The notes beneath the pieces were generated by a model. It had not been told where the DNA came from. It saw only the letters and a program-made list of their open reading frames with translations, and searched no databases. A program made the position numbers and the translations under genes. Of a stretch of 64,000 bases of DNA, positions 1 to 64,000 are shown piece after piece; positions within the stretch are counted from its first letter, which is position 1, and every line of letters starts with the position of its first letter. The DNA lies in assembly GCA_036785375.1 (NCBI GenBank), contig JAWMAR010000430.1, positions 1,612,001 through 1,676,000 on the forward strand, in the 5' to 3' direction. The DNA is from Leucoraja ocellata. Its lineage: Eukaryota.

Positions 1-182
1 GTAAACTAACAAATATTGCAGAAAATCCATTAAAGTACATTTTTTTAAATTTTAATTTTGCACGTATCTGTATATAGACATCTAATTATTTCCCATAACT
101 TTATTCAGTAAGCAGATTTCAATCAAATCATCATATGATGCTGCTTAATCTGAATTTTTCAAAACAAATTGTAATTTCCTAT

Positions 183-404
183 GTGTTTAAGAAGGAACTG
201 CAGATGCTGGAAAATCGAAGGTACACAAAAATGCTGGAGAAACTCAGCGGGTGCAGCAGCATCTATGGAGCGAAGGAAATAGGCAACGTTTCGGGCCAAA
301 ACCCTTCTTCTGAAGAGGGGTTTCGGCCCAAAACTTTGCCTATTTCCTTCGCTCCATAGATGCTGCTGCACCCACTGAGTTTCTCCAGCATTTTTGTGTA
401 CCTG
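183..404. mobile_element. Penelope-derived short element, inverted pair (palindrome 219-403) with 12-bp TSD
   Basis: Arms GGTACACAAAAATGCTGGAGAAACTCAG... and ...CTGAGTTTCTCCAGCATTTTTGTGTACC. Direct repeat GTAATTTCCTAT at 171-182 and 405-416. Confidence 0.75.
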
Positions 405-1269
405 GTAATTTCCTATTTCTGATAACAATTTGAATCAATTACTGACCAGTCAATTAATTTGGAAGGAAGAAATTTCATGAATGACAAGTTCTACATAAAG
501 AACTGTGATATAGCCAGAATATGAACTGTTTATAAAATTGAATATTTTTCAACATGTTTTTAAATTATGTTACCAGCAAGATTTTGCCCACGGGTTTAAT
601 AGATAACTGAACTCCCAAATAACTTTGCAGTAGTTATTCAAAAATGGTTTTGAGATTTGACTATAGCACCATTTTCTAATTCTGAATTAGAAAATGATTT
701 GCATCCACACACAAATAATATTTTTGTAAAAAAACGTTATAAATAGTATAGTTTTCCAAAAGTATTGCAATTATTCAATAATTTTGCATATAGAAATGTC
801 AGTTTGTTAACTCATTGTTGAATATTACGAAAGGGGAAAGATTCACGTTTGGTCAGAGATTTGTGAACCGTTGTAACCAACTACTGCTTGTAGAATGTAG
901 AAAGGGTGTGTCAGTCAGGCTTTAATAGATCTAAAGAAGACTGGAACAGATTAAAGATAAAGGTTTCCTGTTGTTAAAATAAAAATTCTCAGTTCCCTTA
1001 AATAATTCACATGCTCTTAATGTTTGATAACAATTAATTACTGAACGTTTATTTAAGGAGTCAGGAAAATTCCATCAGATTTAAGAAAAAGCTTTAAATG
1101 GTTTTCTATGTAAAGGTGAAACATAACTATTCTATCATGTATTAGAATAATGCATCGTGTGTTGACTCCAGAGAGATCTAATGTAATATTAATTATGTTG
1201 TTCATGTACAAATGTTGATTGAAATGCTGAGGTTTTTCATTTATTTTGTTTCTGAATTTTATTTTAAGA

Positions 1270-1630
1270 TATGGGGTGATCTTACAGAGGTGTATAACAT
1301 CATGAGGGACATAGTGTGAATTACACAGTCTTTTCCTCAGAATTTGGGAATGAAGAACTAGAGGCCATAGATTTAAGATGAGAGTGGAAAGATTTAATGG
1401 GAACCCCAAGGGCAACTATGTCATGCAAAAGGTGACACTCATGAATGAGCTGCTAGAGGAAGTGGTTGATGCAGGTACAATAACATTTAAGGGAAATTTA
1501 GAAAGTACATGGATAGGAATGGTTTGGAGGAATATGGGTCAAGTGCATGTAAGTGGGCCTAACATATATGGACATCTTGGTCAGTGTGGACGAGTTGGTT
1601 AAAATATTTCCAGGATGTATGATTCTATAT
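1270..1630 (+). mobile_element. CR1-type LINE 3' fragment, decayed
   Basis: GGGGTGATCTTACAGAGGTGTATAACATCATGAG...AGAACTAGAGGCCATAGATTTAAG, corresponding to the RGDLIEVYKIM...TRGH 3' end. Confidence 0.7.
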
Positions 1631-3669
1631 ATCTACTCTTCTAAGTATCTAATTCCAAACTACCAATTTTTTCACTGCAAATATTTTATATAATTTGCCC
1701 TGGGCTGTGTTTGGATAATTATACAAACCTTTCCCAGGTCTGGTCTTGCTCTGTATACGGCATTCAACTTGGGGTACAGAATATCCAAGCAGGTTGATAT
1801 GGTAGCAAAGGAAAAAACAGGAATGGGTTTAATACTTTCTGATCGTGGTTCTATGAACAGTAAGAAGATTGAATGACTGCCATTAGGAAAGAAAGGAATG
1901 TGTTTCAGACCAGATGCTATCTGGTCTGCTGAGTATTAAAAAGTGTTTCTGTTTTTATTAAAGGTGCATTGAGAGGTTAATATTCTTGAAGTACTTACTG
2001 AGTTGATTAGTAGAAGATCTTAGTATGGTGCAATTAACATTAACTGCACTGTTTAAAAAAAAAAAGTACTACATCCAGCATGTTGGAAGAGCTGAACTGC
2101 CCCAATTAGGACAGAGTTTTGATTTGCAACTGATAGAAGGAAATTTGATCTTGTATCAGGTTTGATGCTCTTTATTGTACTCCATTTATAGAATTTCTTA
2201 CTGAAGTAAGGAGGTTTTAATCTCATCACTAAACTCACAAACGTTTCATTTTCTATGTACACATCAGAATATCAGAAAACATTTATTCCCCCCTCCCCTC
2301 CCTTCACCCCCATTTAGTGAAATGTGACAATTGGATGTACCATCTGGCAGAATAAATTGAATCATGCAAAAGCCACACCATATGTGTGCATCTTAAACAT
2401 GTTCCCTCAAATAACACAAATACCAGCTTATCCAAACACTGTATAAGACAATATTAACTAGTTATTCTGCAACTTGCGTGCACTTCATAGTACTTTGTTA
2501 CAAAAAAGTAGTGTTAGATACTGAAAAATATTGGTCAAAATTGCAACGACTTGGAAGGGAAATGAACATCATACTATTCATCAAGAATTGGAAACATCAG
2601 TTTCATTTCAATGTTTGTGTAATATTTGAAATATTACAATCCACAAATAATCTCCCTTTAAATTAAGCAAATGTAAATGGGTTTGTGTCACAAATAGTGT
2701 GATGAAGTCAGGTTTTATCATTTCAGACCAAAACCAAGTTTATCTTTAAATTGTCAATAACATGAATTGGGAATTATAATAAAGTGGTGCGTTATCATTA
2801 AAATAGTCTGTACATTATTGATTAAAACCTGTTTACCAGGAAAGCAAATAGACCATAAGTTCGCCTGCACTTCATTTGCAAACTTGTCAACAAGGAATCA
2901 AATCTGTACAATTAGAAAATCTGGACTCAAACTGGATGTTCACGAATCCCTTGTAAAATGTGCTGTAAAAGAGAGAATTTGATTCCTTTTAATCACATGT
3001 CCATAGGTTGTTGGTTATAAATAGTGGCACAGAATTCAATACTAGAGAGTCCAAACATTTGTTTCTTTTTCTAGTTTTCAACATTCATCCATTGCATTGA
3101 TAGTGGCTGATCTTCCCAGGATGGCAGTCAATGACCTTGAGAAGAAACAATAGTTGGACAAGGTACTAAATATATATTCTAACCTTATTACATAGTAAAA
3201 TATCTGTGAAAATATATTACAGATTGTGGATGTAATCCACAAGGTCTATTGAGTTTAACATAATGTTATTTATTTTAAAGCAAATTTAATTGCAATTTAA
3301 TTAATTGAAAAAATACAAACTATAAACACTGAAAATCTAAGCTGACAAGATTTAAATTGATCAATTAAATTAAAATATAGAAACCCATTTGGCTCAGTGT
3401 ATCTATACCAGTATTGTGCCTTAACTACAATGGTCTACTTCAGTTTCACTGCTTTTGAATTATACCCATAGAAATATAAACAAGGCAGGCAGAATCTGGA
3501 AGAAAAAAACTAAAGTTACAATTTCAATGAAACTAGGCTAGTTCTTGGGTGTGTGAACGATAGTTAATATGGTCTATAGATTAGCTTCTATCTCATGCTG
3601 GAATCAACAATGAGCTTTGAAATAATAAAACACCTAGCATAGAATAATAGGATCAGATTGAAAGGAAAA

Positions 3670-3900
3670 TTAAGATTGATTACTCAACTGTAATCCTTTG
3701 AGGATGTGGGTGGAAGCATGGATATGGGGGGGGAGGGGCAGTGTATTTGGTATGTTTGGATTTTCGGAAAGCTTTCAACGAGGTCCCACGTTGGAAGATT
3801 ATCCTTAAAATTGGGACACACGGAGTTGGGGTTTGTATAATGACGGATAGAAAGTTGGTTCTTGGACCGAAAGCAATGAGTGAAGGTCCAAGCAATGAGT
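3670..3900 (+). mobile_element. CR1-type LINE RT fragment
   Basis: Translates to ...VCLDFRKAFNEVP...KIGTHGV, a decayed YLDFxKAFDxVPH motif. Confidence 0.6.
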
Positions 3901-3979
3901 GAAGGGCTGATACCTTCGCCTGAATTTTGTGTTCTTATTTTATAAATCTTTATTCCTTGCGGGATATTCCTTGTGTCAA

Positions 3980-4726
3980 GTCGCCTGAAAAACTGGCGAC
4001 TGGAACAGCGATTGTCAGAGTGGAACACACACACTCACATCGCTTTCTTTTCTTCACCAGCCCATTATGCAGGCGGGGGACAGGGCAAGCGGGGGGGGGG
4101 GGGGGGGGGGGGAGCACTGTCTGAGTAAAATTCACACAGTGCAAAGCCAATGTGATTCAGACACACACCGCAATGAACAGGAAGTTTGGGGTTGTAATTA
4201 AGATGGTGAAAGCACAGTGTACGGGAAGGGTCACGCAAGTCCTTTAAAAGAGGGGAGGGGGGGGAGGGAGAAGAGAGGAGGGAGAAGGAGTGGAACCAAC
4301 TTTTAAGAAGCCAGAGATACACGGCTCAGAGAAGGTCAGCGGACATTAACATTTGGTTCGTTATCCTTGGTTCTCAAAACTACCACTTACGTTTTTTTCC
4401 CCCAATGCGCCAATGTAATTCACCGGTCAGCACCGGCAACAACCTACGAGAACCTTCGACCTCCTGGCAACCCACTACCACTACACCTACGGCACGTGAA
4501 TTCTCGCTACTCTTCATGGCGGCTTCATTCTGGTCGCCGCTAATTTTTTAACGTTGAAAAATTCGCTGCGACCATAATGAGGCCGCAACTTGTTCCCATA
4601 ATGCGTGAACTTCTCATGACCATGAAGGCGACTCCCCAGCAACCACCCACGAACATGTGGCGACCATGTGGTGACCGCATAGTCTCTTGCAGTCGCCTAA
4701 AAAGTCAACTAAGTGGGACAGACCCA
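3980..4726. mobile_element. Non-autonomous PIF/Harbinger-type DNA element, left end degraded
   Basis: Right TIR AAGTGGGACAGACCCA followed by TAA. The interior (ACACAC, poly-G, CTGTCTGA..AATTCACAC, CACAGTGTAC) resembles the 26457-27192 element. Confidence 0.6.
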
Positions 4727-4911
4727 TAAGTATCACATTCCAGTTACGTATTGAGACCATTTTCAGAGGCTATTAATAACAAATACTAACTCCTATTATA
4801 CATTTGAATTCCAAAACATGTTTTTAGATATATAATCAACATATAATGATATGAACTTACAACTGATTTGTTCCCACAATGTACTTTCTAATAACAAAAT
4901 TATGTTGCCTG

Positions 4912-5035
4912 TTTAAGAAAAAAACTGCAGATGCTGGATGAATTGAAGGTGGACAAAAATGCTGGAGAAACTCAGCGGGTGAGGCAGCATCAATGGAGCG
5001 AAGGAATAGGTGAAGTTGCCTCTTCAGACCTCTTC
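4912..5035 (-). mobile_element. Penelope-derived short element
   Basis: Same AACTGCAGATGCTGG...AATGCTGGAGAAACTCAGCGGG family. Flanked by AAATTATGTTG(C/T)CTG at 4897-4911 and 5036-5050. Confidence 0.65.
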
Positions 5036-5143
5036 AAATTATGTTGTCTGATAACTCTATATATTGAAGCTTTGATTTTACTTTGAACAAAATGTATACC
5101 AAATTATTCTTACCATTACATCCTAGATCCAAAGCAAATGTTT

Positions 5144-5210
5144 CTATTCCTCCACAGGAATGGTTGACTGTTTCTCTTTGTCTCCAGAGGGTATTGCCAG
5201 ATAGTCTGCC
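5144..5210 (-). CDS. SCN3B: SCN3B coding exon 5 (cytoplasmic tail and stop)
   Basis: Acceptor ctttacag. Encodes ADYLAIPSGDKEKQSTIPVEE then TAG (5146-5144), matching human SDYLAIPSENKENSAVPVEE. Confidence 0.92.
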
Positions 5211-5580
5211 CTGTAAAGTTAATTGGATTGGAAATCTATTTGAATATCCAGAATGTCACATAATTTCATTGTGATTGCCTTGGACCTGGTCTACTAAATA
5301 CAAGCAAAACCATTTTCTGTTTTTATCCAGTAAGCATGAAATACCCAATGTTACCATTTTATTTGATGCAATTTCAAAAGAGCCAAGAATAATTAAAGTA
5401 GACATAAAAAAAAAATGAACAATGATATTGCACAAAATATAGTAAGGTCTAAATAAGAATGTAAACATAACTATACATTTAATTACTTTAAGCATCCAAG
5501 ACATAGAAATTCAAGCACAGCCAAAGAAATGCTGGAATCTATTCCCTGTGATTGATTGGTTGGTCCTGTGTCATTGGGAA

Positions 5581-5675
5581 TAGACACAAAATGCTGGGGT
5601 AAGCCAGTGGCACAGGCAGCATCTCTGGAGAGAAGGAATGGGTGAGGTTTAGGGTTGAGACACTTCTTCAGACTC
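5581..5675 (-). mobile_element. Penelope-derived short element with degenerate hammerhead motif
   Basis: AGACACAAAATGCTGG...GTTTAGGGTTGAGACACTTCTTCAGAC. Confidence 0.6.
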
Positions 5676-6197
5676 TGATATTGGAATGGGCCTAATGTTC
5701 ATGGAACCTGGGAAGAGGCATCTGAGAGTGGGCCAAAGCATTAGCACAGAAGTTGTCATATAATTGTTCAGAGGGAGATCAGGTCAGGGATGCTATCTGT
5801 TGTCAAAAGTCAACTCAATCAACAATGACAGAGGTAGTTTCAAATAGGGTTAAGCCACCTCTCTGAATATATATAGGGATGGACCCAGTTGCTTATTTAC
5901 TTTGCATTTCTGTAGCTATATAAATGTGCCTGCCATTAGAGGCCATCAAGACCCTGATGCTAGAAGCCCCACATTCTACTAGCTTATTCTGAGTCCCCCT
6001 AAACTGCTAAGTTTTATGCAGAATGCTGTTGGTCAAACCACAGAGTCGTGAAACTTGCTCAGCGATTATTTTAGATCCTCAGTATACCATCTACATTTAT
6101 CAGGTGTTTAATGTTCTAAGAATAATATTAAATCCCCTTGACAATGCCTCAGCAAAATCAGGCCCAAAATAAGTACACAATGTTCTGATGGTACTTA

Positions 6198-6398
<201 letters not shown>

Positions 6399-6645
6399 CT
6401 AAATCGAGTTAAACTTTCTTTGGAATCTAATGTTATATTTACATTTTCCCACTTTCTCTATTGGAATCGGAAGCTGTTCGAGATGATGGTTTGAAATTGA
6501 TTAGATCCATTGCAATGGGATATGATTCACAGGCTTCATTGCTAAATATTTAGTCTGAAAGATGTCTGCTGCTGATAGTTTCAGGTTATGATTTGAAGTT
6601 GAAAACAAGTTGGTCCAGTATTTGCAGATGTAATGATGGTGAATC

Positions 6646-6666
6646 CATCATCATCATCATCATCAT
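6646..6666. repeat. (CAT)n microsatellite
   Basis: Seven CAT units. Confidence 0.9.
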
Positions 6667-7694
6667 GACACTAGAACTGACAGACCTTATGGTATCTGGA
6701 TGCGTGCAATGAACCACAAAATCCAAATGCCATTGTTAGTGATCCTCTGTTCCTCCAGAGGGAGCACTGTTGCAGTTTCTGGAAGTGTAATCATAAAATT
6801 AGTAAAATAGTGGCAGCTTTAATTTTCACTTTACAATCTAAATATGCAAGCAATTTGAAGATTGAGCTTTGTTGAATGAGTTAAGTGAAAATTTAATGGT
6901 ATATTATTAACGTAATACTATTAATACTGTAGGAGCCATTTATTCTTAAGTTAGTATATTATAGCCATGTCTAGATATTTCTAGTTTTATCTTTATTGTA
7001 TGCTTGTGGGTGGGATTTGATATGTAGTAGGGCGTAGTAGGGAGGCTGGAGTAACCACAGAGATTGGGATTCAGTTTAGCCTTGAGAGATGGTCGAGACA
7101 ACAGTTTTTTACCACTCTCACACGACTCTATACAACACGACACAGATGAAACAGTTGGAAAGAATGAAAAGTTACAATTTGTATTAGAATAAGAAATGCT
7201 TGATATAAATCATTTATTTGTTTGTACTACTTCAATAAAAGACCAATTAATCAAGAAACAATGACTGGGAGATTTGTTTTTGCTATAGACGAGTGTGTAA
7301 GCTATATACTACATCCCCGAGTAGTAATGGCAATCAAAAGTTGGACATTGGAAAGTTAAGAAATTGCCATTACAAATACCAAACAACTTCTCTGTATTTG
7401 ATTTATTTGTGTGTGCTTCTATTTAGTCCCATGCATACATCTATCTTAATTTTACTTATCAATGTTCACTGAAATACTAATTAAAATGTTCAGTCGTGAG
7501 GTTACAGGAGCCAAATGTAACTTAAAATTGCTGAGGTTCTAATTCCTGCTAAAGGTAACTTTTCCTTTCTCTCATTTCCTGTTGCATGTTTATTATCATT
7601 AAAGATATTTTGTAGATTTTAAAGGCGCATGTTGAAAGCTTCTGCCTTGAAGGAAGAGTCAAACCATCCAATTAAATAAACAATATAAGCAAGT

Positions 7695-8150
7695 AGGGTT
7701 AGCATATGATGAGTGTTTTACAGCACTGGGCCTCTTCATGCTGGAGTTTAGAAGGTTGAGGGTGGACCTCATTGAAACTTACAGAATAATGAAAAGGATA
7801 GATAGAGTGGATGTGGAAAGGATGTTCTCACTGGTGGAACAGCCCAGGACCAGAGGTCATAGCCTCAGAATTAAAGGGCGCTCTTTTAGAAAGGAGGTGA
7901 GGAGGAGCTTCTTTAGTCAGAGGGTAGTTAATCTGTGGAACTCTTTGCCAGGGAGGGCTGTGGAGGCCAAGTCAGTGGATGTTTTTAAGGCAGAGATAGA
8001 CACATTCTTGATTAGAATTGGTGTCAAAGGTTATGGGGAGAAGGCAGGAAAATGGGATTGGGAGGCAGAGATCAGCCATGATTGAATGTCAGAGTGGAAT
8101 TGATGGGCCAAATGGCTGCATTCCACTCCTATAACTTGTGAACTTGTGAT
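7695..8150 (+). mobile_element. CR1-type LINE 3' end
   Basis: ORF 7738..8085 LEFRRLRVDLIETYRIMK...RTRGHSLRIKG...FFSQRVVNLWNSLP, with a short repeated tail (ACTTGTGA). Confidence 0.88.
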
Positions 8151-9146
8151 CATTTATTTTGTCCATACTCCATTGCCACTGAGGTGCCTTTTTGGAGAAA
8201 TGCTGTCAATTTATTTACAGCATTTCCTTTATTAAAATGGTGAAGTATTAATAAATTAAAGGGGTTCTACATCTACATTTCTAAAACTCTTCAGGCGAAC
8301 TGGACGAGTGTGATATACATATATAGGTTAACATAACATTTTAAAATGAAGAATGAGAAAGATAAATTAAAGTTCAAATGGCAATAAATATTTTACTCTT
8401 CATAAGTTTTCAGTATACTGTAGTTAGAAATTGAAGACATTTTAATTAATTCTGCAATAGAATATATTTAAAATATGTTAAACTTAATTTGGTTATAATT
8501 GCTATACATAAATGAAGGATTAAATGTATTATTTTCCCGATTGCATACTTTGGACCCATTATACCCCTGCTATTCTAACTTGATAAACTGCAATTACATA
8601 ATCGTATTTTTAGTTATGACTTCTTTCCCATGTTTTATCTCCTTCCCTTCCTTTAAAGAACCATTTATTGACGTTGCCCTCTTGCGAAAGTGGTGCTTTA
8701 TGAGCTTGGACATAGTGTGTCAGGAGGTTTATTCCTTAGAACTCAGAATGAATCCCTGGATGGAGATCTAAAATATGCTGTTTTATTTTTGTCTTTTATC
8801 CCAGGGGAGATCAGCAGCCAGCTGCTACCTGAACTGCAATTACCCAATCCAGACAGGCTACAAATTGCTAGGTATGTCTTTAAGACTTAATGTTAACCTG
8901 TGTGTGAAAACCAAAGTTAAAATTAATATTTAACAATGATGTTTCACAATTCAAATTGTAGCATTATGTGTTCATTAGTTCTACTCAAGCTTTTGAATCA
9001 TTATAGGTTTGTGGAGTATTCGACAAAACCTTTATCCATGAGAAGTGTTCAAAATGTTGGTGCCTTTCACAGGTTAAACAATATTAACCTTCAGTGTTGT
9101 GAACTAAATTCTGCAATTCTCAGCACACAGAACTTAATCTCCTCAC

Positions 9147-9372
9147 CGTCTTCATGTACTGTTAGCTGCACATCTTTCACATCTGTCACAGATGGTCTGT
9201 GTATCTTATAATTAAAATAGCGTTTGATCGTGCACCGGTACAAACCACTGTCGTTAAGGGTAACATTCACTATGGTTATGGACACATCTTGTAGATCTTT
9301 ACTTCCACTCCACAGAATTCTGCCCTGATAAGGTCCTTTTATCCCTCGTGGCTCTTCGTTGAACTCATAAAT
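9147..9372 (-). CDS. SCN3B: SCN3B coding exon 3 (Ig domain C-half)
   Basis: Acceptor tctttgtgacag, donor gtgagg, 226 nt. Encodes IYEFNEEPRGIKGPYQGRILWSGSKDLQDVSITIVNVTLNDSGLYRCTIKRYFNYKIHRPSVTDVKDVQLTVHED. Confidence 0.93.
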
Positions 9373-10724
9373 CTGTCACAAAGACACAGATTTCATCATC
9401 GATGTATTGCTAAAATGCCAACTTTATGTCAATTTCCCCCAATCCCAACCTCTTGCACTGAACACACTGACATGCTGAGGTGCAGGCAAATGTATCTGTT
9501 TGATGCCTTACCCATATATAAAATAAAATGTTGAGTTTTTACAAACTGTTTTTACTCTCAAGGGGGATAAGATAACTCCTGCACTGTCTCCACCAATATG
9601 TTCCTTCAACAGTGGAGTACTATTTTGTAGCAGGCTTTAGAAATGTCCTTTTGTTTTCCTCTCTCTTTCCCTAGCCTTGGGGTACTGAGGGTAATTCTGA
9701 CATGAAAGCTTTCAACCCAATGGGACTAAGCAGTTGATCACAAACCTACCATCAAATGTACCCTCCTTGTATCCAAACAGCTCAAATCTAAACTCAGATA
9801 AACTATTCAACATATAAATGATTAGAAAGCAACTGGAGTGCTTTCACCATGAAATAGTAAAATTATAGCTTATAACTATAACAATATCAAAAGACCAAAT
9901 ATTCCTGAAAATTTAAACGCAGAAAGAAGAACCACTAAACAGAACTAAATCCCCAAATAAAGCAATGAATAAATTAAACCGTTTACAAGTCCAGAAATAA
10001 AGGCTATGGTACAATTATCCATGCTGATCATTGTGTTGCTAATGTACATCCCTTGCCTGAAACAACAGCAATAAGTGGGATCCTAGGCATGGAAATACGA
10101 GGAATGCATAATTTCACTTGAAACTCGATTCCACCTATAACTAAAACTTGGTTTCACCTGGTAGGATGAAAATACTGCCTCCTTAGTTCTACATTGACTC
10201 TCAGTAAATTGATCCATTGTACATGGACACTAAAAATTAATCTGCTAGTGAATATTTCATTCTGATACTGGTTATAAAGTGCCAGCCATACACACCCTGT
10301 TTTGGGCACAAGCGCGACCCTCCAATATACATTCTGCAACATTCACAGAAAAAGGGGAATTACATTGCAGCTGCTAATTAAAAATGTATTCTGCAAACAT
10401 ATTTGCAGTGATTTGAAGATACTCACTACAGTGATGTAGAATTTGTATTAAGCCGCCAAAATGTCAATGAAGCAAATTTTATATTTTATTGAGAAGGGCC
10501 TTAATTATTTTACAATGTGATCATCAGACTAATTACAGAGGGAATCTATTGGATTTAAATATGATATTTACTTCAAATTTTAATAATCACTATCTATTTT
10601 GGGGATCTCTCCCCATTTGATTATACAAACATTTTAAATTTCCAGCATATTGTTTTATAATGGACACATAATGTTCTAATGTTTATTGATCTTATCTTTA
10701 TTCCATTTTCCATTCAGACATTAG

Positions 10725-10850
10725 AAACTTTAGACTTTAGAGACACACAGTGGAAACAGTCCCTTAGGCCCACTGAGTCTACGCCGACCAGCGATCCTCC
10801 CCGTACACTCGCACTATCCTGTATATTAGGGACAATTTACAATTTAGTTT
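10725..10850 (-). mobile_element. HE1/V-SINE 3' fragment
   Basis: (ACTTTAG)n tail followed by GGAAACAGTCCCTTAGGCCCAC...GACCAGCGATCC. Confidence 0.65.
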
Positions 10851-11329
10851 TCTGATTGAAAAGTCAATAACCAGAAATGGTTGCTCTGTTTCCTTTGCCA
10901 TGGTTAGACCTGCTGAATATTTACAGCACTTTCTCTTTTTAATTCAGGTTTAAGGCATCTGCATTTTTTTTGCTTTACGAGGGAAATGTTTTATCTGTGT
11001 GAATAAAGATGAATACTGGAAGAATTCAATGTGTCGAACAATATGTGTGAGGGCAAAAGATATAGGTTGATATTTCAGACCCTGAGCATTAGGACTGAGA
11101 GGGGGCAGGAAAGATTTCCAGCAGATTGCAGTACTTTGAGGGTTTGAATAGAGGCTGGTAGGTGTTAGGTAGAATCAGGTGGGGAGGGGACGATGGGCAG
11201 ATAGAACCAGGGGTGGGGGGAGAACGAAATGGCAGCTGGACAGAGTGGCTTTCCAGCGACAAAAAATATTCATTTCATTAGTTTGGTTCAGTGGACAAAA
11301 AGTATTATTAATAATGTAATACATTAATA

Positions 11330-12020
11330 GAGACACTAAGAACTGCAGATGCTGAAACCACAAAGTGGCATAGATCGCAGGTCAGACAGGACATCTCTGG
11401 AGGACATGGATAGGTGATGTCTCGGGTTGGGACCTTTCTTCAGACTGATTGTAGTAGGGGGAAGATAGCTTGAAAAGGAATGGGATGAGACAAAGCCTGG
11501 TAAGTGATAGGTGGATATAGATGAGGGGTGTTGATTGGTCAATGGTGGACAAAGGCTAAAGATAAAAAGGAGACATGAGGATGTCAGATAAAAAGAACAA
11601 GAGGAATGAAATGTAAAGCCAAAGGGAGTGATATGGATGGAAGGGAACAGGAAGCAAGGGGAGAAAGGGGGCAGATAGTGGAAGAAATGAGTGGGGTTTG
11701 GGGGGACTGCCCAATGCTCGCCCCTCTCCTCCAACCCACCCCCACCCCATTCCACCCATATCCCTCCTTCTAGCTTTACATTTCACTCCTCTCCTAATCT
11801 GACACCCTTTTGTGCACTTTCCATCCTTGGTTTATGGCCACCCAACTGGCAATCAACCAGTCCCTCACCTCTATCCACCTATTACTAGTTGGGTTTTGTC
11901 CCACTCCCACCTCTTTTTCAGTTTTCTGCAATCAGTCTGAAGAAAGGTCCTGGATCAAAACATTGCCTGTCCTCCAGAGACGCTGTCTGACCCACCGAGT
12001 TACTCCAGGACATTGTGTTT
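11330..12020. mobile_element. Inverted pair of longer Penelope-derived terminal repeats
   Basis: A purine-rich arm (11330-11705) is mirrored by a pyrimidine-rich arm (11706-12020). Each arm has a degenerate CTGAAGAAAGGTC... hammerhead-like box. Confidence 0.65.
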
Positions 12021-12420
12021 TACTTAATAAAATAATAACGTGATACAAAAATGATAGATTCTAGTTATTTTTATGGGTATTTAAGGATTGCAGTCTTCAA
12101 ACAACATAATCAATGCATAACTATTTATTTCAACAGTGTATGATTTCAGTTTATAAATAAGGATGTTTGACTTCAATATGCCAAGAACTGCTTAGTTGAT
12201 ATGGACCGTGGTAATATTGTGTAAACCCCTAAATTTATTAACAGAAACTTGTTAATGACCAACAAAAGGGCCACACCTATCTACGTTTTTTGTCTGTTTA
12301 ATTTGCCCTTTGTATAATGTCTACCTGTAAATGTCAACCTGATATTCAACAGAGATCTATTTTTACATTGTGAATAAACTATTCAACTTCTTTATTTTAT
12401 ATTTTTAAGTAGACACGTAC

Positions 12421-12581
12421 TGATATCTCTTGATCATTATTGACATAGGTCCATGCAACCAAGGTGTCTGTATTCACTTCTTCCCTCCTCACACAGGAAA
12501 TGCAAGTAAGCTTCATATTGGTTCCATGTAGGGCTTCAGTGTCTGAAGGAACTTCAACGCAGACTAACTGGCAACACCGTA
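12421..12581 (-). CDS. SCN3B: SCN3B coding exon 2 (Ig domain N-half)
   Basis: Acceptor cttccacag, donor gtacgt. Encodes VRCCQLVCVEVPSDTEALHGTNMKLTCISCVRREEVNTDTLVAWTYVNNDQEIS (inside ORF 12397..12639). Confidence 0.93.
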
Positions 12582-13561
12582 CTGTGGAAGACAAAAGCAG
12601 AAACCGGTCTAAATTCACCTCAAGATAACATCTTTCCAAAACTGAGGATAGGCTTTATATATCAATCACACAGACACAAGAAACTGTACACGCTGAAATC
12701 TTAAGCAAAAAACAAACTGCTCAAGTTACTCCAGCACTTTTTTCTATTTTGCACAGGAAAATCACATTCTGCTTGTTTCCGACTGATGGTGTTCCACAAA
12801 CCCAGTCAGACTTCAACCATCCTAATGCACCACACTGTCATTCATTTTTCTCCATGGTTTCTGTGATCTACATTACACATAAATTAATTTTTGAATTTGT
12901 ATTTTTTGGGGAGAAATAGAATAGTTTCACTTTAATTGTTCAAATCAAGGTTAAAATATATAACTTTAAAATTTTAACATGCTTACCAAATGTTATATCC
13001 ACTATATTCACCCTAGTGCATAAATAATGCATTTAAGTAATGACTTTTTTTTTCATTTCAGTTGACCATCATTATTTTATCAGGAGCATCTGACATGTAA
13101 TATTTTTCCATCACATGACATAGATTTTTCCTTTGTTTATGCTTAACCCATACATTATTATCATTGATATATTATTTTAGAACCATATTAAAGAACGTGA
13201 AAGACATGCATAAGAGAAATCTGTTGACTCACCTGAGCACATCCTTTAAAAACTCAACCAACCTACCTGGAGTTCTACTTGATCTATGATCAAGTGGGCA
13301 TAACTCTGGGCAGAAATGTGTGTCATCGAGCCTAGTATAGTGGTGTGAAAAAAGAGACTGCAGATGCTAGAATACGGAATAAAAATCAGAACACTGGAAG
13401 AACTAAGCAGGTCAAATGGCACCTGTGGAGGCAAAATGTTTGTTAACCTTTTGGGTTGCAACCTTGCAGCACGACTGAGAGGGAAGAGAAAAGATTGCCA
13501 GTTTTTCCAGCAGTAGAGGTGAAGGTGGGACAGAGAGGCCAAACACAAATTGGAAGACTGA

Positions 13562-13752
13562 TGGGCCTGGCCCACTTGGCGATTTTTTCGGCGACTATCG
13601 GCATCATTGACCGATGTATCAGGTCACCGAAAAAGTGACGACGTTTAGACGCACGGTGTCTCCTCAAGTGTCGCAAATCTTCCGGTGACCCTGATACGTC
13701 AGTCAATGATGCCGGCAGTCGCCGAAAAAAATTGCCAAGTGGGACAGGCCCA
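13562..13752. mobile_element. Palindromic Harbinger-type MITE
   Basis: TIRs TGGGCCTGGCCCACTTGGC and GCCAAGTGGGACAGGCCCA extend into long imperfect arms. Flanks are TGA and TAA. Confidence 0.8.
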
Positions 13753-13759
13753 TAATACT

Positions 13760-14010
13760 GTATCTCACTTTCTGCTTGTCAGCTTACAGCCCAATGATAT
13801 GAACATTGAATTCTCCCAGCTTAACATAACACATACCCTCAGTGTCCCTTTCCCACACCCTCACAGCCATGTTGTTTTCTTCTCCTTTTCCCATCCATTC
13901 TGCGACCCCTTCCCCAGTTTGGTTCCATCTGCCCAATATCCACTGCACATCTACTTCCGTCTTTCAACAACCAGTCTTTGCCCCACACCTCCCTCGTACT
14001 GCTTTATATT
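13760..14010 (+). mobile_element. Penelope-like element 3' fragment
   Basis: Encodes ...SLQPNDMNIEFS, a typical end of a PLE ORF, followed by a CT-rich tract like that in 11706-11930. Confidence 0.5.
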
Positions 14011-17000
14011 GGTAAACCTTTCTTTGTAAATATTGCAATGCCCTGTGTTACTATAGCATCTAAATTATAGATTTGGAAGATAAATATTTTAATTTACAGC
14101 ATTTTTAAATCAACATAGAACTTTCTCATCTTATTTTATAAAAAGCCAGACCTCTTAATTCATCTAAGAATTAAACATGACTGGAGTTCATTTCTTAAAC
14201 AGATTGTTGATTACTAAAGCCTGTGCAGTTCACGTTTTAATTACTTCCCACTGTATTTCATCATAAATACTTTTTTTCATCCCTTAGTCATTCAGTTAAA
14301 TTTGCCTTTCTCTAATTACGTAACTCCTTTATCCTTCTGCATAAGTAAATGATCTAAAATCTGTAATCATTGACGTCAACATTTTCTAAATCTTTTCAAC
14401 ATCTTTACTAATGTACTTTACTTATGTATTATGTTTAATACTCAGTGTACAGTCGCACTAAAGCATGTTATCATTTATTTGTACATTGGTTTCAAAAGAT
14501 TAGACATTACTCCTGACATTCACAGAAATAAATCTATTTGGGAACTGACATTTAAATGAATTAGATTTGTGAAAGGATCCTTGTAATTTTTAGTAATCCA
14601 TCTTCCTCTAATTTGATTTATTTGTTGTTTAACAGACACAGTAAAGAGCATAATATATCTAATCCTGTAAGTCTCAACCAAAATCTTCAGTGAAAAATGA
14701 GGATGATTATTTACGTGGCCAGAGATTATAGTTAAAAAATTAGAACTATTGTAATACATATTTACATGGAATTATTCCCCCCCCAACACAAAACAAAAAA
14801 GAATTATGGTGTAATGTGCAACGTAATCTGCAATAATAACAGAACATTTTGGAAATACTCAACATATTGGCTGTGGTAGAAAAGGGAAGAGTTAACATTT
14901 TAGGTTGTTGACTTTTTCTTAATTTCAACCTCAATGCCCAGTAACGTGTTGCTAGGTGACGAATGTCTTTGAATGTGACGCCTTTTCTATTAAATGATGC
15001 TTCATTCACAATTCAAGGTTGAATGGCTGAGATTAAAAACCCACTATTGAGCAAACAACAACATAGAACCATGAGCTGATGCTCTGCTTTACAGCATTGC
15101 CCTGTCTACCAGAGGGTTTCACAGTGACAATCACAGGTAGAGACAGGATTTACCAGTCAATTCACTGCTCACAACCTGAGGCGATATGATAACTCAATTG
15201 AGAAAGAACCTAAAGTAGTGTTAAACAAAATCACCAAGGATTCAATATATTTGGTTCAATTATATAAACATATTAAATGTTTTGACAATTGATGGAATTC
15301 AAAAAAGGTTTGGGGTCAATCTTGATCTAAAGAACCTCATAATTATGTACAAGATACAGGAAAGGCAGAGAGTGGCATAGAGCTCATTAGATTATGTACT
15401 TTGGCAGATTATTTGATGGAGTAGGTTTAATTCAGTTGGTGCAATAATATATTGGATCCACATTTCCCCTCTGATACACACATTAAAAGATCAGTTTGAT
15501 GGATTATGGATTTGGCTGTGCTGTAAAAGAGGATAATGGTCAGCAAAGTAACAAGTTTGCTCCCAGATTCATTGATGTCTCGCTGATGGTGGCTCACATG
15601 ATTGTATTGCCTGATTATGTGAAGAAAATGTCATCAGTAGAAACCTATTGCCTGGATGATGATAGCAGGAGTCGGCATCCACAGCCCTCGCAGTGGGGAT
15701 TCCAAAGCTTTACAATACTGTGTAAAGCAATCAGTCCTACCTCAGCTGGAGATGGCCATCTCCATAATCCAAAAATATGTCCCTTTGTTCTAGAATGTTT
15801 GTCTTTGTCCAAGTAAAGAGTAGCTATCTTCTCAAAGATAATAACCCAACAATTACATGTGGATTTTCACCTAGAGCTTGGAAATTACATCATATGACAT
15901 GATACGATGACAGGTATACCAACCCTTGCCATTCGGCAGGAAAGTGTTGAGCACGGGACCAGAAGTGATGGGCGGGGGGAGAGAAGAGAACGTCTTGTCC
16001 TCCGATAGGCAGGTCACATATGTTGTCTAGTTTCCCATCAGATATGTATACCGGTATAACTGGAGATAGTGCTCTAGTGAGGAGACATCCTGGGCCCCTT
16101 GATTCACAAAATATCAGCTGAGAGCATCCAGAAAAGTGATCTGAGCAGCCTGCCTTTCTTTGAAGTGTTATGCGTAGCACTAAAGATTTTCACAGTTCCA
16201 CTGTACATGTGACAATAATAAACTAAACCTTGTAGAACCTGAAAAAGGAGGAAACTGTAAACACACTGCTGGTACATGGATATGCACACGAACATTTTGT
16301 TCAGAAGTACAACATTATATTGGTTTGCCTTATCATAAGAGGATATCTTAGAAATGTTATCTAGAACAGTGTTTTTTGATGGCATAGAGTATCATTGCGA
16401 CCATTTCTGAGTCACTGGGCACTGCCTCCTGAGGTTCTATCTCGTGAACCTAACTCAATTTCAGGGCACATGGATTCCAATCTCCCGGATTCTTGTACAT
16501 TGGCTAATACACAATCCCAGAAGGTTGACATAGGAAGTCCATTAAGTAAATAAGTTGCTTACCTACATCATTATGCCCCAATCTGCCACACTAAAGTAAA
16601 CTTGTGACACTTACACTCCCAAACCTGAGGCATCCTTGATCTCTTCCACCAATGTTTGCCAATCCCAATATTCCCCAGGTACACCCTCCCCCGCTCCTCT
16701 CCAACCCTGTCAACAAAAATTGCAAGGCTCTCAGCCCCTAATCCCATCAAGAATTGGATGCTCTAAATTTCCACGACAAGCCTGCCTGCCCACCCCAGCA
16801 CTATTCCAATTTCAGACATTCTTGTCTCGTATCAACTCCTGGTTTCTGCATTATGTAGCTACAGGTGGTTTAGGAACTGCTTTTCTGAAGTTTGAGGTTC
16901 TGCGGTATTGTTTTTCAAGCACCCGCTAATGTAAAATACAGCAAGCAAGTAAGCTAAAATAGAAATAAGCAAAAAAAAAAAGTTAATTCAATGCTCGCAG

Positions 17001-17854
17001 AGCTTCTTACAAAGTTTATCAGGAACAAACACAAACTTTTTTTGGATAACAGTCCTTAGCAGCATCATTCATGAAATCATATTTATTGTCAGATTAGATA
17101 CTCATGGATTAATTGGCAAGTTTCAAGAGACTGGGGAACCCGTATGCTTGGGATTAAATTAAGGACTTGTGACTAAACTTCCTCAACAAATATGTAGTAT
17201 GTATTTATTTATGAATGCAATACATGTATTAAATTATAATCTGCCTCCCCCACTTGGATTGAATCTGGATGTAGGTGAGCTTTACATTGTGTGCATCATT
17301 GTCGTGACATTTTTTTCTTCATTGATTCACACAACACCCTATCTTTCCACTGTAAACACACACTTGTGGGATTAAATCTACCACTCGCCTCCACTCAATC
17401 ACCCAAGCTTTACATATATGGTTCTCCATTCAAATGTACAAATTGAATGCACGAGGGAACGCGTGGAGTATATATTTAAAAATGAAACCATTTTTACATT
17501 TTGTTTGTACAAGAAATTAAATCCAGAAAATGTGCGCAGAATCATGAAAAAACTTTCATATAAGTAACTGTTATAATAATTAATTTTATAGTTCTATATA
17601 TGTTCTATATTTCTGGGTAAATGTAGCATTGTACTTGTCAATCTTAACATATGGGCAGAGATTACAATTGTGTTCTTCCTGCATTAAGGTTTGATGACAG
17701 CGCCCCCTCCTTTGGATGTCGCTCTGATACCTCTCGCTGACCGACAGGCCAGCAGAGGCCAATCCTCAGCATCAGCAGTAACAACTGGGTCCAATTTACT
17801 GACTTTGGGTTGGCCCACCTGAACCTCATCAGCGTATTCCTTATAAAATCCAGT

Positions 17855-18042
17855 GAGAATGGAGAGGGTGAGAGAAAAAGCAGGAGAGAGGGTAAAGGAG
17901 AGAGAAGAGAGGAAGGGAGAAAGAAGAGAGAGTGGAAGGGAGAAGAGAGAGGGGAATGGAGAAAGAGAGAGGAAGGGAAAAATAAGTGAAGAGAGAGGGG
18001 AAGGGAGAAAAAAGAGGGGAAGGAAGAATAAAGAGAGAGAAA
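17855..18042. repeat. GA-rich low-complexity tract
   Basis: About 190 bp of almost pure purines. Explains spurious ORF 17853..18116. Confidence 0.9.
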
Positions 18043-18496
18043 TTGGGGTGCCTCCCTGTCAGCTGTGTTTCCCGGATGCAGGTTTGAGAAAGACTGAGTT
18101 ACTGCGACAAACCTGAGAACACCAGAACCACCTTGTGGTTAAGTATGGGTTAATGGAAAGAGGCCCGAGGCAGCCAGCGCTGAGGCTAAGTGAGTGGCCG
18201 GGCATGCCTGAGAACCCAATGCCTCTTCCTGCCTACGGCCAACAAGGGACAGCGCCTGCACACAGAGACAAACACTGAGCCACCAGGATAATCCAGAGAC
18301 TGCCAGCTTCACCTCTTCAAACCCAAAGCTGAGCCACCAAGATAAACCCGAGATCGCCACCAACTCCTATCAAGGCAAGGATGAACTGCAGGGAGAAGCC
18401 TGAGATAGTCACGCCTTCTTACGCGAGTTCACCCTACTGCGGGTGTCACTGTGGTTACTGCCGAACCCGGCATCATTCCTGACGCCACAGGAAAAG

Positions 18497-18770
18497 GGAT
18501 AGCACAGTGACACAGCTGGTAGAACTGCCTCATAACACTGAGATCTGGATCGATCTTGATGTCAGATGCTGTCTGTGTAGAGTTTGCACGTTCTCCTGTA
18601 ACTGCGTTGGTTTCTACTGGGTGCTTCATGGGAATTGTCCTCTGTAGAAATTATAGGAAGTGGATGTGAAATTGGGATAACAGAACAAGTGTGAATGGGT
18701 GATCAATGGTTGGTATGAATTCGTAGGCCAAATGTGTCAGTTTCCAGGTTGTATCATTCAATTGATCACT
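18497..18770 (+). mobile_element. HE1/V-SINE-type SINE, older copy
   Basis: GCACAGTGACACAGCTGGTAGAACTGCC...GGATCGATCTTG...GAGTTTGCACGTTCTCC. Confidence 0.7.
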
Positions 18771-20214
18771 AAAAAGCCAAAAGATCAAGACTATTGAGTG
18801 TTTAGCAGTTCTCCATCTCAAATAATGACTCGGGTTTCTTCAATGTGTAAGGAAGAATATTCTTACCCATGAAATGACAGTTATTTATTGTTACTAAAAT
18901 AAGAAGGACAATAATAAGTGGCAGTATAACATAAACAACCTCAACTACTGGCTGCTTTCCAAATTAGCATGCAAAATATTTTGCTTGAACTCCATGCCAA
19001 TGGAAGTTTGTGCCAGTACTTACTAAGGTATCCAGCACTGAAGCATGGAGCAAATGTCATCCCTCAATTCCATTCTTTTGAAATGCTATCCTTAGTGTCT
19101 AAAGGAATCTTTCAACCTCAGTCTACTGATTAACAAAGTAAAGCAATTGAATTGTATCATAAAATAGGTCAGTTTCTTGCAAGTTCGCTTAGTTGGCAAC
19201 TTGTGCAGTGAATCCAAAAATAAATGCCCATGAGAACCTTGAGATTTATTTTTATTGTGTTAGAATGTTTTAAAATTAGCTGCAGTTTTTGAAAGAGAGC
19301 ATAAAATAACTGCCAAATATGTAACATTTACATGTTCAAGATTGATGTACAAAAATCTATATGTCAGCCTTGACAGCAGGAATGCAGAAAGGCATTCAAT
19401 GGGTTTGATCAGTGGAAATTCCCAAGCTTGGCCGTTGAAGCTCTATTGAATGTGTTACAAGATTGCAAAAGTGCGTTTGCAATTTGTTATTGCAAATGTT
19501 ATAGGTTGCAGTGTGTGTTACATGTCGTACACCCCACTATTCTCTTCTAGACTTTACTTTATATTGAAAGCCTATTGTATCTTTCAGCAACACATGGCCT
19601 ATATCTTAAAATAAACATGATGTAAACCATAGCTTTGAGTCTTAACGTCTAATTAAGAAATACCCTGGGAAGAAGGCAAAGCATGACAGCAGAGGTCTGG
19701 TGAGTAAAATCTCATACAAACAATGACAATGTGAATGCTCAATTTGACTTTTTAAAAGGATAGTGATGGTTTTCACCCCACCATTTTGGAACAAATTTGA
19801 TTCCCATTCTGAATGTGATCGTGTACACGAACATTTTAAACTAGGGATATCCACAGATAAAATTTAAAATGCTGGTTTTCGTTTTGATTTTTTGTTTATG
19901 TTTTCAATGTATTAATTGACACCACCATTGAGTCTCTTATAACCTACGGTTGAGATCCAACATCAAACTTAATAGAAAAGCTATGTCGTAAATGTGATTT
20001 ATGAAGCTGAAGAAGTGTACTTTTATAAAGGTAGTGATATACTAGATCCAAGGGAATTTTCTCAGATGTTTCTAGAATGTGTAGCTGTTACCATTAATGC
20101 TAATATGTTAGTAAAATAATAGTACTACAGTTATTAAGTGAGATTGTTTTATAATATATCCAAATAATTTTGATATTTATGACATGCATGATAATTCATG
20201 CATCCATAATGTGA

Positions 20215-20505
20215 GGTTTAGTTTAGATGTAGCGCAGAAACAGGCCATCCTGCCCATCGAGTCTGCACCGACCAGTGATCCCTGCACATTAACAGTATCC
20301 TACATAGACTAGGGCCAATTTACATTTATACCAAGCCAATTAACCTGCAAACCCATACGTCTTTTGAGTTTGGGAAACCGAAGATCTCGGAGAAAACCCA
20401 TGGTGTCACGGGGAGACTCCGTACAGACAGTACCCATAGTCGGGATCGAACCCAGGCCTCTGGCGCTGTAAGGCAGCAACTCTACCGCTGTGCCACCGTG
20501 CGGCC
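20215..20505 (-). mobile_element. HE1/V-SINE-type SINE
   Basis: Reverse complement begins GGCCGCACGGTGGCACAGCGGTAGAGTTGCTGCC...GGTTCGATCCC. Confidence 0.85.
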
Positions 20506-22126
20506 ATAAGTCTTGAGAATCTTGAATAAACCTTGGATATACAAATTGGGCTCTCCATATTATTCTCTCCATAACTGCACACACATATCATTATCTTAGT
20601 GTGTAATAGTTAGACGATTCTCTCCTTATAGAATTAATACTTTGTGCATTATTTTTTACTTTCTTACAAATATTTAGTTTTTTGTTAATGCAGGCACCTT
20701 AAATACCATTTGATCATGGGCTGAATTGGACAACATGCAAGTTGTTACATGCATCAAAATTATCTAAAATGTTTGAAAATTATCATTCTAGTATATGTTC
20801 TATGGCCTGAACTTTGGCAGCTCGTGGAGAAGGGGATTTGGTTCCTTTATGCATTTTAATATGATCTCCATAAATTAGACAACAATTCTTGCCAACTTTT
20901 AAGACGAGAGATGCCTAAGTATTAAATTACCATGCCATCTTTCTCCATCTGCCTCTGGACTTTTTTATTCCCATTATGGATCTTGACAAAGGGACCATAT
21001 TATACTTCTCAAATTCTCATTTTTCAGAATGTAAGAGTTGTGTATTTATAATATTTTAACAGTTGTTTTTCTCTGTCTCTTTTTCTTCTTTCTTAACAGA
21101 ATGTGTTTGCGGTCTTGGATGTGGATCAAACAAGTAAATTGTTGATTAGGAAAAGTAAGTATGTATTAAATCCATTTGCTTTCACGAGCTTAATTATCCA
21201 CAGAAAGTTCTTTGACATCAGCTATATTTATGGTGTCAACATTGTTTGGACTTTAACATGTGTATATTTTGTGATAAACTGCTTTTGTTTTGCTCAACTA
21301 CATTCCAGTCCCTGTTAATATCATACTTCCAAGATTCAAGAGAGTTTATTGTCATGTGTCCCTGATAGGACAATGACATTCTTGCTTTACTTCAAAACAA
21401 AATTAAGAATTAATGTCGAAATATTGAATGCTGGTGAGTTCACGTGACATTTGTTGTATATGGATAAGAAATGCTCTCATCATAAGGTAGACAAATGGCA
21501 ATAATTGGCATTATATCTCAGCAGCTTAGTTATTAATATGAAGTGCCCGTGACAAGATTTCATTGTGCTGATTTTTTTTTTCACTAATAACACGTATGCA
21601 ATTAATAGACTGACTTTAAAAACCAAAACAGTTATTTGCATTTTATTATAATCAAACAGTGCAGTTCTTAATTAGGTGTTTCTACAAAATCTTTCTACTT
21701 CCAATGATTGTGTCCAACTAACCATTCACCTTTGGCAAAATTATTAAAATGAATGTTAAACATTGTTACCATCTTGTAAGGCACTTGAACAATTCCTAAA
21801 CAAGTTTACCAGTGATGTATTAATATCAAACTATTGGTTTGATTCAGAACAGCCATCAGCAATGGGGGAAACCAGAATGAACGGGGAATGCTCAGGATAG
21901 ACGGCAAAGAAGCCTGCTCAAAATACAAATCCGTTTTGGAGTTTGGTATTTCGCTGTAACGGTTGACTGTGTCTACTAATATGAATATGACTCATTTATT
22001 CCAAGCTGTTATTTTGTCCACATAGTTCATAAACATATTATTTCTGCACATTGTTCAATTACTTTGGTCGCTAAGAATGGCCACAAGTAGCAAATCAGAC
22101 AGAGCGACTTTATCCATGTCAACTAA

Positions 22127-22758
22127 AGGGCTTGTCCCACTTTCCCGAGTTATTCACGAATTCTCCCGAGTTTTCAAACTCGCAGAATGTTCGTAACGAG
22201 TCCGTAGGAGTCCGTGGATATATCCTAGCGGCTCGTTATGCCAGCCGTAGGTACTCGGGCATCAGGTAAGTCGGGACGTTTTTTCGGCCTGATGAAAAAT
22301 GTCCACGAGTAAAAAAAATAGTCCCCAGTACCTAAGGCTGGCATAACGAGCCGCTACGATATCGTACTCCTACGGCCTCCTGCGGACTCGTTACGAACAT
22401 TCTGCGAGTTTGAAAACTCGGGAGAATTCATGAATAAAGACCCTGTCCCTCTTTCGGGAGTTACTCACAAACTCTCTCGAGTCATCCCCATGATTCGAAC
22501 TCGGATATTTACGGTAATGGCCGTTCGTTGGTACTTGGGGCTATTTTTTTTTAACTCGAGGACATTTTTCAACATGTTGAAAAAACGTCCCGACTTACGT
22601 GATGCCCTGAGTTCCTACGGCTGGCATTACGAGCCGCCACGAAACACCTACGGGCTCCTACGAGCTCGCTGCCGACATTACCCGACATTCCCCGAGTTTG
22701 AATCAAGGGGAAAACTCGGGAGAGTTCGTGAGTAACTCGGTAAATTGGGACATGCCCT
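22127..22758. mobile_element. Harbinger-type MITE made of two tandem palindromic units
   Basis: Outer TIRs AGGGCTTGTCCCACTTT and AAATTGGGACATGCCCT with perfect TAA duplication (22124-22126, 22759-22761). Confidence 0.8.
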
Positions 22759-24096
22759 TAACAAACCAAATGGTGTACCAAATGCAACAATATATATTTT
22801 TTTACGTTAAAATGAAATGTTTAACAAATTAGATACCTTTGGCCACCCTGTCTCGCAAATATATTGAGAGTTTCAATCAAAGATACCAGAGGAGCTCCTC
22901 TAGTATCTTTGGTTTCAATATCATTTGGCACTCCCCTAAAAAATGACCCGATGGTTAAATTTGTTCTGTGTTGGTGGCTATGTAGAGCGTTTCTTGTGAA
23001 TGCTACCGCTCCGCTAGTGCGGGGGGAGAGGGCAGCGTTTTGTGGAATGCAGAAGTAAAAATGTGTTCATGTTCATACTGCTCCACATTCATGTTCAAAG
23101 AACTTTCATTTACTGGCCGCATGCCGTAATAAAACAGGGAGCCGATGGTGACTCGGTATGTCTCTATCCCCCCCCCCCCCCCCCCAATTTGTGTGTCGGA
23201 ATCCCCCACTGAACCATTTCAGACCGGCTTGTTAATAACACTGGCATCCTTTTCTACAACATGGGCGCGCCTCTTAGTCTAGACTCCCCGCCTCTCTCTT
23301 CCTCTTCCAACACAGTAGACGTAAGACTTGTTGTCACAACTGTTGGATTCACGCTGAATACTCCAGGAGAATACTGGACATGTGGTCTGCTCATCACGAA
23401 AAGCTGAACGATGCACTTGACGTTGGGTTTTCTAAGCTTATGGTTGGATCAGTCTAGTTCTTTGTTACTTATTCTGCTTCCTACATTAAATAATTTGGCT
23501 CAATATTTTGGGGTGAGAGCTACGGGCAGATCCTGGTCCTTAAATTGAAACTTCGCTCAACAACTCGATGTAAAAGACTCTTACTTTGAAACTACACCCA
23601 ATTAAATATCCCGGTGGCAGAGTAGAAGACAACACCCAGCATTAATATTAGAAGGGAGTCGAGGTAGTTTTAATTCGCACCAAGAACACAAATACACACG
23701 GCTAATGAAAAAGCAAGTTACCATGTACTGCCGTTGATGTCAGGTTTGGCCGTGCCTCACCCCCAAGACGCCAATGGGCTCAGCCTGTGAAATAATATGA
23801 TCGAGATACTGATCTAAAACCAATACTGAAGTCACCATTATCAATTCTGGAACTTTGCCGAGGACAAGACACCATAAATATTCCAATACTTCAGAAATAA
23901 GTTGTTGGTTTATCTTATTTATAATAAATTATATATGTTATGTTAATATATAAAAATAATGTATAATCCAATCGATCATCTAATGTTATCCATCTAATTT
24001 TAACCTTAGATGTTAGTGGCTCAGATATTCAGTTTGTCAGTTGACAATGCGAATGGCCAATACATTAAAATATCTATCGGTATAGACTTAACTTAC

Positions 24097-24151
24097 CTAA
24101 CAGAATCATTAGCAACGAAACCGCATAAAGAAACGTGTTCCACGCACTCAT
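24097..24151 (-). CDS. SCN3B: SCN3B coding exon 1 (signal peptide MSAWNTFLYAVSLLMILL)
   Basis: ATG at 24151, 55 nt, strong donor G|GTAAGT. Phase 1 joins the next exon as GTA (Val). Aligns with the human beta-3 signal peptide MPAFNRLFPLASLVLIYW. Confidence 0.85.
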
Positions 24152-24429
24152 AGTCGGGGAAAGCAGGATCAACCGGCTCTTAAAGATCTTCCACGGATCC
24201 ACTTGTGGCTGTTTCCTTGGATCTCAGCCCTCTCTGGCGTTGCCCAGTCCACAGATTCTCGTACAATAAAGCTGATTAAAACAAGCGACTTGGTTTTAAT
24301 GCATGTTTTAAATGAATCGCTTCAGCGTGGTCCTTTAACGCCAGTCACCAACAGGTTTCCATCCGCCTGTCTGTCTTCTAGTTCCTTTGTGTTGTTCGCC
24401 CTCCGCGCAGACTACGTTACACTTGAGGT

Positions 24430-24450
24430 TTCAGCACTACAGACAGCGCC
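24430..24450 (+). promoter_or_regulatory. RE1/NRSE (REST-binding) element upstream of SCN3B
   Basis: TTCAGCACTACAGACAGCGCC matches the RE1 consensus TTCAGCACCACGGACAGCGCC at 19 of 21 positions with canonical spacing, 279 bp upstream of the SCN3B ATG. Confidence 0.78.
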
Positions 24451-25639
24451 TGATACAGCACATTCACAGATACAAGTGGTGTCTTTAATTCGCGTTTACA
24501 ATAGTGGCACAACCTAAAAATCGATCCAGTATTTACCTTCAAACCAACACGTCGATTATCACAAAAGATCCTGTCTATTTAGTTCGCTTAACGCTGAGGT
24601 TATGGACAAGTGCAAACAACATATATCTTTTCAAAACAATCTGCTGTTGATTACCACTAATATTTTTTATACAGGATACTGTTCGCCTGGTGCTCCTGGT
24701 GAAGGATCCAGTTGGCTTTAGTGCTTCTCTTGTGAGTCCCGGTCCCTCTATTAATATTCCCACTCTTACTCCACCCTCCCTCCAGAACGAGTAACAGCAC
24801 AGACACGCATGCGTTGGCAGTCTACATTGTAATCTGTTATACTCGGTGTTTATGTCATTTGCACTGGTTATTGCAGCCTAATTGGTCCGTACTTTCTCTG
24901 ACCACGTCAACAAGGAAGGCACGTTCGCTTAAGCCTGAATTCGAACCATCAACATTTCCCCCCAAAGTGCTGAAGAGGCCAATGATCGATCGAAAGTTCC
25001 GGATTCCGTCCCACCCCGTTTGTATACGCCCTGTTAGTTAGTTCCGATGTATTATCAACGCTCACTTCTCACTGACAATGTCAGTAATGCTTCAGCATGT
25101 CGTACCCGGAGCAATAGAGCTCGTCCGAGAGAGAGAGAGGTCATCAAGAAACAATGCCAAATATGGTGTCCAATGTTTGTTCGGGGAAATCTCTGCCCTT
25201 GGGAAAGGTGCCAACAACATACCATCTACACGCTGGCATTTGCTGGTATAATGGGACCAGCTTTGAATGGCGTTACCCCGAGCACCAGCATAACAGAGCG
25301 AGCATACATTCTCGCGTTTTATTATTCACTGAGAATCATTTATTTATTTACTTTTAAGATTTTTACAGATATGCCAAGCGTAGATATTGTTAAAAAAAAT
25401 ACTACATCGATTGAAACTGTCATTTGCTTTGTTAAGAGTAAAAATGAGCTGCCAATGGTTTAATTATACAGACTTTTATTTGTGACTTTATCATTCAAAT
25501 ATATTCTAGATAGGTTTAAATGAATACAAAAATAATTATATAAAACTATATTCACATCTGTAACTAACCCTTTCTCATCTTACCTAAAGGCAATCACAGC
25601 TATTAAAACAATATTGAATATGCTGCTGGCATTAAAGGT

Positions 25640-27620
25640 TCCAAGTGAGACCTCACCAATGTCTGAAACAACTATATCATGACCTCTCAACTTCTATACT
25701 CAATACTCTGACTCATTAAGGCCAATGTGCTGAAAGGCTTCTTGACCACCATATGTACAATGTACTTCCACATCACCCTCCATGAAGCCAATGTTCTATC
25801 CAGCCATCTAGCTCTCCTTGGATCCCATGCAATCTAATCTTCCAGACAGCCTACTGTACGGAACCTTGTCAGATGTTTTTGCTGAAATCCATATACTGTA
25901 TACAACGTCTACAGCTCTGCCCTCATCAACATTTTTGGCCACTTCTTCAAAAAACAAAGATTTGTGAGACACGATCTCCCATGTACAAAACCATGCTGAC
26001 TATTCCTTATCAGCCCCTACCTATCTAAATGCATGTACATCTTATCCCTTAGAGTACTCTCTCATAACTTTCTGACAACTGATGTTAGACTCAATGGTCT
26101 GTAGTTCCCAGGCTTTTCCCTGCAGCCCTTCTTAAATAGAGACACAACATTTTCCACCCACGAATCTTCCGACACCTCATCTGTATTTAATGATGACTTA
26201 TAAATCTCAGCCGGTTCACCTGCATTTACTCTCTAGCTTCCCACATTGTCCTCGGATATATCTGGAGATTTATCCACCTTCATACGTGGTACAACATTCA
26301 GCACCTCCTTGCCATAATATTGACTGCCCTCATTGTCTGCCCCAAGTTTCCTGGCCCTCGGGTCTTTCTCTATGGTAAAAACAGGGAAGAAATACTCATT
26401 AAGGACCTTGTCCATCTTCCATGGCTTCACACAGAGTTGACCACTTTGATTCATAAAGGGGCTGTCCCACTGCGGCGACCTAATCTGCGAGTTAAGAAGA
26501 ATATTTTCGACCTTCAAGCTCGAGGGCACTCGCCTGGAAAACCTCGAGCTGGATCGACCGTCAGCGTTGAAACCGTGAGCTGGATCGACTGACCTCACAC
26601 ACACACACAAAAACACATCGCAAAGGCGGGGGCCAGGGAAAGCGGGGGACGCTGTCTGAAATTCACACCCGCGATGAAGAGGAAGGTAAAAGACGGCTGT
26701 ACAGTGTACAGTAAGTCCTTTAGAGAGTGGGGGGGGGGGGGGGGGGGGGGGGAGAGAAGGGGAGAAGGGGGTAGAGAAGGAGTGGAGAAACTTTTAAAAA
26801 GTATAATAAAGTTTAGCGGGCATTTTACCTACCGGTCGGTTTTCCTTGGTCCTGAAAACTCCAATGAGCCAATTAAAAATCCCCGGTCAGCGAAGGAGAT
26901 TGCCTACGGCTGCTGTCGACTGCCTGTAACTAAATAGCGACCCCACTCCACTGCACTATGAGTTAAAAAGAACCATGCCGACCACATTTTACTCGCGAAA
27001 AATTTTTCAACATGCTGAAAACTTTTCCGCGACCTAGCTGAGGCCGCGAGTATGCAGGAACTTCCCCTGAGCATGGAGAGTTCCAGTGACCTCATAGGAC
27101 CTCCTAGGACCACATGTCGACCATGCTGTGAGTTTGAGTCGAGGGCAAACTACTAAACTCACAGATTAGGTCCCCGCAGTAGGACAGCCCCTTGAGGGGC
27201 ACCATTCTCTCTCTGGTTACCCATTTTCTCTTAATATATTTCTAAAATCTATCCTTAATATTATTTGCCAAAGCTATCTCCGTCCCCTTTTTGCTCCCGA
27301 TTTCCATTTTTTGTTTGCTCCTTAGTTCCCCAAACTTCTCCCGGGATACATTTGACTCTAGCTGCCTATACCTGCTCCACTCCTCCTCCTTATTCTTGAC
27401 CGGAGCTTCAATTTCACTCATCATCCAAGCTTCCTTACATTCATCTGCTTTGCCCTTCACTCTAACAGGAACATGCAGGTCCTAGACTCTTGTCGGCATT
27501 CTTTGAAAAACATCTCACTCTCTGGACGTTCCTTTTCCTTCAAACCATCTGCTAGAATCAACTTGAACAAAGTCTAATACGTTCAAAGTTGGCCCTACCC
27601 CAATTTAGAAATTTAACTCG
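25640..27620 (-). mobile_element. CR1-type LINE ORF2 remnant, interrupted by a Harbinger-type element
   Basis: Minus-strand peptides MDKVLNEYFFPVFTIEKD and VDKSP, plus the reverse complement of the QHGF and DFSK..DKVP motifs at about 25860-26000. Confidence 0.75.
26457..27192. mobile_element. Non-autonomous Harbinger-type element inserted in a CR1 LINE
   Basis: 37-bp TIRs AGGGGCTGTCCCACTGCGGCGACCTAATCTGCGAGTT and AACTCACAGATTAGGTCCCCGCAGTAGGACAGCCCCT. Flanks are TAA and TGA. Confidence 0.8.
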
Positions 27621-30129
27621 TGAGCTCATAGTCCTGAAACAATGCGTTTTTATTAGTAGCCTCTCCAACTAGAGATTGTCCAAATGTAAGAAGAAGCCCT
27701 GGTCTTTATCTTTTAGGATTGTTTGGCTTTCAGCCTTTATTTGTACATTTAAATTCCATTTACTAATTTTCTTCTGTTTTTCTTGTCAAGTTTCCAACAT
27801 TTTTCACACAGTTTCCTCCTCAAAACACCGACTTCAGAGAAGTGGGGTGGTGGGTGGAGGTGGTTGTGCAGGCTGATGAGACAAAAATGTCATTACTTGA
27901 CAATTGGAGCTAGGAAATGTTTTATTCTGGGTTCACAAAGTTCAATACCATATGGACTGAACAGTAGGAGAAGGAAAATGATTGATTACAAGTAGCTGGA
28001 GGAAGTTGAACATTATCCTGATAGCAAATTAAGCAAATGTCATTTGGGATTTTGCTGCTGAAGTACACTGTGCAGCAACACCTACTTCTTTGTTGAAATG
28101 GGTTGTGAAATACACTGGCCTTTCCCTGATTATTTTATTCTGCCTATTCACTGGAATTGTGTTAGAGCATATTTAATGATAGCAGAAAATTGATTTTTCG
28201 CATTGGTCGCTAAGAATAAGATTTGCCCATTTCTGAGGAGTTAACAAAATGACAATGATGTCTGTTACTGTTAATTTGAACATCCTCAAATAATGTTATT
28301 TTTAGTATTTTATTCACTGGAAAAGTGTTTTTTTATTAATATGTGACCAGCTATTAGAATGAACATTAATTCATGCAAAATAATCCTTTGTTTTGTTAAC
28401 TATTGCTTTGATTTTTGTGGTATTACTTTCTAAGGAGGACAATTAATAATATATTGTTTCTTTTCTGACTGTGTCAAAACCTAACTGTGCACAACATTGA
28501 AGCATTCTAACTGACAGCAATATGTCATTTGTTACAAACATTTAATCTATAAATCTCACATTCTGCAACATTTTAAAATTGTGTAGTTTTCATTGAATAT
28601 GAATTCCAACGGTAGCAATGCACATCCTAAGTATATACTAACCTTATAACCGAATAGAATGGCATTCGAAGGCTAATTACTTATGAAGGTACAGAACAAT
28701 CGAGGCTTGCTCAGTAAGAAGACACAAAGGATGATTTATTAATATAACAAAAAGATGCTGACTTGTAATAGAGGCCATAAAAGCTGATTTTAATGGTGTG
28801 GACAAATGAAAAATGGACTGAGTATTACTTAGGGGATATTAACCAGGTTACATATTGCCTTTCAATAGCTTGAATGGCAGAAGTGGAAAAGGTTTGTTTG
28901 AATTATAATTATCCTATTAGACTGGACTGGAAATTGCAGCTTGATTGTAAATTGCCATCTTATGATATTTCAAGAATTCAGTAAAATAAATAATTGTAAG
29001 GTAACTTCCTGCTGTACCTAAACATTTTGGAAAGAATGCCCAGAATTCACTGTGACCCGAACCAGACTACTTCCCTTTTACATCCCTCCTTCCCTACTAC
29101 TTCCCTACTACTTCCCTACCCCCTCCACCCCCCTCTCCCCCTCCCCCCCAGACATAGACACATACACTCTCCCAAATCACCACACCGACTTTCCAATGCC
29201 TTCTATTTGTTGCAAATCTGGAGTGTAATGAAATATTCTCTTCTACATTTCCAACAATTCCCCAAGGAGTTTATCACTCTTCAGATGAAACAACCTGCCT
29301 AGAGACATCCGATTCATTAACTAAAACCTCATTGTGTTATTTCTTGTACGATATCACCTGCAAATCTCAGTGCATCTGAAGGAATATATATCATTGTTCC
29401 TTCATCAACATGTGGCCTAAATCCTGCCGTGCTGGCCAACAGCACTGTGGGAGTAGTTTCAGCACAAGCATTCCAACATTCACAATGGCTCACTGCCACA
29501 AGCTGAAGGGAAACTGGGGATGGGCATTAAATGCAGACCTCACTCGCAATGTGCACATCCTTCAAGAGAACAAACACTGGTTAACTCGCTGAATGTCCAT
29601 CAGTTTCTGTATTACAATTCCTGATAATATCATTTATAGATTTTATGTTGAGGCATCTATTAATATAATTTCATACTTCATGACATACAGATTGATGCAT
29701 TAGAACAAAACCTTCTTAAAAAGTTGTGAGACCTAATACATTCCAACAAAATGCTATGTTATTCCCAAAATGAAACTTCATAACATGTTTGTGATCTTTC
29801 TGATTATATACAAAATATCTAGATTCTTCCCACACTTGCGCATGACATAAAAATGTTAATTTTTTCTCTATAAAATGACCAAGAGCTTACTTTCAGATTG
29901 GCAGTACCTGTACTTTTATTATTTATATTTTATTGAAGCAAAAAGATGGTACTCTTGACATGACTGAATGATTAGCGGGGGCTAAAACTACTTTAATTTG
30001 ATACATGCAGATAATGTTCAGTGTAACATTGTCATTTTCTCACCTATATGTGATTCTTTATTACTGAGGTTTTTTTTCTCAATTGCTAATTAACCCAAAC
30101 CATATCTTATTTACTTCGGCCAAGCTGAG

Positions 30130-30770
30130 AAATAGAATTAGGAGCAAGCCTCAAAGCTGCTCGGCCTTTCAAAATGATCACAGTTTCAACTCCATTTTAC
30201 TGCCCTGTCCTGAGATCCCTTGATTACTTGTAATGTCTAGTAATTTAATCTCAGTTTTGAATGTTTTTTGAAGTTTTGGTTCCCAGATGACCACAGTGGA
30301 GGATTTTTTTTAAATCAACGCTACCTGAGGGAAGACTTTCTCCTCATTCAGTCCTAAATGGACTAAGTTTCGGACTAATCCCCAGTTGTAGACTTCCCTG
30401 CCAGGGAAATTATCTTCCCTGCATCCATCCTGCCAAGGGTTCTAAAAGAATGGAGACCCTGCCTACTTAATCTCTCTTCATGTGTCAAACCTATTCCGCA
30501 GGGACCAGCCTGGTGAATCTCTGTTGCATTTCTTCTACAGCAGTAAGAAGACAAAAACATTGCACAATACTTCAGGAATGAACTCAGCAATATCCTATAT
30601 AATTGTAGTAAGATTTCTTTACCCTTGTACACAAATCCTCTTGCAATAAAGACCAACTAACCATTTGCCTTACCAACTACGTGCTTCCCTGTTAGTTTTG
30701 CGTGACTTTCTCTATAAGAATGACAAGATCCCTTTGAATATTAATATTTCCCAATTCCTCCCCATTAAAA
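30130..30770 (-). mobile_element. CR1-type LINE 3' remnant
   Basis: ORF 30375..30656 FIARGFVYKGKEILLQLYRIL...LKYC...EERLSRQGLHS. Confidence 0.7.
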
Positions 30771-30859
30771 ACAATGATATGATATGGTATTGATATTAAA
30801 AGTATTCAGATACTTGTATGTTATCTAATTTTGAAAATTCAACCTTCTCCTCTATATGT

Positions 30860-31480
30860 CTTTTTCTTTGGTAGTCCTTTGAGATTGAGAACGATTTGCT
30901 TCAGGTCTCTGGGGTCTGAGGTGATTTGTGAAGGCCACTGTGGGAAAGCAGACACTTTCACTTATGCTGGAGAAGATGGCTGGTGGTATGGATATGTTGT
31001 GCAAAGGTCTGCTCTTTCCACTGCACTCACTGGTGTACTCCAAATCCATGGTCGTCTTCTTCTTTCGTGTGGCCTAAAGCTGTAGGACAACTTGTTCTAT
31101 TTGATCTTCCGTTTGTGCACGTCGAGTTGATTGCATTAGTCGAAACAGGGCGGACCACGTGAAGGTTGCAATCTTCCACCCCAAATCCATGGTCTCAGGT
31201 CCCGAATACCATCCCTAAGGCTTAAGTGGTTACTGGCTAGTGGTACAAGGAGTATTAATGTGACACTTCAAGTAAGTGTCGAAGACTTCCTTGAATAATT
31301 TTTCCCTTTCTACCCAGTAATGTCCTCCCATTATCGAGCTCGGAACAGATCATCTGTTTCGAGGATCAGCTGGCGAGCCCACAACAACATAGCCTCCCCA
31401 ATCTAATTAACTGAGAGTAATTAGGGCCTCATTGCTAGTGAGAGGACATTGACATAGGTTTGCTGATACTTCCAATTAAT
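30860..31480 (-). mobile_element. Decayed LINE remnant, probably RTE clade
   Basis: Minus-strand ORF 30852..31049 ...SESVCFPTVAFTNHLR resembles the zinc-finger-like C-terminus of RTE ORFs. Heavily decayed. Confidence 0.4.
31054..31180 (-). mobile_element. 127-bp retroposed element with GAA-type tail and 14-bp TSD
   Basis: CCAAATCCATGGTC at 31040-31053 and 31181-31194. The minus strand ends ...CACACGAAAGAAGAAGAC. Confidence 0.7.
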
Positions 31481-31775
31481 TGATGTAAGGCAGTAGTTAA
31501 ATTACAAAACTAATAGTCCAGAGGCCCGGGCTGGTTTAGAGACTAATTTAGAGACTTACGTTCAAATCCCACCATTGCAGCTTACACAAGCATGCTCATT
31601 AGTAAGATTGTTGTAAAACTAATCATCTTCAATGAAGAAAATCTGCCACACTGGGTCAATTCCACGATCTGCCACTCCAGGTCCCCTAAAATGGCAGACC
31701 TGTAAATTTCATTCCGACTCTCCCTAGCAAACCACCCTCTTCTGGATATTTATGGATATCCAAAAAATACCAGCA

Positions 31776-32005
31776 TTATAAGAAATTCATTCCACCTTTT
31801 CTGTTTTTTTGATATTTGTAATTCTTTTTTCTCTCTTCTCTCTCTTTCTATCTATATAAAAAAAAAACCCTAGAAGCAGAATTAATCGACAATTGAAAAT
31901 TTTAATAATGTATGATTGATATATATGAAAAGTTTTTTTTACTATAATATGTAACTATACTTTATAATATGTTTGCTTCTAATAAAAATATATTTTTTTA
32001 AAATA
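31776..32005 (+). mobile_element. 5'-truncated L1/Tx1-like 3' end with A-rich tail and TSD
   Basis: AAAAAATACCAGCA at 31762-31775 and 32006-32019. AATAAA followed by an A-rich tail at the 3' end. Confidence 0.55.
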
Positions 32006-33300
32006 AAAAAATACCAGCAATGCCTACCTATATCCATAGAAAACAGTAAATATAAAGAAAAGAGTAAGAAGTTTAAATCTTGCAATGTTTTTCTGTTTTG
32101 TGAAACAGGGTGAAAATGTTTTCAGAATGAAAATAGTTCTAAAATTAGGGTAGAAACTGTGAAAAGGTCACATATGATAGAAGATGGCTGCATTATAAGT
32201 GGTCCATAGACTCATAGCCACTGATAAACCTCCGTAGTATGAGCGGCCATCTCATTCTGATCTTTCTCACTATCGTTGAATCAGGTTATTGACACCATGG
32301 GAGCCAACATTAAAAAAATGATTATAGCTATTTTGAAAAGTACAATGTTATTTACAAATACACAAGATCAAAATAATAGATTATTCTGAGGCTGAAGTAA
32401 TAAGATACACTGCCATCTATTTGCTAACCGATACTGGATTATACTTAGAAATCTATTTTATAAATGGAATGTATTTCACACATTGATAACCTTTTATTAT
32501 GTTACAGGAAATAAAAGTGTGGATTTAAAACTACCATGTGACTCACTGCAGACCTGGGTGACCTTAATGAACAACATAAGTACCAATCTATTTTAATCTA
32601 ATTTATTATCAGAATGCTTTGTTGGTACTGTTGGAGAATTTATCGCTATGAAGCACTTTGGGTCATTGAATACCATAGCAGTACTAATTATTGATAATAT
32701 TGGATTGGATATCAATTCCACGATATGACATTACTTTTTCTTAATACTAACCAAGCACATTGAACCAAGCAGTATTATCGGTTTGCGTAGTATTTATTCA
32801 TCCAGATACAAATTGAACCTACGGATGATCACTAAAAAACAAATGAATATGCCTGAGTACAATGATCACAGCTATTTACGTACACAATGATTTCTGAGCG
32901 CCAAATATGTGATTCTGTGTTCTGAGAGTCACTCCACAATACCCGCCATTCTTCATTCTTGCTCCTGAATCTTTCAGCAAACTCCTATAATCTACAAATT
33001 TATTATCCAAGTGCAATCTATCCTCATTTAGTGAACATAACATTTTTTAATAATAAAAACACAAGGCTGGAGATGTGGAGATTTTGTACATAAAATGTTC
33101 ATGCTATGTAGAAATGACAGAACGCATATGTTTAAAGATGGAACCACATCTTCAAATTAATAATGTTTAGATATTTATTGTTTTTTTGTTAATCTGTAAA
33201 CCTATACAAAATGAATTACTGGATACATTTCTGCTTTGAAATTTTACAATAGGAACATCTGAAAAACAAAAAAAACAGATTTCCAGTCTGAACATTGTTT

Positions 33301-33426
33301 ATAGACAATAGACAATAAACAATGGGTGCAGGAGAAGGCCATTCGGCCCTTTGAGCCAGCACTGCCATTCACTGTGATCATGGATGATCATCCCCAATCA
33401 GTACCCCGTTCCTGCCTTCTCCCCAT
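33301..33426 (-). mobile_element. CR1-type LINE 3' terminal fragment
   Basis: (AGACAAT)n tail followed by GGTGCAGGAGAAGGCCATTCGGCCC. Similar short ends occur at about 54965-55040 (-) and 59780-59840 (+). Confidence 0.65.
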
Positions 33427-35039
33427 ATAATATATCATACATATCATTATATCATACATCTGGGTAGCACTGGGAGTAATTTGTTTAATCCTGACACTAA
33501 AGTATTGTTCAGACATAATGCATCTCAAGTGCAATCTCCACACTTTAAAAAGCACTTTGTTTTTGTCACTTTCTCGTTATCACCATTTGTATGAATTTGA
33601 CCTAGGTTGAAAAGCATTGATATCAGTGATGCTAATTCACCTATGAGCATTAAAATCCAATCTAACACTCTCCCATTTTAATTAAATTTGTCATAAACCT
33701 ATATAATTGGGTCTCTTGCCTATTCAACTGCATGCAATTGCTAAACTGTATAAAGACAATGGCAATTTGAACATGTGTACTGCACAGAGATGTTATGTTG
33801 AAAGAAGTTACCACCATTGCACACAGGATGGATGTTGCACTTATTTGACTTCCTTCTTTGTTTGTAATTCTTTAACGTGACCGCATGATCAGGGTTTAGA
33901 GAAATCTGTCTTAAATATTGAAGGAATTGTGGAAAAGAAAAAGTCTTCAGAAAACAAGATCGATTCCAGAATTTTCAAATGGACAGCAAAGTAATCTATG
34001 CTGGTTATTTAGCTATATTTCCTTCACTTGTATCATACCGCAAAGAACAATTGATGTGAGAATATTACCTTTCAGAAGTTACTTTCTTTGTCAAATACAG
34101 TTCTGAGAATGTATCACCAACAGTTTATTTATTATCTTTCTCCCAGGACCAGACATTATGGGAGCACCGTCACCACGAAACCCACCACTAGCTTTTCAAG
34201 GCAACTATGTTAACTATGGTTAGGCTGTTAACAGGAACACCCCAAGAACAAAAAAAAAATGTGCTGGCGTTGTGTAAGAAAGGTGACTTTTACTTGAGTG
34301 GATGGAGCTCTCAATTTTGTAATTCACTTTGGTCTCATATAACTGCCTGAAAGCTGGCATCATGCCTGATGTAAGCCACATTAATACACAATTTCCTCCC
34401 TCATAACTTATCTCGACCAAGTGCCGACTAAATTACGTCACAATATAATGCACATTTTCTACTCGGTGTGAAAAGGATAGATTTCAAGTTGGTCCTAACA
34501 TCTTGCTATTTTTTTAAGCAGTGAAGGAATCAACAAAGATTTCATGAATATATCAGGTAAGAGTTTGTTACTTTAAGAGGACTTGCAGGTAGGTAATTAA
34601 TTTAAAAACACAACTGTAACCAACCCACTTTAAATAAAAATCTGTTGATTTGTTACTTTGTCTTTTAGTGGTGTCTGGTAGTGTTAAAATAACTACGTTT
34701 AAAAAAAAAAATTTAATTTTTTATTTTCTCAAAAATAATGTATGTTACTGAAATATTTCGTGTTTTTACAAAGTTGAATTTTTATTTCCATTGGGCATGA
34801 AATTTGTATTGATCGCCAAGGATAATGCTCCTCATGATATGAAAGAGTCATTTAATCAGCAGATTCGCCACAGGGAATCCTCCCAATGGTTTCAACAAGT
34901 TCCTGCAGGGGAGATTGGAGAGGTGTTATTCTTTCAATCTATCACCACTCACCATCAATTACAACATCTATTCCAATATTCCACTGATGGTAAAGACAGC
35001 AGCATCACTGGAACATAGAACAAATAAAGCACCATTGAG

Positions 35040-35365
35040 CAGTGCAGCACAGGAACAGGCCCTTCGGCCCACAATGTCTGTACCGAACATGATGCTATAA
35101 TCAACTAATCTCCTCTGCCTGTATGTGATCCATACCCCTCCATTCCCTGCATATCCATGTATATATCTAAAAGCCTCTTAAATGCCACGATCCTGTCTGC
35201 ATCACCCCTGGCAGCACGGCCCAGGTACCCACCTATCCTCTGGGGATAAAAAACCTGCCCGGTACATCTTCTTTGAACTTTGAACTTACCCCCTAGTCTT
35301 TGACATTTCCATCCTGAAGCGAAAGGTTCTGAAAGTCTACCCAATCCATGCCTTTCATAATTTCT
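35040..35365 (-). mobile_element. CR1-type LINE 3' fragment
   Basis: ORF 35105..35344 ends IVAFKRLLDIYMDMQGMEGYG. Contains the CAGGCCCTTCGGCCCAC terminal motif. Confidence 0.7.
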
Positions 35366-36499
35366 TGTTCAGAGTAAAAATTGTGCATCACTGGTTAGTG
35401 GGACTCAATGGTTAATTTCAATGGGAATAGACACAGTAATCAGTAAGAGCAATATTGTACAGTCAGCATTTTAAAGTTTTAAATGTCATGAATCTAAAGC
35501 TGTGGAAACCTCTCTTCTAATGATGGGATGTATACATTCACAGTCCTTCCATCATGTGATTAACTGGGAGTGTAAAAGCTCCCTTACATCTGTTCCCTTG
35601 TTTACTCCTAGTCACTGAGTGCTTTGTCACATATGTCACACATAACTGCACTGCCGCTCATTTGTGACATTCAAACACATTGTGGCAAAGCTTTGGGACC
35701 CAGATTCAAGTTCAGTTTGAAAAGAGGGCAACAGCTGCTATAATTTATCACTGGATCTAGAGTTTGAAGCCTTGATTTAGTAGCTTGCAGAACAGCCTGA
35801 AGAAGTCTGAACTTAATGCCTCCTTAAGGTGATTATTCACACTTTCATGGCAAAAGGTTTTCCACTGTCAGACTTTAATACTCTTGGTTATTTCATTCTA
35901 TTCAGCTGATAGTTATACATTTTGTTAATACATTATTACATTATTTTCTGAACTAAACATCTCTGAGCAACGGTTGGTCTAGCCGTCAAGAAGCCTGTTC
36001 TGCACAATCTCCGAAGTGACCCAGTGAAGACTCACTTCTACGCACAGCTCTAGATTGCTTTCTCAATGGACATTAGCAGATCGCAGGCAGCAGATTGTCT
36101 GATTACTTTGAGCCGCAGATTAGTACGTTAACAGGCGAGGAATACAAGGATTAAGAGTATATATCCAGGTAGAATAATGAGAAATAATGTCATCCTGCAA
36201 GTTGCTGTTATTACAACATGACAAAAAAATCTCAGTAATACAAATATACTACAAATATAACTGTTCCAGGCAGGTAATTTAATTATTTACGGTGGATTCA
36301 CACGCTACAAGTTCAAGGACAGGTACATGGATTTAGGTACAGGGAAGATTTAGCGGGATATGGGGCAAATGCGGGCAGGTGGTGTAGATGGGGCATCTTG
36401 ATCAGCATGGATGAGTTGGGCTGAAGGGCCTGTTTCCATGCTGTTATAACTTTATGACTCTAAGTTTAATATTAGTGTGCAGCCTGAACTAAATATTGT

Positions 36500-36655
36500 A
36501 GAAACAAAGAACTACAGATGTTGGTTAATACACAAACTAACACAAAGTGATGGAGTAACTCAGCAGGTCAGCCAGCATCTCTGGAGAATATGGATAGACC
36601 AGTAACGTCACCTATCCATGTTCTCCAGAGATGTTGCTAGACCTGCTGAGTTTCT
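36500..36655. mobile_element. Penelope-derived short element, inverted pair
   Basis: AACTCAGCAGGTC...CATCTCTGGAGAATATGGATAG is mirrored by CTATCCATGTTCTCCAGAGATG...GACCTGCTGAGTT. Confidence 0.65.
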
Positions 36656-37947
36656 AAACCAAATATCAATGTTTAATCTTGAGATAGAAATCAGAACACA
36701 AGGACTGAAGTGATTTTTAAATAATGTAGGGTGAGACTGTGTCCTTCTGGTTGCCTACATTGAAATGCAGTCTGAATTACACAATTGCTGAAGCGTTAGT
36801 ACAAAGAAAACTTGCTGTTGCATGCGGTCTAAAAATAACAGCTCGGGTTATGTCATGCGCCTGAATTGATACGAACAAAAGACTTTGCTACTGTGCCTTC
36901 TAATCGCTGATAGAACCAAGTAACAAATGCCTGCACTGTATGGTCAATGTTTAATGTGGTAGCTGTATTGTGTGGACCCTCGAAAACGCGATGAAGTGGA
37001 AACTTTTATTAGGCTTGACAGGAAATGACCTTTATCAATAAATGTAATTACACCTGTACACTTACTAATTGATGTGGATATATTTGATGTTAATTACAGT
37101 TAATTAATAAATTGACGATCAGATAAGGCTTTACAAGTATAAAACAAAACGCTGGAGGAACTTAGCTGGTCAGGCAGAATCTGTCTGGAGAAATGGACAG
37201 ATAGCATTTCAAGTTGGGACCCTATTTCAGATGGAGATGGTACAATTTCAAGTGATGTGGACACCTCGAGGAGCTGTTAGTAACATTTCTGAATTTTTCC
37301 TTTATGGTGACCACAATACTTTAAACCAGGTAAGATTGATTTGTGTTATTTAATTCTTGTACTTAACATGACAGTGTTTACTGCTCTACCATTGTTGATA
37401 AATTATCTGCCTACAATCTTCAAATGTTGAGGGATTAAAAAAAACAGGTCAATATAAATCAAAATGCAACCTTATAAATAGACTTCAACTGTCATTATTA
37501 TCAAAGAAATAAAACTGAATTCTGCCATTCTTATTGAAGCATTAAAATGAAGACCCTATTAAATGAAAAGAACGTTTGCTCATACCTTTTGTGCAACACT
37601 GGAAACATCCTTGGAAATGACAAATGGTGAATAAGTGGAGGTTTTCATCAAACCCCCAAGTTTTCAAAAGTACTTCGTATTCGGTTTCTGAAGAACAGTT
37701 ATTATTTTAAACATTGTAGAAATATATAAGCCAAGTGAGATCCCATAAGAAGAAATTTGGTGAAATTGTTAATACATCTGCTTTTAGCCTGGCCAAGTGA
37801 AGTGGGTAGTTGGTTTCAACTCTCATCCATAAAATGGTGCTTCCGGCATTCTTTCAACGCTGCAGTGAAGTTCCAACTGAGATTATATGTTCATAAGGGA
37901 AAAACCAAAAATGTTTATTTCCATGGAAACAGTGCTTCTGGGATCAA

Positions 37948-38067
37948 AGGTAGACACAAAAAGCTGGAGTAACTCAATAGGACAGGCAGAATCTCTGGAG
38001 AGAAGGGAATGGGTGATGTTTCGGGTCGAGACCCTTCTTCAGACTGATTATGTTATTTCCTACACAT
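37948..38067 (-). mobile_element. Penelope-derived short element with 12-bp TSD
   Basis: TTCTGGGATCAA at 37936-37947 and 38068-38079. Carries the hammerhead motif at 38015-38042. Confidence 0.7.
38015..38042 (-). ncRNA. Minimal hammerhead ribozyme motif in a Penelope-derived repeat
   Basis: Reverse complement reads CTGAAGA-A-GGGTC-TC-GACCC-GAAAC-ATC (perfect helix II; ATC is consistent with CpG decay of GTC). Confidence 0.55.
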
Positions 38068-38143
38068 TTCTGGGATCAAGATCACATGATGGTAAATCAG
38101 GGCCTGAGATTGATCATGCTTTTTAAATTATATCCATTATTTT

Positions 38144-38832
38144 AAGTAAGTAAGTAAGTTTATTGGCCAAGTATTCACATACAAGGAATTTGCCTTGGTG
38201 CTCTACCCACAAGTAACAACATGACATATAGTGACAGTTACGAATGACTCAGAAAACACTAAACATTAATAATAATAAAACATTAATGATAAAACACCAT
38301 TGATCAAGCATGTGAACCAACAAAATACCAGATCAAAGGGAGGCTACAGATTTTTGGCTGTTGAGTAGAGCAACTACTCGTGGATGAAAACTGTTTTTAT
38401 GTCTGGCTGTGGCAGCTTTGACAGTCGCCTTCCAGAGGGAAGTGATTTAAAGAGTTTGTGGCCAGGGTGAGAGGGGTCAGAGATGATCTTGGCCGCTTGC
38501 TTCCTGGCCCTTGCAGTGTACAGTTCATCAATGGAGGGAAGGTTGCAGCCAATAATCTTCTCTGCTGATCGGACGATTCGCTGCAGCCTCCAGGTGTCGT
38601 GCTTGGTGGCTGAGCCAAGCCAGACCACGATGGAGAAGGTGAAAACAGACTCTACGATGGCCGTGTAGAATTGGACCATCATTGCCTGTGGCAGATTGTG
38701 CTTCCTCTGTTGTGCCTTTACGACTGTGGCGTCGATGGTAGCCCCCCACTTAAGGTCCTTGGAGATGATGGTTCCCAGGAACTTTAAAGACTCCACAGAT
38801 GTGACTGTGGTGTTGTTGATGGTGAGTGGGGT
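38144..38832 (-). mobile_element. Rex1/Babar-type LINE, 5'-truncated
   Basis: ORF 38374..38913 VESLKFLGTIISKDLKW...KAQQR...FYTAIVESV...LQRIVRSAEKIIG...DPSHPGH...LPSGRR, with an (ACTT)n tail at 38144-38160. Confidence 0.85.
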
Positions 38833-40184
38833 AAAAGATTGCAGAAAAAGGTCAATTTTGTATCTAAAATCTTCATTCCATGTCCTAAGCGGTGAGCTAT
38901 TATTGTGCACCAAACTTTGAAGTTAATGAAAGACCTGCCAATATTTTAAATGTTAAGAACAAAATTAATTGGGTTTGATTATAATCGTGCTCCTGTGTTT
39001 GGTAATGTCAAGTAATTGAGCTACTTAGAAGTCATTAGAAGTCATGAACTGCTCCTTTAAAAAGGTGTTTTCCATCATATATATATGGTTTAAATATATC
39101 TGTAATGTGCTGCAAAACAAAATATATATATAACTTATATATATGCTGCCTTGTATCTCATGAGATTTATATGCTTAATCGAACAAAAGAATCTGATGTA
39201 TTTATTCTTTATAACTAATATCACAACAGGCTGGTGCTCTTGCACGCTGTATCCTGGGTATTATTTGGTGTTTTGGGATGGTCTGCCTCTGCTTATGGTT
39301 GGCATACCCAGAGACAGGTCATCATATCCCCCTCATTCACCAGCACCAGCTGTTGGAGATATTTTAAACAACAATAGAGTAATTGACTGCTTTCTGGACA
39401 AATAATTACCACAGATTTTTTTTCTCTTTCAACAGACGCCAAATAAAAGAGCAGGACTCATATTGTTTGTGAACACTGTAAATTTTAAACATTGGGGAGC
39501 TAAAGGGCAACGAGCCGTCACTCTCTAGAGAGCTGACATCACAGATTTCGAAATGCGCACACTTTTTCCACATAATGAGAACTGAAGGGTGCTGCTGATA
39601 AGCATTACATTCTTTCTCAGTTACAAGCACCAGTTACAAGTTGCCAGATGGTGCAACAATTCATCTTTTCCCTCTGGAGGTGGATTCAAGTGCAGTACAG
39701 TCACAAGGAATACAGCTATCTTCCTGTTGGCTGCAAGCATACAGCACAAACTAATGTTGGATAGTCTTAAATTAACCTTTAAAAACAATTAAAAGCATAA
39801 ACAACCATCAATCAGTAAAACAATCACTTTGCACTCCACCTTAATGGTCCAGATTTTGATTTTGGCCGTAATTTGACAGCATTCACATGATCCAGGTAAG
39901 AAAATCAATTCCCTTGTTTGTGAAGCTTCCAATGGGAATGTGAGAAAAATGGGGAGGATATTTATTTGTGAGCTTTCTGCGATGGAAGGAAAGGTTTGGC
40001 AGCATTAAAACTCATAATGAGAAAATGAGAGAAAAAAACCTAAGTGGCTATTTCACATCCAAGATTTATCCAAAAAATACACAATGTTTCTGATATTCAA
40101 ACTTAAAAAAAACTTTGTACAAACTTTAAAAACACTTTAAAAGCATTAAATGCTACCAAACACATCTAATAAGGCATCTCTTAA

Positions 40185-40379
40185 TGGGCCTGTCCCACTT
40201 AGGCGATGTTTTTGGGGGACTACAGGCGACTGCTGCAAAATTTTCAACATGTTGAAAAAATGTTGACGACAATTGCGACCATTTTTGCTGTCGTAGGTTG
40301 TCGCCAGGTGTTGTAAGTGAATTCCATTAAAATTAGTCCTGGCAGTCGCCTAAAGAGTCACCTAAGTGGGTCAGACCCA
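40185..40379. mobile_element. Harbinger-type MITE
   Basis: TIRs TGGGCCTGTCCCACTTAGGCGA and TCACCTAAGTGGGTCAGACCCA with TAA on both sides. Central palindrome TTTTCAACATGTTGAAAA. Confidence 0.8.
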
Positions 40380-40621
40380 TAAATCAGGCATTAAAATAAA
40401 AAATATATATAATCTTGGAAAAGATTTCTGAGAGTTTTTTTTAGGTGTAATCCATCTGAGATGAGGAAAGGCGGAACTTGAATGGCAGAGGAAGTTTAAA
40501 TTGGATAATGTGTTGTGGTTTGGTCGGACAAACAGGCAGGACTTGTATAGTAAATGCTAGGGTGCTATAGAGTGTTGCGGGACAGAAAGATTTAGAGATG
40601 CAGGTACATAGTTCCATGAAG

Positions 40622-41425
40622 GCGATGAAACAAAAGAGCTCATTGTCGACTTCAGGAGGCACAGCACCGACTTAGCCCCCCTACACATCAACGGCGAGTG
40701 TGTGGAGAGGGTCAACACCTTCCGGTTTCTCGGCGTCCATATCGCTGCTGACATCTCCTGGACGGACAACACGACAGCGGTCATCAAGAAGGCTCAGCAG
40801 CGGCTGCACTTCCTGAGGGTCCTCAGGAAGCACAACCTGGACTCTAACCTGCTGCTGACCTTCTACCGCTCGTCCATCGAGAGCCTGCTAACATACTGCA
40901 TTACAGCATGGTATGGCAGCTGCACCATGGCAGACAGGGAGAGGCTTCAGAGGGTAACCAGGACAGCGCAGAGGATCATTGGCTGCCCTCTCCCCTCCCT
41001 GATGGACATCTACACCTCCCGCTGCCTTAGCAGGGCAAAGAAGATCATCAAAGACAGTTCCCATCCTGCGTTTGGACTGTTCGACCTGCTGCCCTCTGGA
41101 AGGCGCTATAGGTGCATCAAATCCAGGACAAACAGACTCAGGAATAGTTGCTTTCCGAGAATTATAACTACTATAAATTCAAATTCACACATGCACTGAC
41201 TACACCGCCCAACACGGACTTCCATCTGTATATATGTATATATGTATGTAGCGCCGCAGAATTTGTGCACCTATTTCCCCCCCCCCCCCCCCCCATCTCC
41301 CTTCTGTTTTTTGTTTTTTCTGTTTCTTGTTTTTTGTGCTAAATTGTATGTATGCACTGAGTACGAGCAGCTTTCAGTTTCACTGTACATGTATAGTGAC
41401 AATAAATGGCATATCTATCTATATC
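40622..41425 (+). mobile_element. Rex1/Babar-type LINE, 5'-truncated and well preserved, nested in a CR1 remnant
   Basis: Uninterrupted frame ETKELIVDFRR...VERVNTFRFLGVHI...KKAQQRLHFLR...FYRSSIESLLTYCITAWYG...LPSGRRYR, then AATAAA and an (ATCT)n-like tail. Host CR1 pieces lie at about 40440-40620, 41430-41650 and 42020-42140. Confidence 0.88.
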
Positions 41426-43696
41426 ACTGGTGGAAAGCATGCTTGCCTTCACCAATCAGAGTACTGAGTACCGGAGATAGGACATCATTTTACAGCAGCA
41501 CAAAATGTTGGTAATACCATATTTGGAGTACTGCATACAGTTCTGGTTGCTCTGCTATAGGAATGATATCATTAAACCGGAAAAGGTGGAAAAAATATGA
41601 TTGAGAGAATTTTACTGGGTCTGGAGGATATGAGCTACAAGGAAAGATTAGATCCTTATATTGAACTATGAATTATCAAATTTAGATTACTTCTAAAACC
41701 ACGTCCTTCACTGTCCCGTTTCCCCCCCTTATTTTATTAAAGAATAAATAACAATTCACAACTATGTATTCCTCTTGGGCTCGCACCGTCTCTAGCCAAC
41801 AATCAACAGATCAGGGAACTTCCTTGCCCGTGAGTCATCTGTTGCCAGTCCCATTTTCTCCAGGTTTTTTTTTCTTACTTCCAATTTCTCTCCCCTCCCC
41901 CATTTTCTTTAGGGATACTTCCTGGCCCACTGAATTTTGTGCCTTTTGTTTTGTTTTCCAGTATTTTGTGCCTATCTTTGATATAAACAAGCACCTGCAG
42001 TTTCTTTTTGTTACATTATTAATAGATAGGACGGGTCTCTGTTCCCTGGAACAGAGGAGGCTGATGAGTGACCTAAAAGAGATATATCATATCATGATGG
42101 CCATAGGCAAGGTGGATAGCTACAGTCTTTTCCCTAGGGGACATTGCAGTGCAAGTGCAAGCTCTGACTGAACCAATTAACCTAAAACGTTCTGGGATTC
42201 TCAGATGCTTATGCAGAAATCTCCAAGTAATCATCAGTTTTGATGGCAAATACTGCAGTTTTGTCATTATTACTCCATAAAATCTTTGCAAAACGTAGCT
42301 GTGCACTATAATTTTTAAACATTGAGAAATTAAGAATGCCTGAGTAGAAAGCATGATGTTAATGAATTGATTTTTTTCCCTTATCTTTACTTTTATAAAA
42401 ATTGTCTGATATTACATGATGGATTGAGTTAATTACCAAGTATCTCTGGTACCTATGAAGGAAACCAAATGAAGACAACGTTAGGACGTGTGAGATGATT
42501 TTGTAACATGATTTCCCTTCTGACATATTTACTTGAGACCAAAAAGAAAAATCTTGGACTCCATGTGCATGTTCCCATGATTGTTTAGATGAGACTAGTA
42601 CACAGTTTAAGAGAAACTATTGATCAATAAGTATGAACAATAACTCTGGCAGTAATTGACTCGGCCAGTCAATTCGGGAGAAAAATCCAAATACTGGCTA
42701 TAATGCAGAAGGTTTACAGCATCGCAAACAGAATGTATAATCTTTTCAGAATCTTTTCGTTGTACATGGTTCATGTTACAATGACAATAAAGAAACTATT
42801 CTATTCTAGAAATAAACCATTTGATGGACATACCAGATTCGTTTGAACTAGACTGGATATATTTCATGTAACTCAAGTGAACTAAGTTCCCAACCCAAAA
42901 TATCACTTGTCCATTCTCTCCACAGCACTATGTGTTTTGCTCATGAATCAATTTTGTCTGACAGAATGAACAGGCAATGTCCACAATCTCCTTTAATGGA
43001 AGAGAGAAGACTCCATGGAATCCTATTTTCACCTTAGTTTCTAGATGAAAACAATAACAGTGTCTTCCTTCAGTGGTGTTAAACAGTTTGAGATATGGTT
43101 TGATTACTGTCTAAAATAAGTGATTCACTAGGAGTATTTAATAGTGGGAATAAACCAAATTATTGTGAAACTATACAATCCTGTGAGTGTGAAATCCATA
43201 CAACATGTTGATTAATTAAGATATCTACTGTATATGCAAGTCATTAAAATGGTTAATATGTTCTGGCAACATAATTTCAAATTTCAAATAATTAAATTGT
43301 GAGTTTGTGGCTTTTACCCAATACTCCCAGTTGACTCGAGATTAACTGATTGTGAAAACTAATAATAGTTATGGGTAATTGCTTTGTTCCTTTTCCAATT
43401 AATGTAATTTATTTAAAACGCAGCATGAGCTTCTACTATTCTCTGCACCATTCCGTTACCTTCCAGAATGTAACTTTAATTAATAGAGGTTACGCAAAAT
43501 ACAAATCACCCATAACTCAAGAACCCTATCTGTGGATGACCTATGATTATGTATTAATTAAACTTTTTCTTGTGAGTTTTGTTTTGTTATAAATGGGGCA
43601 TGAACATCCTACGACTCCCAGAATATCTGAGTAGGCTGCAGGCAGTGTAGCTCTGAGGTAATTATTTAACTGGCCCATTATTTTTAAATCGTAGGG

Positions 43697-43795
43697 AAGG
43701 AGAAGGGTCTCGACCCGAAAAATCACCCATTCCTTCTCTCCATAGAATAGATGCTGTCTGTCCTGCTGAGTTACTCCAGTATTTTGTGTCTACCC
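43697..43795 (+). mobile_element. Penelope-derived short element, truncated in the hammerhead core
   Basis: GAAGGGTCTCGACCCGAAAAATCACCCATTCC...GAGTTACTCCAGTATTTTGTGTCTACC. Confidence 0.65.
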
Positions 43796-43966
43796 TCAGT
43801 TTTAAATCAGTGGCTGATTTATTACAGAATAAATGGAAAATAATGAATTTGCAAAGTTATTGGCATGATTTTGTCAAAGACTCCAAATATTGTGGGCAGT
43901 TTTAGCTGGTTGGTAGCGGCCACCTGAAGGTTGCAATTCGATTGTTGTAAAATATCTTTACGACAG

Positions 43967-44125
43967 TTGTGTTTAATAAAGAAATGCAGATGCTGGAGAA
44001 ACTCAGCGGGTGAGGCAGCATCTATGGAGCAAAGTCTGAAGAAGGGTCTCGACCTGAAACGTCGCCTATTCCTTCGCTCCATAGATGCTGCCTCACCTGC
44101 TGAGTTTCTCCAGCATTTTTGTCTA
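43967..44125. mobile_element. Penelope-derived short element, inverted pair with 11-bp TSD
   Basis: CTTTACGACAG at 43956-43966 and 44126-44136. Arms at about 43990-44030 and 44075-44116 enclose the hammerhead motif. Confidence 0.75.
44036..44063 (+). ncRNA. Minimal type I hammerhead ribozyme motif in a Penelope-derived repeat
   Basis: CTGAAGA-A-GGGTC-TC-GACCT-GAAAC-GTC: both catalytic boxes, a helix II hairpin, palindromic ACGT in place of helix III, and a GUC triplet. Confidence 0.6.
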
Positions 44126-44289
44126 CTTTACGACAGGTTTTGTAACTTTACAAGAAATGTTTGATATTTCCTTCAGACAACTTGTATATCAGATTATCTT
44201 TTTTTGCTGCCAGGCTTGGAGTTAGGACATTCATGCCTCATATTCAGTGGTTTGTAGAGTCAAACCATACTGCAGAGATGTGGATTCTG

Positions 44290-44480
44290 GGCAGATACTT
44301 CACTGTATTACTGAGCTCCACCTTACAGTAGAAATGTTGGACCAAGGTCCTGCCAGCTCTCTTTACCGGATGCAATGGCAATGTTTGAAGAGTAGAAGGA
44401 AATTCCTCTAGTTTCTTGGCCAATATTTATCCCGTAATTATCAGCACAAAAATATATTGTGGTCACACATCTTGTACTGT
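44290..44480 (+). mobile_element. Ancient DeuSINE-like core remnant
   Basis: ...TTTGAAGAGTAGAAGGAAATTCCTCTAGTTTCTTGGCCAATATTTATCCC resembles the Deu-domain motif as recalled. Not alignment-verified. Confidence 0.4.
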
Positions 44481-44596
44481 TCTTCCATCTCACAGAGCTA
44501 ACATGAATAAATTACCGTAAACTTTAGTCGAATTCATGAAACTCTGGAAATATAGCAGGTAATTTGCAGCATGAGATAGAACTTCTTTAGTAAATT

Positions 44597-44820
44597 GGGC
44601 GGCATAGTGGAGGAGCAGTAGAGTTGCTGCGGTACAGCGCTTACAGCACCGGAGACTCAGGTTCGATCCTGACTACGGGTGCTGTCTGTACGCGTTTTCA
44701 CACTCTCCCATTAACCGCGTGGGTTTTCTCTGATACCTTCGGTTTCCTCCCACACTCCAAAGACGTACAGGTTTGTAGGTTAATTGGCTTGACGTGAAAT
44801 GTAAATTTTCCCTTAAGTGT
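44597..44820 (+). mobile_element. HE1/V-SINE-type SINE, 3'-truncated
   Basis: GGGCGGCATAGTGG...GGTTCGATCCTGAC...GGTTTCCTCCCACACTCCAAAGAC. Confidence 0.8.
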
Positions 44821-46351
44821 ATACAAATCTAATATTTTGTTGGAGGTACTTCCTAATGCAATTTGTCTACGCACTTTAAAGTAGTGAAAATGCTAAATAT
44901 TCACTGTGGTATAAAGTCTTACAATATTGAATTGTGGGCAATTGGTTGAAATGATTGATTATGAAAAAACAAAATGGTGAGAATGATGTGAAAAATAGAA
45001 AATAATGCTTAATCTAGAAGGACAAGCAGCAGCAGCAGGTGAGAGAAATAAAGCTAACATTTTGGATTTTTCAATAAATTGTTCAATTTTACAAGGAACA
45101 TTAATGTAGCCTAAGCAAACAAACTGGATTTCATCCACTAATTTTCTATTCACTGGCATTTTTGCGTACATTGGTTGATACAGTGAGAAAGGCAAGAGCA
45201 CAATTTTCAACAGGTATTGCTTTCTTGCACTTTTTCTGCGTTAACTGTAGGAATATAAAAATGTTAAATTAAGTCTATTGCAATCTTTAAGCAGTCAACA
45301 GCAGGAGGAAATATCCTGAAATAGCAATGTCAGATTCCAGATAAATGAGTTCCACATATTACATTACAAACTACGCAGACTCCATTTTTAGAACAGCTGT
45401 ATTTTGAAACAGACAGTTGATAAATTCTGTGGTAAGCTTACATCAAGGACACTGTTTGAGCTGCTTTATTTTGCTTCATATGTAGATTTTCTTCATTTAC
45501 TGTTGTCCTCAGCACTTTTGTAAAGGGACCATAAAACTATGGGCACTTATGACATCTGAAAGCATAAAGACCAATGACATAGATAGCCCTGCGATACATT
45601 GGCAGTGTCTTCATCAAACAGCATTGTTTCCAAAGATCTTGCTTCAAATAATGTTTGGATAATTAAGATTGGTTTGATCTTTGGCTTTGCCCTCTCAATC
45701 AAAAAAGCAACAGCATGAAACTTAATCAGGCAGGACAGTTTGGAGAGCGATGTAATTGAACTAATTGCTATTGAAAATATAATGCAGATGTGGCAGTATT
45801 AAAGTGTAAAAGAAAACAGAAATAAGGAAGGTTCGCAAAATCTTTAGGATCTGTACATTTGGTTCATTAAAATGTTATGGGTAAGTGTGAAGAATAATTG
45901 CAAAAGGTATTGGAACATTGGCCATGATACACACAGAACCCCAAGAACATAAGGGGGTAAGACATTATAGTTTACAATGTATAGTTAATTTAAACTATAA
46001 AATGTATTTATGGTTTATAACTAGTTTACAGCTAGTTTACAAAGCTTTTTATTGGAGGAACATATGCTGAAGTTATAAATGACTTGTAATTGGGTATGTG
46101 AATGGTGCACAAAGCATGTTTGCATTTTGCACGACCATCATATTGGGGCACCTACAGTAGCATTGTAAAATTGGTCAAAAACATTTGAATGCTTCTCACC
46201 CAGAAACAAGTGCTAAGATGGGATTGAGCTTCACTTCTGCTCAGACTGTCTGCTGCTTGCTGGCTAATAACTTTCTTGCTACTGTATGGTGCTGTGCTGG
46301 AACCCAATACCAATCTGGAGTTTGCTCTTGCATCAATGGTATGCTCATGGA

Positions 46352-46495
46352 TCAATGAATGAATGAATAAGTTTATTGACCAAGTATGTAGACATACAAG
46401 GAATTTGCCTTGGTGTTCCGGTCGCAAGTAACAACACGACATACAGTAAACCATTAAGAATAAAACATTAACACATTAACACATTAAGAGTAAAA
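46352..46495 (-). mobile_element. Rex1/Babar 3' terminal fragment
   Basis: AAGTTTATTGACCAAGTAT...CATACAAGGAATTTGCCTTGGTG is nearly identical to 38156-38215. Confidence 0.7.
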
Positions 46496-48704
46496 CAGAG
46501 AGACTGCATGGAGGACTGTGCAGCTAAGCAAAGATAGATGGTGAAGCTTCTACCACACTCAACAGAACCCAATGACCTGGGTGGTCTGTAACCACACAAA
46601 TAATGGCCCATGCTCACTGTGGGATCAAGGTACAGTTTTGAGCTTCACATTTAGTGTGACTGGGCACATCACCCACCATGGTCCACACAATGAGCTGTGG
46701 GCTATTCTGACACAGGAGAGCAAAGATTCATATCAGGTCCCTGGCACCTACGATCCCAGCACAGCAGCACTGCCAGCAATAGATCTCCTTTTCAGTAATG
46801 CTGTAATGTTCCTGTTTAGATCTTGACTCTGGGAATGCATTCTGTGATCCCAGTGCAGGTTGGAGTGTTCCGTTCCAATTTACATTGGTAAGAGTACAAA
46901 GGGGTGTGGTAGATTTTTTTTGTCCGAGGGGACTTCTAGAATTCTAGGCCGCACAGGAGTTGGAGACCAAATCATTAGGTATATTTTTAATGAGGAGTCG
47001 GATAAATATTTGAAAGTTTGAAGAATTGACAGCTATGTGAAAGTGGCTGACATGGACCAGCCATGATTGTGTTGAATGGTGAGGTGAGGCAGGTTTGAGG
47101 GACATGAGGTTTGAGGTGGGCAACTCCTGTTGTGTTTGTGTCCATAAATAATGACATTATTGGGCCCACTTGTAAAGGTTAAGCTCACTGAGGTAGATTA
47201 TGTTCTGACGGTCTATCCGCACTTGGCATGACCTGACCCCAAAATATCAGCTAGTGTGATCTACTCGGGATAAATCAAATGCCCACCTGTTCATCACCTC
47301 AAACAGGCACTACCAATCCAATTTTTAAACGTTATTTTGTTTTCATAAAATAATAAAATACAGAGTTCAGTTTCCTGAAATTTACCTGATTAAGGGATAA
47401 TTTGAGCCGTTTTCAAAATAACAAGGAAATTGATAGGATAAACAGATAGGATTTTTTTTTTTGGTTTTGGGATCCCAAGAACAAGCAAATGGTTTAAGAA
47501 TTAGTCAGGTCTTTCAGAAGTGAAGTTATTAAAAAAAATGGCAGAGATTTGGAATTCACTTTTACAGATGTCAGTGGATACTAGTTCAACTGTTCATTTT
47601 ATATCAGTAGTTTTTGGTAACAAGGTGAGGGCATTGATCAACATCAGTCCTAAATTGATGGCCTTAAACACGACAGGGGTGAACCCAGCTGTCTTCGAGA
47701 GGAGCGGCTACAATTCTCTGTACTCGTGTCAGAATTGAACGTTAATTGAGAGCACATTGTGTCATTAGTTGGCTGTACACTGTCTTCAGAAATTGGCTTC
47801 TGCTTGCCTTATTTCAAAAGAATTTTGGATTATAGCTATTGGACACCAGTGCATGACAGATGTAACACAAAATCAACAAAGTTTCCCAGATGGGAAAGGA
47901 GAGAAAATCCAGATAAATGTAGTCCATGATCATCAGGAACAAACTCCAGCAGTTATTTTCCGATTACAATGGAACAGGCTAGGGTAATGTAAATGTGGTT
48001 TACAAGTAGAAAACCACGAGTTTATATTCTGGGGAGATGAAAAAAAGTCAATTTCTACCAGAGCCATGTGTGAATTCTGTGGCTAGAAGTCTTCACTCGC
48101 AGGGACCCCCCCTCCCCCTCCGGTGGCCGAAATCTGCAGCATCCAATCTTCAGCGAGCACCGTTGTGTGGTGCTTGCGAGCCACGCGTTGACTTGTCCAG
48201 CAGCCGGGCGCAGGCGAACGTTACCTGGGGCGAAGTCGGTGCAGCAGGTGCGTAACAAAGGGCGAGTGTAGACCACGTCTCCCAAAGCAGCAGACAGAGC
48301 AAGAATGAAGCGCTGGTGCCTGGAGCCAACCAAGCGGTCCCGGCATGGATGCACACCTTGTTAACATTGGAAACCTTTACCAAACTTAAGTGTAAGTTTT
48401 AAAAAATCAATCATATTTTAATACAAATTATAAATTAATATATTTATACAGAGCTTGATAGTTTTACCCCTTCCTCTCCAAAATTATACTCCTACCAGTT
48501 TCAACGGGTATACCTATCAACCTAGCTAAAAGTCTGAACACATTTGATTTATTTACTCTGTGCATAATAAATCATTTTTCAGCCTGGTCGTTTGTGCAGA
48601 AATACCTTTAATTTAATTTTATATTTTCATCCTTGCAACCATGTAGATTGCAACCTGCATCCTTGCACAATGAATGCTTTAAATGTTTAATATATTTGTG
48701 CACA

Positions 48705-48990
48705 ATGCACAGCTAGAAAGCCGCATCCTCACAGGGCCAGAGACCTGCGTTCGATCCTGATCTCGGATGCTATCTGTGTGGAGTTTGCATGTTCTCCCCG
48801 TGACCACGTGGGTTCCCTCCCACATCGCACTAAAGTGCAGGTGGGCAGGTTAATTGCCCCCAGTGTGTAAATTAGTGATGGTAATTAATGGAAATGTCGA
48901 GGGCATTGGAATTAAAACAAATTGGAACATTGAAAACAAAATGGAATTATTGTAGAATTTGTGTAAATGGGTGATTGCTGGTCTGTTTCT
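48705..48990 (+). mobile_element. HE1/V-SINE-type SINE, older copy
   Basis: GTTCGATCCTGATCTCGG...GTGTGGAGTTTGCATGTTCTCCCCGTGAC. Confidence 0.7.
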
Positions 48991-50689
48991 AATGACATTG
49001 CTTCATCATTGCTAATTGTGGTTCGAGGCCTTGGGCCAGGAATGTGACTGGCATCACTACAAAGTGTGTGAAGATTAAAAACAAATTGCACATGCTGGAA
49101 ATCTGATAACCTAAAAATATTGGAAACACCCAGCAGTTCAGGCAATATTTGTGAAAAGAGACACTGCCAACATCTCAACTCATGGACCCTTTATCTTGCA
49201 CGTCTGTCAACTTTCTCTCTGTACAGATACTGACTGACTTGTTGAGTGTTTCCAGTCTTTTCTGTTTATTGTTCCACAAATTATGTAATGGATGTGAAGG
49301 AAATGTTTTGCAGGTTGGTTACTGCTGTAATCTTGTCTGATTTCTGTTTTGCCACTGAATAATTTATTATTGAACTCGACGGATGGATCCACAATTATCA
49401 GGGTTAGACCTCAATAAAGGGAATCGACTCTAAACCGCATTTTCCTTTGTCAAAGATGCTTAACTATCTCCAGGTGAACAGTTTTGATTGACCATACTAT
49501 ATTGCAACACCTGAAGAGCCATCCTACTGTTGATCTGGAGAAGAATGGTGAAATCAGAAAGCAAATAAAGAGGGAATTTTGCTCCTCTGGCAATTAGTTT
49601 AGACATACAGGTTATGAAGTGCCTTTAAGAGTTCACCTTTTTTTTAAACTATATAATATCATTAGCAAAAGTTGAGAGTAGGGTGATTTCCAGGTAAACA
49701 TTATATTGTACTTCTATTGAAGTAAAATAAAAGTGATGAAAAGTGATGAAATATACCCAAATTTATTCATTTGGATTAAGGAAGACTTTTTCACAAGGTT
49801 TTTGAAATAATTGATGAAATAACGTTCTCAGTGGAATCGGTAACAATATTATAATAATACAGGAGAAGGTGATTAAATTAATTGAGGTGCTTTTGCTAGA
49901 GTGATTTATGCTTGGAAGTGAGACTGGGTTACAATATATATACAGCACCTTCTCTTTTTCTTTTCATCCATGGCATCTCAGCTATTTAAAAACATTGTGG
50001 GGGTATAGTTCTATTTGAAATAACTATGCATATTTTATTATTTCTTTACATAGACTGGGTTTAATTACACCTTTATCTGCACTGGTGTTGTATAAATGTG
50101 CCCTAAGTACTGGCTTGGGATGTGTAACCACTTTCAATGTCTAAAAATAGTCAATTTCAATTAGCTGTATTATTTTTACTTTATTAGTTTGTTTTGAGGG
50201 AAATTATTATTAATCTTTGAAGGATGGATTCACAGCAATAATATAAATCCCCTCCTTGAGTAATTTTTTGGAAGAAACATTAATGTTAATTGCCTGAAGT
50301 AGGGTGAGGAGTGGTTAAGAAGGGACTTCCAGAGAGACCTTTCCCCGTTTTTGCCCAAGAACAAAGCTAAAAGACATTTACTGGATGTCAATCCCACCTG
50401 GAATCCATCCATGCAAAGCAACCAGAAACAAAAACATTTTGTTGACACAAAGAACTGCAGATGCTTGTTTTTGTTCATCCTTAACAGAATGCCAAATCTC
50501 AAATCAATTAAAATATAATCATGGAAATGTAACTTGCAAAGTAAGCTTTTAATTTGGCCTGAGATCTGAACTACAGATAATGTTGGTCATGCTCAGGAGG
50601 TTAATATTGTTGGAAAGGGAAACTGAGCTGTTATTTCCGGCTCCATCACCTTTCATTAAGATCTAAACTACTTTGAGAAAATAAATTTT

Positions 50690-51006
50690 GGGCGGCACGG
50701 TGGCACAGCGGTAGAGTTACTGCCTTACAGCACTTGCAGCGCCTGAGACACGGTTTCGATCCTGACTACCAGTGCTGTCTGTACAGAGTTTGGACGTTCT
50801 CCCCATGACCACGTGGGTTTTTTTTCAGATCTTCGGTTTCTTCCTACACTCCAAAGACGTACAGGTTTGTAGGTTAATTGGCTTGGTTAAGTGTAAATTG
50901 TCCCTAGTGTGTGTGTAGGATGGTGTTCGTGTGCGGGGATCGCTGGTCGGTGCGGACTCGGTGGGCCGAAGGGCCTGTTTCCGCGCTGTATCTCTGATTA
51001 AACTAA
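50690..51006 (+). mobile_element. HE1/V-SINE-type tRNA-derived SINE, full length
   Basis: A-box TGGCACAGCGG, B-box GTTTCGATCC, V-domain GAGTTTGGACGTTCTCCCC...GGTTTCTTCCTACACTCCAAAGAC, and LINE-like tail GGGCCGAAGGGCCTGTTTCC. Confidence 0.85.
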
Positions 51007-52599
51007 GTATACATTAAAAATCCAGCACAGTCTTCATGCTCACTTTCTCAAATCAAGGGAAATAAAAACTCAATTGTTCTGCTATATATATATAAGTCTC
51101 TGATTACAGCTAAAGAGCCAGGAAGACGGTGTAAAAGCTCCTTAACTGCATAGTAATTAAGTATAAATATTGCAGAATTATTTGGTGTAGAAAATGAGAA
51201 GTAGGTAACATTGAAGCAAAGCTACCTATGACCTCTTGAACTGTTAATCAATTCATTCATTGCAATTTTGCCACATCACCGAGACAGGCAAACAATGGGC
51301 TGCTAAGCAACCGCAATTGAACATGACATAAATTAGGACCTTATAATTGGCAACAGCTGATAGGGGCTGGAAAAGCGAAGCCGTGGTGGCTTGGCTCCTG
51401 TGAAGAAGTCATTCCAAAAATGGAAGGTGGGGCTGTGAGCCTGTTTTGGTCCAAGGGCTTAGACAAAGACCCAGTGTGGGCCACAAACAGATGAAACTGT
51501 GGTCTGTGGAATTTATCCAGGAGTAATTCATCTGCAGGAAATAATGTATTATCAAAACGCCACTAACATTCAGCAGGCAAGTAAAATTCCCAAGTTGCTT
51601 ATGGGGAACTGAGCTGGTTTAGGGAAGGATGATACTATCTTTAGGACCCAGCCTGATGCAGCATACACTGTCATTCACAGGGTAACCTAGACGTCTTTGT
51701 GCTTCAGTATATTTCAAGTGATTTTGAAATACTCATAGATTGAAATGCATTTCCCTTTCCCTTGGAATGGCTAGTATTCCATGTCCGTTCATCGTTAGAG
51801 CACCCTGCCATGTTTTACTGCTCCTTGTTGCAGTGGACACCAATTTTAAAAGCAACAAACTAAATGGTGATTGATGGAATGTACTTACAGGCATATCAGT
51901 GTTACTTACAGACACAAACTGTGCCCTATTATGTGCAGTTTAGTGGTTTATTGTACAACCGGATACCTATTTTAAAAAAGTGCATTACGTCATATCAGGA
52001 CACGAATAACAACGTGACATTTAACATGCACTCCATAGATGCTGCTGCACCCGCTGATAAAGTTCCATCTTTTTTTTCTATTTGTCACTGCAATTTACAT
52101 ATTCCTTTTATGGACTGTTGCAGAGGGATAACCTGATAATTCAACAAACCACTTTGGTTCCTGTCTAATGTCTTCTGTTTGGAATAACCCATATATTTTG
52201 ACACCCTCGACATTTAATGTTCCCCTGCCATTTTGGTTGCTCAGGAAGTATCTACTGCAGTCATGGTGGGCATTACAGTGAAGTAGATTTGAGTGCTCTG
52301 AGTACATTTGATGGAATACATTAGTGTCAGCTTCAATTTCCATAAAAACTAATTTGAATTGAGCTTTGGAGATAACCCTTTCAGTGCAGATTAAAATAAT
52401 GAATAACCAAAACATGAAAGACAATTGAACTCGAAAACTAGAAGCCAAGTGCAAGGCATTGAAGTCCCATAATTAAGGGTGATCATGCAAAGGAACACAG
52501 GCTGAATTTGATGTCAAGCATAATACACTGGGTATCTGGATAAAGAATGCCAACAAAAAAAAAGAGAATTATGAGCATAGCGAATGGACTATTAACATA

Positions 52600-53352
52600 G
52601 ACTAGGGGGACTCTGTCTCTGTTGTGACTAAGAGAAGGGGGTTGCATCACATCTTGAACAACGGATACAGTGGATGAGGTTGGAGGAAGTGCAAGTGATT
52701 GTCGGGGTCCCTGAACAGAGTCGAGGGAAGACGTATAGGGACAGATGTGCATCTCCTGCGGTTGCAGGGGAAGGTATCTGGGGAGAGGGTGGTTTGGGTG
52801 GGAAGGGATGAGTTAACCAGGGAGTTGCGGAGAGAATGGTCTCTGTGGAAGGCGGAAAGGGATGGAGATGGGATAGGAACACGTGACTCGTGGTGGGATC
52901 CTGTTGGTGGCGAAAATGTTGGAGGATTATGTGTTGTATGCGACGGCTGATGGGGTGTGAAAGGTAAGGACTGGAGGGACTCTGTCTCTGTTGCGACTAG
53001 GGGGAGGGGAAGCAAGAGTGGAGCTGCGGGGTACTGAGGAGACACTTTAAGGGCCTCATCTATGTTGGAAGAGGGGAGCCCCCAATCCCAAAAAATGAGA
53101 ACATCTCGGATGTCGTGGTATGGAACACCTCATCTTGGGCGCAGATGTGGCGTAGACGGAGGAATTGGGAGTAGGGGATTAGGGGATGGAGTCTTTGCAG
53201 GAAGCAGGGTGGGAAGAAATATAGTCGAGATAGTTGTGGGAGTCAGTGGGTTTGTAATAGATATTAGTCAATTGTCTATTTCCCATGATGGGGACAGTGA
53301 GATCAAGAATGGGGAGAGAGGTGTCGGAGAAGTGAATTTGAGTTCAGGATGG
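52600..53352 (-). mobile_element. Penelope-like retroelement fragment (RT C-terminal part plus start of GIY-YIG endonuclease), frameshifted
   Basis: Minus-strand translation gives HPELKFT...LDLTV...IYYKPTDSHNYLDYISSHPASCKDSIP and FPCNRRRC...TCTSSNLIHCIRCSRC. Confidence 0.85.
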
Positions 53353-54477
53353 TAGTTGAAAATGATCCAGGGAGAAACTAGGTGTTTGTGTTTTATCACT
53401 GCTGGCCATTCAGTAATTGAGACTCACTGTTCAACTACTTTCACCACAAACAATAACTTTTTTCAGTACTTGACCAGCTTTCCAATCTTAGAAAGAAGGA
53501 CAACTTGTTAAGAATAAAGCAACCAATGTTGAAAAACTATTTGTTAAACTAATCGTTCATTACCTATGGTTACCAGTATTTTAATATGTTTGGTTTGTGT
53601 ATGCGTAATAGGAGAGAGGGAGGGAAATGGCTGCTGTTGTGGTCATTGACTATGATCCGTAATGCAAAAACTTTATTTCGGATTTTGCCATTCTCATTTT
53701 TGTTTTTGTTAAATTGATAGTCAGTGGGCAAAGCAGCAAAAACCCTTTAAGAAAATTTGATGATCCAACGCACTATTACTTAGCATGTGGTAATCTAGAT
53801 ACCATGTGGTCCACTATCATTTTGAATCTGTAATATCGACAACCTGTTCTGTTCACAATGTTTATGTGAGCCTGCATGAGTTGATGTAAATGGGTAATGC
53901 TAAATTCTGTAAACTGAGAATGATGTTATTGTTCTTCAGTGTAAGGCTGATTCTAATTACTGGAAACTAGCTGAGTAATTAAACCATGATTAACAGTGAA
54001 TTGGAGAACCACAGAAGAACTGCAATGATCCAGAGCCATTTGGTAATAATGCTGGCATAGTAGATTTTCGGGACTGTGAATGGTACTTCTATTGATACCC
54101 AACACACACTTTGGGAAATACTCCGGATCTTGGCTCCGGCTGCAAATGTGCTTGCCTTCCTGATCATTTGTGATTTGGCTGCACACCTAATCCACAGTGC
54201 GGCCTTAGCTGTACTCTGGACCCCTGGTTCTGACCCCGCACCTTACCTCCACTCAGGACCCTCAGCTCACATTCCCAACTCACGGTTGATGATCAGGATT
54301 TACAAACAATCAAACATCGGATTAATGGAGTTTTGTTTCACTTTCACCTTTTGGATTAATGTAAATAGAATTAAAGAACTTAAATGTAACAGCAACTTTA
54401 TTCACAAAATTAACTTTGCTGAAGAAAATAATGGAAGCTACCGAAATTTCTCTAATTTTCATTCTCATCTTTTTCAG

Positions 54478-54537
54478 CATGACCATAAACTACCTGTTAA
54501 AGAATTGGTAAAAAAATATGAAAGCAACCTTTTAAAA
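54478..54537 (+). CDS. ATP12A: ATP12A exon (HDHKLPVKELVKKYESNLLK)
   Basis: Acceptor ctttttcag, donor gtgagt. 60-nt phase-0 exon homologous to DDHKLSNRELEEKYGTDIIM. Confidence 0.88.
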
Positions 54538-56823
54538 GTGAGTCAACTGCATTAAAATTCAGCTTTTAGTTTTATAAAAGAACGTAGAGAAGAATCTGCA
54601 TTTTTCTCATGGTCCGATCTTGATAATACAAATGTGAATGAAAGCAAAATATATTATCAAATAATTAGAAAAAAGCAATGTAAATATTGGGATTTCTGAA
54701 TAAAACTGATTAGATGTTGAATCGTACAACTTGGCACATTATTGAACCTTTTCTTACTGTACAAGCAATGGATTTGTTCTGAGTTATGTGAAATCTATAA
54801 TATAACACATTATATAGCAGTTTAGATTCCAGACAAAACAAGGGCTGTCATTGCACAAACAAGTTCACCAGATAATATATTAAAATTCAATTCAGATACT
54901 AAGAATGGTGAACAGGTCCAACTAAAGTATTTTTGTTAACTCGGGCTGTGGTTGATTTGTACTTCATAGAAACATAGAAAATCGGTGCAGGAGCAGGCCA
55001 TTCGGCCCTTCGAGCCTGCACCGCCATTCAATATGATCAGTTTCCTACGGATGTATGGCGACCACATATTTTACTGTACCAATTGGTACATGTGACAAAT
55101 ACACGTATCTTGTATCTTCCATTTACTGTATTTAATCTATGTGCCCACATACCTATATGCAAGGATAATTCTATCTCGGTATTTTAATTCCCCAGCTATG
55201 TTAGCTTTTCGGTCTTGGAGGGAAAATGTAATTTCACTCATTTAAAAAACAAAAGAACATTTTTGTTCTGAATCTCCGCAACCAACCGCAGCTGATTCCA
55301 ATCAGCAAATGTTCAGACACTATGCCTGATGATATGTTCCAGTCGCCTTACCACAATTAATGTTAAACTGACGAATGTGTCAGTTCCTGACTGGTGACTA
55401 GTTTTGTATCATTGATTTCAATGGGAAGTGAATATTTGGAAGGTTGAACAGTAGATGATCTATGCAATAGTACATTTAATATTGGAAGCCAAATTTGCAC
55501 CCTGTATATTTTCCTGATATTTTGGCTATTAGATAATCTATTTACGATTTTGTGAGAGGACAAGAAGAAAACTTGGTTTAGGATATTTTGGGGAGCAAGT
55601 CCAGAGCTGATTGTCTTGTATCCACATGTCATTCATGCTTCAGTGAATAAGTATGGCATCCAGGCTGCTGCTAAATACACCTTAAGCATAAATGTCAAGC
55701 CAAAGAATATTTCCCATTGGAAATGTGAGATACCGATTGTAATTTACTTGTAATTTACTGCATGTACTTACAGGAGCAATAACAGTGTGGAACATTGTGA
55801 CTGAGTTATTTAAAAAAAATCAAGTTATATTCCTTGTGTATCTTGCAGTTTTCTCATTTTCTAAGGACTTGCTGAGGTAGGTTTTCTTGTGATGGCCGCA
55901 CTTTAATGTTTGAATTCTGAATGTGATCAATTGGAGGTGATTTGACAATTATAATAATCATCATTGACGTAATGGCTGACCTAAATATGGTGCTTCCAGT
56001 CGGAATTTTTGGATTGTTACCTGAAGTGGAAAACCCAGCTGACTTTTCCCTTCTGAGCTTGGTGTTTGTGAGGTCTATTGTGGCACCGTGGGTCAGTATC
56101 TGCTATTACTCAAGTTGGTGCAGAGCTCCCATTGATCCATAGATCTTTCTAGTTTGTATACCTCAGCCGTACAATGGCCAAAAACATGAAATCACATAAG
56201 CAGCAGCCAATTTTACAATTATAAGCAGCCTATTTCCAAGCATGAAATTTATGTTTAAAAGAGTTTCCTGGAATAAAGATGGACAAAGATTGTCTTAAAT
56301 ATCACTGACTGTGAAGAACAAATCTCAGTCTTTTTTTGATAATCAAATTAACTATATGTTATTGTATGGATTTTAAAAGCAGTGTTGCGAGAAGTGCAAT
56401 GACAGCACCTGGCGTTGCAGACATGTTTTTGATATTCCACTGTTTGATGCAAAGTAATTAGCTTATGAAGAGAGTGATTCTCATATTTGCATCATTGTCA
56501 ATTTCTATGATGCGTAGTCTCCATTATAACTAGCCTTTCCAGTCTGAACACGTCTTTTCTGATTTCTTGCAGAATATTTTAGAAAATGTACAATTTGAGC
56601 TACAGTTTATGCATTATCACAGGCTTAATGGAAATGGCAGTATTCGAATGGGCTTTAGAACAGAGATTGTGGATCAACAGTTTCATGTTTTTTCAGTGGA
56701 AGACATTGCTAGCTGAAGCAAATAATCGAACCACTATAAAGTATCCCATATAATGCCATAACAGACCTAATCATTTAGCCTTACTTTTGGTTAAGGTAGT
56801 TTTGACTTGGATTATTTATACAG

Positions 56824-57027
56824 GGTCTGACCAGCAACAGAGCAGCAGAGATCCTAGCTCGAGATGGCCCCAATGTCCTGACGCCTCCTAAGCGCACTCC
56901 TGAGATTGTCAAGTTTTTGAAGCAAATGATTGGTGGTTTCTCCCTTCTGCTTTGGATCGGAGCAATGCTTTGCTGGACTGCTTTTGCATTTCAGCTAGCA
57001 GAAGGCAATGCCACAGCCAAAGACAAC
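56824..57027 (+). CDS. ATP12A: ATP12A exon (N-terminal domain, TM1, extracellular loop)
   Basis: Acceptor tatacag, donor gtaagt, 204 nt. Encodes [68 protein letters not shown]. Confidence 0.95.
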
Positions 57028-58083
57028 GTAAGTAAAAAGAGCAAACCCTCTGTGTAAAATTGGCAAGCAATTATCTTGAAACATTTTCTATGTTGCTTCC
57101 TGAGCTAATGTCTATTGATTTGGTGTTGCCTGGGCTTCTAAACTCATAATATGGCATGCAGGATGTGCGCAAACATTGATAGCTGGAAACTTAGTAACTG
57201 CTACATTGGAAAAGGAGTAACATGCAGTGGCCAACCTTGAAAGGTGTGTTTTTAGGAGATTTCTAAAATAGAATTGTCCAATAGTTTGCAGTGAACCAAC
57301 TCGTCAGTGCACTCTCCCATTATATCCACTGCCTTTATGGCATTTTCCTGCATCAATATTCAGTTTATTTTTCCTGGTAACTCCTTGTCACCCCTGTTCC
57401 TGGTTGCTCCCTCCTTCATGCAGAGACAGTGAATCTCTGGAATATTTTTACCACAAACTGTGGTGGAGGCTGCATCATTGGCTATATAGTTAAAGAGGAA
57501 TGAGATTTTTTTTTTTTAAAAGAGCAAGGAATTAAGGATATGTGGCACTGGCAAGATATGAAGCCTGCCAAGACCATATTGAACGACGGATACAAGGAAT
57601 AGCACATGCTGTTTCATGCAAAAATATTATATTGAACATTATTGCCTTATTGAATGGCAGGATAGACTTGAGGGGCTGATTGACCTACTCCTGTTTTCTT
57701 ATGTTTTCTCATTGTTTATCTGCAGTTCTGTTTCATCACAAAGTCACTCGCCAATTTTGATGCACTTTCATATTACTGATTATAGTTAACAGTCAATGAA
57801 AATGTAACGTAATTTCTTGTACCACAATCCAAAAGGACTATCCCTTTTCCATTCAAGGTGCCCCAACTCCAATACCTCCACAATAATCTAAAAGGAATAA
57901 CGCCCCACATAGCTCCAATGCAGAAATTCCATTGACATCATGATGCCTCATAACTTGAACTTCATAACTTGGGTAATTCAATTAGAAATGAACTTGCGTG
58001 ACTTTGATCTGGGTTAAATTATTTCAATGAATATTTATTTTCATGAACCTGGAATTCGATTTAATAACAGTTTTGTGTTTCAG

Positions 58084-58197
58084 TTGTATTTAGGTGTTGT
58101 ACTTGCTGGAGTTGTCATCCTGACTGGCTGCTTTGCCTATTATCAAGAAGCAAAGAGTACCAATATCATGGCGAGCTTTCAAAAGCTGGTTCCCCAG
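58084..58197 (+). CDS. ATP12A: ATP12A exon (TM2)
   Basis: Acceptor gtgtttcag, donor gtacga. Encodes [38 protein letters not shown]. Confidence 0.95.
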
Positions 58198-58738
58198 GTA
58201 CGATCTGTTATTATGAATTGCTCTGTGATGACATTCATGAGAGTTTGAGGATTCTGTTTAAACAAAAAGCCTGTAAATAGGTTTTACTACAAATGTAAGC
58301 AGAAAGTTGCCAGATGTCATTAGAAACCTGGTATCCTTTCCAGGAAGAAACGTGCTTTTCCTTGCCTGACTAGCCTTTTGATAAGTCTAGTCTCTCACCA
58401 GTGGTGATTCTTAACTGTTCTCGTGGCTGAGCAAAATCCTCACTTTTATCAAAACTGCTACCAAAGGATTAAGAAAAAGGCCTACTCACCCGCCTGTTTA
58501 TGACAAAGCAGGGTGGGGGCAAAGACAGCAAATGGCCCACATATTGCTGAATAAGTGTTCTATGATAATGTTTAAGTTCAGCAATACTTGGATTATGCCT
58601 TTCAAAGAAATTTTAGTGTTTATCCTAGTCTTTATTCAACCAATGATTCATTTATAATTTGTATAACAATGAATAGCAGTTAAAATGACAAATTATTGTT
58701 CTATTAAATCGGTTAACATATTGAATGCTCCTTTCCAG

Positions 58739-58873
58739 CAAGCCCTTGTTATTAGGGATGGCATAAAACAACAAATTACAGCAGATAAACTGGTTGTTGG
58801 CGATATTGTGCAGATCAAAGGTGGTGATCAGATTCCAGCAGACATTCGTATCCTTTCTGCCCAGGGTTGCAAG
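58739..58873 (+). CDS. ATP12A: ATP12A exon (actuator domain)
   Basis: Acceptor cctttccag, donor gtagag. Encodes [45 protein letters not shown]. Confidence 0.95.
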
Positions 58874-59329
58874 GTAGAGTTTATTCCATTTTAAATTGAT
58901 GCGTATTCTGGAACTAGGTTTCTGCAGCGTTTTTTTTAAAACCTATAATGTGGGCGCAATAACATCTTTGAAAATAATCTGTTTAAATATGGATGCTTCT
59001 TCATGGTAGATAATAAGAAAACACACGGTGCTATTTTCAGTAAATGTTCTTTGTTGTTCAGGTTCTCCAATACTGCATACCAATCCCTCATTGAGACTAT
59101 AAGTGACCCACCTACTCTCAGTTTGCTCATCATCATCTATCAGATGATGTATGGGAGCCATTCAGGCTCCTTGTCTTTGTTTCTCTTTTTCCCTGTGGAA
59201 TTAACCCAATTTCAACTGTACCAAGCTCCACAAACTAACTCTAAAGAACAGAAATTTCCTTCAGTGCAGAAACAAGAGAGAAATCTGTCTCATAATGGCA
59301 CGGAAGCAAGGATGTGTGCACAGGCCCCT

Positions 59330-60190
59330 GCTCCACTCTCTCTACACCCATGACTGTGTAGCCAGACATGGATCCAATGCAACTTCACCAATGATATCAC
59401 TGTTGTTGGACAAGTAATGATTGTCAGAGTTACAGGAGCAAGATTGAAAAATCTGATTAATTGGTGATTGTACAACAATCTTGTTCTCAATGTTAGCAAG
59501 CCCAAGGAGCTGAATATTGATTTTAGGAAAGGAAAGCCAAGGAACAATAGATCAAAATTCCACAGGTGTATGGTAGAGAGCCACACTGACTGGTTGAATC
59601 GTGGCTTGGTTTGGTAACTTAAATGCCAAGGAATGAAGGAGGCTGCAGAAAATGGTGGACATTGCCTGTTCTGTCACTTGTATTAACCTCCCCACAATCA
59701 AAGAGATATACAGGAAGCATTGCCTCAAAAAGGCAGCTAATATCATAAACATCCATACTGCCCTGTTATTGGCGGTGCAGGCTCGAAGGGCCAAATGGCC
59801 TACTCCTGCACCTAGTTTCTATATTTCTATGTTTCTAATGCTCCCATTTCACTGTGGCCATCAAGAACGTGGTGCTGGAGCCTGAGAAATATGACCTCTT
59901 GGCTGAAGAACAGCATCTTCCCAACAACCATCAGGTTTTTGTAAAACAGCCCTAACCACAACCCTCTCTCAGCCACAAACTACTAAGGACTTTGTTTTGA
60001 TTGCATTATGTACTTTGATTTTTGCACTAGTGTGGTCTGGTTATTAATTTATTGTATTATTGATTATTGTATATTTATTTATTTATTTATTTATTCTTGT
60101 GTTATTGCATTAATGGGCCTGTAAAGCTGCAACAGGCTTGTTCCACATTGTTCCATTCCTGGCGCATATGACAATTAAACACCTGATCTT
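59330..60190 (+). mobile_element. Decayed Rex1/Babar-type LINE with a CR1 tail nested inside
   Basis: CCACTCTCTCTACACCCATGACTGTGTAGCC (SLYTHDCVA), LVLNVSKPKELNIDFRK and CLKKAANII remnants. Confidence 0.7.
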
Positions 60191-60515
60191 GACACTCTTG
60201 GTTTTAACAACACCCCTGGCATTTCTTTGAATCGTACAGAAGAAGTTATTTGTTGAATCCAGTGTAACAGTCTTTGAACTTCAAATTAGCTCCACTATCC
60301 TATTATCAATGGCTTTGTACCAATTTCCTTACTTTCTTGGTTGAAATCCACTTTCCTTTCAAAATATACAATTGAATCTCCTTCCACCACTATTTCAGGA
60401 AGACACTCCACTGATATTACTGAAATTAAACCTTCAAATCTCATTTTTAAAGAAGGTTATTCTACAGGTAAATAAACGTAAACTCCATTTCATTCATTTT
60501 GTTTCTTCGTGTAAG

Positions 60516-60633
60516 GTGGATAATTCTTCTCTCACTGGTGAGTCTGAAGCACAGTCTCGAACAGCTGAATACACGCACGAGAATCCGCTCGAAACAAAGA
60601 ACATCGGCTACTATTCCACTACTTGTCTTGAAG
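60516..60633 (+). CDS. ATP12A: ATP12A exon (TGES motif)
   Basis: Acceptor ttcttcgtgtaag, donor gtaagc. Encodes [39 protein letters not shown](G). Confidence 0.95.
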
Positions 60634-60683
60634 GTAAGCTGGAAGTAGCTGATAGTATTTTCACATTTATCTTGGATAAATGA

Positions 60684-60792
60684 GTCTGAGGAGAGGTCTC
60701 GACCCGAAACATCACCCATTCCTTCTCTCCAAAGATGCTGCCTGCCTGCCTGCCTGCCCCGCTGAGGTACTCCAGCATTTTGTGTTTATCTC
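60684..60792 (+). mobile_element. Penelope-derived short element in an ATP12A intron
   Basis: Hammerhead box followed by CACCCATTCCTTCTCTCC...GCTGAGGTACTCCAGCATTTTGTGT. Confidence 0.65.
60686..60713 (+). ncRNA. Minimal hammerhead ribozyme motif, sense strand of an ATP12A intron
   Basis: CTGAGGA-GAGGTC-TC-GACCC-GAAAC-ATC, flanked by AATGAGT and ACCCATT, which can pair at 6 of 7 positions as helix I. Confidence 0.5.
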
Positions 60793-61849
60793 TACAGAAC
60801 CTTTGTTGCAAACTGTTTGTCCACCGTGCAACCAAAGCCGCTAATCCTACTGAGTTATGGTCCTCGGGCCAATCTGTGTACGTCAGGCATGAATTTATCT
60901 TGTGAATACAGAACAGCTGTTATTGGAAAGGGCAGTGTCAGATTGTCAATATTTTTCACACTGAGTTTGCAAAATGTGAGAAATCATGAGGGATAGAAAG
61001 TCAATCTTGGTTAAATAATGGCTGCAGTACATTGTACTACTTTTCCAAAATTAGTTTCCATTGATATCAGTCAAATCCAAGTTTGGAGGGGGAGAGTAAC
61101 ACAACTAATATTACATTGCCTTGGAGACAGCAGATTATTTTATTTTTTTTGCACCTTTCAAAGTGCATTTGTATGCACAGTTCAACATTTATAATTTATT
61201 TGCAAAAGTAAATTATAAATGATCAACCAGACTTCTGCTTTAATAGGAATTGTTTTCATATAGTTCAGGTTTTTTGAAGTAAGTAAGCACATTTTATGTA
61301 TATAGCACGTTTAAATCAGCTCACATTGAAACCAAAGTACAGGGTACTTTACATAAAATAAATAATTAAGTACCCATACATACATAGAAAAAATTAAAAA
61401 TAAGAAAAAATGACAGCACATTATAGAATTCAACATGAACGTCCCACCACAACAGAATCAACATTTTCCACTGCAGGGAAAGGCATCAAAAAGTTGAAAG
61501 GTTTGTCTTTCTGATTTCCCAAAATTAATTGTAGTCTGGGAGAATATTATACTGCATCTGCAGGATATTAATGATCGTCCTTGGAACAGATTCCCTCTCT
61601 ATAATGTAAAACGGCCATGGATTGAGGATTCTTGTTTGCCTTCCTAGGAATTAGTGCACTCCTGCAATTTTGGACTCCAGCCAAATTGTCATTGGCAAGT
61701 GAAGTGAATACAATTATATCCATTGAAGACTCTTGCTTCAGTATCAATGTGGGTGTGGGGAAATTCATAGAAATCAAAGTAGAGAGAGGAGACTAATTTG
61801 TCCATCAATAAAACATATTAGGTTTTCCTTGGAGGCACAGATGCTTTAA

Positions 61850-62255
61850 TCCTGAGCAATAAACAAAGTGCTGGAGAACTAGTGAGGATCTGTGAAGGGA
61901 AATGGACAGATAGTGTTTCATGTGTAGGAAGGAACTGCAGATGCTGGTTTAAACCGAAGATCGACACAAAATGATGAGTAACTGCGGGACAGGCAGCATC
62001 TCTGGAGAGGAATAGGTGATGTTTTGGGTTGAGACCTTTCTTCAGACTAGTTAGGGGGAAAAGGGTAACAAAAGATATAGACGATGTAGAGAGATAAAGA
62101 ACAATGAATGAAAGATATGTAAAAAAGTAACATGATAATGGAAACAGGCCATTGTTAGATGTTTCATGTTGTGATCCTTCTTCAGACTCTCACCTATTCT
62201 TTTTGCTCCATGCATTCTGCCTGACTTAATGAGTTCCTCCAACAGATTTTAGTTT
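61850..62255. mobile_element. Nested Penelope-derived elements
   Basis: A younger copy at 61924-62159 is flanked by TGTTTCATGT (61914-61923, 62160-62169) and sits inside an older copy of the same family. Confidence 0.6.
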
Positions 62256-62360
62256 TTCCTTGATCTTACCTGCCAATATTTTTTTACTCACCCTTCCAAG
62301 TGTGCTTCTTATCTTCATTTTTGCACCAATTAGTAATTTTTTTTCCTTACAATTTCAAAG

Positions 62361-62629
62361 GCACTGCTACAGGCATGGTGATCAGCACAGGAGATCGCAC
62401 CATCATTGGAGGAATTGCATCGCTTGCATCAGCAGTAGAAAATGAGAAGACTCCAATCGCAAAAGAGATTGAACATTTTGTCTACCTTATAACTGGATTA
62501 GCTGTGGGAATGGGAGTTGCGTTCTTCATCATTTCAATAAGTCTCGGCTACAGAATACTGGATTCCATCATCTTCTTGATTGGCATCATTGTTGCTAATG
62601 TCCCTGAAGGTCTTCTGGCTACCCTCACC
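62361..62629 (+). CDS. ATP12A: ATP12A exon (TM3-TM4, PEGL motif)
   Basis: Acceptor tttcaaag, donor gtaagt. Encodes (G)[89 protein letters not shown]. Confidence 0.95.
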
Positions 62630-63199
62630 GTAAGTTCACAGTGTTAACACATGTTTCTGCTCTTAGTCTCCATTGGTTTACTAGGAGCTTTTGCTTATAG
62701 GGAAGGCATAAAGACAATCTGAATGAACAGATTTTAGACTTTAGCCCAAAACGGGAGTAGAAATGGCCGAATGCTATAATGGAAGATTAACCTGCTCACA
62801 TCCATAGGCAGCTAGCGGAAGAGTAAGGGCTTTATTCGGGCTGATAATTGGCAGTGGGAAATGCTTGGTAAAAATAAACCGACACTGGGCCAACCGACCA
62901 TCATTGTGGGGATGGAAATCATGCAATGTTTTAAAGATTCGCAATGGAGGAAGTGAGTTTGAGCCAACAATCGCTGTATGTTCTGGATACTTTGATCCAA
63001 AAGGCAGGTATACTCAGATTTGTTCTGCAGTGAGCAATGTAAAAGTATGACTAAGTGAGGCAGGGTTAGCAGTGAAGGACCCACATCTCTTGTTCTTGTC
63101 CAATAGTGTGAAATTCTCTTGGACAAGAGCAGAGAGAAGGTTGAGCAAACCGATCTTAACAATATAGTACAAAGTGGTCATTTAATTTGGGGAAGTCAA

Positions 63200-64000
63200 A
63201 TTAAAGTAGTAAGAATAATGTTATAAGTGGGTGTATACTGTTCTCTGGAGTGATAAATACAAGTGCATAGGCTGTGCTGTCTGACTACTGTCGGAATTAA
63301 GGACATTCCTTTAAGGCTTGAGAAGGACTTGGGAGGAAGGGGGGAAACACATGGAACCAACACCATAGAGACGACTGAGGAGAAGGTCTTCCAGAAGGAG
63401 TATGAGCAGGTGGGTTCAAATTAAAACAACAATGAAGACGACAATCTCTGGATTACCAACAGAGCAACACGCAAATTGACAGGGTTAATGAAATCAAGGA
63501 TTTAATATACGTGGTATAAAGATTGCTGAGGGAGAATGGATTTTAATTCAGGGGGCATTGACATCAGCAGAGGAGAAAGAAACAACTACCCTATTATGGT
63601 CAATGTCTCTGAGAATAGAGAGCTTTAAACTAAATAGTTGGTGGGATGAGGGTAGGAAGGGAAAATAGAATGTTAAAGAGAAAGGGCAGAGTCACCATGA
63701 ATGATTCGGGAGAACGAGCACAAATATCAGCGTATCTTTATTAGAGACAGCTTGGTGAAAAATGATTTTAAAAAAAAGCATCCTTGAGGGCTATTTATCA
63801 GAATACGTACAGCATTTCTAACACCAGGCAGACTAATGGCACAAATAAATTAAATGGATAGAATTTAATACCTTTTACGGAGCTGTGATTGGAACGTGAC
63901 CAAGAATGGCAATGAAATATTCCAATGTCCTTCACGTTTTGAAGTGATGGGCAAAATGAAAAAGTAGTGGCATCCTTGATGATAAAGAATGAAGTAAAGG
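63200..64000 (+). mobile_element. Decayed CR1-type LINE, ORF1 end to endonuclease start
   Basis: ACAATCTCTGGATTACCA (SGNH-esterase-like ORF1 remnant) and a degraded endonuclease N-terminus (...TTACGGAGCTGTGATTG...AATATTCCA). Confidence 0.45.

Follow-up and report, generated by a model that had tools for sequence, protein, structure and literature searches.

The window analysed is a 64-kb stretch of DNA from the skate Leucoraja ocellata. An Ig V-set exon at 9094-9375 on the minus strand is most like sodium channel beta-3 (SCN3B-like, E 4e-23), and exons of a Na,K/H,K-ATPase alpha gene, best matched by the non-gastric H,K type, lie at ~56800-62630 on the plus strand. A family of MITEs, whose terminal inverted repeats are related and which contain internal palindromes, is present at 4680-4729, 13561-13753, 22126-22759, 26456-27193 and 40181-40383; we take it to be Harbinger-like. 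SINE copies, presumably V-SINE/HE1-like, are abundant (10739-10844, 18540-18596, 20225-20505, 44595-44820, 48727-48826 and 50688-50995), and LINE RT fragments and 3' ends, which we assume to be CR1-type (CR1/HER1), occur at 25957-26133, 30546-30671, 33308-33386, 41481-41594, 54965-55039 and 59750-59831. Two ORF fragments (38377-38922, minus strand, and 40612-41196, plus strand) match Pfam ALKBH8_N and are most likely LINE C-terminal relics rather than parts of a host gene.

The focal insertion (43967..44125) sits precisely between the copies of an 11-bp duplication (TSD) at 43956..43966 and 44126..44136, read on the plus strand, so that the boundaries given in the earlier note are exact. We read it as a head-to-head pair of pLTR stubs of a Penelope-like element (PLE), with an inverted long-ended arm and a forward short-ended arm. 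The inverted arm (43967..44034, minus strand) begins ~11 nt 3' of the cleavage site and extends as far as the long (tail) end; relative to the copies at 183 and 4908 it lacks 27-28 nt between a pair of CCAGCAT repeats. A minimal type I hammerhead occupies 44036..44063 on the plus strand. Its CUGAAGA (44036-42) is followed by an extra A, helix II (44044-55), GAAA (44056-59), the CG palindrome and GUC, with a putative cut at 44063/44064. Helix II includes a G10.1:U11.1 wobble, and helix I has only 2 bp (U:G and G:C). From the cleavage site the pLTR segment continues (44064..44125, plus strand) to the short 3' end, at ~+90 to +94 from C3. The insertion also contains a palindrome absent from the earlier note, whose arms (43990-44034 and 44072-44116) are 96% complementary; the predicted hairpin has an energy of -98.2 kcal/mol (z -14.6). 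The sole same-strand neighbour within 340 bp of the focal hammerhead, at 43700, lacks CUGA.

A dispersed family of arms

With the focal element alone as a blastn query, all 10 of the other loci listed earlier as a dispersed family were recovered (E 7e-29 to 4e-7), the match at the locus listed at 61850 being 61963-62048. Two profile searches gave 25 and 27 arm matches in the window, 10-11 of these arms having themselves served as seeds, and the reversed window sequence gave no match to either profile. Loci absent from the earlier list were found at 13344-13467, 41901-42009, 42878-42925, 49066-49269, 52031-52057 and 62143-62248. With hand-set bounds, the family comprises ~19 loci and 2,946 bp, or 4.6% of the window, which corresponds to ~1 locus per 3.4 kb of the 64 kb. 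Distinct subfamilies, young and old, are discernible among the arms. ARAGORN found no tRNAs, and the repeats are therefore without a tRNA head. A scan of bacterial and archaeal genomes with the 28-nt hammerhead box of the earlier note gave no matches.

An arm consists, in order, of a pyrimidine tract, YAG, U, CUGAAGA, A, a 4-bp helix II with its tetraloop, GAAA, CG and UH; 3' of the hammerhead follow ~65 nt, the short end, a tail of ~38 nt and the long end. Among the 27 matches of one profile, the 3' end lies at +91..106 from C3 in 11, at +124..137 in 10 and elsewhere in 6, where the long-end class is bounded by the end of the model and was confirmed at three TSD-bounded inserts. Eight loci are head-to-head inverted pairs. 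In our reading, six of them combine a long with a short end and two a long end with one shorter than the short end, and none has two long ends.

Exact TSDs of 9-12 bp flank 5 of 16 loci (183-404, 4908-5035, 37948-38067, 43691-43799 and 43967-44125; null, 20 of 2000), and a further 9-mer duplication flanks a compound locus; at 10 of the 16 loci tested no TSD of at least 9 nt was found. The forward arm starts within ~10 nt of C3 in all five TSD-bounded inserts. Core-containing copies run past the cleavage site, the exception being a stub at 62158-62190, and because they continue through this site their templates are taken to have been uncleaved.

The TSD-bounded insert at 183..404 is a head-to-head pair with a long and a short end between 12-bp duplications (171-182 and 405-416), and its cores carry U4A and G12A. 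At 4908..5035 (minus strand) there is a single long-ended arm with helix II deleted and an 11-bp TSD. The insert at 37948..38067 (minus strand) joins a short-ended arm to an inverted tail stub, has a 12-bp TSD and keeps 11 of 11 core bases, with the palindrome decayed from CG to CA. A short-ended arm without CUGA is likewise joined to an inverted tail stub at 43691..43799 (plus strand), where the 9-bp duplication is partly tail-like and therefore ambiguous.

Short-ended arms are also present at 5580..5676 (minus strand, G12T), 37141..37233 (minus strand, a divergent subfamily with a decayed core) and 60680..60791 (plus strand); the last keeps 11 of 11 core bases, but has an A10.1:C11.1 mismatch and has lost the palindrome. 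The plus strand further holds a decayed long-ended arm (41901..42009), a decayed hammerhead stub (42876..42925) and a 27-nt family fragment found by blastn (52031..52057). The head-to-head pair at 36497..36655 is without most of the hammerhead and has its junction near the cleavage site. In the large head-to-head pair at 11330..12020, with long and short ends and hammerhead cores at ~11444 (minus) and ~11936 (plus), each arm has ~240 nt of pyrimidine-rich 3'UTR, the hammerhead and the tail. The old copies include an arm at 11012..11300 (minus strand), whose very decayed hammerhead (profile E 0.22) is preceded by a 3'UTR homologous to 13826-14030, a long-ended arm at 13344..13545 (minus strand) with a decayed hammerhead and 3'UTR (profile E 1e-7 and 4e-11), and a head-to-head pair with long and short ends at 49066..49269.

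The compound locus at 61850..62250 is made up of a long-ended arm with 3'UTR (61911-62157), a hammerhead stub (62158-62190), an inverted arm (62190-62248) and a further old arm (61850-61923); this locus and the arm at 60680 lie within ATPase introns. The stub lies on the minus strand, terminates precisely at C17 and abuts the 3'UTR of a different arm. Its junction could be the fossil of a template jump onto a self-cleaved RNA end, although for this single case chance is a plausible explanation.

Family sequence also appears in annotated proteins. The 42-aa translation of the 183 arm is 88% identical to a Leucoraja erinacea gene model, and as a query it retrieved 5 of 26 candidates, at least three of them from Leucoraja; neither an RT nor a GIY-YIG domain was present in any of the five. 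Arm sequence is translated within the unrelated gene models P0156, P0158, P0159 and P0160, and a Mobula 'chitinase domain' isoform (P0003) is made up of PLE sequence. Such gene models probably reflect either annotation artefacts or exonisation. The literature covered, which lay outside Dfam, Repbase and most subscription papers, yielded no account of skate or ray PLE hammerheads, and the family may well be catalogued already.

The hammerhead motif, its decay and its predicted folding

That vertebrate genomes carry thousands of dispersed minimal hammerheads (min-HHRs) in PLE termini has been known since 2014 (PMC4209133). The majority motif of the skate arms fits the min-HHR consensus of Cervera & de la Pena (Fig. 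S3 of PMC4209133). The earlier identification of a minimal type I hammerhead of PLE origin agrees with that figure in CUGANGAH, the G10.1-C11.1 pair, GAAA, the palindromic 15.2-16.2 and NUH. The arms share with the published pLTR motifs CUGANGA+H, G10.1-C11.1, GAAA-C-G-U-H, the absence of helix III and a U-rich upstream flank, and in both cases the motifs are mostly single and dispersed, with opposite-strand pairs 100-700 bp apart (PMC4209133). The same layout of a 4-bp helix II and tetraloop recurs in the Fig. S3 rows for Acropora Neptune and Nematostella, and no chondrichthyan is found among the entries of Fig. S3 and Table S1 that were consulted. Helix I is limited to 2 proximal bp in the skate arms, in contrast to at least 3 bp in most Fig. 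S3 rows; those rows also include GUU triplets and, in a few cases, a helix I of 2 bp (PMC4209133).

A family-independent min-HHR descriptor gave two matches in 128 kb (44036+ and 38042-), both of them family members; shuffles gave a mean of 0.02, with one match in 4 of 200. The 28-nt box, which had been ascribed to the best copies, is a consensus with no exact copy. Two copies carry it with one mismatch, compared with none in 100 shuffles, and these are the same two that the descriptor found. Helix II had been drawn as GGGTC-TC-GACCC, which would leave a 2-nt loop, but it actually consists of 4 bp closed by a CUCG, UUCG or CCCG tetraloop.

Decay was scored in 13 aligned arms, which were picked for a visible core. 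All 11 invariant core bases are kept in four of them, and the majority sequence matches the core. The CG palindrome (15.2-16.2), which takes the place of helix III, is kept in 2 of 13, and CA, TG or TA, as expected from CpG decay, is found in 8 more; only the hammerhead at 44036 (1/13) combines the full 11-base core with the ACGT palindrome. Intact copies of the three CpGs number 5, 5 and 2 among the 13 arms, and it is through CpG decay that G12 and the ACGT palindrome are lost. The extra A after the CUGANGA box, described earlier, is present in 11 of 13. At 10.1:11.1 the pair is G:C in five arms, G:U in three and A:C in five. The core is also better conserved than its flank: identity is 0.93 in non-CpG core columns and 0.83 in 3' columns (p=0.023, 11 arms), a comparison biased by the selection of arms with a visible core. 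Covariation of the stems (score 0.164) is not above that in shuffles (0.180; 360 of 500 reach the observed score), and the stems are 67% paired in register versus 15-37% when slid. The old arms 13467(-), 11083(-) and 49195(-) are too decayed to score and suggest a different, longer helix I than that of the young subfamilies; two of them have an upstream CAGTC, and the 3' strand is compatible with a complementary strand that has undergone CpG decay.

No hammerhead family was found when the window was scanned with Rfam at E<=1. Nine sub-threshold matches to Rfam miRNA and UTR families were rejected, as they derive from hairpins and score far below the gathering thresholds. The 183-404 palindrome has sub-threshold matches to three miRNA families at 244-377 and is likely to give rise to false miRNA annotations.

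In the three young long arms the upstream sequence is 77-85% pyrimidine, and YAG immediately precedes U2.1. YAG stands 1-2 nt before the core in 11444(-), 11936(+), 62048(-), 38042(-), 13467(-) and 11083(-), and a pyrimidine tract precedes it in each except the 5'-truncated 38042. In D. virilis Penelope an intron of 75 bp (PMC2377424) ends at helix I (PMC4209133), and by analogy the YAG is possibly a 3' splice site. Because a U-rich flank also belongs to the general min-HHR consensus (PMC4209133), the site is a candidate only.

In folding calculations on the full focal element, helices I and II have a probability near 0, because the long hairpin is predicted to form and the downstream CCUUC to pair with the core. 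Neither 44026-44075 by itself nor the whole 43967-44125 hairpin is expected to self-cleave. Monomer folds of seven copies predicted no hammerhead; helix II was complete only in 38042 and partial in the 11444 copy. The double-hammerhead fold was calculated at -1.5 kcal/mol for the focal copy, compared with -15.9 kcal/mol for its best cofold, and at -6.1 versus -21.1 kcal/mol for the script-internal majority sequence. These gaps of ~14-15 kcal/mol are uncalibrated, as no positive-control ribozyme was folded. Distal extension of helix I raised the predicted energy. The proposal of a very abundant self-cleaving RNA family is therefore not sustained, since one arm in 13 is near-intact and even that one is not predicted to fold. 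Most likely the ribozyme would cleave only in source transcripts, as a weak enzyme assisted by a dimer or by protein, and by analogy with the anole Poseidon element almost all dispersed copies would be catalytically dead passengers.

Relationship to Penelope-like elements

The RT/GIY-YIG relic mentioned in the earlier note was confirmed as a frameshifted PLE at 52643..53334 (minus strand). It includes the RT thumb, the Cys linker and the start of GIY-YIG, but its 3' end is missing and no pLTR is attached; the missing 3' end accounts for the lack of a hammerhead. The relic aligns to PLE proteins in pieces across frames and is matched by 152 of 155 homologues. Its long relatives P0004 and P0005 have RVT_1 and GIY-YIG matches, named relatives come from Mobula and Hypanus, and one fragment shares 65% identity with a PLE protein of Mobula. 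Pfam found no family in the three frames of the relic or in the 54-aa fragment, and identification came from homology search instead. A PLE is likely to have mobilised the elements, as suggested earlier, but mobilisation by the copy at 52600-53352, to which this role was given, is not supported; that copy is dead and without a pLTR. No full-length PLE is present in the 64-kb window.

A second PLE relic, at 13769..14030 (plus strand), consists of the C terminus of a GIY-YIG endonuclease (EN; 13769-13825) followed by a 3'UTR and lies head-to-head with the 13344 arm. At the junction, the old PLE is interrupted by a MITE copy (13545-13769). Five batoid EN C-termini, combined into a profile following a weak tblastn hint, gave a match to 13769-13819(+) with E 0.0011 (best control, 3.6), whereas a generic profile of the EN C terminus, built with 28 of 160 proteins, gave a non-significant E of 3.4 at 13775. 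The 3'UTR that follows the EN C terminus matches the sequence upstream of the old arm 11083 (0 of 1000 shuffles; best non-self of 592 real tiles). It also matches the sequence upstream of arm 13467 (17 of 1000), the arm head-to-head with the EN relic. Matches to the young UTRs were not significant (82 of 1000 for 11450-11690, 233 of 1000 for 11690-11930 and 462 of 1000 for 62050-62157). The proposed connection of the consensus to PLE termini thus holds for the old subfamily, where UTR homology links it directly to the EN C terminus, but the UTR matches do not extend it to the young subfamilies. These appear tied to the PLE by their shared hammerhead-plus-tail homology.

The layout of the source element is, from 5' to 3', the EN C terminus, a pyrimidine-rich 3'UTR, YAG, the minimal hammerhead, ~65 nt, the short end, a ~38-nt tail and the long end. 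A separate non-autonomous family had been postulated. However, the longer arms run into the PLE 3'UTR and one old locus reaches the EN C terminus, and because of this continuity the arms are explained by truncated ends of an autonomous element. A PLE ORF that starts in the pLTR was considered and rejected, as none of the 155 PLE proteins matches a hammerhead arm in tblastn. By inspection, no reading frame is common to all subfamilies of the arms.

The RT thumb, Cys linker and EN occur in the same order in the relic and its batoid homologues as in Neptune-clade PLEs (PMC8557442). The linker, CX2-5CxxC between RT and EN, is present in the closest homologues and frameshifted in the relic, and on the basis of this linker (PMC8557442) the source is provisionally called Neptune-type. 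Further points of resemblance are inverted pLTRs and a tail of 30-40 bp confined to one end, as is often the case in the elements described in PMC8557442; the window contains PLE fragments only. The inverted pairs, end classes and duplications seen in the window conform to the published PLE signature, in which the pLTR is inverted, one end may carry a 31-bp tail, and TSDs measure 8-10 bp (PMC3846280); the TSDs of the skate inserts are 9-12 bp, compared with 8-10 bp in the A. vaga examples of that account.

For the anole Poseidon element PAc, the published biochemistry (Frangieh 2024; PMC11167929) describes nicking and extension of both strands, with two internal RT start sites that bound the tail. 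HHR mutants insert normally, uncleaved RNA is the main template, and cleavage requires protein (PMC11167929). The skate inserts resemble PAc in the two internal RT starts that would define the tail, in the presumed nicking of both strands and in the uncleaved template, but PAc belongs to another clade and its ORF starts inside helix II (PMC11167929).

Origin of the copies

Taken together, the repeats are probably decayed, 5'-truncated pLTR stubs, solo and inverted, of batoid EN-bearing Neptune-type PLEs. The steps of their formation can be proposed from the anole Poseidon biochemistry as described in PMC11167929. The RT-EN protein would nick both strands ~10 nt apart, and the tail would be delimited by the two internal positions at which cDNA is primed, one priming event falling on the long site and one on the short site. 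The RT would copy uncleaved RNA and usually stop within ~100-140 nt, at or near the hammerhead, after which the two cDNAs would be joined head-to-head or left single. The ribozyme would be unnecessary for insertion. Inversion could alternatively arise by fold-back self-priming (PMC3846280), and the clustering of 5' ends at the hammerhead might reflect RT stalling, the 5' end of the RNA, short masters or a splice junction.

The tightness of this clustering counts against the reading as stubs and leaves room for short non-autonomous masters. The young subfamilies might be dedicated SINE-like elements of ~100-140 nt that start at the hammerhead and are mobilised by the PLE in trans. All five TSD-bounded inserts have a forward arm beginning within ~10 nt of C3, the subfamilies are distinct, pLTRs are described as enough in cis for trans mobilisation (PMC3846280), and no young arm is tied to an ORF within the window. 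However, the young arms 11444, 11936 and 62048 extend 100-240 nt into 3'UTR-like sequence, 5' truncation is reported for most PLE insertions (bioRxiv 2026.07.22.740005), and stalling of the RT, the RNA 5' end or a splice junction would produce the same clustering. We therefore regard dedicated masters as unlikely. A vestigial hammerhead in the young subfamilies, which would be compatible with the reading as stubs, is possible, though in our judgement not the better bet. The source transcripts would then not be cleaved, and the motif would be kept as a structural or protein-binding signal or by descent. The 2-bp helix I, the A10.1:C11.1 mismatch in 5 of 13 arms, the predicted pairing of CCUUC with the core, the ~14-15 kcal/mol by which the double-hammerhead fold of the focal and majority sequences is predicted to lie above the best cofold, and a report of 8 of 9 Xenopus dimers uncleaved (bioRxiv 2026.07.22.740005) are all consistent with this. 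Set against them, published min-HHRs from D. virilis, Culex and Oikopleura have a 2-bp helix I (PMC4209133), the anole HHR cleaves only with added protein (PMC11167929), the core columns are better conserved than the 3' flank, and the energy gap was obtained without a positive control.

The earlier note had called the elements retrozyme-like. Animal non-LTR retrozymes are likewise short and non-coding with a type I HHR and a relation to pLTRs (PMC7229834; bioRxiv 2026.07.22.740005), from which they are said to derive (bioRxiv 2026.07.22.740005). They are reported in one chondrichthyan (bioRxiv 2026.07.22.740005), the skate monomers are dispersed, and the stub at 62158-62190 ends exactly at C17, all of which would suit true retrozymes spreading via self-cleaved circular RNAs. 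In the published account, however, retrozymes are tandem repeats of 150-450 bp that yield circular RNAs and carry canonical HHRs (PMC7229834), whereas the skate copies are stubs, either single or inverted, that have TSDs and whose minimal HHRs are decayed. The arms do not show the helix III and 6-bp helix I of a canonical type I hammerhead, a double hammerhead is impossible between opposite-strand arms, and inverted arms, tail asymmetry and TSDs are marks of PLE integration. None of the 18 TRF rows for the window is a tandem array of the family, so that membership among retrozymes fails although the origin is shared. With sequence kept on both sides of the cleavage site as well, the label does not apply, and spread as true retrozymes is very improbable. 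Still less credible is the idea that the palindromic copies are MITEs or miRNA hairpins in which the hammerhead matches by chance. The long hairpins and the sub-threshold Rfam miRNA matches at 244-377 would fit it, but the Rfam scores are far under the gathering thresholds, the descriptor found two matches against a null of 0.02, many arms are single, and the asymmetry of the long and short ends and the EN link contradict it.

The PLE-terminus min-HHR system is already known, and what is added here is a cartilaginous-fish example at high local density. The repeats are no evidence for an abundant active ribozyme. They are relevant for annotation, because skate gene models include them as exon sequence and their hairpins resemble those of miRNAs. 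On a doubtful further reading, skates carry very high-copy 'pLTR hairpins' of 100-230 bp, perhaps with non-autonomous masters of their own, whose 5' ends are set by a hammerhead RNA landmark. If this is true, splicing at YAG would swap the 5' strand of helix I and so switch the ribozyme, and the rule of one long and one short end, together with junctions near C17, would document on a large scale, in natural copies, priming at two ends and now and then the use of a cleaved template. The short TSD-bounded inserts display both RT start sites and the inversion junction in less than 250 bp, and copies collected genome-wide could test the PLE mechanism, namely twin priming versus fold-back, the stop of the RT at the hammerhead and the copying of cleaved RNA.
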